From: Dimargaris cristalligena
Taxonomy: Eukaryota
Reading direction: 5' to 3'
Assembly (NCBI GenBank): GCA_003614675.1
Contig: ML002269.1
Location: 1-52,858 of the forward strand
Length of the DNA stretch: 52,858 bases
The notes beneath the pieces were generated by a model. The model saw only the letters and a list, made by a program, of their open reading frames with translations, had not been told where the DNA came from and did not search any database. A program made the translations under genes and the position numbers. Positions 1-52,858 of the stretch are shown piece by piece. Numbering within the stretch: the stretch's first letter is position 1; each line of letters begins with the position of its first letter.

Positions 1-1
1 G

Positions 2-571
2 ACCGCGATTGATGCGTTTCGCCTAATGAACCGTGAACAGGTGAGCGCCGTGGGTATCATCGATACCTTCCGTGACTTGGATGACGATGACGAGGAAGAG
101 GGTGAGACCGATGGAGAAGAGTTCGATGGTATTCCGGGCCACTCGTGGAGTAACAGTCCGCCCGACCACACCCAGCTACCACCTCCGTCATCCACCAACT
201 CCAAAAATAACGCCGTCCCCGCCCCCGCGGCCACCCCTGCTCCTGCCCCCTACCATAATAGCCAGAATAGTAAATCCGCTCCTCAAACCACCAGGGGTCC
301 CATTTCTACCGAATTGGCTTCCACCCATCTTCGGCGGATTACCCCTCGTCATTTGGACCTGTTGGCTAAACCCGTCGTGGCCTTTTTATTAGCCAGTCAG
401 GGTGACATACCGACCCCTTTTGTGGTCCGGTCTCGGTTTACGTTTGGCCAATGCATGGCTGGACTCCTGCAAACCGCATCGCGGCGGGCTTGGCTAGTGA
501 CGGATGACGACGACCATCCCACGGCGGCCATTACTTTGACCGACATTATCCGGGCCTTTATTTCAACCTAA
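2..571 (+). CDS. CBS-domain protein, C-terminal part (Sds23/SNF4-like); 5' truncated by window edge
   Basis: Frame open from position 2 (TAIDAFRLMNREQVSAVGII...). CBS-like segments 'AIDAFRLM...VSAVGII', 'ELASTHLR...KPVVAFL' and 'RRAWLVTDDDDHPTAAITLTDIIRAF'; stop TAA at 569-571. Confidence 0.75.
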   Translation, partial: TAIDAFRLMNREQVSAVGIIDTFRDLDDDDEEEGETDGEEFDGIPGHSWSNSPPDHTQLPPPSSTNSKNNAVPAPAATPAPAPYHNSQNSKSAPQTTRGPISTELASTHLRRITPRHLDLLAKPVVAFLLASQGDIPTPFVVRSRFTFGQCMAGLLQTASRRAWLVTDDDDHPTAAITLTDIIRAFIST

Positions 572-1003
572 AAGGAGGATATTTGGGACTCGCGCTTTTT
601 AAGCGTGGATTTGATCTCGTTTTTTATTTATTTATTTGCTAGCTGGCTTGACTTACTTGCTTAGTTTCCTTTTATTATACATGTACAATTGCACTTATCT
701 ATCCGGCCACATTCTTTTACCAGGGAGGAGGAAGACTTCCATTTAATTAGCGCGTCTTTGAATACGGCCGAAATATTTTTATTAAACCTCGCTAATAAAT
801 CAGGCATTGCCATTAAGCATCGGGAAAGGATACCGCACGGAATCCAGCATAACAAAGGGAAGGTTGACTACAGATGATCGCGAATTCTAGAGTGTAATTT
901 TATCTATATAAAGAACATGGAGTTACTTGGATGGAAACATAGGCATCTCGTTACAGGCCAAAATACTGAAACATTGCTATAAGAATTAACTGAATGCATG
1001 TTT

Positions 1004-1990
1004 TTACGAATCGGAGGGTTTTTGGAGTGCCTCGATGGTGTGGGTATCCGCATAGTGGCGGCATTTGTCCTTGAACACTTTGAGGGACCGAGCACGGACA
1101 ATGTCTTCCACGGTCCGTTCATTGTAAATCCAACGACGCTACACACGGAAGAATTAAACGGTGAAGTGGGGGTATATAGACGACAGGATATAATAAAGGT
1201 CAGATGAGCGATCAGCAGCCGAAATTGAATACATTCATGCGATGAGTATAATAGGGCTCGGTAGCGGGATTTCCCCGAAATATGATAATGTCAATTTACC
1301 TTAGTTTCCTGATAGTAGAGGCTGTTTTGCGCATCGTAATCATTGGGGTTCTTGGAAAGGGCCTCCTGTTGGTTTTCGAGTTTCTTGTCAACCACCTGAA
1401 CATTTGATGATGAGATTAAAATGCATAGATGAGCAGAGAGCGGAGAAAAAGTGCGCTATAGACTAGCACAGGTATAGCGATCACTTTGGCTGGACATAGA
1501 CATAGCACTTCATAAATGGAAACTAGAAGCAATTAAGATGGGACTTACCCCCAAACAGTAGTCGATGGCCTTATCCCGCTGGGTGTAGGCCCGGGATAGA
1601 TTCGTAAAGAATTCGGCGCAGGCTCCGTCGGAATGGGTGTCAGTTTTGTTCATCCGAAGAATGATATTGTCGTCAATTCGCCGCAACTCCTTCATGAACT
1701 CTGGGAATAGAACATTAAAACGCGCATATATGTCGATAATCACCCGGTGATAATAGTAATGGGGGAGGGGGATACATGTGTGGATAGAGGGGTTAGCCCA
1801 GGTCCAGTGAACATAAAAATAGGTAAAGCCCGTGGACCGGGCCGAGGTGAGGTGATGGAGCACAGGTCCCCGGGACAGGGGAGTAATGGGGATGTATTGG
1901 TCACCACAAGGCCCATGTTAGCTCACCTTTGAAATGGGACAAGTTCAGGCAGGTCGACTCGTACAATTTGGGTAGTTCGGGATTCAACAT
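1004..1990 (-). CDS. MIX23: Mix23/Cid2 (CCDC58) family mitochondrial intermembrane-space protein, 148 aa, 4 exons: 1990-1927, 1700-1549, 1395-1300, 1138-1004
   Basis: Manual splicing with GTGAGC/GTAAGT/GTAAAT donors and CAG/CAG/TAG acceptors gives one continuous frame: MLNPELPKLYESTCLNLSHFKEFMKELRRIDDNIILRMN...CAEFFTNLSRAYTQRDKAIDYCLGVVDKKLE...RRWIYNERTVEDIVRARSLKVFKDKC. 'R.iDD.I..rlN', 'R...I.yC' and 'E..VE.Iv..Rs..vF...C' are Cid2-family hallmarks. Confidence 0.9.
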
Positions 1991-2950
1991 GGCAAATGAC
2001 TCTCGGGGGTTCCAGTGGAGGGGCTTGGCTTTGGGTGAAGGCGGGTGTGCGGCTTTATAAGTAAACCAGGTGGTGGCAATGGGGGAGTCTAACGGTAAGA
2101 ATACTAAATAGGGGTGGTGGTTTTATAGAAGAGGGAATGGTCTAAGGTATAAAGTAAACAAGTATAAGTAGTGTCGTATTTAACAGGTTACCCAAAGGAA
2201 GCGTGATATAATAATTGATACCTGGGCGACTTAGTACTGAGAGCTCAGCTCTGGTGTAATAGTATGAGGACCTCCTATATAAGCCAAGGAACCACCAGAG
2301 GCGCTAAGGCTGACGCACGCCCAGTCCAGTCGCCTATAATGCGGTGGTGGTTTGGATGCCCAACCAAAATCCATTTGAGTAGGTTATAAGGTACGCCGGA
2401 TTGGGGAGGAACGGACCAAACAAGCCGCGCCCTATTTCCGGATGATACTCTGCCGCAGCGCCATTAAAATACCCATCACTCATGCAGAAAATTATTCTCT
2501 GTATATTACACCACCACAGCCGCAGTTGATTAAATTATGATAGGCTCATACCATAAACATTTAAGGGTGCCCCAGTTAGTTGGGTACTAAAGCCTGGCCG
2601 GTAGTAGCAGTGTGTCCCTCCAGGAACCAGAATGTAAAAATATACTGAGTGAATTTTACCTATTATACCTCCCATCCATCATGCTTATAATTTTAATAAG
2701 ATCAACTACACCATAGCGAAGGTATACAGGTAAATTCGGTCAATGGGGCTTAAAAGGAACCATAGATTCCCAGTCGCCACAAAAGGCCCCTGCGCCATTT
2801 ACTGGCAACCGGTACAGATTACGCTGGCTATCGGTGTTATTCGATATCATAGGAACCCAAAGGCCAAGTCGAGGTCGTAATATGGGGTAGGGTGGCAAAA
2901 TACATGGTGAAGCGGACGGCTGGTGGGCCGCTGTTCATGAATACCGCCAG

Positions 2951-4740
2951 TTACCGCTGGGGCAAGCCTACAAGGCGGCTACGCTGCGAATCGTGTCGCC
3001 TAATATACTGCACCGCCTCCTGGTATTCGTCATTGGGCGGTTCGTCCGGCGGATAGCTTTTAACCGCCAGCTGATAGTGTTCCAAAGCCTCGGGTGATTG
3101 TTCCGTTTTCACATAAAGTTTGGCGAGTTGGATTAGAGTAACAAATTCATTTTCCGATTCCAGCAGGGCGCGGTGGTAACATTGAATGGCTTCCGCGTAC
3201 CGCTGGCACAGGTCATAGCAACCGGCCAGGACGCTCCACAGCCGGGTATCAAAAGGCCGTAGCGCCGCGGCCTTTTGGTAGTAAAAGAGGGCATAGTGGG
3301 GCATTTTGAGGAATTCGTAAGTTTGGCCCAGACCACTCCAGGCGCGGTGGTCCCGTTCCTCAATATCAATGGCCCGGCGGTAGGCTTCGATAGCTGCCGC
3401 GGTGTTCTTCATTTCGACGTACTCGTGGCCCATGAGGGTCCACGCGGATAGGTACCGGGGGTTCAGTTTAAGGGCCCGTTGGAAATAGACGACGGCCTTT
3501 TCGTGTTCACCCCGGAGACCGTAGTAGTTGCCAATGACGCAGCACGTTTCGGGCCGGAATCGGTCAATGTCGGTGCACTGGTGGGCGAGGTAGCTCAGTT
3601 TGGCCCGGTTTTCCATTACGTAGAGAATGTTGGAGTACACGTCGGCCTGGTCCAGACGGTAAGGGTCCCGGCGGTAGAGGGCGTCGAACAGGGCTTCCGC
3701 CTCTTCGAACTCGCGCGCGTGGTAATGGGCCATAGCCCGCAAGGTGCCCAGAAACTGACTGGCGGGGAAATCAGCATGGACCCGGCGGGCCAGACTCTCC
3801 ATGGTTGCGGGTGCGGCGTGCAGCTCTAGCCGGGCGTGGGCCAGAAAGAATGGGGTCATGAACGAGTGGGGCAGCCGGGGGCTCAGGGTTTCGAGGGCCG
3901 CGACCGACGTAACGCAGTGGCCGAGCTCGAGCCAGGCACTCCAGTTGTACGGATACTGGTGCACCGATTGAACCAGCACTTCGAGGGCCCGGGTCACCAG
4001 GTTTTGTTGGCGGAAACAAAGGCCCAGCAGGTACAGCTCGAACCCGTCGAGATCAGGGTCGGCAGTCCCCCCCGCAGTCAGTTCCTGGAGAATGGTGGGG
4101 ATTTCCTGGTTGACCCGGTTAGCCGAGGCCGAAGCCGAAGTAGGCGCGGTCGTCGCGGACGAGGACGCCATCGTCGAAGGTGCGAGTTCCTCCTTTCGCC
4201 GCTCCCCTGCCATAAATTTAGAATAGAGCCGGAGGAACCGGCATGTCCGGCTGACACATGGCTGAAGGATAAACGACGCGCGGTCGAATTCCCGCGCATC
4301 AAAGTACGACTTGGCTAGCAGGTAACGGTCGCAGGCGTGAGTGCCGAGTGCTGGAGTAGGGACTGTTGAGGAGGTGGTCGTTTGGTAGTCCGCTTCACCA
4401 ACCTGGCAATGCACGGGATGCTGACTGTCGGCCAAGGTCTCGGCAGCCCTAGGGATGGTTGGAACGGTTGCAGGTATAACGAAAAGGTTACCGCCTCCCC
4501 CGAGGTAGAGAATGTGGTGCAATTGTGAAGAGGTTAGAATCCACCCAGGGTCTATAATGTTAGACATAGGTCATGCCGGTGGCGTTTAAGTGCTCTGGAA
4601 GATTCTTTGGGCATGACCGGGTATTTAAATTAGTAGACAGCGAGTGATACTCACCATTTGGCAGCGCACAATAAACCCCGGTGCGAGCATTCTTGAATGG
4701 CACGCCGCAGAAGGGAGCTCGGTGAAAGTGACTCGTCCAT
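2951..4740 (-). CDS. CDC23: Anaphase-promoting complex subunit 8 (Cdc23/Cut23), TPR protein, ~527 aa, 2 exons: 4740-4655, 4448-2951
   Basis: Exon 1 MDESLSPSSLLRRAIQECSHRGLLCAAKW spliced (GTGAGT...TAG) to AAETL. Conserved APC8 motifs 'LAKSYFDAREFDRAS', 'DPYRLD..DVYSNILYV', 'RPETCCVIGNYY', 'AWTLMGHEYVEMKNT.AAIEAYRRA'. The ORF-track start at 4567 lies inside the intron. Confidence 0.95.
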
Positions 4741-7700
4741 GGGCGAAGTTAGATTAGTATGGTCAATAATGTATGGAATTGCGGGTATAACAAAGGGAGG
4801 AGAGGAGGGGTATTCAGCCAAGCGACAAAGTCCCTACCCCTCCTCCCCCTGTCACTCCGTCTGAGCAAATTGTGGAATCACATTGCTTTGTTGACCATGG
4901 GCGATTCCCACTAGTCTTTCCTCACCCCCTTAATACTCGGTAGATTGTGGCAGTTTATAATCGAAACTGGAATAGAATCTAAGTTAGGGATAAAAAGTGG
5001 CCCCTAAGTTATTGATTAGCCGGAAGTATTCCTGGCTGACCACCCCATATATATCACACGGTCTAGTCAACCATAGTTTAAATAATTGAATGGCGGTAAT
5101 GTGGCGCTAGTCATTGAGTTACATTTTGCCGAAAACAGTTAATAATCGACTGGGGTCACCCTAATATGCAAAGGGCGGGGATTAATGGCCATGTGCTTGG
5201 ACCAGTGTCTATCAGTGGTACATCAAATCTCGACTACCGCACCCTTCTCCCGCTTTGTGGTTGTGCTTCCCGTCCAGATGAACGACTGGCGCCACCTTAA
5301 TGGAGCAGCCTATAAACGGCACTGGATTGAGTGACCCGCCCACCTCGGTATACACCAACAGAAGCAGGGAGGGCCGTCAATTCGGATAGTACATTTTAAG
5401 TGACTTCGTATATAATATTATTGCCCGACGGGCTTAGTCCAGGGGGTCATTATAGAAAATCATAGGCCAATTACCAGCCGTGGGCATTCATGGTCACCAT
5501 CAACTTGGCGTTAAATGGTTCGGTATTGTTTAAGTGTAGGATCGCCCCACGCAGTGATGCCCAGAAAATGGAATGACAAGAGGTCAATCCACAGATATGG
5601 CAGCAGAATGGGGGAGAAGGGGAACCTCAGCAACCGGCTGGGCAATTAGCGGATTCTTGCTTGTTCATAGGAAGGGGGGGATATGGCGAATTCATACAGC
5701 TTATTGGGGCGGGAAATGGCAGTAAAAGACCTGAAATGTGCCTAAAGTCACTATAGGTCAATCAGGCCGGCAGCGAGACCCCTCCTCCCTCTCTATTGAC
5801 ACGCAATAATAAATAAGCAAGTTGAGTGTGGCCATGGTGACTGTTTGGTCAAGCTGACGAAGCGATCAAGCGCAATCTAATGGGCTCTGTCCCACTGCTG
5901 TCTGACCATATCCCCATAGCAAATGCCAAGGCCTCTATTACCTAGCTGAGCTGGCGGGGAGTAGAGAGAGCAATGGAGTGACTCCTCTCCCCTGTCTGTG
6001 TCTTCCCCTTCCTATAGGGCGACATATCTAATCCGCCCATAATGGCAGTTTGTGTAAGGCTGGGCTCTCCTCCCCAACCCCGCTAAGTCAAGGGGAATTA
6101 TTGGTGGATACCATACGCTATTCTTCCCTTCCACTGGCTTACCAATGACCAACCCCCATTGCAATGCCCATCCTCTTCCAACCTATCATCGCCTATTATT
6201 TAGATCTCCGATGAAAGAGCGGGCAAAGGTACGCTGGTCTTTAATTATTCAACTAAAAAAAGAACTGATATACGGCCCAGGACCGGCTGGAGGAGCGAAC
6301 AAGCCGCGAGTTCATAGTTCCATTTATTTTTTTCAGAGAGAGGGGGGCATTGCGGTTCGGCCTACAGAAGGGGAGGGCGACATCGGTTCCTTGAAATTAA
6401 AGGGGGAACCTCGCCGCTGTGATTCACTAATAGTGGGGGGAAAGAAGGTAGGAGGTAGGGAGCTAAGCAAGGCCTGCGGGTGCCTCGCCGCTTGAATTAA
6501 TAAAACTGGGATAAGATTACAGTGGCGGGGGGTTCGTTTAGTAATACCAAGTGCAGGATGTAGCCGCCAGTTCCCCCCACCTTGTGCAGACGTGGTGCTG
6601 ACGGAGAAGGAGGGGGGTACGTATGAGGGGAAACCGAGTACCGAGGTTGTCGAATAGGACAGATTGGGGTGTAAGTGAGGAGGCTCAGCAAAAAAATAAA
6701 GGTATAGGGCAACAATATAACCAGCAGGCGGAGCTCCTGTAGGCCGTCGGGGCGCACAACGACGGCCATGCTTTCAATGGCGCTCGAGTAAAAGGAATCT
6801 GCATAAGTGGTGTCGGGACGGGAAGAGAGGGGAGAAGTCCCCAGTCGTTCTGGGTTAGGGCCATTGTTCGATACGGCACAGAGATTGGCCGAGCGAACCC
6901 CCCGTTGCTTCGCATACCCAGCCGGTTCCGGCATCCTACGGCCATTTTAGCCTAAACTACTCTATACAACAGCGCATACACCCAACTAAATGCCAAGAGG
7001 AGTTCGACTGTGTCGCCATGGCTATTATACGGCTTGTACTACGTAGCGTCTATGCGCATATACCAGCCACCTACGCTTGCTGTATTTGTCGGTGCGTTCA
7101 TATGGGCTACATGTACTCACCAACCTCCTCTCTCCCCTTTTCTCCCGTTCTCTCTCTTTCTTGGACTACGTTACTATATTTTTCCAACAGGGGCAGCTCG
7201 AGGTCCTTCTATATTTACCCTTAGTTACTTATTCACTCATCTCTCCTTCTCTCCCTCTCTGCTTATATTGTCCATCTCACCCACCTGAGCACTTCCCTTA
7301 CCTTCCTTTCCTTTTCGTTTCTCTATTTTCGTATTTTCTTAGCTTAACTAACTATTCGTCTTTTAGTTTGGTGTTGTATTCTTTAAACTCCCCTTCCCAC
7401 CCTTGTTCCTGGCTCCATAGACAAGCTTCCTACGCCTCAGCTGTCCGCTCTCTTCGGAGTTTGTTTTGCCCCTCGTGACCCCCCCCCCACGCACTGCAGG
7501 AGCGAGCGTGCGTATCTCACTTTCAGCCACTTCTTTCGACCTAGTCCTTGGGTTCACTGACCTTATATCGACTTCCTGGGAAGTCATCCTTTAACCCATA
7601 TCCTTCCATAAAGCCAGGCTGCTTGTAGTCGGAGGCAGCCCATATACTCAGCCCCCGCTTTCTGGCCGCCTTGGCCGTTCCTGGCCCGTCAAGACGAGTG

Positions 7701-7954
7701 ACCTGCGTCACCGACTCTAGGCCCGCCCGTCGCAACTCCTCGCCTAAGCTGGACTTTGGCAAGCACCCGTTCGACTGTTCTTTCCGACTTTTCGCTGGCG
7801 AGTCGTTGTGTGTCTAATCTACTGGCTCATCTTTGTACCCACCCCTCCCATATTTAGCTATATTCATTTATATTCTCCGCCCCGACTACCCTATAGCCCC
7901 CCAACCCAACCCTTACATACCTATTCCATTTTTCTGAACTACTTCATAGCCACC

Positions 7955-10900
7955 ATGCTCGCGCTTGAGAAACGCCAGCTGACCATCGACCAAATATTGG
8001 CGGCGTCCAATACCCTCGACTCCAAAAACTCCCTAACCCTCGGCGGTTTACTCTACCAGGCTGGTGTGAATTTGGGTATCTGTGCAGGCCTCCTCCTCCT
8101 ATTCTGCATCCTTCGACCAACGAACGGGGTCGTCTATGGTCGACGGGTGAAGCATGCCCCTCCCGAGTTCCGCCCCCCACGGCTATCCCTTAACCCCCTC
8201 TCTTGGATTGTTCCAATTGTCCGGGTGAGCGAGGATGATATGCTCCGGACCGTTGGGTTAGACGCCGTACTCCTCATGCGCTTCCTTAAACTCTGCTTCT
8301 ACACCTTTTTGGTGTTCAGCGCCGCCGGTGCCGGCTCCCTTCTCCCCATTAATTACCTTTACGGCGTTATCCCCGCTGGTGAGAAACTCGGCCTCGATAC
8401 CATCATCACACGGCTCAACATGGAAAACGTGACCACGCTCCAGTGGATTACCTCCCATGTAGTGGTGACCTACGCTATCTCCGTCTTCCTCTGGCTAGTG
8501 GTGTTCCTCAATAACCGCTTTTTTATCCGTAAGCGCCAGGAGCACTTTCATTCCGAGACCTACCAAACCGCCATCCACAACCGCACCATCATAGTGACTC
8601 GCCTACCGTCCAGCCTGCGGGACGACGAGTCCTTGGCCGATTACATGCGCCGCCTCACCCCTGGGTCCCGGGTGACCCATGCCTCGGTGGGTCGTGAATT
8701 AGGTGACCTGCCTAAACTGGTAGCCCAGCACACCGAGATGATTAACCGACTGGAACGGGTCCTGGCCTCCTACCTGCGCGACGAGGCCTCCCTGGACAAA
8801 CCGCGCCCCACTATCAAAGTCAAGAAACAGCCCGTCGACGCCATCGCCTACTACACCGAGCAGCTCGAAGACATTGAGCAGTCCATCAAGGCCCAGCGGT
8901 CCAACCTCCACCTGAGCGCCCCGACCAGCTACGCATTTGTGGCCTACGCCAGCGCCTATGATGCCCACACCGCCCTCAAAACCCTGCGCAAAAGCGGGAC
9001 GGGTAACCAAAAGTTCCTCATTAATGCGGCTCCTGCACCGCGCGATATTATCTGGCCCAACCTGGTCCTAACTCCCGCCGCTACGGGCAGTCGTAAGACC
9101 CTCATTCGAGTGCTGTTTACGCTCTTCTGTTGCTTCGCCACCATTCCCACCTCCCTGCTGTCCCTCATTACCAGTGTGTCTAGTCTGCGCCAGCTATTCC
9201 CGGAAACCCAGCCCTGGTTCGATGCCAACCCCAAGCTGGCCTCGTTCTGGCAGACGCTGATTACCCCATTTTTCCTGGCAGTGTATTTTATGATGCTACC
9301 GTTCTTCTTTCGACTCATGGCACGGTACCAGGGAATTCACACCAAGACCGCTGTCGAACGCTCCATGATGAAAAAGACTTACATTTTCCTCATGTTCTCC
9401 CAGGTCGTGGTCTTCACCATTACCAGCGTGCTGACCCAGCTAATTGGACAGGTCAACAACAAGGAACTTACCGTTGGCCAACTGTTTGAGAACCTGGCTC
9501 CGAACATTATTAAATCGCTGAGTGTCAACTCCTCCTTCTGGATCAGTTTCGTGGCCCTGCGGTCCGTCAACAACCTGCTGGAATTGGCCCAACCGGTGTC
9601 CCTGTTCCTTATCTTCACCCGCCGCTACTTCACCAAACCCACCCCTCGTCAGGTGCGTTCTTTGAGCCGCCCCCCGGATTTCGACTACGGTGTGGTGTAC
9701 GCCAATTACTTGTTCCTGTTCGTCATGACCCTGCTGTACAGCGTGTATGCCCCGCTGATTATCCCCTTTGGCATGGTGGCCTTCGCCCTGGGGGTCATTG
9801 TGTTCAAGTACCAGTTGCTCTACGTCTACACCACCAAGGTCCAGACCGCCGGGCTCATGTGGCGTTCGGTGGTGAACCGAATCTTCTTCACCATGATTCT
9901 GTTCCAGATCTTCGTGCTGCTCAGTTTGCGGTTCCGCATTGCTCAATTCAAGGCCCTGGGCTACATGAACCAATGGGCGCTCTGCATCCCCCTGCCCATT
10001 CTGACTCTCCTCATTGCCGTGGCCCACTGGTTCTGGCTCGAACCCCGCATGCGCTACATGCAAGGCCCCCCGACCGACGACCGGTTCAACGATATGACCA
10101 AGGAGAACACCAACCTCGGCGACCGGTTCCTGCACCACTTATTCCGGGAATCCACCACTACACCCATGGTCGACAAGAAGGTTAAGCACCTCCTAGGGAA
10201 GGTGTACCAGGGCCGCCGCCAGTCCTTGTCCGATATCAAGAACTCGACATACGGCGACCGGGATGGGAGTAGCCACGTTCCAGGAACGAATCTGCGTTAC
10301 GACTTCCGGGATATGAATAGTGATACACAGTCCTGCGTGGGCGATTACAGTGACTGCAGTACTATTTACAACCCTTACCCCGACGAGCAACACCATAATC
10401 CGGCGTACCCAGCCTCCGGTCGGGGTAGTGAGTACGAAATGAACACCCTCGCTGCCTATCCCAACGGCACTATGGTTGATAAATATCCCGGGGCCGGAGT
10501 GGGTAATGGGGATAATATGGGGCACCCACCAGCGGCCTACTACGACGACCGGTCTGCCGAATATGATCAAGGCTACTACCAGCCGTACGGCCACCATACT
10601 ACGCAGCACCACCCCCAGGGAACTGGCGGGATTGGTGCCGGCGGTTACCCCGCCGTGGGTCCAGGCCCCACCCACATGGGTGGTGGGCCCCACAATCCGT
10701 ACCAGCCGTCGGATACCATGGCCCCCCACGACTACCCCGGCCAGGGCTTCTATACTAACCCCCATAGCCAGCCAGCCCAGCCCCACAACTACAATCATAC
10801 CACCACCACTGCCCACCAGAGTATTTACAACGACTACTTTGATGACCAAGACCAAATGGCCTATCATAACCCCAGCAGTGTCCAGCCCCCTCCACCGACC

Positions 10901-10972
10901 GCCGCACCCGTCAACCGTACCAACCGATCGGATGATACCCCATGGAAGCACCAGGGGAGTGGATTTATCTAA
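7955..10972 (+). CDS. CSC1/OSCA/TMEM63 (DUF221, RSN1/PHM7-like) calcium-permeable stress-gated cation channel
   Basis: ATG in CACCATG context at 7955. Motifs 'LFCILRP.N..VY', 'GLDAVLLMRFL', 'SYAFVAY', 'APAPRDIIWPNL', 'YAPLIIPFG...VFKYQLLYVY'. Many TM segments, intronless, low-complexity C-tail. Confidence 0.92.
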   Translation: MLALEKRQLTIDQILAASNTLDSKNSLTLGGLLYQAGVNLGICAGLLLLFCILRPTNGVVYGRRVKHAPPEFRPPRLSLNPLSWIVPIVRVSEDDMLRTVGLDAVLLMRFLKLCFYTFLVFSAAGAGSLLPINYLYGVIPAGEKLGLDTIITRLNMENVTTLQWITSHVVVTYAISVFLWLVVFLNNRFFIRKRQEHFHSETYQTAIHNRTIIVTRLPSSLRDDESLADYMRRLTPGSRVTHASVGRELGDLPKLVAQHTEMINRLERVLASYLRDEASLDKPRPTIKVKKQPVDAIAYYTEQLEDIEQSIKAQRSNLHLSAPTSYAFVAYASAYDAHTALKTLRKSGTGNQKFLINAAPAPRDIIWPNLVLTPAATGSRKTLIRVLFTLFCCFATIPTSLLSLITSVSSLRQLFPETQPWFDANPKLASFWQTLITPFFLAVYFMMLPFFFRLMARYQGIHTKTAVERSMMKKTYIFLMFSQVVVFTITSVLTQLIGQVNNKELTVGQLFENLAPNIIKSLSVNSSFWISFVALRSVNNLLELAQPVSLFLIFTRRYFTKPTPRQVRSLSRPPDFDYGVVYANYLFLFVMTLLYSVYAPLIIPFGMVAFALGVIVFKYQLLYVYTTKVQTAGLMWRSVVNRIFFTMILFQIFVLLSLRFRIAQFKALGYMNQWALCIPLPILTLLIAVAHWFWLEPRMRYMQGPPTDDRFNDMTKENTNLGDRFLHHLFRESTTTPMVDKKVKHLLGKVYQGRRQSLSDIKNSTYGDRDGSSHVPGTNLRYDFRDMNSDTQSCVGDYSDCSTIYNPYPDEQHHNPAYPASGRGSEYEMNTLAAYPNGTMVDKYPGAGVGNGDNMGHPPAAYYDDRSAEYDQGYYQPYGHHTTQHHPQGTGGIGAGGYPAVGPGPTHMGGGPHNPYQPSDTMAPHDYPGQGFYTNPHSQPAQPHNYNHTTTTAHQSIYNDYFDDQDQMAYHNPSSVQPPPPTAAPVNRTNRSDDTPWKHQGSGFI

Positions 10973-11779
10973 GAATGCCTTCGTTGGGAGGAGTAGCGGG
11001 TTGGGATAGGCCTAACGGCGATATACCATAGGACCCTGAATTCCGCCTGTTTTTGTTATCTTCGATTTGTTACTTTATCCCATACCATTGACCCCCTGTC
11101 TCTCTATATGACCGGTTTTACATACCTCCCTTCCTTTCTTCCTTCCTTCCTTTCTCTAAATCATACGTATATAACCCAAAAGTAATATATATATTTACAT
11201 ATATATAAGTGGAGCGTTTCTCATGTATGACTTGGTCCATTATGACCTAGCACATGATGGGCGATGTTACAGCCATGTACTTTGTCGACTTAATCAACTG
11301 ACTGAGGCGATTTTCTCCTGTTCATCTTATCCTCTAGCTATTATTTATGATACTTCTCCTCCTTGCTCTTTCTCATTCTCTTTATTTTACCCTCACTTGT
11401 TTATTCGTTAATAACCTTATAGTCCATTACTACCATACTTTCCTCCATTCCTCTCCAACGGCTCATATTATGTTAGCTTGCCCTCCCACTCACCTTTATC
11501 CACCCTGTTTTGCTTTTGCTAGGGGAGTTTCGGGATGTATTTTTAAACTATGGCTCAGTCCTGGGGCCGTGTAAATCGCCATTCGCGTGAAGTTCATAAC
11601 ATATTGTTTTCTGTTCCAAAATAAAGTGACTATATATACATGGTGAAATTACAGGGATGTGCGAAATTATAATGCCCACTTTCGATGAGGTACGAACGCC
11701 CTATGCATGCATTACGCCGAGGTAGCATACTTGAAATTGAGTCATTGTAGAAAAAATCGATTGTTGCTTTTTTTTATTA

Positions 11780-11793
11780 GGGGGGGGGGGGGG
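11780..11793. repeat. G14 homopolymer
   Basis: Run of 14 G directly visible, in the intergenic region between CSC1 and VNX1. Confidence 0.9.
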
Positions 11794-13336
11794 TTAAAGC
11801 CACCCGTTAATACGGAAACTGGCCCTATGTAGCGTGGATATCACATGGGAGCCCGGCCTACATTTGCTGCTGCTGGCGGGCCGAAAATGTCTCTCCCCCC
11901 TTCTCGTCAATGAACACTGTGCAGGTCTTTGGCGATGCATTCCATGGAATAGCCGGATAGCGGACCTTTCCCGTATATTTAGCCAAAGAGTCCAACTATT
12001 GTGGTGACATGGTAGTATTATAGCGTTGGATATTGGCATTCGCCTGGCTCAAAGCCGAACACCTAGTAAAGGACTATCATCATCGATTGAGAAAAGGGGC
12101 CTTACGCAGATCCGGCATTAAAGTAGGTGGCGAATCCTTCACCTTTAAGTTTATATGACCGGCTCCCCGTATCCGAATGGACGGGGGGGGGTACTACGGC
12201 AGTTAGCACGGCAGTTTTACTCTTTATTCTCTCTCTCCTTTTACTTTACGAATGGCTGGCCCATCATTATCTTATTCATCAATGAATCTATGACTAAGGG
12301 GAGGGCGGGTCACATGAGGGACCCCCTCTCTCAGCTTCCTCTCCCCCCTTTGATGTCATCGCTCCCCACGTCGGAAGGAGATGCGGATTAGCCCAACGAA
12401 CCAATCGGGGTGGTGAAGGGAGAGGCCAAAATCATTTTAGAAGAGGGGTAGAGGAGTGCGGTACAAAGTGGGGTGTCGAGGGGCTTTGATAAGGGAAAAG
12501 GTGGGCCGCCGAAATCAAGGCCTGGAGTATCGCATAGCAGGCGTGACGGGGTGAAATGCCACCAGCCGTACATTATTAATTCATGCCTTGGCAATATAGA
12601 AAGTCCTAGGGAGGGACGATAGTGTGTGGGTGAGTGAGTGAGTTGGGTGCCCTCCAAGGCCTTCTTACTTGAGTCATGGGATCTACTACCATTACCAACG
12701 GACAATCTAATATCCGAAACACACAGTCTCTCTCCACAGGGTTCCTGATAGGGGAGGCGCTCTGTTTTACTCTGGCTTCCAGTCGGATTGCTTGAAGACC
12801 ATCTTTAACAATATATATATTTATATATTGTATAATACCGCTTTATATGGCTCGGCACCAGATATCGGGGGAGGTGGCTGTGGGAGGATCCGAGCGTATA
12901 GTCTCTATGGTTGTGTGGATGGACCAGTCCTTGAGGGGAGGGTCAGGCCTCCCAGGGGCGTTAGGGCTGCCAATTTGGACTGTACATCTGCCATGACTAT
13001 AGCGGATGGCGATTATGAACCACCCATTCACTAGTGTGGAGAGAGAGATGGAAGGAGGAGACGTCGGTCAGGCCCGCCGTGGTTTTCCGCTGTGCAGACC
13101 ATGGTGTGTATAGTAGTAATAGTATAGGCTTTATTCAAGACTGCCCAGGTATACGAAGAGGAAAAGTATATTGGTCAGCACCCAAAGGGTATTTCAGTAG
13201 AGCAACCCTGTTCTTTCTCTTCCATCCACCTCATCCTTTTTGTACGCTTTATTTCGTTAGTTCTATTTTGCTTGGTAGTTGAGTCCATTGTCGCTAGTTA
13301 CACTATCCCTGTTTGCTGGTTCGGGTGTGATATATA

Positions 13337-13359
13337 ATATATATATATATATATATATA
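13337..13359. repeat. (AT)n microsatellite upstream of the VNX1-like gene
   Basis: About 11 AT units, ~230 bp upstream of ATG 13586. Confidence 0.85.
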
Positions 13360-13585
13360 CTATCCACCTTAATTTTATCGACTTCTTACTGGTCCATTTG
13401 GCTCTTGGGTTGGTACTGTGCTAGTTCCGCTCCCACCGTCGATTGACCGTGTGCCTTTGGCTCATGAGCCCCTAGGCGTTATTGCAAAAAAGTCTTCTGG
13501 CCTACCAGTCGCCAAGCCGATTAGCGCTCTTTATTCATTATATTCACACACACATATACATACACATACAACCTTCTAGTCAGCC

Positions 13586-16500
13586 ATGCCGGGCTCTCGC
13601 TCATCCAACACTCCCCGGAAAGACGTGCGCCGCCGAAACAACCGGTCCCGCAATAGTCGCCGGTACTCCCAGCGCAGTCTACGCCACCAGCGGACCGAGT
13701 CGGGCGAGGACCTCTCGGACGACGGTGCCGGTGGTCCAGGCCACTACATGTCCGACTCCTCGGTTGGCCAAGGCACCAACTACGACCAACGCAGCACCCG
13801 TAGCGCCGGTGACGCCCCACCCGTGCCCCGCAGCCGCAACTCCCGGGCTAACCTCCAGTCCCCCGTACGGGATTCCAACCACCGTGAAGGCAACGGTGAC
13901 AATGAAGACGACGACGAGGAGGACGCGGACAGTATCCTGGATGACCCCGATGCTACCCTCAAGGAACGCCAGGAGGCCATGAATATCAGTCACCCGTTCG
14001 GTCTCCCGCTATGGAAACCCGCTCTATACAAGAAGTCCCGGTCCATCACGCGTTTCGCCAACCGGGCCCTCCACGTCGTGCCCAAATCCTCGTCCGATTT
14101 GTTTCTGCAACCCGGTAATATTCTTTGGGTGCTGGTTTTCGGTTGGTGGCTGAGTGTGGTGGTCGCCGTGGCGGGAGTGGTACTGTACTGTGTACCGACC
14201 GATGGGCATCGCTTTGGCCGGGTACTGATGGGTCTGTCGTATTATTTGCTATGGCCCTTTGGGCGTCCGGTTGAACGGGTGAACCCCATGGGTTGGACGG
14301 CCCCACCTCCGGCAGATCCCGCAACTATAACCACCACGAACACCGATTTGGAGGCGGCCCTCGACATGTACGACGGCGACGACGACGACTACGACAATGA
14401 TAATAATGACCAAGAAACCCGGCCCCTACTCTCTTCGGTCGATGATTTAGGCCGCCCGGCCGCCTCCGTGCGCCGTAACACCACCTCTTCCGAGCGTCTT
14501 CCGGCCAGCGCCGGTAAATTCGCCTTTTATACGGTGTATTTCCTCCTAATCGCCCCCCTCCTTTTGATCGTATCGGGCATCTGCTGGTTCTGCGTAGTCA
14601 CTATCCCAATGGCCCGCCTCAGTTACAAATTAGCCAAGTATCTGCGGCGTGCCCCCCTCCAATTACGGTTCCGGAGGGAAACCCCTCCCCCGTCCACCAC
14701 TGCACCAACCGCGGCGGGGGATACTTGTACGCTGGACCACGTTCATAGCCACGCTCCCCTGCCGGCCTCGAGCTCGGGCAAGCCGGCCAATACTATATTG
14801 CTGTGTGTTCATGAAGCGACGGGCTTCCAGTACTATAAATATACCATCGATGGCGTGAATATTATCTTTATCAACCTCCTCTTTGTGGTGGTTTTTGTGC
14901 TGGTCGACGCCCACTTCATCGGTCCCTGGACCAACCACAGTACATTCCTCAGTAACGAGGGTCTGATCTTCAACCTCAGTCTTCTCTCCACGATCCCGCT
15001 GTCGTATTTCATCGGACAGGCGGTATCCTCCATCAGTGCCCAGTCGTCCCTAGGCCTAGGCGCCGTGATCAACGCTACTTTCGGCAGTATCATTGAAGTA
15101 ATCCTTAGTATGATGGCCATTATCCAGGGTAAGTCGGTCCTGATTGAAGGCGCCCTGATCGGCAGTTTCCTGGCCGGGCTCCTTCTGATGCCGGGTATGA
15201 GCATGGTCGCCGGTGGTCTGAAACAGAAGGAGCAGCGCTTTAACGTGCGCAGTACGGGGGTGTCCTCAACCCTGCTGATCATGTCCATCATTGGTGCGTT
15301 TGCCCCCACGCTATTCTACCAAGTCTACGGGACGTACGAGCTGTCTTGCACGTCCTGTCCGTCGTCGGCCGCAGTGTTCGGCAGCGACATCGACGATGGC
15401 TTTAAACCTCCCAAAGGCGGGCATTCCCAGATGCCGTGGCAGTGCTCGGGCTGCAGCTACCGCCAGGGCCACCCCGTCCACGACCCCTTCTTCCACTCCC
15501 ATGCCAAGCCGTTCATGTACTTTTGCGCGGCCATTCTACCCACCGCTTACTTGGTCGGTCTGTGGTTCACCTTGCGTACCCACGTCAAACATATTTATTC
15601 ACAGCCCCACCCGGAAGGCTCCCGGGAATCCCGGTTCCTGAATCGGGCCCTGAATCTCCATATCCTGCAGCAACTCTTTACTAGCCACCGGGGCAGTAAG
15701 GACAATCTCCACCAAATCCCCGAGGGCGCCGAGGGGTCGGGTCCGGTGGCTACTACTTCGGTTGGGGACGCAGTGACCGGATCCCCCCACCCGCACGGTA
15801 AGGACCCGGAGCATTATAGTCCGAGTCTCGGCGGTGGTCCGAGCCACCATGACCGGGGTAGCTTTCATCAGAGTATCAGTCCAGCCATGCTTCCCCACTC
15901 GTCGCCAGCCATTTTACCCAAGTCCCCCGAGACCTTCATCCCTCTCGATAACCATGATACCATGAACACCATGGCCGAACCTGGCACTGATGAACACCAG
16001 TCGCCCCATATTTACCCGCATAACGCTGGTTCGTATGGTCACTCGCTAATCCAGGCCGCCAATGTCGCCTCCCACCCCTCGCTAACTACGGGGGCGCATG
16101 ACCGCTTTTTCGCCGCCGCAGTGGCCGCTGCCAAACACCAACACCACCAACAGCAACAGCAACAGCAGAACCCCGAAGGGGCGCCGGGCCAACCTTCCGC
16201 CGCTCATCCCTACCGCATCTCCGATCTCGAAGCTACGGATGACGAAGGGGACGGCGGCGGCCACGGGGGAGGTGGTCACGACTCGCCCAATTGGAGCAAA
16301 ACCAAGAGTGCCGCGGTCCTCGTGGGCTGCACCCTCCTCTTCTCGGCCATTGCCGAAATTCTGGTCGACTGCGCGGATTCCGTCATTGAAGCCCTCCACA
16401 TTGACCAGAAGTTCCTCGGCCTCACTTTATTCGCGCTGGCGCCCAACGTCCCGGAAATCACCAACGCCATCGCCTTTGCGTACCAGAAGAATATTTCCCT

Positions 16501-17029
16501 GGCCCTCGAAATCTGCTCGGCCTACACGGTCCAGGTATCGCTCCTGCAGATCCCTGTCCTGGTGTTGTTTTCGGCTCTGTGGAATGGCGGTTTACCGCAT
16601 ACCACCGCTATCGTCGGGGGTGCGGGTGTAGGTGGTTTGTCGGCCGGTAGCGGGGCGACAGTATACGCGGCCGGACGCGGGACCCAGTCCCTGCTGTGGC
16701 GGACGGCGATGTCCGGCGTGGAATGGTTGTTCGGGTCCGCTCCGGCCCAGATGGTCTCCCCCGGCTTTCTGGGCGCCTCGTCCCCCAGTTCAATTGCCGC
16801 CACCCTGGGCAGCAAAGGACCGGCCATTCCCAATGTGGGCAATTTGTTTACCCTGATTTTCCCCCCCTGGGACTTGATTGCCGTCCTCTTTTCCATCTAC
16901 CTCATTACCTATACTTACATTGAGGGCAAATCGAATTATTTCAAAGGGGCTATCCTGGTATTGAGTTACTCGGTTTGGTTGTTTTCCTTCTTTTTCGAGC
17001 CCGATACCGCGGCTAACTACCATTTGTAA
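13586..17029 (+). CDS. VNX1: VNX1-like (type II CAX) vacuolar cation/H+ antiporter with N-terminal YccF/DUF307 domain, 1147 aa
   Basis: 'LKERQEAMNISHPFGLPLWKPALYKKSRS', YccF-like 'GNILWVLVFGWWL...YYLLWPFGR', 'YYKYTIDGVNIIFINL', alpha-repeat regions 'INATFGSIIEV' and 'LAPNVPEITNAI', C-terminal 'EGKSNYFKGAIL'. Confidence 0.93.
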   Translation: MPGSRSSNTPRKDVRRRNNRSRNSRRYSQRSLRHQRTESGEDLSDDGAGGPGHYMSDSSVGQGTNYDQRSTRSAGDAPPVPRSRNSRANLQSPVRDSNHREGNGDNEDDDEEDADSILDDPDATLKERQEAMNISHPFGLPLWKPALYKKSRSITRFANRALHVVPKSSSDLFLQPGNILWVLVFGWWLSVVVAVAGVVLYCVPTDGHRFGRVLMGLSYYLLWPFGRPVERVNPMGWTAPPPADPATITTTNTDLEAALDMYDGDDDDYDNDNNDQETRPLLSSVDDLGRPAASVRRNTTSSERLPASAGKFAFYTVYFLLIAPLLLIVSGICWFCVVTIPMARLSYKLAKYLRRAPLQLRFRRETPPPSTTAPTAAGDTCTLDHVHSHAPLPASSSGKPANTILLCVHEATGFQYYKYTIDGVNIIFINLLFVVVFVLVDAHFIGPWTNHSTFLSNEGLIFNLSLLSTIPLSYFIGQAVSSISAQSSLGLGAVINATFGSIIEVILSMMAIIQGKSVLIEGALIGSFLAGLLLMPGMSMVAGGLKQKEQRFNVRSTGVSSTLLIMSIIGAFAPTLFYQVYGTYELSCTSCPSSAAVFGSDIDDGFKPPKGGHSQMPWQCSGCSYRQGHPVHDPFFHSHAKPFMYFCAAILPTAYLVGLWFTLRTHVKHIYSQPHPEGSRESRFLNRALNLHILQQLFTSHRGSKDNLHQIPEGAEGSGPVATTSVGDAVTGSPHPHGKDPEHYSPSLGGGPSHHDRGSFHQSISPAMLPHSSPAILPKSPETFIPLDNHDTMNTMAEPGTDEHQSPHIYPHNAGSYGHSLIQAANVASHPSLTTGAHDRFFAAAVAAAKHQHHQQQQQQQNPEGAPGQPSAAHPYRISDLEATDDEGDGGGHGGGGHDSPNWSKTKSAAVLVGCTLLFSAIAEILVDCADSVIEALHIDQKFLGLTLFALAPNVPEITNAIAFAYQKNISLALEICSAYTVQVSLLQIPVLVLFSALWNGGLPHTTAIVGGAGVGGLSAGSGATVYAAGRGTQSLLWRTAMSGVEWLFGSAPAQMVSPGFLGASSPSSIAATLGSKGPAIPNVGNLFTLIFPPWDLIAVLFSIYLITYTYIEGKSNYFKGAILVLSYSVWLFSFFFEPDTAANYHL

Positions 17030-17820
17030 TCCAGGCCGTTGGCCCTTATTTTCTTCATTCTATTTTTTTTGGCCACTTCTCCTCTCCTCTTCGTCACCCC
17101 CCTCCGCTTCCTTTTTGCTCTGCTCTGTACGCCCCTTTACCAACCCATTTACTATTATATTAATATTTATTATTTATATATTATGCGGTTCCCCTTTCTC
17201 CCATTGTTCTGGGTACTTATATTTTTTTTTCACCGACAAACTTGTCAATCGGAATAAATAAATATCCTGGTTTTTGAATAATATGGCTGCCTGGGTCTTC
17301 CAAGAAACGGGATTGGGCATAGTGTAGTTGTTACTTGATTTGTTGATATTTATAACTTAAACCCTCGATGTCTCTGGCGTGAGCAGTTTATATTATTAAT
17401 ATCGGGCAAAACCCTCCTACCCCGCCTTCGTGACTCGGTATTGTTGCCGAAGGCCAACATTCTTTAGATTGAGTCGATTTATACGGGGCTAAGGTTCAGC
17501 GCATGGAATGAATCCGAAGACTGCGTGCATCGTAAACAAATGGTAGACTGTCACATATATCGGGTTATTATGGCGGCCTTTAATAAAATCATTGAGTAAT
17601 AGGGATAAGTCGTCAGTCATCAAGGTATCATTATGATAATATAATAGACAAAAACAAAGTAACGGGTGGATTTATTAAGAAAGGCTATACTAATGAGGGT
17701 TATCACTTAAAAGCGATCAATGAAGTTGAAAAAATAATAGTCATATCAAGTCGAATAACATTCGAATAAGTGGAAAAGCCCACTATGATCAGTCAGTCAT
17801 ACCGACGGGTCCTATGAAAC

Positions 17821-18204
17821 CTAACCGATTGTCGGGCGCTTAATAGTAAACTGGGGAGACATCCAGGCGACTTGATCGGGTGAACTGACCGTTGGCGCCC
17901 CAAACGGTTTCAGAAAGAAAATTTTCACGTGGTATTGACCATCCTTTAAATCGCGGAATAAGAGCGGGTCCCCTTTGAGGTAATACTTGCCGGCCCAGGA
18001 GAATGGGTAGGCAATGGACGGATCGGAACCCATGTTGCGGACCATGTACTGTAAGTCACCGTAGTAGACGGTACAAATGATATGGTCCGGGCGCGTGGCT
18101 TCGACTACTTTGATTTGGATGCGCCGGGTGGGGTGGATTAAACGGAACCGGAACTGGGGGATGTCCGTACCGACCATGGAGTACACGTAGGGGGCGAGGA
18201 ATCC
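17821..18204 (-). pseudogene. Orphaned in-frame C-terminal domain (127 codons) of subtilase A, downstream of a premature TAA
   Basis: Same frame as 20583-18205. Reads GFLAPYVYSMVGTDIPQFRFRLIHPTRRIQIKV...FLKPFG...WMSPQFTIKRP and aligns with the C-terminus of subtilase B (YTYSLTGTDYPRFRYRMEHPTRRIQIKI...FLKPFG...WTTPKITINRP). Confidence 0.85.
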
Positions 18205-20583
18205 TTATTGGGTGGAGGAGGATTGGTATTGCCCGGTGGTGGGGTTAAGCAGGCCCAGGCTCGATGGACTCAGGAGCGGGATCTCGCTATAATTGCCCTT
18301 GAGTCCCAAATACGGTACCGCATACCGGATGGGTTGACCGTGGAGGCCCAGCTCACTGGATAGGGCCGTCACGAACCCACTGTAGACCCAGAATTGCGAG
18401 TCGCTGAGCCCCGTCGGTTGGGTAACGACGACGACGATTTTGGCCGTCTCTTTCGGTGCAATGGTGAGGGCCTTTCGGGTGAAGGTCAGCGTAGCGGCGG
18501 CGTTGGTCGCATTATTGTGAACCGGCCTAGGCAGGAAGACGCCCGCGCTATTGTACGCAGAGACACTGGGCACAACCCTGTGGCCCAGCTGCAGTGTAAT
18601 GGGCTGGGTAGCGGTATTGGTGAAATAAAGGTACATATTCCGACTATTATCATTGAATCGGCCCTTCACCGTATCATTTAGCCCGAAACTCGAGGTGTTG
18701 GTTCGGATCATGCCCGCCAGGGCATTATATATTAGAGCTTCCCCACCACCCTGTTGGGCTGCCGATCCCACCGGTAGGTTGTCAAAGATGCTACTTCCCG
18801 CCGGCGAACCGGTGAACCGCAGTCGATTGCGAATATCGGCCGCTTTGTGATTATGATTCGATTGCTCAATCAGGAGAGCGGCGGCACCGGCAATGTAAGG
18901 GCTGGATGAGGAAGTTCCCGATTTCGAGGTGTATGAGCCCATTTTGACCGGGTACGATGAGTACACCATGGAGCCCGCGCTAGCCAGATCCGGCTTGAGT
19001 TCCAGTTCGTTCCCAGGACCCCAAGAACTGGACATCGATACCCGGTGCGGGGTAGAGTAGGGTAATACCTGGGACTTCAGGTTGGACGTCATTTTCAAGG
19101 GAGTGGCTGAACCGGCCTTGAGCAGTTCAATTAAATATTTTCCGTCGGAAGCCGTTACAGCCACCACGGGTAAGTCAGCCGGGGAAGATAAAGACATGAA
19201 AACATCCAGTAGATCAAATATGTTAACACTAATCAACCCCACCGCCCCGGCTTTGAGTGCGTTGGTCGCTTGGACCGAAGTATCGCAAGGCCCCAAATTC
19301 AAAACAAGCACGGATCCATTATACCGGCGATTAAAAGGTTGACAGCCCCAATGGGTGCTACCTGTGGAATCAGTCCCCAATTCCAATGGCGTATCCGTAA
19401 ACACAAAGGGGCGCGTCGCCGTATGAGATGCGGTGCGTGGAATCCGCCGGGTCCGGTTGTTGCTCACGGTGATATACTCCGCGTGGTATTCTTCCGGGGT
19501 AATTGAAGCCACCGAAATAACGCCGAGTCCCGCAGCAGGACTGCTCAAGGCCCATAGATTATCATTCCCTAAATTTCCCGCGGCCGCCACCACCACGATA
19601 TTCTTGGCTACCAGGCGACTAGCCATGACCGCTTCAGCCGATTCCTGCCACATACCCGCGATGGAATACGATATGTTGATCACCTCCATACCGTCTTTGT
19701 ACGCCTGCTGTAAGGCCATGAGGATAATAGCCGAAGAAGATCGCCCTTGCGAAGCACAGGAGGAAATCTTGTAGACGCCCAAAGTGGCCTCGGGAGCTAC
19801 CCCCTGAAATACACCATCGTTTCCAGCTATAATGCCGGCGACGTGGGTTCCGTGACCGTTACAATCGTCGTGGGGCTTGCTGCCGGGTTGAATCAAGTAA
19901 TTTTCGGGGGTAAAGTTTGGACCGACGAGGTCCATGCCATAGGCCACTCGACAACCTGGAGTTTTGAAGCACTGGCCGAAGGCGGGGTGGTTAAAGTCCA
20001 GGCCCGAGTCAATTATACCGATTTTGACCCCCTTGTCCCGTAATTTAAGCTTGGCGTGCGCTTGATCGACCCCAACCTGTTGGTGATAGAGCAAAGGAAG
20101 GGGTGGGTTGGTGGGGAGGGGTGACGAGGGTAGCGAAGTGGATCCCGAAGTGAACTGCCGTTTCTTCAGCTCTTGGGAGGGTTCGGACGAGTCCGGCAAT
20201 TCCGAATTAGTGTACGGGTTAAAGTTCGACGGGCGGTAGTCCGCGGGATACAAATGAAGATTGGGCCATACCGAATCCACCATGGAGAATTCCGCCACTT
20301 CGTGAGCGGTCGCTTCGTTCATGGATAGAACGACGCCGTTGAACACAGTGAGATAGTCGGTCTGAATGGAATAGGCGGTCCCTAATTTCGCTATACTCTT
20401 GATAAAATCGACGGTCGATGTGGTTTCCTTCGTGAACTGCAAGATATACGAGTTGGTAATGATTTTGACCTGTCCCGAATTTAACAGGTCCGTCGGTGGA
20501 TTAATGAGTTGGGCGACCGTCAACTGGGGACTGACGGCGGCCCAAACTAAGGCCAGCAGAGTGAAGAGATGAGGGGCCCGCAT
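18205..20583 (-). CDS. Secreted S8 subtilisin-like serine protease A (signal peptide, I9 prodomain, catalytic domain with PA insert, Fn3-like domain); truncated by an in-frame TAA
   Basis: Signal peptide MRAPHLFTLLALVWAAVSPQLTVA; triad motifs IGIIDSG / HGTHVAG / SGTSSSSPY; oxyanion AAAGN; 'SSWGP..EL.LKPDL'; 'VYSGFV...YAVPYLG'. Confidence 0.92.
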   Translation of the reverse strand: MRAPHLFTLLALVWAAVSPQLTVAQLINPPTDLLNSGQVKIITNSYILQFTKETTSTVDFIKSIAKLGTAYSIQTDYLTVFNGVVLSMNEATAHEVAEFSMVDSVWPNLHLYPADYRPSNFNPYTNSELPDSSEPSQELKKRQFTSGSTSLPSSPLPTNPPLPLLYHQQVGVDQAHAKLKLRDKGVKIGIIDSGLDFNHPAFGQCFKTPGCRVAYGMDLVGPNFTPENYLIQPGSKPHDDCNGHGTHVAGIIAGNDGVFQGVAPEATLGVYKISSCASQGRSSSAIILMALQQAYKDGMEVINISYSIAGMWQESAEAVMASRLVAKNIVVVAAAGNLGNDNLWALSSPAAGLGVISVASITPEEYHAEYITVSNNRTRRIPRTASHTATRPFVFTDTPLELGTDSTGSTHWGCQPFNRRYNGSVLVLNLGPCDTSVQATNALKAGAVGLISVNIFDLLDVFMSLSSPADLPVVAVTASDGKYLIELLKAGSATPLKMTSNLKSQVLPYSTPHRVSMSSSWGPGNELELKPDLASAGSMVYSSYPVKMGSYTSKSGTSSSSPYIAGAAALLIEQSNHNHKAADIRNRLRFTGSPAGSSIFDNLPVGSAAQQGGGEALIYNALAGMIRTNTSSFGLNDTVKGRFNDNSRNMYLYFTNTATQPITLQLGHRVVPSVSAYNSAGVFLPRPVHNNATNAAATLTFTRKALTIAPKETAKIVVVVTQPTGLSDSQFWVYSGFVTALSSELGLHGQPIRYAVPYLGLKGNYSEIPLLSPSSLGLLNPTTGQYQSSSTQ

Positions 20584-20737
20584 GGCAACACAATGAGACA
20601 GGATACTGCGATGAAATGCCGATCAGAGGAACTTTCACTCCAGTTATACTAATAAAGTAGGTCGTTAAGAAATGCCATGAAAATAGTATTCAGTGGTCGT
20701 ATAGGTGATATGAGAGAATGCAGGTGGCCGCTATTCC

Positions 20738-20747
20738 TTTTATATAG
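20738..20747 (-). promoter_or_regulatory. Putative TATA box of subtilase A
   Basis: Minus-strand CTATATAAAA ~155 bp upstream of the ATG; the paralog has TATAAA at a similar distance. Confidence 0.5.
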
Positions 20748-23599
20748 ACAGGAGCACCTATTTCTAATACGTATCCCAGCTACACACACACCATGATGCA
20801 CCTACGACCTAGAATGGCCTGTGCACTCCGACCCAAGGCACAAATTAAATAAACAACGCGCTGCATACCGACTATGGCTCGTTAATTTCCGGAATCGGTG
20901 CTCAACGGAAGTAAGGGGATCTGCAAATACCTGATTCAGATATAATTGAGGTGATTTTCTTGGAGAAAATTCGCTCGAACCTTAACCCTGAGACCTCAAA
21001 ATGAGAATCAGGTTGGTCAATTTCCTTTACAAAATCCGGACAAATCCCTATTTTATCACTGGTCGCCTCGCCTATCGATTGAAGTGATAGTCGTTTGAAG
21101 GGCGATTCTTATTCAAAATATGGCCCCTATAATCTGGAAAGAGACGAGTGCGACGTGCGTATTTGTGTGTAGAGAGAGACAGTGATGTAACCCGAATCCC
21201 CCTATCCCTATCCCTAGCATTCCTCCTAATATATATATATATACATATGATTGACTCTAAGGGCTAGGTGGCGCAAGTCGTTCCACCAGCTGATCAACGT
21301 GGCCGAAAATATTCAAGGATAAGCGCAGGCTATTTTAGGTAGGGAGTATTTGTACTATCTCAACCTTTGAAGCTCATTATCTTGCGCTTGTAAATACCGG
21401 ACTTCTCTGTATCCAATGATATTAAAGACATTATTATATAGACGCGGTGACTATTGTACCGTTTAGGCTGTATACGTCTAGTGGACCAATCCGTTACCAA
21501 GTCCGCACCGTTATTGAGTTGTCAGCGGTGTTTACTCGACTACCCTATGCTCACCCTATTAGCTTGACCCATCACCACATACCGGATAGTATTTGAATAT
21601 TCAGATTATAATTAAGACAATGCCAAAGTGGGGAGTTAAAGCAACTTACTCTTTGCTCTAGCTTGATTGAAAAATTGAGATCCGGCAGCCGGTTACCTAC
21701 CCCATTTTGTGCGGCTTGGGGTTCACAGGGGTTGTTTATTCCTCCTACCCAATTTCCCATATGAGCATCACTTCCGAATGGGTCGGTGTGTACTGCTAAA
21801 CTATTTACCCTAATGGGGAGAAGGGGGGCACTATAAACTATCTATCCTCCTAATATGGCTGTTACTTTATAGGCTGAATTCATAATACAACAATCCATGG
21901 GTACCGAATACATCTCATTTTATTATAGTTAGGTACGGCCAAGACTCTTACAATACGCGGAAGAGCCAATTGCCGGCGATCTCCCCATTAAATAGTTTAT
22001 TAGAATTCTCAAGGTAGGGTATACCTAGAGCTAAATACTTTTGAGTTTTTTTCGCTGGTTATTTACTACGCTGGGCCACTTCGATATGTAGCACCCGGAA
22101 GAAATGAACGATACTCAGTGGTTACTAACCAGAAGTCAACTGAACTGGTTTCCTCTGATGAACTGTCATTACTTGGGTTTAGGTTGCTCGAATGGGCCAG
22201 TACTAAAATTAAGACGAGGTCTGTAAAGTAGTTTAGGAATAGAGGCTGTAGCGGAGCAATAATTAGTAGCGAAATAAGCAGTGATTGAAGTAGGTAAAAG
22301 ATTGTGGTAGAATAAAAAGAAACCAGATATCAATTGCGATAACCGATGTAAGATAATATAAAATTACTAAGTAAACGTCCGTATCAAATCGAAGTCTCGG
22401 AATGGGGTAGAAGGCATTGGTACTGTCAGCGGTATTTCAGCGAGAAATGGTCAAAAAGTCAATGAAGTCGATTAAGTATTCGCCCTTTGCTTTTTAGGTC
22501 AATTTGGCGACATGTACTTTTATACAAGGCATAGCCGATCCAAGGTTGGGGCTCACCGTCGCTCCTGCTCAAGATCCGGCGTTTCGCCTGAGGTACTGCC
22601 CATAAGAGTGAGTTGATATGGTCAAGCAATTGTTTAAATAATAATACCGCCTTATCATAATATCTTCAACCTGTCTGGCTGGTACGGTTAACTTATATAA
22701 CCAGTCATGGCCTAGGCAAATCTTTTACAGTCGACCAATGCCCCACATTGTTCAGAATCAATCTAAATGGACTCCCGGGGATATTAATAGAAGGGCATTA
22801 TCCCCCCATCCGAAAATATATTTGAAAACCAGATACAAATAATAATGGGCCATAATAGGAGTCCTTCGATGAAACTACTGAGGGAATATTTATATACAGC
22901 TATTCTAGTTGAAATTCAAGGTCATTGGATGTGGAACTAAAAGGAACATCGCTGATGTGTGATAAAAGCACGAGGTATATAAAACCAACGAATAGGCATT
23001 AGTAAAAATATAACTCCCCTATGCCGATATTGCCTGAGCGCTTCGTTGTTGCTACGAACGGAACAGATTTAATATCCGCGAATACGGTTCAGCGAAGAGA
23101 CCATATATACTGGTTTTTAACGAAGAAATCCACCTAGAGTTGTTGACCTAGCTTTTTACTTGGCACGATGGATAAAACCTCTCCCATGGGTTTGTGCGTA
23201 GGCAGTACGTAGATAAGTATAAAGTCGGGTGAAATGGCTTGAAGACAATAGTGGCCTAGGGCGCAATACCTGCTGTTACTACTTAAATGCCCTATAGAAA
23301 TGTACGATAAAGTCGCTGGGCAAATATACAGATGAACTTGTGCGAACCGCATAATTGAGCACCGAGGCCCGCATTAATTGGCTAAATTATTTAATAATAG
23401 TAAAAACCACTGGCGTACTTGGTCCAGATATAAGATGATGAATTTGGGATTGGGTGCATTTATTGAAAAGAACAGCAACAAAAACGACAAAGGGACAATC
23501 AGTAGTATTGAAAAAAAAATGATATCAAAATAGGTCATCAAAAATGAGAAGTGGTATTATCTTCCCTTTTCCATTAATATCTGTAAAAAAAAGGGACTA

Positions 23600-26338
23600 T
23601 TAGGATTCAACCACGGGCCGGTTAATAGTGATCTTGGGCGTGGTCCAGATTTCCCAGTTATTAGAGTTAATCGACGGGTTACCGAAAGGCTTGAGGAAGT
23701 GTAATTTAAGATAGTAGCTGCCGTTGGGGATATCCTTGTACAGCGTTTGGGCGGACTGGAGATAGTAACGACCGTCCCAGGTGAAGTTAACGTAGGGGGT
23801 ACCCCCTTGGTCAATATTACGGGACAAGTACCACATGCTGCCGTAGTAGACCGTGGCGAAGATCCGGTTGGGGGATTCGGCCTTATAAATCTTGATTTGA
23901 ATGCGACGGGTGGGGTGTTCCATGCGGTAGCGGAAGCGGGGGTAATCCGTCCCGGTCAATGAATAGGTGTAGCCCGCGGTGGTAAACGGCATCAGTTGGC
24001 CAGTGGTAATATTCAGCATGGACGGGAGACCCAGAGCGGGAGCAGACAAAATCGGGATGGTACCCAAATCACCCTTGAAACCGAGGTAAGGCACTGAGTA
24101 TTTGATGAGCTGACCATTGAGGCCGACTTCATTGGACATGGCCGTCACATACCCGCTGTAAACCCAGAATTGGCTATCGTGCAGGGTCGACGGTTGCGTT
24201 ACGGTTACTCGGACCACGGCCGATTTCTGGGGGGACAATTCGAGGGTATTTTTCGAGAAGGACAGAGTGGCGGCCCCGGAATCATACGATGGAGTGGCCT
24301 GGAATATACCTGAGCTATTGTAGGCCGATGCGGCGGCAGCGGGGAGATGGTCCAGCATGAGGCGGATCTTCTTATTGCCGTTATTAGTAAAGGTCACGGG
24401 AATCGTGCGACTTCCGCGTTTGAAGTTGCCTTGAACGGTATCGTTGAGGGCCAGTGCAGCCACGTCAATACTGACGGAGGCCACGAAAGCGTTGTAGACC
24501 ATGACATCACCGGCACCTTGCTGGGCTACCGATCCGACCGGCATATTGTAGGACACACTGCCCCCGGCCGCGGAACCCATATTCATAAGTCGGCGCCGGA
24601 TTTCGGTCGCCTTTTGGCAGTGGCTGAGTTTCTCAATCAGGAGAGCGGCCACGCCGGCCAGGTAGGGGCTGGAAGAGGAAGTACCTGACATCATAGTGTA
24701 CGTTCCCATGGTGGTGGGGTACGACGAGTAGACCTGCGATCCCACGGCGGCCATATCTGGCTTCAGTTCAAGCTCATTACCTGGTCCCCAGGAACTGAAT
24801 ACGGAAATCCGGTGGGGCGTAGCGTACGGGAACGGTTTGAAATCGAGATTGGCGGTGATGGTCAGCGGGGCGGATGCGCTGGCCTTCTTGAGGATATCGA
24901 CGAGATACTGTCCGTCGACGGAAGTGACGAGCACGGAGGGAATGTTGATCAGGGTGCCAAAAGCCAGACCACCGTCCAGGTCGGCCACTTGATTAATGAC
25001 GATCATACCCACCGCCCCGGCCTGAAGGGCATAGAACCCCTTATTCGCCAGGGGACAGACCCCACGAGTCACCACCACCACGCTGCCGGCGTAGGATTTG
25101 CTGTACGGGTAACAGCCGGAGTTCAGGTCACCTGTGGGATCGACCGCCAGTTCCAAAGTCGCGCTCGTAAACTGGAACGGACGCACGTCGGACTGCGAGA
25201 GGGAGCGGGGGATCAACCGTGTGGCATTATTGCTCACGGCAAAGAATTGGGACTGGTACTGCTCGGGGGTGACCGAGGCCGCGGAAATCACGTTGGCGCC
25301 CGAAGCGGGACTACTGGCGGTCCATAAATTGTCGGTGCCCGAGTTACCGGCCGCGGCCACGACCACGACATTCTGCCGGACCAACCGACTGGCCATCACG
25401 GCCTCGGCCGATTCCTGCCAGAGGCCCACAATACCGTAGGACAAGTTGATGACGTCCATGCCGTCCTTGTAGGCCTGCTGCAAAGCCATAATAATGGCCT
25501 GGGAGGAGGTGGCGCCCTTGGCGAGGCAGGAGGTGATTTTGTAAATCCCCAGAGTCGCATCTGGAGCCACCCCCTGGAACACACCGTCGTTACCGCCCAA
25601 CACTCCGGCCACGTGGGTGCCGTGACCCAGACAGTCGTCGTGCGGGTCGTCGACGGGGGTTAAGACGTTAGTTTGGTAGGTGAAGTTGGGCCCGACAATA
25701 TCCATGCCGTAGGCTACGCGACAGCCCTTGGTTTTGTAACACTTGCCGAACGCCGGATGCTTCAGGTCCAGACCGGTGTCCAAGACCCCGATTTTCACCC
25801 CCTTGCCCCGGAGTTTGAGCTGGCTCTGGAGCTTATCAACCCCGGTTTGCTGGTGGGTAAGAATGGGCAGGGCGGGCTTGGTATAGTTCGCGTCCGGTAG
25901 AGTGGATTCTCCGTCCCGGCGGCTAAGACTGGGAGGGGCAGTACCCACAGGTAGGTCCAGGGGGTCCGTGGTGTCCTTGGGCTGATAGACCATGGGGTAC
26001 AGGAGGAGATTAGGCCACACGGACTCGACCATGGGCAAGTCCGCCACGGCGTAGGCGGTCGCTTCGTTCATACTCAAAACGGCCCCGTTGAAGAGGGGGA
26101 TATAGTTGGTCTGGTTGGTGTACGAACAGTCCAAGTCCTTTAGGTTGGCGTAAAACTGCCCGGTGGTGGTAGTGGTGGTACTTTCGCTAAATTGAACAAT
26201 GTAGGAGTTGGGAATGACTTCTACTTGACCGGGACTCAGAATTTCGTCTGGAGGAGTAACAACCTGACCCGCCATTGCTCCTAAATTGGCCGTGGCCAAT
26301 AATAGGGCCAAAGGCCGGAAAACGTATCTACCTAACAT
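23600..26338 (-). CDS. Secreted S8 subtilisin-like serine protease B, full length, 912 aa (tandem paralog of A)
   Basis: Signal peptide MLGRYVFRPLALLLATANLGAMA; motifs IGVLDTG / HGTHVAG / SGTSSSSPY; AAAGNSG; PA domain 'VVVTRGVC....KG..ALQAGAVGMIVIN'; Fn3-like and C-terminal beta domains; collinear with A. Confidence 0.95.
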   Translation of the reverse strand: MLGRYVFRPLALLLATANLGAMAGQVVTPPDEILSPGQVEVIPNSYIVQFSESTTTTTTGQFYANLKDLDCSYTNQTNYIPLFNGAVLSMNEATAYAVADLPMVESVWPNLLLYPMVYQPKDTTDPLDLPVGTAPPSLSRRDGESTLPDANYTKPALPILTHQQTGVDKLQSQLKLRGKGVKIGVLDTGLDLKHPAFGKCYKTKGCRVAYGMDIVGPNFTYQTNVLTPVDDPHDDCLGHGTHVAGVLGGNDGVFQGVAPDATLGIYKITSCLAKGATSSQAIIMALQQAYKDGMDVINLSYGIVGLWQESAEAVMASRLVRQNVVVVAAAGNSGTDNLWTASSPASGANVISAASVTPEQYQSQFFAVSNNATRLIPRSLSQSDVRPFQFTSATLELAVDPTGDLNSGCYPYSKSYAGSVVVVTRGVCPLANKGFYALQAGAVGMIVINQVADLDGGLAFGTLINIPSVLVTSVDGQYLVDILKKASASAPLTITANLDFKPFPYATPHRISVFSSWGPGNELELKPDMAAVGSQVYSSYPTTMGTYTMMSGTSSSSPYLAGVAALLIEKLSHCQKATEIRRRLMNMGSAAGGSVSYNMPVGSVAQQGAGDVMVYNAFVASVSIDVAALALNDTVQGNFKRGSRTIPVTFTNNGNKKIRLMLDHLPAAAASAYNSSGIFQATPSYDSGAATLSFSKNTLELSPQKSAVVRVTVTQPSTLHDSQFWVYSGYVTAMSNEVGLNGQLIKYSVPYLGFKGDLGTIPILSAPALGLPSMLNITTGQLMPFTTAGYTYSLTGTDYPRFRYRMEHPTRRIQIKIYKAESPNRIFATVYYGSMWYLSRNIDQGGTPYVNFTWDGRYYLQSAQTLYKDIPNGSYYLKLHFLKPFGNPSINSNNWEIWTTPKITINRPVVES

Positions 26339-26482
26339 GGTTACGCTGTATCGAAAAATGGATTAAACTATAAACCAACGGAAAATAGAAATTGTGGTTT
26401 GGTGATAAAAAATACTAAATAGCTGGCATTAAAGAATATCAGACTCGGGCTTCACTTCAATTCCACCGGTACGTTAAGTTGG

Positions 26483-26488
26483 TTTATA
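26483..26488 (-). promoter_or_regulatory. Putative TATA box of subtilase B
   Basis: Minus-strand TATAAA ~145 bp upstream of ATG 26338. Confidence 0.4.
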
Positions 26489-29400
26489 TTAGAGGAAACC
26501 GGGACTAGGAGTTAGTAAAGGGTACGTTAGTTTCGCATGATCATTAATTCCGTAGAATGTACTCGGGTAACTAGGCGGGTTTAGCCTGCTCCGATCCGCC
26601 AATATTAGAATTAATAAATAAAATACGGAGTACCTGCCAAATAGGCCAAATAGGACATAAAATTAACAAAAAACAAAATGGGTTGTAAAGTTGGGTTTCT
26701 TGACTAGATTTCCTGAGGGGCGCAGACAGACACCTATATAAGCGGCCTGGTACTTTGGTTGGCCGATCACTCATATTAAACCTCGATGTATTCTGTATGG
26801 GCGGCATGCCCAGTGGCCTCCCAGTTACCACATTTATCCAATAATAGGAATCATGAATATCACCCATCGTTCTTCGTATATTCATCTGAACGAATGGGCT
26901 TCACCACCACCACATCATCGACTACGCACCAAGTACATCAAAACAGTGGACTGTAAGAGGGCGAGACAATGCGGAATTAAAAAGACGAAGGAGGGTGAGG
27001 TGGTGAGAAGACCTAGATGGTCAGGATTGTCGCTCGGTGGGTGGGTGGGAGGGAGATCGTTCTCCCATGTCACTGACACCCTAGGCTTCTCTATACTTGG
27101 AGTGAAGCCCAGGCCTGGCCTGAAGTAGTGGCGAGATTGCCCGCTCAAGCTGGGGGCACCAATCATCCTCAGGATGATCGACGTTATTGGCGGGGGTCGA
27201 AAGGGATGAATCGAAGCGGAGTGGAGCGAAGAAAGGGGCATAGTATTCTATTTGGACGGGTGGCACATGTTGGCCCTTCATTGGCTATTGGTTCATGCGG
27301 ATAAGACGAAGATGGTGCGATAAATGGGTTGATTTAGTAACCATGGCACCGGGCCGCTGCTATATTGCAACCATGCAATCTTCTATTGCCTTACTAGCCA
27401 CCCCAAATCAACGAAGTTGGCAATCCGCCAAGAAGGAAGGTGATGCCGGGATTCTCTTTATATTAAACCAATGCGAGATAAAAAGACAACAACATGACCA
27501 GCCGATTTGGGCTTGACCTACCGCTGAATTAGTGAACCCATCGATGGGAAACATCAGACAGGCGAGCAACCAAGTAACCTGCCGGCCTGACCAACCGAAA
27601 GCCATCGCTAAAGTAGTATCGATGGAACTTACTCGGCTTCCGCTGGGAAGCCGCATGCGTAGCCATGTTATTGTATTTTGTATAAGCCCGGTTCGTGATA
27701 ACATGTATGTTTTAGGTCCCGGTTCAAAAGCCCTCCGCTTAGTACTTTGTCCTCCAATTCGACAATTCCGAGTGGGAATATTACTCCCGAAATAAAAGAT
27801 GCAGGGCCCCTCTTCCACATTAAGCCAAACTGGGGCATAGAGGTTAATGGACATCGCCAACCAGTGTGACCGTGTGAGTATAATGGATCCGTGGTGCTGA
27901 AAAGAGAAGATGCTCCTCCTAATGCAGGCATACCAATTACCTACCGAGTACTGGAATTAAGGAGATTGTACCTGAAGTGGAAAAGGAAAAAGGTTGATCG
28001 TGTTTGTGCTCCCTTCTTCAGGCGCATACGGATACGTAAGTTATTTGCAGAAGGATACGTCGAACCAGCACAATTAATAAGCCCAGACCTCCTTTAAGAT
28101 CAGGCGGCGATTGTTGGTGGAGGGCTATTGGAATTCCGCTTCCCAGGTTTTTGATCAATGGGTAGTTTAACCATAAAAGTTGGATTGTTATGCATTGTTG
28201 CCAGCAATCTTGTTTACCTAGGTGTAGTCTATAAATATATACATATATAGCTTTTGGAAGCAATTTCAATCTGGGTAGGGATGTATTGCATGGGTTTTTA
28301 CGGCCACCGTAACCACTGAAGATTCTTTGCCAAAGTAGTTGTTGGGCATGCGGGGAAGTTTGGTTGATGTATTTGCTACGCACTGCCTAGATCATTATTA
28401 AGTCCAAATGAACCTAGATACTATAGCCCATGTCTCGAGTTACCCCACATAGGGTTAAACGTGTGGCTATTGAACAGGATACCGGCAGATGTGGATATTT
28501 TCACTGAAGCATCCATAGGGGATTAGCGTTTAGGGAAAGTCATTTAGGATCAAGTGTGGGGAAATACTATTCAGTACCCTTGACCATTCCTCCGCCGGTC
28601 ATTTTGACCTCATTCCGGACATCAACACAGTGTCGGCCTAGAATCCAGGAGAGGGCGGGGTGTGTTTACAACGTCAGGGACTCGTCCTGTTAACATGCTT
28701 ACGGCGGGGGGCTAATCATGTCCTGATATAAACCAGAGCAACACACACTAGTGAGCCCCTCCTCTCCTCTCTTGGGCAAATCATACATGGTATATTATAA
28801 TGGTAAGTAGTCACCCCTTCCTTGCCCGCTTGTCTAATCAACTTTTACGAACAACCGGCCTGAAGTGGTTAAGGGTTGGCGAATACCTCCGACGAGAAAA
28901 ACGCCAATACGAACGAGGAAGGATACCTGGTCCCCGGAGATTCGTGTTCTGAATGGTGGAAGGTCGGATCCCCAAAAATAGTGATGCCTAGTTGTGCGAA
29001 ATTCCCCGGCTGGCCTATAAATAATGTGGCCCAATTCATCAGATTATTGTTAATGAATATAATTAACGGCCAGCCAGTCCTCTCCCACCCATCCGTACGC
29101 ACCGACCCCGGTCCAACTGGCAGCTAGACGACCAGCTTCACCAATTCCCGTAAACTGTTCGCCTTCCGTATTCCCACCGGACTGGGACCACGACCTGAAT
29201 GATTCACGAAAGCAATTGGTGAACCATCATCATTGAAGAATACCAGCGGACAGCTACCAAACCCTGAATCCTAGAGTGGGTAGTATAGTACTGCCCAATG
29301 GGCTCCCATAAAGCAACTGCAGGCGGCTATAGTTGGTCTATTGGGCAAAGGAATAGTATAATTGCAGCAATTCTAAATAGCGTAACCCGCCTCTTCAATC

Positions 29401-29989
29401 TTCTCGCTTCTAATGGCGAATCCTGTGGCCTCATATTTACCCGGCGTGTTGTGTGACACCTGGGTTCACTGCCCCAATAAAGCTATACCGAAAAGTACCG
29501 ATTGATATACATGGACATCCCACTTATATGTGGCCCCACTCCTCTCACTCGAAGAGAAGCCAGCATGCTCAGCTGCTGCTTAGGGATCAGTATCCTCACT
29601 TACAATGCGAGGATGCTGACCCATTATGTAACTTATAGTAAAATAATTTATGTTGTATTTATGGTGCATTTTCTGAATAAAAAGGCCCGCGGAAAAAAAC
29701 CGCCAGGATCGTATATCAGATCCTCAGGCAGGGGGGGGCATCATGGTCCTCCTAGTTCAAGAGGGATATGTAAAAAATGGTACTGAACAAGATTGCTGGG
29801 AAGAAGCGAGTAGGTATGGTATACGCCAGGCATGATGGAAATGAAGTGATTCTGGACGCAGAAACAAAATTGGGGCAGGAAAAGAAACCTATTCAAGCGT
29901 GGTAAATAGCAGAATTCCACCCTTTCTTCTTATCCCCCCAACTGTGGTGTATGGAGGGAGGACAAGGATAATACACCTTAATGGTCGGA

Positions 29990-32854
29990 TTAAGGCGCAT
30001 TCTCGCCCAGCCACTTGGCAATGACATCCTTATCGCGGGCCAACCAAGCCGAGTTCAGACGGATTTTCTCCAAGGTCTGATTCACGGCGCGGTTAATCTT
30101 GGAAATGTCCTTATCGCTGAAGAACTTTTCCACCTCCGCGGCCATGTCGGGGGTGGAGAAGGTCTGAGCCACCACCTTGGCGACGGTACCGAGGTACATC
30201 ATGCTAGCCTTGTACCGTTCGACGAAGAGGGACCAGTGCTGCTTCACAAAGGCCCAGGCCTGGTGACGGGCCACCGTGTTGCTACCTAGGCTGTTGAGGA
30301 GGATGTGCATGTCCTGGTTGCGCACCTTGTCCGAGATGGCGTAGTCCAGGACCTGGGTAATCAAAGCGGGTTCCCGCACTGCGCCAATGGCGCTCAGGGC
30401 CAGGTTCTTCTGGTCCACCACGGTCGCGGACTCGTAGAATTTCATCACGTGCTTGAGTTCGGCCGCGCCGCCGTGGCCAATGACGGTGTTGAAGACGGCG
30501 GTCCGCAGGTTGGGGGGTACGGCCGACTCGTTGTTTTGCTCAAAGAAGAGCTGGAACCGGCGCCGGGCTTCGGTCAGGACTTCGGCATCGTCCGCCAGGC
30601 CTAACCGCAAAATGACGAGGGAGCGCAGACGGGCCAGGTAGGGATCCTCCCCTTCGGGGTATTCCCAACCCAACCGCTGGTGCTGTTGACGGAACAGACG
30701 GCGAACGAAGGCCTTGAAGTGGTCCCGCACGGATTCGGGCTGCTGGTAGAGCAGGGAGCTGATTTCGGACAGACGAAGCGAGATTTCGCTCCAAATAACG
30801 AATTCGGGTTCGGCTTCGTAGGACTTAAGCAGGGTCAAAAAGTCGGTGGTGGGGCTGATACCGGGGGGGTTCAAGGAGGCGGCATCGGCCACGATACCTA
30901 ATCGGTCAATCGTGGTGAGGGCGCTGCGGTCCGCTTCCATCAAGCGACCCAGGGCCTCAATGGCGGACAGGGGGTAGTGTACCCGGTAGACACCGGTCTG
31001 CTGGTAGTTGAGGATATAGTAGGAGGCTGAGGCGGGGATGGAGAAGGTGCCCTGCTTCTGGGTCAAGATGTCGTGGGACGGGGTTTTGGGTTGCTCCGAG
31101 TGCACGACACTGAGGGGGACCCACCATTCGACCTGGTCATCCTCGGGCTTGACATCGCCGGTCGACAGGAAGCGGGACTGGGTCACTTTGATCTGGCGGG
31201 TAGCGGCGGTACCAGTAGCCGGGGCCGGTTCCTCATTAACGGACACCACGGGATAGCCCACGTGGCGGGTCCACAGCTCCATGAAGTGGCTGACTTCCTG
31301 GCCCGAGGTCTCGGACAGGGCCTGCCACAGATCACGGGTGCTGGCGTTCTTGTACATGTGTTTCTTCAGGTAAGCGCGCACTCCCGCCAGGAACACGTCT
31401 TCGCCGAGGTAGGAGCTCAGCATCCGGATGACGCTCGCTCCCTTGGAGTAGCTGATGGCGTCGAAGATTTGGGAAATTTCGGAGGCGCGACGCACGTCCA
31501 CTTCGATGGGGTGGGAACTGCGCATGGCATCCAGGCTGAGGCCACGCTGGAACTCTTCCATAACGAAACTGGTCCAGACGTTCCATTCGGGGAACAGCTT
31601 ATCGACGGCGTAGTTGCCCACCCAGGTGGCGAACCCTTCATTCAGCCACAGGTCGCTCCACCACTCCATGGTACACAGATTGCCGAACCACTGGTGGGAG
31701 TTCTCGTGGGCAATCACGTAGGCCACGTACTGCTTGGCCTGAGTGGTACTGCTCTTCTCGTCGAAGAGGAGGGCGGAGGTCCGGTAGGTGACCAAACCCC
31801 AGTTTTCCATAGCGCCGGCCTCAAAATCGGGAATGGCTACCAGGTCTAACTTGGGGAGGGGGTAGGGGATATCGAAGGTATCGGCCAGCACGTCCAAGGT
31901 CCGGGCGGCCACATCCAGGGCGAAGCGGCCCTGTTCCTTGAGGCCCTTGAGGGTGTAGACGCGGCACTTGATGGGGGATTCATTGGGTCGTTCGGCAGTG
32001 TGGGTCTCGATGTATTCGAGATCGCCCACGACAAAGGCCAGGAGGTAGGTGGACATGATGGGGGTAGTGGCGAATTTGACCTGCTTGTAAGAGCGAGCAA
32101 GGTCCTCCAGGGGGGTCTCCGAGACCACGTTCATATTGGAGAGAGCGGTCAAATCGGCGGGCACGTTCAGGGTCACGTCGAAGGTAGCCTTGAGGGACGG
32201 TTCGTCCCAGCAGGGGAAGGCCCGGCGGGCGTCGGTAGGCTCAAACTGAGTCACGGCCAGGTTGCGCTTCTCACCCTTATCGTTGGTGTAACTGCTGCGG
32301 TAGAAGCCGGCCATCAGGTCGTTCAGAACTCCGGTGAAGTGCAGGACGAGGGTGATGGTGGAGTTGGCGGGCAGGCCCTGGGCGAAGGCGATGGAGGCGG
32401 ACTGGGTGTCGGCCTGGTAGGCGATGGAGTTGGAGGCCAATTTCTGTTCGGTTTTGGCGACATCCTGCAGAATGTAGGCGGCGGTGATCTTCAGGTCCTC
32501 GGCGTTCAGGGTGATGGTGCTGGTAGCTTCCAGTACCTCCAGCTTGACGGCCACGGTACCGTCGAACACCAGCTTGTCCAGATCGGGGGTGAGCTGCAGG
32601 TCATAGTGGATGGGACGGACGTTGGTGGGCAGCACCTCGCGGTCGAGAGCGGGCATACTGGTAATTGTGGTAGTAGAGAACGGGGGAAAGAACAAGTCAC
32701 GGAGGTTCGCCGGGATAGGCGGCGGAGTGGGGAGGTCAACGAAGTAAAGGAGGGCGCTGAAGAGGAGCAGGAAAGCGGCGGAAAGGAGAAAGCGCGGGGT
32801 AAAGGCAGGCAAGGTCGCGGGCTCCTTGCGGGGTTTATAAGGCGGGGCAGCCAT
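29990..32854 (-). CDS. APE2: M1-family zinc alanyl aminopeptidase (Ape2/puromycin-sensitive type) with N-terminal hydrophobic extension
   Basis: 'TQFEPTDARRAFPCWDEP', GAMENWGL, HEXXH-(18)-E as 'HENSHQWFGNL...LWLNEGFA', 'FDAISYSKG', ERAP1-like C domain. First ATG 32854 (CACCATGG); second in-frame ATG 32656 (MPALDREVLP). Confidence 0.95.
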   Translation of the reverse strand: MAAPPYKPRKEPATLPAFTPRFLLSAAFLLLFSALLYFVDLPTPPPIPANLRDLFFPPFSTTTITSMPALDREVLPTNVRPIHYDLQLTPDLDKLVFDGTVAVKLEVLEATSTITLNAEDLKITAAYILQDVAKTEQKLASNSIAYQADTQSASIAFAQGLPANSTITLVLHFTGVLNDLMAGFYRSSYTNDKGEKRNLAVTQFEPTDARRAFPCWDEPSLKATFDVTLNVPADLTALSNMNVVSETPLEDLARSYKQVKFATTPIMSTYLLAFVVGDLEYIETHTAERPNESPIKCRVYTLKGLKEQGRFALDVAARTLDVLADTFDIPYPLPKLDLVAIPDFEAGAMENWGLVTYRTSALLFDEKSSTTQAKQYVAYVIAHENSHQWFGNLCTMEWWSDLWLNEGFATWVGNYAVDKLFPEWNVWTSFVMEEFQRGLSLDAMRSSHPIEVDVRRASEISQIFDAISYSKGASVIRMLSSYLGEDVFLAGVRAYLKKHMYKNASTRDLWQALSETSGQEVSHFMELWTRHVGYPVVSVNEEPAPATGTAATRQIKVTQSRFLSTGDVKPEDDQVEWWVPLSVVHSEQPKTPSHDILTQKQGTFSIPASASYYILNYQQTGVYRVHYPLSAIEALGRLMEADRSALTTIDRLGIVADAASLNPPGISPTTDFLTLLKSYEAEPEFVIWSEISLRLSEISSLLYQQPESVRDHFKAFVRRLFRQQHQRLGWEYPEGEDPYLARLRSLVILRLGLADDAEVLTEARRRFQLFFEQNNESAVPPNLRTAVFNTVIGHGGAAELKHVMKFYESATVVDQKNLALSAIGAVREPALITQVLDYAISDKVRNQDMHILLNSLGSNTVARHQAWAFVKQHWSLFVERYKASMMYLGTVAKVVAQTFSTPDMAAEVEKFFSDKDISKINRAVNQTLEKIRLNSAWLARDKDVIAKWLGENAP

Positions 32855-34209
32855 GGTGGTGTGGGAGGAAAGAGGGAAAAGTGAAAAGAACAAGACAGGT
32901 GTTGCCTGGTTCAGGGGACGTGGGGCTGTGGCCTAAATAGTGACGGTGGGGCTATTTTTAACCTATACCGATACTTGGGCTTCTTTACGCGGCCGAAACA
33001 TCCCACAGCCTAACGAATAATGGAAGGGGTTGGCTACGGAACCTGGAAGAAGGGAGGTGGCATAGCGTTCCTTGGCCGGTTGTTTACGCTTGATGGGGCC
33101 ACCCGACCACGTTGTATTGATACAGAGAATGCCGACCAGGTTCCATTGATCGAACACTCTCTTTAGCGCCGCCGGGGAGGTCTGCTAATTAATAAGGAAT
33201 TGCTAGCAGCGGTGGCTAATCCGCGTGGTATAGTAGTAGTTATTATTCCCAATTCCTACCTAGTCAACCACCGGCTAATTAATTAAATGAGCCAGCTGGC
33301 TCCCAATTACTACGACAAGGGAGCGCAGCTGATGGGCCTAACCAACCAAGTCATCGGATAAGCCAATAAGCACCGTATCGTACCAGAAGGACGCGCCGAT
33401 CCTGTGGAAGGGAGCTATCGCTAACCCTGGTGGAGATTTCTGGACGGAGGGGAATCCGACTTCCGTAAATCGATCTCCACCTTTATTAGTTGAAACCACC
33501 GCTAATGGACCCCACCACACCACACGTCACAAACTCCGATTCCATAGAGTGGCGGGACTACCCTGTCACCTTGGCGGTCAATACCCATTAAAAGGAGTAA
33601 TATCCCCCCTCCCACCACCATGTGCAGAACCCGGTGTGCTGCACCCCCGCGACACGGTGGTTTTAAGCGGCTATTTAGCAAAGGGCTTCTTTTTGACATC
33701 AGTGGAGCCCCTCGTATGCTTCCCCAAGGGGAAGTGGGCAACGTTGACCCATAAACACCTTTTCCTAGCCCAGGTTATTTGACCCGTTCGTGGAATGAAG
33801 TTGAGTGGGTGCCTAATTTAGTTACACAACTTGGGAATGGTTCCAAGGGCACGCAGCCTGTAAGACAGTGGCCGCGGTATTTAAACCAAGTGATAGCAGT
33901 GTCTAATCGAAATAGGTGCGACATTTCCCCCTAATGAACACTTTACCCGAAAAAATACAATTAGACCTAAATATACACCCCCGTCCGGTTAGTTGCTACA
34001 GGTAATTGTCGATGGTCCGTTAGCACTTCCGGCCATTAGGCCCAAGCGGCCTCGACGCACCAGCCTCACTCCCAGCAATATATAAGCCAGTTGGACATGT
34101 GTCACCACAGGCTGACCACAGCAGCCTCGATGTGCCTTATTTGACGTGCGCCTTAGTGTGCTCATAAACCAGCGAAAATAAATACATTTCAGCACAACAG
34201 GACAGGACT

Positions 34210-34232
34210 TATATATATATATATATATATAT
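34210..34232. repeat. (TA)n microsatellite / TATA-like element upstream of the secreted F-box-like gene
   Basis: About 11 TA units, ~190 bp upstream of ATG 34422. Confidence 0.8.
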
Positions 34233-34421
34233 GAAGACAAGACGCTCCCATTTCTCGTTTAGTACCCCCCCTTCCCCTACCGCTACGTCGTCATACCTAC
34301 CCATACCCCTACCACTAATACCACCAAATGGACATTCGAGCACCATTTTAACTATAGACTTATCCGTTGTATAATCACGTTTTATTGGCAGTAGCAGGAG
34401 GCCCAGCAATTGACCTATACC

Positions 34422-35871
34422 ATGAAGTGCTGGACACCCACGACCGCCCACGGGTTGGCCAGTGCCGCCGTTTTGTTGGCAATGGCCACCAGCCTTGTCT
34501 ATTCAGCCGCACTTCCCAATGAGCTTCTGTTTAGCATTCTGGCAAAGGCCAGTTCGTTTGCAGAACAGTTCGGCCATGCTCAAGTGTGCTCCCTATGGAA
34601 ACAAGACATCATCAACACCCGTATCGACCGACACCAAAAGGTAAATGACAACCTAATCCTCCCCCTACACTGCCCTATTTGAATGCCCGGTTAATCAATA
34701 ACTATGGGCCAAGCGGCTATCCCAACAAACCGTAGGACTATCGAAGCAAAAGGCTATCTATACTAATTTAACAATTGTATATTTTATGTACCATATCATT
34801 GGGATGCTGCCTCCCACTCCACCCACCGGAATTCCTTCACCGCAGGCCATTAAAGCCCTCGAGGCCCTCCAAGACAAGCCTCTACATGGTCTGAAGGACG
34901 CCGAGGCAGACCAAATTCTAGAGGATACCTACTCCCTTTTTGAAGGGCTAATAGAACCCACGTTTATCAAATACATTCACGACCGATTGGCCGACTATTC
35001 CAAGGATAAACAGGGCCAGTCCCGGCCACCACACCATTCTCCGTTGGCCGATGCCTTGACCCACCAACACCCCGATATCCGAGCGGGGTGGGCCGTGTTT
35101 CAGCCCGAGCTCGCCCGCATCCACGCCGGGGCCCGTACCGTGACCTTGGATTCGCTGGATAGCAGCGACCCAAACATGGCCCAAGCCTTTTTCCCCTTAC
35201 AGTATCTGACCCGCCCCGACCACACGAACCATCTGCAAGCCTTAATCCATTATAGCCGCAGTCTAGCCTTTCAGCAGGCCCTGTACCGCCGGCTTAAAAT
35301 TTCTCCTCAGTTAATCCCACTCAGCTACCCCCCTTTTGCCGAACTACTCACTGCCTTACCTTTGGTTCAGATTGGGTGGATCACCGCACCCATTCGCCCC
35401 ACGGCCTCCCAACAGGTGGAGCTCGCGCTCAAGGATTACTACGGGGACGCCCTGCTTTATACCACGCTACTACCGCTGGCCCGCACGGGCGGTTGGGCCG
35501 ACTGGGTTCGCCACCAGGAAATGTTCATTGGTTTGCCCTCCCTAATGCACCCGACAGCCCGGTACGCATTGACCGTGGCGGCGCTCTACCGGAATGAATC
35601 CCTGGTGCGGGACTTGGGAACTCGACTGAAGGAGAACCATCCCTACGTGCTGGCCCAAACTATTGCGTGCATGGACCACCGGGGATGGCGGAAAGCCGCC
35701 TACTCCCTGCGTGTTCTTAAACCGGACCTATCACCCGCTGACCCACAACGCTGCTCGGATGGGTTCTTTAATCGGGGGGCGATTGACCTCGACCACAATG
35801 GCCAATTAGTGTACCGGTTTTATATATCCAATTCTGAGGTAGTTGCTTACGACCTTCCCAGTGATTGGTGA
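34422..35871 (+). CDS. Putative secreted protein with N-terminal F-box-like motif, ~414 aa, 2 exons: 34422-34640, 34846-35871
   Basis: Exon 1 encodes a signal-peptide-like MKCWTPTTAHGLASAAVLLAMATSLVYSA followed by ALPNELLFSILAKASSFAEQFGHAQVCSLWKQ. Phase-0 donor AAG|GTAAAT, branch TACTAAT at ~34761, and the first downstream AG (CAG| at 34845) is in frame with the 361-aa ORF. Confidence 0.75.
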
Positions 35872-37721
35872 TACTGGTCCGCTAATAAATAGTGCTCTCC
35901 CCCCCACTCCCCTATATCCCCCCCCTTGACCCATTTTTTTATAGAGAGAGTTGAGAAGCGAAAAGGCAGCGAATGGGATAATCGAAAAGAATATATGAAC
36001 AGGCCTAGAGTCCTGTGGTACTAGGGGAATGTCTCTGTATCACCACTGAGTTCACTTTTCAGTCACAGCCCATGGTGCCGCCGTATTGGCTTAATTGGGT
36101 GGAAAAGAGGATCATTTGATACCTAGGACATCGGCTATCTAATTGAAACAACCCGATTTTTGTAGTATACATAAATAATATTAATAAAAAATGGCGTAAG
36201 TTGGCGAAGGAGAGAGAGCTAAATCAAGTGGGGCAATTCAATAATACAGAGAGGACTAGTGTCCACCCCCCCTCCCTCACTCCATCGTATTCTTTTAACC
36301 TGTAAAACAACATGTTTACAGCCCCTAAACGAAATGGCTATAGGTGGTGGTAGGACATATACACCGGGTTGGATTTTGGTTAGTGGCTCTCCAATGGAAT
36401 CGGTAAAAATTAGAAGAGAGGGGACATCTGTCAAACGGTCGCTATTTACATTTTGGCCTTAGTCATTGACGCTGATTAAGCGGATATGTCGTTGTTAGCA
36501 GTTGAGTAGTTTTGGGGGGAATCGTTTATCCGGCACCTTCCCCATCGCTGCCACCCAACTGATTTTCGGAAGACCCGGCAACCCGCTTCAGTATAGTATA
36601 GCAGAGGTTAATGTTAACATATATTATAACCAGTGGACCGCCAGGCTGTTCTGTACTAGAGTAATTTGGTGTTTTTCTTTTAAAAAAATAGGTGTATCAT
36701 TCATAAGGAATGATTCAAAAAAAAAACAATAGAATGTCCCCATTTAGATGAGCTCGTCAAACCACACTCGCCCTCGGCGATAGGTCCGATAAGTAGATAC
36801 AATGGCGGCCTTAGTGACTCCTTCTAACAAGTAAGTCAGTTGCTCTCCTGATCGTTTCTCTTGGTGATGCCATTAAAAGTTCAACTCTTTATTAAAAAAA
36901 AGTCGCGACACCCCCAAAATATGTATTAATCAGTTGGACAAGGAATCCACTTATTCGCCGAGATACACCGACTTCTTATACAACCAATGTCCGGACCGCG
37001 TCTATTGTGGGATAGGTGAAATAGTTCACCGCTCCAATTGGAATGCTGGTAAAAACTACGCCCTTACATAAGGTGATTCGGTGTGCATCCGTTTGCGTTG
37101 CCTAGTTAGAGTCCCCACCACTTCTACACGATGGCCGTTTACGATGTTAAATAATATGGGCGAAGTCCAACCAGGCAGTACCACGCAAAATCCATTAATA
37201 GAGACAAGTATACATAGGCCTATAACGGGGGGAAAAGTCGGATTTAACCTGTAAACCCGATTACATCAAACAGATCGTATATGTTATGCAGCTGGATGAT
37301 TACAACTCCCCCAATATATCGCCGACTAAATCCAGGGACGTCCCTAATGATTTTTGGAATTACTTGTCATTTACTAGACGGAAAATGGGAAACGGTCCTT
37401 TGAAAGGTGATGCTGAAGGGGAAAAAGTTTTTAAAAATTAGGCGATTGTTCGGATTCTCCTCTCAAGTACGATGTCCCAATAAACGTATGGCACCTCAGG
37501 GTCGCTCGAAAATCATTTAGCTAAATAGTCTGACACACACACCTTCTCAACTGGGAATAGGCGGGTGGGTGGGTATACCCCCATGTATGAAGCGGCGTGC
37601 TACAGACCACTCTAAAAAAATGGACCAGGGTAAATAGGGACCGAGATTTGTATTTCTGATTAATGGGAAGGTGAATGAGAACAAAATAGAGGGAACCGCG
37701 ATGATGATGACAAGAGCATTA

Positions 37722-37745
37722 NNNNNNNNNNNNNNNNNNNNNNNN

Positions 37746-37775
<30 letters not shown>
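37722..37775. other. Assembly gap (24 N) followed by a G30 run, in the chitin synthase 3' flank
   Basis: N at 37722-37745 and G at 37746-37775. Confidence 0.97.
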
Positions 37776-37776
<1 letters not shown>

Positions 37777-37826
37777 AGCCTCGTCATTAAAAATAAAATG
37801 GAGAGTGGAAGAGTAAAGCCCAACAA

Positions 37827-40800
37827 TTAAATCATACCAGGGGGGGTCTGGTTGCCAGCACGGTGCTGGTGCGGGGGGTCAGCATACCCACTCAGCATCG
37901 GCTCTTCACTCGATTTTTTGCCTAATTTGTCCGATGACCGCGAAGCCTCGCTGCTCGAATACTCGCCCTGGTGGCTGGGCATTTGCCGGATCGGGCTACT
38001 CTGGTACAGACTGCTTCCCAATCCACCGCCGATGCCAATCCCACTGCCGCCGACGTTGAGGTTCAAAGTCGACGCGTGGGCGCTAGGCGCCGCCGAGAAT
38101 CGGTTTAAGATATGCGGCGTCATATAACCCAGCTTGTCGAAACTGGCACTGGAATCACCACCACCCAACGCGGCACCTGCAAATCCGGGTAGGGCACTCG
38201 AGCCGGCCGGACTGGCCTGCACGGGAACTCCTTCGGGCAGAGCGGGCATTTCGGGGTAGGGGCTTCCGGAGGCACCCGTCAAGTTGGCCATGCTACTCGA
38301 CTGGTTGGCCAAAAACATGGTGGTCCGTCGCCGTTTCTCCGCTTCAAATTCGCACCAGCGTTTGATGACAATCTTCGAGCTGTCGAATTCGCCTTCCTTA
38401 TCACCGTGACCGGCTTCCTTGCCTTCACCTTCAACCATACGGGTTTGACCCCAGGAGAAATCGTCGAAATGCCAGAACGCGTAGGCGGGCAGCACGAAAT
38501 TCCACACGGGTAGGGATAGCAGGTAGATTAACATCCAGCCGACATAGACCATTTTACGACTGGTCAGTGTAATCAGCACGGCCGGTAGACCCAGAATCAT
38601 GGCCAGTAACATCAGAGGCAGCCAGGGCACGGGGCGGGTAAAGGTCGAGATAATGATCAGGTACAGGGTGAAGGTAATGGCAGCCGGCAGCACGACGGTA
38701 CCCACCAGTTCCATGAAGATGACGAACTGCATAGAGAAGAAGAAGGTACCGCACAAGTCGCGCACAAGCACCAGTTCCATGAGATTGTGCACCGTCGAGT
38801 TAATCCAGCGACGACGCTGCGACAGAAGCACCTTGAACTCGTCGGGCACAATAGTCTTGCACACCGCACCGGGTACAAACACCATCTTACGCTTAGGGAA
38901 GGTACGCAACATAAGGGTAGACAAGTAACGATCCTCACCCAGGAGCAGTAGATTCTTCTTGTGCAAGGTGTCCACCACGTTCTCGGAGTAGTTTTCAACG
39001 ATATCCGGGTTGGCCAGGATGGGGACCCAGTATCCGTGGGCACCCTTGGGGGCCTTGATACGGTACATGCAGAAACAACCGGGCAAACACGTCACACCAC
39101 CGAACACGGACTCGAAGGCCTTGCTCTGGTGATGGGAGATGTAGTATTCGAATACCTGAATCATGGACACCCAGCTATCCGACTTGTTGGCGATCTTGGT
39201 TTCACCGCACAGGCCCATGACCTGGGGGTCCCGCACCATGGTAGCCACCATTTGACCAATGGCGTCTGGGAACACCTTGGTATCGGCGTCCACCATGAGT
39301 ACGATTTCGAAGTTGTCCGGAGTGACCCCCGTCACATTCCACATGGCGTTAAACAGTTCGTACTCCAGCTCCGTCATGCGCTCGTCGAACATAACGTGCT
39401 GCAGGAAACTCATCAGGATAATCTGGGAATCGCGCTTACCACGATTACCGGGCTTCCGCTCGTTGGCCTCGGCGGGGGAACCGCACTTGACCACCAGCAC
39501 CATGGGCACACGGTGGCGCTTGGCTTCCTCGGGGGAGTTCTCATCAGGGGAATAGTAGCCGGCGTAGATCTTGGCCATATTGTGGCGCTTGGTACCGTCG
39601 GCGATGGCGAGGTAGGAGTAGGGCTGCACATTATCAGGGTGAATGACATAGTCCTTCATCATGGACAAACACACGTCAGGAGTCGAGACACTCTCACCCG
39701 CACCGGTAATGATACCGTCACAGATGATGAACAGGCACTTGTGGGAAGTAGGGAAGTAGGTACCGGCCAAGGAGTCCAGAGTGGTTCGGATACCGTGACC
39801 GCCTTCGGAGTAGCAAGTGACCAGCAGGATAGTGTACGCCAGGTCCTCGGCACTGGGCATCTCGCCGGTCAGCCCGTCGGGGTTGCGGGGCTGGAGGGAC
39901 TTGTCAGAGCGGTATTCCGTACCGGGGCTACCGCCCATGGCCATTTGGCGTCCAGCAATATCCTCTTGGCTGTGGGCGGCCATTTCACCGGACATGGACG
40001 GAACGGGGCCACCATTGGGGTTGCGACGCTGGCGGGCCATGGTCTCGGAGGATTCGACGGCGCCCAGAGAATGGCTGGACGAGTTGGCGGTGGTGGAAAT
40101 AAAGGCCGACTGGCGGGTAGCGCCTTCGTTACCGTAGACGGAGGGGTAGACAACCTTGGACCGGCCAGGCTCCTCACCGGGCATATAGGTACTGAAGCGG
40201 CTAGTCTTGGGGAAGAAGCGGGACTTCTTGGGGGCAGCGGTCACGGTGTACTGGGGGCGAATGGCGAGGGGTTGGCCGTAGTGGTTGTTAACATCACTCC
40301 ATTGCTCAATGGCCTCGATACGACGGTGGCGCTCCTCGGGGGTCTCCTTCTTAAGCCGGCCCAGACGGGGGCCCATGCCCCAACCGAAAACAACGGCCAA
40401 GCCGAACTTGATGAACACCACGCCCAAAATGACGATCAGGGACACGTACAGGACAATCTCGGAGGCGATACAACCAATGGTGTTGGTATCCAAAGCACCC
40501 ACACGGAACATTTCCTGGAGACAGCGGCCAATCTTCATGTTGCTGTTACCAACGTAGAAGCTCACGTCCCGACCCCGGTATTTGGGGTCAGCCAGTTCGT
40601 TGAAAATGGGAATGGGGGTAATGCCGTTGACTAACCACTTGAGGCGACCCATATCCAGCACACTCCCACTGTAGATGATGAACTGGCGGTCCTTAAACGG
40701 ACCTTCGAGGGCCTCAAAGTCGAAGTACTGGTCACCGCGGGCCGGCAGCTTGCGCAGCACATCGCGGGAGGCGGTGGTCAAGTGACAGGCGGCGTTCTCG

Positions 40801-42191
40801 GCGTTCATTTCGGGGTTCGGTGTGACGGTACCATTGTTGATGACACAAGGGAACAGGTTGAGGACGTTGTTCTGGGCATCAGCGGGACTGGGGACGTTGA
40901 ACAAACCCTTGCAGTTACCGTTGGGGGTCTGGAACATAAATGAGAGGTCCATACCACTGGCGTAGGAAGGATCGCGGAGCAGATTGCCGGGTTCCTGGTC
41001 ATCACCGGTCAGGGAGGAGGCGGGATGGACATACTTGGACACATCATAGACGCGCCCGTTGACGATCACGTTGTTCATTCCTATTTGATCGTACTTGATG
41101 TAGTTTTGGTTCTGAGTGCTGAGACCGCACACGACCTGCTGGAAACCGAAGGTCAAGAAGCCGACGGCGCCCATCATCAACATAATAATGGTAACCAGGG
41201 CCATTTTCTCGCGCCAAGCCTGTTGAATATCGGGCTGGGGCATACCACAACAGCGCAAAATCGATGGCGGGGCGTAGAAGGTGACGACCCAGGAGAAGAA
41301 GACCCAGAACGACGGGCACTGGCGCTTGGGCTCCTCTTTCGCGGGGCGCTCTTTGACGGTACTGCGCCGAGCCAGACTCCGACCGCGACGCATATTGCTT
41401 TCCTTATTCGCGGCAGTGCGGCGGTTGCGGGTCTCGGAGGCCGGGCCAGCGGGGGTAGTCACGACATTGCCGCGCAGGGAGCTGTGGTAGTGAGGGTCGT
41501 TCTTGTCCAAAGGCCGGGCGCGCTCGGGGCGGATGAGGGATCGCTGGCGACGGAGGGCCTGGGCGGAGCCCTCTTCGGCCTGCCGGGCACTGGCCTTGCT
41601 ACGGGAAGACAGTTTGCGAACTAGACGGGAGCCGACACTATCGAAGGATTTCTTGGGGCGGGCCTCGGGGCTATACTGGGGCGGGGACAGGGCACTTTCC
41701 TTGGGGGGCAACCGGGGTGGGGGGTAGCCAGCCAAGGGGATCTCGTGCATCTCCATCCCGTCCTCGGGTTGGATGGCGCGGGGAATGGGCGGTAAGCCGG
41801 TGGGAGAGATGGAGCGGTAGTAGGAAGTGGGGGTGGAGTCGGAGAATTCTTCGCCGGGCTGGGCCTGATTGGCTCCCCGCAGATTGTCAAAGTAGGAAGA
41901 GGGGCGGTCGCCGTGGTCAAAGGCGCCATCGGCGGGCGGGCTACCGGAGGTGGCGGTTAGGTAGTGCAGGTGGGGACTTCCGCTATCAACGGGGGCCAGC
42001 CCTTCCAGGGCCTGGGCATTTAAACTGTTGAACTGGTACTTGCGGGGATCTAGGTCGGAGTCGTCGGAAAGGTAGCCCTCGGGGTCCCGACGAGGCTCGG
42101 GAGCCAAGGGGGAGTAGACCTGTTGCCGGGGGTCGGAAGGACCACTGTGGTTATTACTATTATTGTTATGGAGTGGTGGAGGGTTCGCCAT
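37827..42191 (-). CDS. CHS3: Class IV (division 2) chitin synthase, 1454 aa, intronless
   Basis: 'LRRQRSLIRPER', 'QQAWREK', cytochrome-b5-like region 'VNGRVYDV', 'LVTCYSEG', 'KPGNRGKRDSQ', 'VDADT', 'TLHKKNLLLLGEDRYL', 'QRRRWINST', 'WHFDDFSWG.TR'. No myosin motor domain. Confidence 0.96.
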   Translation of the reverse strand: MANPPPLHNNNSNNHSGPSDPRQQVYSPLAPEPRRDPEGYLSDDSDLDPRKYQFNSLNAQALEGLAPVDSGSPHLHYLTATSGSPPADGAFDHGDRPSSYFDNLRGANQAQPGEEFSDSTPTSYYRSISPTGLPPIPRAIQPEDGMEMHEIPLAGYPPPRLPPKESALSPPQYSPEARPKKSFDSVGSRLVRKLSSRSKASARQAEEGSAQALRRQRSLIRPERARPLDKNDPHYHSSLRGNVVTTPAGPASETRNRRTAANKESNMRRGRSLARRSTVKERPAKEEPKRQCPSFWVFFSWVVTFYAPPSILRCCGMPQPDIQQAWREKMALVTIIMLMMGAVGFLTFGFQQVVCGLSTQNQNYIKYDQIGMNNVIVNGRVYDVSKYVHPASSLTGDDQEPGNLLRDPSYASGMDLSFMFQTPNGNCKGLFNVPSPADAQNNVLNLFPCVINNGTVTPNPEMNAENAACHLTTASRDVLRKLPARGDQYFDFEALEGPFKDRQFIIYSGSVLDMGRLKWLVNGITPIPIFNELADPKYRGRDVSFYVGNSNMKIGRCLQEMFRVGALDTNTIGCIASEIVLYVSLIVILGVVFIKFGLAVVFGWGMGPRLGRLKKETPEERHRRIEAIEQWSDVNNHYGQPLAIRPQYTVTAAPKKSRFFPKTSRFSTYMPGEEPGRSKVVYPSVYGNEGATRQSAFISTTANSSSHSLGAVESSETMARQRRNPNGGPVPSMSGEMAAHSQEDIAGRQMAMGGSPGTEYRSDKSLQPRNPDGLTGEMPSAEDLAYTILLVTCYSEGGHGIRTTLDSLAGTYFPTSHKCLFIICDGIITGAGESVSTPDVCLSMMKDYVIHPDNVQPYSYLAIADGTKRHNMAKIYAGYYSPDENSPEEAKRHRVPMVLVVKCGSPAEANERKPGNRGKRDSQIILMSFLQHVMFDERMTELEYELFNAMWNVTGVTPDNFEIVLMVDADTKVFPDAIGQMVATMVRDPQVMGLCGETKIANKSDSWVSMIQVFEYYISHHQSKAFESVFGGVTCLPGCFCMYRIKAPKGAHGYWVPILANPDIVENYSENVVDTLHKKNLLLLGEDRYLSTLMLRTFPKRKMVFVPGAVCKTIVPDEFKVLLSQRRRWINSTVHNLMELVLVRDLCGTFFFSMQFVIFMELVGTVVLPAAITFTLYLIIISTFTRPVPWLPLMLLAMILGLPAVLITLTSRKMVYVGWMLIYLLSLPVWNFVLPAYAFWHFDDFSWGQTRMVEGEGKEAGHGDKEGEFDSSKIVIKRWCEFEAEKRRRTTMFLANQSSSMANLTGASGSPYPEMPALPEGVPVQASPAGSSALPGFAGAALGGGDSSASFDKLGYMTPHILNRFSAAPSAHASTLNLNVGGSGIGIGGGLGSSLYQSSPIRQMPSHQGEYSSSEASRSSDKLGKKSSEEPMLSGYADPPHQHRAGNQTPPGMI

Positions 42192-43756
42192 GTTGGGAGG
42201 GAGAGAAAAATAGAGGTTTTACACGCTGGGCAGAATAAGGGGAGGGGTGGAGTAAGCGCTGTCCAAGAGAGAAGTAGAGGTTGGGAACCAAATAAATAGG
42301 GGGCAGGGGAGAAAAAAGAAAATAGAGTGCGAACGAAGCGAATTACACGGACAGGGAGGAGGGAGAGGAGGAGTGGCTAAAGAGAACAACACACTCACAT
42401 ATACACACCCACCAGGAGGAGAGCTGTACACACACACACAAGTTGAGACGTGGAGGGACAACAATAGGCCGAGCGAGATGAGGGAAATAGAGCGACGCTA
42501 TACTGGTAACGACGGCCGAATAGTAGCAACGGACACTCCGTTCGTTCGGCACTCAGCGACTGTTCGGGGCAAGAAGGCGGGCCAATGGAGAAAGGAAATG
42601 CAGTAACGGAAAAGAATAGCAAAGTTAGTCAAGAGAGACAAGAAAGGACATTAGTTGAAGAAAGCAGGGCGGAGTACAAGAGGGGCAGCCGGTGTGGAGA
42701 GAGGCATATATTCAAGAACAGCATACAAGAAGGTATCCAGGAACGTAGGTGGTTGTACACGGCTCCAGCAATATGGAAAGAGAGAGAGAGAAGAGAACAG
42801 AAAACCCACTTGTGCTTTTCAGGCTGGCGCCATTCTCCTATTAATATAAGGTGCAGCTCTGCCTGGCATTTTCTCTCCATCAGCCAGGCCAGGCCTTTAT
42901 TTCCTTCCTGCCTTCTTCCCTGGACAATCACCCATACTACCACTATAATAATAATAAGCGCAAGCACAGGGGGGGGCTATAATGAAAGACGCTGGTGGGT
43001 GGGTGGGCCCAGGCCGGGGCTGAGGCAGCATGGGCCCCCGAGCCTGGGTGGCATCCGCCCGACCATTGGACCAGGTCTTCGCCCGATCTCGCCGGCCATT
43101 GGTGTCCTATTTTCGGCCGGCCGACTCCGCCAATCCTACCCTCGGATAATTATATACAGCTAAAACTGTGGTGCTATTATATTCCTCGTCCTAGTTTTTT
43201 TCCGCTACCTTCCATTGTTCCAGGCTGGGACGGGGGGAGAATCGAGCGAGGGAAGCAGAGCAAGGAGGCAGAGCGGTCCGAGCCCGAAATAGCTCCGTTT
43301 ATCAAAGGCAGGAAGGCCTTTATTAATAGTTGCGTTGACTATGGTACGTCCTTCCTTTCTCTGTTATACATCACTAACTAGCTAAGATGGTGTGGTCCCC
43401 ATCCTGCCTGGAGACTACTTGACGATTGTCTCAGGTCACCGATACTCCCCTTCCTTTCCCGTAGAACAATACCCCCCCCCTCCCCGATCTTGTTTGGCCC
43501 TAGACTCGTACCCCCCCCCTCCCTCAGCACAGTACCGAATCACCTAAACCGCCGCTTTGCATAGCGCCGTGTCTTACTTTATCTCTCTGACTCGGAGTTC
43601 CGAAGAACCCCGACCATGCCGACGTATAGATGTAGATGTGGACTAGCCCCCCACTGCACCTATGCGGCCTCCCACGCATAAAGCCCATCGCCAGCTCATC
43701 CCGTACATATTCCTTCTTATCCGGCGACAGGGTCTTCCTTGGGCCTCCTCCCAACT

Positions 43757-43786
43757 AGAAATAGAAACAGAAACAGAAACAGAAAT
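43757..43786. repeat. (AGAAAY)5 tandem hexamer repeat
   Basis: agaaat agaaac agaaac agaaac agaaat in the chitin synthase upstream region. Confidence 0.85.
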
Positions 43787-46573
43787 CTAGAGAAAAGAAT
43801 ATAGCCGCCGACAGCGGAGCGCATGGCTCAGGAGTCCACTACGTATATCATTCAGGGCAACTGCTATTGCGAATGAACCGCCCACGATGGCGCGGGATCC
43901 TCCCCGTTAAAATCAACCTTAGGAGGGACTAACACAACTCCCGAGACGAGGCTGACCGTACCGTCTGTCCTTCCAGCCGTCTATTTTTACTCGCATGTCA
44001 CTCAGCTGGTTCTACCATTGCGTACGCAGAACGGAGAGAGGGGGGGTTACACTGGTCCGTCGGCGGGAAGTATTAATCCACCGCACACTTCCACTTAACT
44101 TAGGCAGGTGAGAGGGCCAAACTGAGGGCGTCCACGGCCCGGCCCGCCCCTTTTATTTATAGGCCGATAATCCTTCTCTCTCTTCCACTACGCATGCCAA
44201 ACAATAGGCTGCACGGTCGAATCCACCACACCACTGTCTATTGTTCGCAACAACAGAGTTGATACAAATGCACACCATCCCTGGCTCAATGGAAGGGGGG
44301 GCACCAATCACCCCGCACGGTTGACCCTTGTGGAATGCCACGGCTACGGTTTGTTACTAAATCCGTTTAGGCGACCTTGCTAATGCGAAGGACGACACTT
44401 CCGCCCGCGTGTCACCTCGAAAGTCGCGTGGATGCTGTTTAGTGCCATCTCCCCCGTATCCGTCGGATATTTAGCCCCAAGCCACACATCCAGGAGATTT
44501 ATTTTTTTCAAAGTACAGCCAGCCAACGAATCTATTGAGGGGGCTATTGCTGTGGCCAAGGTAAAGCTGGCATTTTCCGGCTGCCCGGTTTTCCCATCCT
44601 ACACAGTTGAGCCCCTTCGGTTTATTGTCTATTACGCCATCTGTTTTCCCCCTTTTCCATTCACCCTTCCTAGAATCGGGTCATGTATATCGTGGTTGAT
44701 GCCAAGCCGAATAGGTCAGGGCGTAATTGGTTTAGCCTGACAAACTCCTCTTCTATCCCCACCTGACTAATTTCAATAGCAAATCAAGTCAGGAAAAGAG
44801 CTTTGATAGAAACAGTCCGTCCAAAACCAGATCCCAATTACATACCACTCATGCCTACAGTGGCGGTGCCCTTCGTATTCGCCCACTTATCAAACTACGG
44901 CTGCAGCTATGATTTGGCTAATCCCCCCAGTGACGGCCATATCCATTAGTTAGGCCCCAACCACCGAGCGCTTGAACTGCCAAAAGGGCGTATAGGTTGG
45001 TTATGGCAGATCGACCATCAATTGGTTCAGTCGCTGTCGAATAATCCTCCCGAATTAAGCAATCCCGCTCATCCTCCGGGTTCTTATTGGGATGCGATCG
45101 CCTATATCCGCTGTTCTCCTCCTCTCTCCTTCGCTCTCTCCGTTCCTCCTCCCCTCGACTGTCTTTGGGATTGCATTATTATTATGATTTTAAATTCGGT
45201 TGCCCTTCTCTTCCTCTTTGCTCGCTTTTCAAGATCACCGCGTTGTGTTGGAGTCGGTGGTCTATCCAAACCAATCACAATATCCCGAATACCGGTCTAA
45301 TTATAAAGAATCTCACATTGTGGGGGTACAGTGTGAGCTTCTCACTCTCCTTTCGCACTTATATTCACTCACTATTCACTTCAAAAATAAAGAAAATATA
45401 ATACGCCCCACCCACCCATCTATCTATCTTATATAATATGCACACAGGTCAATAATATAGGCAGACATATGCCCCCCACACCAATGGGGGGGGCCTTCAC
45501 ACACACCACCCCTATACGGCCATTCGTCCATACTCCTCCTCCATTTACCGCACTGCGTTATGTCCACTAGTCTTAATAAAGATCCATCACCAATCAAGTC
45601 AATCACGACCGGATGCACTAACCAATTACCGCATACCGATTATTGGATATGTGGGTGAAGAGTATAGGCGGTTTCCGTTTTCAAGCAGAGTACCGTGTCA
45701 ATAACACGACGCTATCCTAGTATACTGGTATATAATGAGAAGGACTAAATAACCATATGGGGCGAGATTCAATCTAGCTGTACACCAAGAAATCTGTTGG
45801 ATGGGTCTCCACTGTTACCGGTAAGAAAATACAAAATATCCCACCCAGTTTCCCATCCATGTATCATGTAACAAACCTACTGCAGTCAGGCGTAATATAA
45901 CTCCTATACACACACACACACACGTAAAAATCCTCATGGTTTGGGGTCGCTCTCCCAAGACATATGAGAATAATCTCACCTTTTCCCACCTCCTCTAGCA
46001 AAGCCTGGCACCCACAAATAAATTTAATTATAAAACGATCCGGCAATCCGAATACCCAAATGCCCATTAATCCACGATAATAATACCCGTACTAACATAT
46101 TATCGAATATCTTGATTGTTCACCGGTGCAGCCACAGGGCTTGGAATCGCCAAGATGCATCACCCATCTTTAAATGATGCCGTAATTAGATAAGCCTGCT
46201 TATTAATAGTAGATATAGGTGAAGTTTGGCTTGGCTGTATAAAGTTTTAACTGATATGTGCATGGGAAAATCGGTGGGATATGTATTATCACCTAATAGT
46301 ATTTGCCTTATCAAGTGGGTTTTTCGTTATACGCCTTGGTCGAACTACTCCCATATTATTACAATCAGTATCCTTCAAGTCCATGGAATTTGATGGATTA
46401 TGTACGGCTCTGATCAAGTGATTTCCATCGCCGCCCTGAAAGATATTCACTAAAAGTGGTAGCGGATTTACCACCACTCCCCTCTCTATCTCTACTGTAA
46501 ACCGGCCTTGGTCAATTCAATTTCACTGCAAATGTCAAGTGTCTAGGAGGGTTATTGCCAAGAGTCAGGGCGG

Positions 46574-48633
46574 CTATTCTTCGGCGGGATTTTTGAATTG
46601 GGAGCTGAAATCCATCAGGACTTCGGCATGCTCAGCGTAGGGAATCGTCGGACTATGTAACGCTCGAATTCTAGACACATCGGATGATTTAGTCGCCAGA
46701 CCATTAGTGGAATTGTAAATACGATGGGAAAATGAGGGTCAGTATAGTCAGTCAGTCAGTCAATGGCCAGAGTTTCAAAACCAATATACAAAATACGTTG
46801 GTAATGCCAATTAGATTACATTCATTGCTGACGGTGAAAATCCGGGAAAGGCGGCATACACCCAAGTTGGTGACAATATTCGACTTACTTTTCGCCAGAG
46901 CTCTTCGAGGGCCATGTCGGGAAGAGGGAGGGATCTTGTGGTAGTGGGCTCTCCCTAGTGAGGTTCGATTATCAATTGAAATGACCACATGGTTAAAATG
47001 AATCAGGTTGGCTCAGTCCATTGTTGTCGAGATTGAATCATCCAGAGTATGAGGGGGGGATAATGATAATAACTAATAAGATACCATACATATTAAAGTC
47101 CAACCACCCTGGCCATTCATCTTAATTGGTGCCCATAATCAATTAGGTAATACCGTTCAACATCATTACCAATAATGATTAAGTAGACTAGCCGCCAAGT
47201 CACTTACCGAAAATAGGGGTGTTCCAAGGCTTCTTCGGCCGTAATACGCTGGGCGGGATCGTAGGTTAAGAGGCGTGACAGCAGGTCTAACCCGTTCTCA
47301 GTGAGGGTCATGAACCGGGTACGAAGCTTCCCTCCACTGTTCTCAACGACCGGTTGATTGTTTTTTTTTTTTCAAAAAGAAACGGGCGGTTATATTAGTA
47401 GGCTTATATTTCCCAATGGGCTTGGCAAGGCTCGTGAAGGGGTATAGATACATTTCAGGGGCAACTTACGGATACACGGTAAAATTGAAGTTTTGGACGT
47501 GGGGGAGTTTGGGATATCCGGGCCATAGCTCTTCGTTGGGTGTCCCCAGTAGCTTGAAGATCTGTTATATTGGGTACGGTAATGCGATAAAAAGTCGAGG
47601 AGTCAATTAGTCCTGTTTGATAAAGACCAAGGTCCAAAGACGGCTCTGGAAGCAACTTGTCATATATATTTATCTATAAAAACTGCACCTACTTGGTTAA
47701 TTTGAGCGATTTCGCCCCGGCCCTGGAATAAGGGCGTCTTTTCGACGAGTTCAGCAAAAATACAACCAATGGACCACATGTCGATGGCTGTTGTGTACTC
47801 TTTTGCGCCTAGAAGTAGCTCGGGTGCACTATATGTCGTAATTGGACGGGTGGGGAGGGTGGCATAGTAAGTCAACCTGAATAGGTAATGCCATTAGTAC
47901 CGAGAGGTAGTGGTAGTATACACAAAATAGTAATTATGTCACATCGGTAGACCTGCGACTGGTGTCAATTAGCTAACGAAGACACACCGGTCCAGCCCAT
48001 TTCCCGAGGCCATACCTCAACTGGACGATAGGGCCATAATAGTAGCCGAATCATTCGATTTGCGTTGACTTACCGGTACCATAACGTAACGACCAGTTCG
48101 GTCATGTGTCCGGCTGGACTCCCGTACTTGCGGGCCAGTCCGAAATCGGCAATCTTAATCATACCCCGGTTATTCATCAACAAATTGGACGTTTTCAAAT
48201 CCCGGTGAATGAGCCATTGGTCATGCAACAGCGCCACACCTCTTAATAGTTGTTGCAGCAGGGTTTTAATTTCCGCCTGCAGAAAGGGTGACCGCATGTC
48301 CTCCAGTAGCGTTTTGAGGTCATGTTCCACGTATTCCATGACCAGGTAAATGCTAGTCAGGGTGTCCCCGACCACAATTTCGCGGACGTCCACGATGTTC
48401 GGGTGTTTGGCCACGAGGAGGAGGGCCTGGATTTCGCGGAGGGTGGTGATGGGAAACCCCTGGGTTTCTTGCTCGAGTTTGAGTTTCTTGAGCGCCACGA
48501 TGCGCCCCGTCTGCCGCTCCCGCGCCCGGTAGACGATCCCGTACGACCCTTCGGCGATGCGATTGAGGCGTTCGTATAAATGGACGCTGCGACAGCCTTC
48601 GAGGCGGGGCGCATGCTCTCGTGAGGTGGCCAT
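46574..48633 (-). CDS. CDK11: CDK11/CDK10-like (PITSLRE, Ppk23) cyclin-dependent kinase, ~359 aa, 6 exons: 48633-48074, 47828-47693, 47561-47470, 47336-47208, 46954-46889, 46670-46574
   Basis: '[23 protein letters not shown]', VALKKLK, '[10 protein letters not shown]', [16 protein letters not shown], 'VVTLWYRAPELLLG', 'IFKLLGTP', '[20 protein letters not shown]', '[16 protein letters not shown]'. All five introns are GT-AG and phase-compatible; the last exon is least certain. Confidence 0.9.
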
Positions 48634-49154
48634 GGGCAAGGGTGATGTACGTGTGTGTATGTGTTTGGTAAAGTTTTAAGGATTGGGTTCTAAATGGGAA
48701 CGCTGAAGGGGGTGGTGGTAGAATGGCCAACTCTAGAGAGGAATGAAATAATAGCGGTTGTCCATGAGGGGAAGCAAAACAGGAACTGGGCCAGCCCTAA
48801 CTATAAGTCAAGGGAGAAAATACGCGGTAGTATTATGGGCATAGACATGGCGCTTCTCAAGGGGGCCTCCGTGCTCATTGGTACAGTCAAATTGGAAATC
48901 ACGACCAAAATGGGTTCTCGTCTTGGGATTCCCATTTCCAGTTGGACGATTCACCCACCAACACTCAAGTAAAATATTTCACCAGCTTTAAAGTATCCAA
49001 TTTAACCAGGATTTAACCTACTCAAACCACCGATTTCGGGCCCGTCATCCCCGGTCGCTTCGCTAAAGGCCCATTCGCCAACTGCCTGCTCGGTTCTCCT
49101 TCTTGGCTACGCTCATTGCACCCGCATAACTAACCCACTTGGCAATTCTCGACC
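48634..49154. promoter_or_regulatory. Probable bidirectional promoter region between CDK11-like (-) and the pseudouridine synthase (+)
   Basis: Divergent start codons 521 bp apart. Confidence 0.5.
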
Positions 49155-52114
49155 ATGCTCGGCCGCTTACCCCCTACCAGCCTAGGCTCACCCCTGGGCC
49201 TTGCTGCCTCGGCTCTATTACGGCCCGGGTCACTTTGGTCGCCCCTTTTCCCCCACGTTTTGGCGTGGCCCAGCAAAGTGGGTTTCGCTCGGGCCATGGC
49301 CACGAAAAAACTCGACATCAAGGCGGCGGGGGTCCAGTATTTCACGCCGCCGCCCCAGTGGGACAACATGCGGCTGGACCGTTTGTTGCACCACTGTTTT
49401 CGGAAACCTACGGCTATTATCCAGAAGGACATCCGAAAAAAAAATGTAAGTAAGTTGCCGATATGGCCAGATATGAATACACGGGCACCGAGGATACGGT
49501 AATGGCTGAGGCATACTATGGTCACATACTAGGCTACCTAAGGTTTCTTGCACCGTTGTTATAAAATCCTAAACCATTAGGCCTCCCATTGTATTTCTAT
49601 ACATTGGATCCCCCCACTAATTCCGCCATTATTTTTGGCTTAATTGTAACCTTCACTACGAATAATCTACTCGGGGGGATTTTTCTAATATTCTGCGGAC
49701 CCAAGTTGATCATCGCCCATTCCGAAACTCCCGAGGACGAGAATTCATTTGTCCCCTTGAATGCAGTTACCTTCAAACTCAAGATGGGCCCTAATATTCG
49801 AGTGTATTACCCAGCCAGTGAAACTTTGTATTTGCCGGATGAAGAGGTCGCTGGTAAGGCGATGTTGGATACACTTCCCCGCCAGAAAGAGCTCGATTCA
49901 TTGCCGTATCCCGCTCGCTATGTTAGCAGCGGGGTTCTTGTCATTGATAAGCCCGCTGGAATCGAGTCCCAATGTAAGACTATATGATCTAGATATCTGC
50001 TTAGGTCTCTAGACAAATATACCGCGTTTACCGAGACGTTAGTTAACTATGGCAGCCCATGGTCGTTTGGTGCTGGTATTATATATGCTAAGTTGGTAAT
50101 AGTGTGGTGTACTGCTCTCGCCCCATATTCCTCATCATATTGGGCTGAATGTTAGTTAACTTACGAACATATGGTATCGTACTCTCGTGCATCTTCTCTT
50201 GACAATCTATCCATCTATATAACAGCGGGCAGCACCAAGTGCGTATCTATTGACGGGTTGAAGCAAAGTAGGTATCACGTATAAAAGGGGGAAAGAGAGC
50301 ATCCAGGGTCAAAAGTGCCAATCTGAAAATTTCTATACCCCTTTACATTGAAACAAGTCTAGTCATTTTCTATCATTCATATATATATATATACTCCCTT
50401 ATTTGATATGGGTGAAATTCAAACCAGCTGTATAAGGTTTTACATAATACATGTATGGACGATTATATGTGAGAATATCTTTTAACCAGTAATATTGGCC
50501 TCATCCAATGGATTTTTCATTATACAACCTGAATGAACTTCTCCCATATCGATTCTATGGTTTTATAGGAAATTATATTTTATTTTGCTTTGATATCAAC
50601 TAATCCTGTTTATATATTATTTAACTAACTAGAGTTCCGACTAGGGCAGACCGAGCCCCCACGGCTGGTTCATCGGCTCGATAGGGTAGGTGCACCTCAA
50701 AATTAGGTTATGCGGTTAGATCCATACCTGCCTGAACCACTATTTGTAACCTATTAGCTTGTATTAGAGTGGTGTGGTAGTGTGGGTGTTGTTTGACTGA
50801 CGCCCCGCGCTCTGTTTGGCTTATATTCTGGGATTTAATACCATGTCGTACTATATGTGCTATAACCTGGATACCTTTAATTTCTTACAATTGCCATTAT
50901 CGATTCCTTCGGGCTAGGATACCTCGGGACTGTTGGTCTTAGCTCGGACCCGAGCGACTTCAGTGAAGCTGGCCAGGCTATTCAAACTTGGGCGCCTTAA
51001 GAAAACGGTAAGTCTGAAATGATAGTGGGTCCTAAATACTATATCATCAGTAAATCCGATAATATTCAGTCATTAAAATCCAAAGTCGGTTTTGAAGGAA
51101 TTCATAGGTTTTTACAGTAATATGATTTTGACTATCCACTCGTTGGGTCGGACTAGTATATCGCCATCGTGAAGGGTGTTCCAAAGCGCATGGAGATCGG
51201 AGTGGAACATGTCGTCAAAGTCCCAATCGGCGATGTAGAACATTTCGGGTATACCTTCCGAGTGGCCGGTAAGTAGCGGCAGGGTGCGCGGTAGATTAAT
51301 TGCCCTGTGACTAAAATTATATTATTTAGATGGTCAGCTCGCTGATCGGTAATGCAAGGGACAGTTCAACCACATGTCTTCCGCATTACCTTAGGTAATT
51401 CCACATTCCTTTCCCTTGTATCTGCGCCTAAACATTAAAGTGCATCGACAAATTTTAATGTATTCATCCTCCTTCCCCCCTCTGTCCTCCGTTCACATTC
51501 CGTCGATTACGAAAAACCCAGACGTTATCCGAGGGGTCGAACTCGCGGACCGTGTCGAATCCGTCACCCACGTCACACTGCTGGAAACCGTCCTACACAC
51601 CGACGGCCACACGTACTCGGTTCTCAAACTCGAGCCGGTCACCGGCCGTAAACATCAGCTCCGCATCGTATGCGCCCACGTCTTAGGAACGCCCATCGTC
51701 CATGACCCGCGCTACACTCACCTGACTTCCACCTTTAGCCCGGACGGCAAGGGCAGTCGCCCCCTCTCCGCACCGGCCCTTTCCCCCATGTGTTTGCACC
51801 ATTGGCGAATTCGGATACCCCAATACAACTCCCGTGGTATAACGACCGATGAGAGAGAGGCGGTGGTGACGGCTCCGATTCCCCGGTATTATAGGGAGGC
51901 ATTGCCCACGGTGGATTTTGATACGCTTCTTGGAGCCAAGGGTAGGGGTAAGGATGAAGAAGGGGGAAAGAGAGCGCTGAACATAGAAGCGGCGGTGCAA
52001 CATGCTAATCTCGGGGACCAGCATGGCCAACAGTTATATATACCCAGCCAGATTAGTTTTGAGCGCCTCCTAAAACCGTCAGGTAGTACCTATCGAAAAA
52101 CTACGCGTATTTGA
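49155..52114 (+). CDS. RluA/RluC-family RNA pseudouridine synthase, probably mitochondrial, ~482 aa, 7 exons: 49155-49445, 49706-49973, 50226-50267, 50633-50685, 50918-51007, 51157-51268, 51522-52114
   Basis: N-terminus is Arg/Ser/Leu-rich and acid-free (presequence-like). S4-like 'MRLDRLL...IQKDIRK'; motif I 'VIDKPAGIESQ'; catalytic 'LVHRLDR|DTSGLLVLAR'; 'KKT|YIAIVKG'; 'TGRKHQLR'; 'GTPIVHDPRY'; 'MCLHHWRI'. All splice phases are consistent. Confidence 0.88.
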
Positions 52115-52587
52115 ATTAAGGTATCAGGACTTCCGTAAAGCTCGCCTGTAGTCTATTTACATTGCCAACTTGGTGTATCTCCCTTTGACTTACATGCTTA
52201 TTATAGACTGTCGTGGTTCATTTGAATAAATTAAATTAGTAGTATTGTAATCATTGTGGTATGGTCACCCGGTTCACCCACAATATACCATAAATTTATG
52301 GTTACTATAAGAAGTGCCCTTCTGACACTATTAAGGTTACGTATATATATATATAAACAGGAATATTTATTCTGCTATAACTAACACGAGTGATGTCCAT
52401 TGGTTCAAAAAAAGATAAAGAGAAATCTCCCACACAGATAAATATATATATGTGGGTGTATGTAAATAAATAACCGGTGGGCAGGCCTAATTACCGACTG
52501 AAAGGTGTGCTTGGTTGCATACCCCCAACCCTTTAGTTTGCCCCAAAGCGAGTAGGCGGTGTAGACCCCAACTTAAATCCGATTAGC

Positions 52588-52858
52588 CTAGTCATCCAGT
52601 TCCGAAGTGTTGAATCCAACCACGGGGAACTGGCGCGAAAAGTCCACTACCCGGGATTGGAGGTCACGCAGCTGGGGCACCACCGACACCCCGTCGCCGA
52701 GCTGATCCTTGAAGTCGCGGATTTTCTTACCGGCTACTTGGGCCTTGAAGTCCTTGGTGATAGTGACGGCTTCGTTAATGAACTCCACGACTTGGGCGAA
52801 GTCCCGTTCGACCAAACCGCGCGAGGTCATGGCTGGCGTCCCCACCCGGAGGCCACCG
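52588..52858 (-). CDS. SHMT: Serine hydroxymethyltransferase, C-terminal fragment (gene continues beyond window)
   Basis: 'GGLRVGTPAMTSRGLVERDFAQVVEFI...KKIRDFK...LQSRVVDFSRQFPVVGF' is the typical eukaryotic SHMT C-terminus. Confidence 0.93.
   Translation of the reverse strand, partial: GGLRVGTPAMTSRGLVERDFAQVVEFINEAVTITKDFKAQVAGKKIRDFKDQLGDGVSVVPQLRDLQSRVVDFSRQFPVVGFNTSELDD

Follow-up and report, generated by a model that had tools for sequence, protein, structure and literature searches.

We describe a plausible, if still tentative, candidate for a secreted F-box effector family, consisting of four genes restricted to the fungus Dimargaris cristalligena, one of which is encoded within the 52.9-kb window (the whole stretch of DNA that was analysed). 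As judged from sequence, its members most likely have a secretory leader at the N-terminus, followed by an F-box and, beyond a helical linker, an orphan all-alpha domain.

The gene lies on the forward (+) strand. Exon 1 (34422..34640, +; 73 codons) corresponds to residues 1-73 of the protein and carries the hydrophobic leader and the F-box-like segment, while exon 2 (34846..35871, +; 341 codons at 34846-35868 followed by TGA at 35869-35871) encodes the helical linker (residues 74-125) and the C-terminal domain. The intervening 205-nt intron (34641..34845, +) opens with GTAAAT at 34641, ends in CAG at 34843-34845 and contains TACTAAT at 34761-34767, which we take to be branch-site-like on the basis of the usual consensus; retention of the intron leads to an in-frame stop at 34680-34682. 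No ATG in this frame precedes the start codon at 34422; an in-frame TAG lies 30 nt before it, and position -3 is an A. An AATAAA at 35884..35889 (+), 13 nt 3' of the stop codon, may serve as a polyadenylation signal. The 414-aa spliced product agrees at all residues with NCBI entry RKP39470.1 ('hypothetical protein BJ085DRAFT_37521 [Dimargaris cristalligena]'), and the annotation of a second D. cristalligena assembly holds the same model (H4R33_000926; 413 of 414 residues identical). The alignment with three paralogs continues ungapped from one exon into the other, with invariant residues on either side of the junction: R67 and I68 (exon 1) and L78 (exon 2). The original prediction that two ORFs are spliced across a GT..AG intron into a protein of ~414 aa is borne out: we accept the exon join because the models match in two independent annotations and the paralogs run gap-free over the junction.

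Among 1.84 billion representative proteins, searched exhaustively, only three relatives emerged, all from D. cristalligena and 26-29% identical, and there were no orthologs in other parasites. The resulting four-gene family comprises RKP39470.1 (P0003), KAJ1978451.1, KAJ1985642.1 and KAJ1985643.1; two of the relatives are adjacent genes, H4R33_003870 and H4R33_003871, and the window holds no paralog. Word-index profile searches with the whole family, and with paralogs P0004 and P0006, retrieved only D. cristalligena proteins as well; these searches scored the 8000 candidates with the most shared words, each missed known paralogs, and they add little. A hydrophobic leader is found in all four genes and F-box homology in two of them (RKP39470.1 and P0005).

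The F-box motif is characterised by an L-P-x-E start, hydrophobic positions in helices 1 and 2, and a tryptophan in helix 3. RKP39470.1 displays the L-P-x-E start, the hydrophobic helix positions and the helix 3 tryptophan with the spacing of an F-box, in a segment at 34512..34640 (+; residues 31-73, LPNELL...VCSLW...RIDRHQK) that was delimited by Pfam, paralog comparison and an AF2 model. As had been proposed, LPNELL...VCSLW immediately follows the hydrophobic leader: the motif LPNELLFSILAKASSFAEQFGHAQVCSLW, at 34512-34598, begins directly after it, and a permissive regular expression for F-boxes finds this site alone in the six frames of the window. The key residues L31, P32, E34, V55, C56 and W59 are all present, and P0005 has the same pattern. 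PF12937 aligns with residues 30-61 over profile positions 3-33 of 47, scoring E 0.0011 / 19.2 bits with exon 1 alone and E 0.0036 / 17.5 bits with the full protein; with Pfam gathering cutoffs of 24.3 bits for PF12937 and 20.5 bits for PF00646, this match exceeds chance but lies under the curated cutoff, and a Pfam search found no PF00646 match in RKP39470.1. P0005, in contrast, matches PF00646 at 23.9 bits and its alternative model P0007 does so at 20.7, both above the gathering score, and the P0005 match aligns to residues 31-71 of RKP39470.1. The claim of an F-box-like motif is thus supported through homology, although RKP39470.1 itself falls short of the threshold; any assignment of it to the F-box family would depend on its homology with a paralog that passes. 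In P0004 and P0006, where the motif is absent or degraded, Pfam gave no F-box match at E<=10.

The AF2 model of residues 29-73 (mean pLDDT 70.1) contains helices at 33-42, 46-52 and 57-72. Foldseek with this 45-residue model returned 0 matches at E<=0.001, and a wide VIA-align search, with a best Z of 4.6, was dominated by generic three-helix matches at Z 3.4-4.6. The F-box of FBXO42 (chain residues 48-92) was recovered in register at rank 26, with Z 3.6, rmsd 2.9 and 45 aligned residues; its identity of 29% is the highest among the 50 matches listed, its Z being tied with that of unrelated three-helix proteins. Searched by sequence, the PDB yielded no F-box chain, whether with the family profile (0 at E<=10), with exon 1 (0 matches) or with P0005, for which the one match was an irrelevant FliT at E 0.81.

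The expectation of a helical orphan C-terminus held. No Pfam family was found in the exon 2 region, the C-terminal 290 residues are all-helical in the AF2 model (pLDDT 55.5), and relatives occur in D. cristalligena only. Foldseek with the whole model gave no significant fold (best E 0.5, all generic alpha-solenoids), and the best VIA-align match, at Z 7.0 over 66 residues (301-372), is within noise for helical models. In the ESM Atlas, ankyrin-repeat entries shared 109-147 features at scores of 0.82-0.90, which is under the reliable level and makes them leads only; Pfam found no ankyrin repeat at E<=10. With its 414 aa, 3 cysteines after the leader and a single N-glycosylation sequon (N323), RKP39470.1 is unlike the classic small cysteine-rich type of secreted protein.

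These data also bear on a rival explanation, namely a secreted or lumenal helical family whose F-box is decaying and survives only as a relic. Here a leader would have been gained by a cytosolic ancestor with an F-box, and the exported protein would now act through its C-terminal domain, either extracellularly or within the secretory pathway, and have no role in SCF. Such a history would account for two of the four genes, P0004 and P0006, having lost the motif but kept the leader and the C-terminal domain, as well as for the sub-threshold F-box of RKP39470.1 and for the paralog alignment, in which most of the family-wide invariant positions fall in the C-terminal domain. It is hard to reconcile with the comparison of the two motif-bearing proteins: between RKP39470.1 and P0005 the F-box segment is the best conserved region, with 16 of 43 aligned residues identical against 5/27, 13/52, 9/33, 19/61, 9/73 and 22/101 in the remaining regions (12-31% by region), which argues for selection on the F-box. 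Moreover, L, P, E and W are kept at the expected places, which is difficult to explain without function. We therefore consider a relic F-box unlikely.

The leader (34422..34511, +; residues 1-30), recognised by hydropathy and the -3/-1 rule, resembles a signal peptide in layout, with an n-region MKCWTPTTAHG that includes K2 and an h-region at residues 12-26 (mean Kyte-Doolittle 2.15). The uncharged run at 11-32 has a mean Kyte-Doolittle value of 1.61, and whether windows of 9, 15 or 19 residues are taken, hydrophobicity in RKP39470.1 peaks inside it. The original prediction of a signal peptide cleaved at VYSA|A survives these heuristics as regards the hydrophobic leader but not as regards the site, since Y would sit at -3; the -3/-1 rule allows cleavage after S28 or A30. 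An uncharged hydrophobic N-terminal run is found in all four paralogous genes (22 residues in RKP39470.1, 14 in P0005, 16 in P0004 and 29 in P0006). The leader sequences themselves have diverged, the paralogs being identical to RKP39470.1 at 2/25 to 6/30 positions, and low identity combined with retained hydrophobicity is what one usually sees where a targeting property is conserved. By these heuristics, the N-termini of all four family members look like signal peptides; two subtilases neighbouring in the window have leaders of like general design. In the five sequences scanned (the four genes and P0007), Kyte-Doolittle values of 19-residue windows outside the N-terminus peak at 1.21-1.34, no further segment resembles a membrane span, and no C-terminus ends in KDEL or HDEL. 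A mitochondrial presequence was set aside, since only a single K and a single H precede the run and an amphipathic basic pattern is lacking, as was a GPI anchor, the C-terminus not being hydrophobic.

Could the leader instead stay uncleaved and anchor the protein in the membrane of the ER or the outer membrane of mitochondria, as an endogenous SCF adaptor whose F-box works in the parasite's cytosol with its own Skp1? Membrane-associated F-box proteins include an FBXW7 isoform, yeast Mdm30 and Mfb1, and human FBXL4, and the cytosol is where an F-box normally works. The runs of RKP39470.1 (22 residues) and P0006 (29 residues) could span a membrane, the latter being closer to a membrane anchor than to a cleaved leader. 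Only P0006, however, has a run of that membrane-span length; the other three genes have 14-22 residues, and the runs of P0005 and P0004, at 14 and 16, are short for an anchor. The charges point the same way. A positive residue precedes the run in all four proteins (K2, K5, R2, R2), and the ~15 residues after it carry no net positive charge in any of them (one E and one K in RKP39470.1, acidic residues only in the three paralogs). This pattern favours an N-terminus-in orientation, as in a signal peptide or a type II anchor, whereas a cytosolic C-terminal part would need the opposite pattern. An anchored adaptor is accordingly improbable.

About equally improbable, in our assessment, is that RKP39470.1 is an ordinary cytosolic, lineage-specific F-box protein, with a hydrophobic start that is no targeting signal or with its true start elsewhere. 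Lineage-specific F-box expansions are common in zygomycetes, with 31 orphan F-box genes in Choanephora, according to the available text of PMC5238444. P0007, the JGI model of paralog P0005, begins 43 residues further upstream and makes the leader internal; since one paralog thus has two annotated N-termini, those of the family are not beyond doubt. The h-region of RKP39470.1 is also rich in Ala, Ser and Thr and of moderate hydrophobicity. Against this stand the hydrophobic start shared by all four deeply diverged paralogs and the position of ATG 34422 as described above, together with the agreement of two annotations on this start.

Finally, that N-terminal helices merely happen to bear LPxE...W would fit the sub-cutoff Pfam score of RKP39470.1, the sequence searches of the PDB and the generic three-helix matches of the fold search, but it is very unlikely given that two Pfam F-box models hit two ~30%-identical paralogs at the same aligned place, one of them above threshold, and that FBXO42 aligned in register with the top identity of the 50 matches listed, albeit at a tied Z.

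We also co-predicted the F-box with Skp1. The window contains no Skp1 gene. A stand-in came from metagenome contigs searched with a short Skp1 motif; with 80 of the 114 loci listed, this search gave at least 48 complete ORFs of 140-200 aa, of which 24 of 48 were aligned. The first of these, used as the stand-in, was confirmed as Skp1 by Pfam matches to PF01466 at 106 bits and PF03931 at 84 bits. An uncontrolled complex prediction of residues 29-125 with this protein, independent of the alignments, scored 0.23 and 0.14, both short of the mark of 0.34; these models would count neither for nor against docking.

To our knowledge, there is hardly any account of the means by which biotrophic mycoparasites among the early-diverging fungi gain control of a host. 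The sequence had been guessed to come from a parasitic early-diverging fungus, for example a haustorial mycoparasite, and D. cristalligena is one: the available text of PMC9866270 describes the Dimargaritales as parasites of other fungi that use appressoria and haustoria, and this text and that of PMC6784888 describe D. cristalligena as a haustorial biotroph of fungi. The D. cristalligena genome paper, in its available text, reports no gene common to all mycoparasites as a signal of this lifestyle (PMC6784888).

Our favoured explanation of the family as secreted F-box effectors would work as follows. The leader would direct the protein into the ER, and cleavage near residue 28-30 would place the F-box at the mature N-terminus. 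The protein would then leave the parasite, with the haustorium as a plausible place of export. Should it reach the cytoplasm of the fungal host, the F-box would dock on the host's highly conserved Skp1, and the C-terminal domain would recruit a host protein, as yet only postulated, to the SCF ligase for ubiquitination. The original prediction of an SCF-hijacking effector stands as the preferred hypothesis, in view of the leader, the F-box homology and such effector-like traits as the species-restricted distribution, the adjacency of two of the relatives and the mycoparasitic lifestyle, but not as a role for the whole family, since no F-box is detectable in P0004 and P0006. Were the family exported and able to bind host Skp1, the addition of a leader would have sufficed for a eukaryotic parasite to turn one of its SCF adaptors into a weapon; the family would provide a first molecular handle on the interaction between Dimargaris and its host, and a new substrate-binding domain would be defined. 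Without export, RKP39470.1 would be a lineage-specific F-box protein of the ordinary kind, albeit with an unusual N-terminus. More doubtful is the full form of the proposal, in which this is both the first exported F-box effector of a fungus and the first fungus-on-fungus hijacker of a ubiquitin ligase: a parasite F-box protein given a Sec leader would engage the near-identical Skp1 of the host, a new all-alpha domain would pick the victim, and the F-box-less paralogs would act otherwise.

The family can be compared with three kinds of known F-box protein. It resembles the ordinary cytosolic F-box proteins of fungi (PF00646 / PF12937) in the motif, in the predicted three-helix layout and in having an N-terminal F-box followed by a variable C-terminal domain. 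They differ in that the ordinary proteins have no secretory leader, whereas here the likely cleavage site is separated from the F-box by 0-2 residues in RKP39470.1 and by ~6 residues in P0005. F-box effectors are established in bacteria and in one insect family, and the available text of the literature searched yielded no secreted or effector F-box protein of fungi. Agrobacterium VirF is an F-box effector that recruits host Skp1/SCF. Legionella AnkB/LegU1 and Ralstonia RipG/GALA similarly pair an F-box with a protein-binding domain, are delivered into the host and recruit Skp1/SCF (for RipG7, the available text of PMC4617103). These bacterial effectors differ in being injected by type III/IV systems, in having no Sec-type leader and in their ankyrin or LRR domains. 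The SSGP-71 effectors of the Hessian fly, Mayetiola destructor, carry a signal peptide and, behind the F-box, a domain that binds targets. As described in the available text of PMC4617103, this effector family of a eukaryotic parasite has its F-box at the N-terminus and interacts with host Skp, and at least one characterised member is without an F-box, so that F-box-less members occur in both the SSGP-71 and the D. cristalligena families. SSGP-71 differs in its leucine-rich repeats, its many members and its setting of an insect on a plant; the D. cristalligena family, known from sequence, has four members with an orphan all-alpha C-terminal domain and pits fungus against fungus.

The two-exon gene at 34422-35871 (+ strand), as read from the sequence, begins at the first ATG of its frame (34422), with an in-frame TAG 30 nt 5' and an A at -3. 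Exon 1 (34422-34640, +, 73 codons) is followed by a 205-nt intron (34641-34845, +) that starts with GTAAAT, ends with CAG and holds TACTAAT at 34761-34767; left unspliced, the frame terminates at 34680-34682. Exon 2 (34846-35868, +) supplies 341 codons and then TGA, with an AATAAA 13 nt 3' of the stop. A word-index search with exon 2 (4403 candidates) gave a single match, the 414-aa 'hypothetical protein BJ085DRAFT_37521 [Dimargaris cristalligena]' at 100% identity, whose sequence (RKP39470.1) equals exon 1 plus exon 2 exactly. The second assembly's annotation, H4R33_000926, contains an identical 414-aa model except for R352W, and the exon junction is gap-free in the alignment with three paralogs. 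Because two annotations agree and three paralogs align across the junction without gaps, the splice model is sound at the sequence level, as the original prediction of two ORFs joined into a ~414-aa protein had it. Codon 352 (35475-35477) is the sole inter-assembly difference in the protein, R in the window and W in H4R33_000926. A (TA)11 microsatellite at 34212-34233, ~190 nt upstream of the start codon, could be a TATA-like promoter element or a polymorphic site.

The F-box-like segment, LPNELLFSILAKASSFAEQFGHAQVCSLW (34512-34598), starts 1-3 residues past the likely cleavage site and is the sole match to a loose F-box expression in the six frames of the window. With Pfam, exon 1 matches PF12937 'F-box-like' at E 0.0011 (19.2 bits) and the whole protein at E 0.0036 (17.5 bits), both below the 24.3-bit cutoff; this match, which puts residues 30-61 on profile positions 3-33 of 47, is the whole protein's only one. 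In the whole-protein AF2 model (mean pLDDT 55.5) residues 1-43 stay below pLDDT 50. When residues 29-73 were modelled with the paralog stretches (mean pLDDT 70.1), helices were predicted at 33-42, 46-52 and 57-72, the layout expected of an F-box. Foldseek with this small model returned no match at E<=0.001, and a wide VIA-align search reached a best Z of 4.6, the F-box of FBXO42 ranking 26th, in register and at 29% identity, with a Z of 3.6 tied with unrelated three-helix bundles. With this predicted model, fold searches do not discriminate between an F-box and other three-helix bundles.

When phmmer was run exhaustively over 1.84 billion representative proteins, four reached E<=0.001. Besides the query these are three proteins, all from D. 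cristalligena: P0004 (409 aa, E 1.5e-16, 26% identity to the query), P0005 (452 aa, E 3.7e-10, 29%) and P0006 (428 aa, E 1.4e-06, 27%). Two word-index profile searches added no further members, and the family so far appears restricted to this one species. P0004 and P0006 adjoin on one 37.6-kb contig (H4R33_003870 and H4R33_003871), share 35% mutual identity and look like a tandem duplicate pair, both without the F-box motif.

P0005 passes PF00646 (23.9 bits vs 20.5; residues 31-71 on profile positions 2-41 of 43), and in the family alignment its F-box stretch is aligned exactly with residues 31-71 of the 414-aa protein. P0007, the JGI model of P0005, scores 20.7 bits with PF00646 and carries the UniRef name 'F-box domain-containing protein'. 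Neither P0004 nor P0006 has a Pfam F-box match at E<=10; in the family alignment P0004 retains the W, and P0006 is without LP and W. The F-box is thus recognisable in two of the four family genes, and among the six rows of the family alignment PF12937 is matched by three and PF00646 by two. No region is better conserved between the 414-aa protein and P0005 than the F-box stretch (16/43 identical; other regions 5/27, 13/52, 9/33, 19/61, 9/73 and 22/101), and for this reason selection appears to have acted on the F-box in both lineages. Its own 17.5-19.2 bits do not certify the 414-aa protein as an F-box member, and membership comes via homology to the passing paralog.

Residues 11-32 form an uncharged 22-residue run that holds the protein's most hydrophobic 9-, 15- and 19-residue windows (mean Kyte-Doolittle 2.15 over residues 12-26); K2 precedes it, and small residues after it would permit cleavage following S28 or A30. 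Judged by such heuristics (hydropathy, small residues at the cleavage site), the start is leader-like, as had been proposed, but the cleavage suggested at VYSA|A puts Y at -3, and S28 or A30 fit instead. The 414-aa protein has no further segment that resembles a membrane span and does not end in KDEL or HDEL; it carries a single N-x-S/T sequon, at N323, and past the leader three cysteines. A hydrophobic start is found in all four family genes (runs of 22, 14, 16 or 29 residues), the paralog leaders being nearly unlike in sequence (2/25 to 6/30 identical to that of the 414-aa protein). JGI's P0007 differs from P0005 by 43 additional N-terminal residues, among them a second hydrophobic stretch, and its C-terminal end is different and shorter. 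One of these models must be wrong, and this bears on the signal-peptide argument. K or R stands ahead of the run in all four genes, and the ~15 residues past it carry no net positive charge (E and K here, acidic residues only in the three paralogs). By the positive-inside rule, charge pattern sets membrane orientation. Since a positive residue precedes the run and no net positive charge follows it, the pattern favours a signal peptide or a type II orientation, with the protein body on the lumenal or outer side.

The best fit, which we hold tentatively, is an exported F-box protein that would act on the host SCF ligase if inside the host cytoplasm, because the leader is present in four of four members, the orientation signal agrees, the F-box appears selected in two, and the family is one-species, fast-diverging, partly tandem and from a haustorial biotroph. 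The targeting-type leader and its orientation would place the protein body outside the cytosol, and on entering the host cytoplasm the exported protein would act on the host SCF ligase. An existing F-box adaptor would merely be re-routed, and mimicry would be unnecessary because a fungus here parasitises other fungi and Skp1 is highly conserved; 24 aligned eukaryotic Skp1 ORFs from metagenome contigs are 45-86% identical to the first ORF. What counts against the secreted F-box effector originally predicted is that the F-box is unrecognisable in half the family; that the family is exported with the F-box as a relic is unlikely, given the conservation between the 414-aa protein and P0005. An adaptor anchored in a membrane and exposed to the parasite's own cytosol is quite improbable, being disfavoured by the charge pattern around the hydrophobic runs and by the short runs of P0005 and P0004. 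We give an equally low rating to a simple cytosolic F-box protein whose start is non-functional or wrongly modelled, for which the two annotated starts of one paralog speak, and against which stand the leaders of all four genes. A chance F-box resemblance is very unlikely, as P0005 passes PF00646. What was originally noticed in the sequence is thus confirmed, and its interpretation is supported in part: the 414-aa protein is a well-founded effector candidate, not a demonstrated effector.

Towards the C-terminus, residues 74-125 are confidently helical (AF2, pLDDT 70-86), and beyond residue 125 the model holds helices only, its confidence there being low to moderate. Pfam matches nothing in exon 2 by itself, and no PDB relative was found by sequence, so that the description of a helical orphan C-terminus stands. 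Foldseek's best E was 0.5, to generic alpha-solenoids, and VIA-align's best Z, 7.0 over 66 residues, falls within the noise level given for helical models. ESM Atlas gave ankyrin-repeat clusters at 0.82-0.90, a lead only; Pfam finds no ankyrin repeat in the protein.

Dimargaritales are described as parasites of Mucoromycota and some Ascomycota that use an appressorium and a biotrophic haustorium (PMC9866270), and the genome of D. cristalligena was determined as that of a biotrophic mycoparasite (PMC6784888), so the lifestyle guessed from the DNA was correct by these accounts. The window's other genes are ordinary fungal ones: APC8/Cdc23, an RSN1-type channel, a Na/Ca exchanger, a kinase, a pseudouridine synthase, two S8 subtilases with PA and Fn3-like domains, an M1 aminopeptidase and a class IV-like chitin synthase. 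Both subtilases (18205-20622 and 23600-26362, - strand; PF00082+PF02225+PF06280) begin with classical signal-peptide-like leaders of the same design as that of the 414-aa protein; the genome paper draws these three domains in its figure of Zoopagomycota subtilase architecture and reports a subtilase expansion specific to D. cristalligena (PMC6784888). Directly upstream of our gene lies the M1 aminopeptidase (29990-32932, -), with an ERAP1-like C-terminal domain; its N-terminal basic segment and following hydrophobic stretch suggest a type II anchor. Downstream, on the opposite strand, the chitin synthase is a long single ORF with a CHS4-like domain (37827-42218, -; PF03142, 911 bits). Small ORFs on the - strand yield only fragments, one matching MIX23 (1513-1917, E 3.4e-07) and one the C-terminal end of serine hydroxymethyltransferase (SHMT; 52591-52857, E 1.4e-05), which the edge of the window truncates. 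Neither a paralog of the 414-aa protein nor a Skp1 gene occurs within the 52,858-nt window.

Keyword searches of open-access main texts found no secreted or effector F-box protein in fungi; an earlier report is possible. The main text of a zygomycete secretome paper (PMC9391592) lacks the words 'F-box' and 'Dimargaris', and in the relevant passages of PMC5238444 and PMC4469406 F-box genes appear as family counts only. One account calls the link of fungal F-box genes to pathogenicity unclear (PMC8146833), and another describes an L-P-x-E motif in Fusarium proteins without a secretion signal (PMC3914424). Bacterial F-box effectors (RipG7, PMC4617103; AnkB, LegU1) are described as following the same principle by other delivery routes. 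The closest counterpart of the D. cristalligena family is the SSGP-71 family of the Hessian fly, in which, as its report describes, an N-terminal F-box is followed by LRRs; its members interact with Skp proteins of the host, and of the two characterised ones one is without an F-box (PMC4617103).
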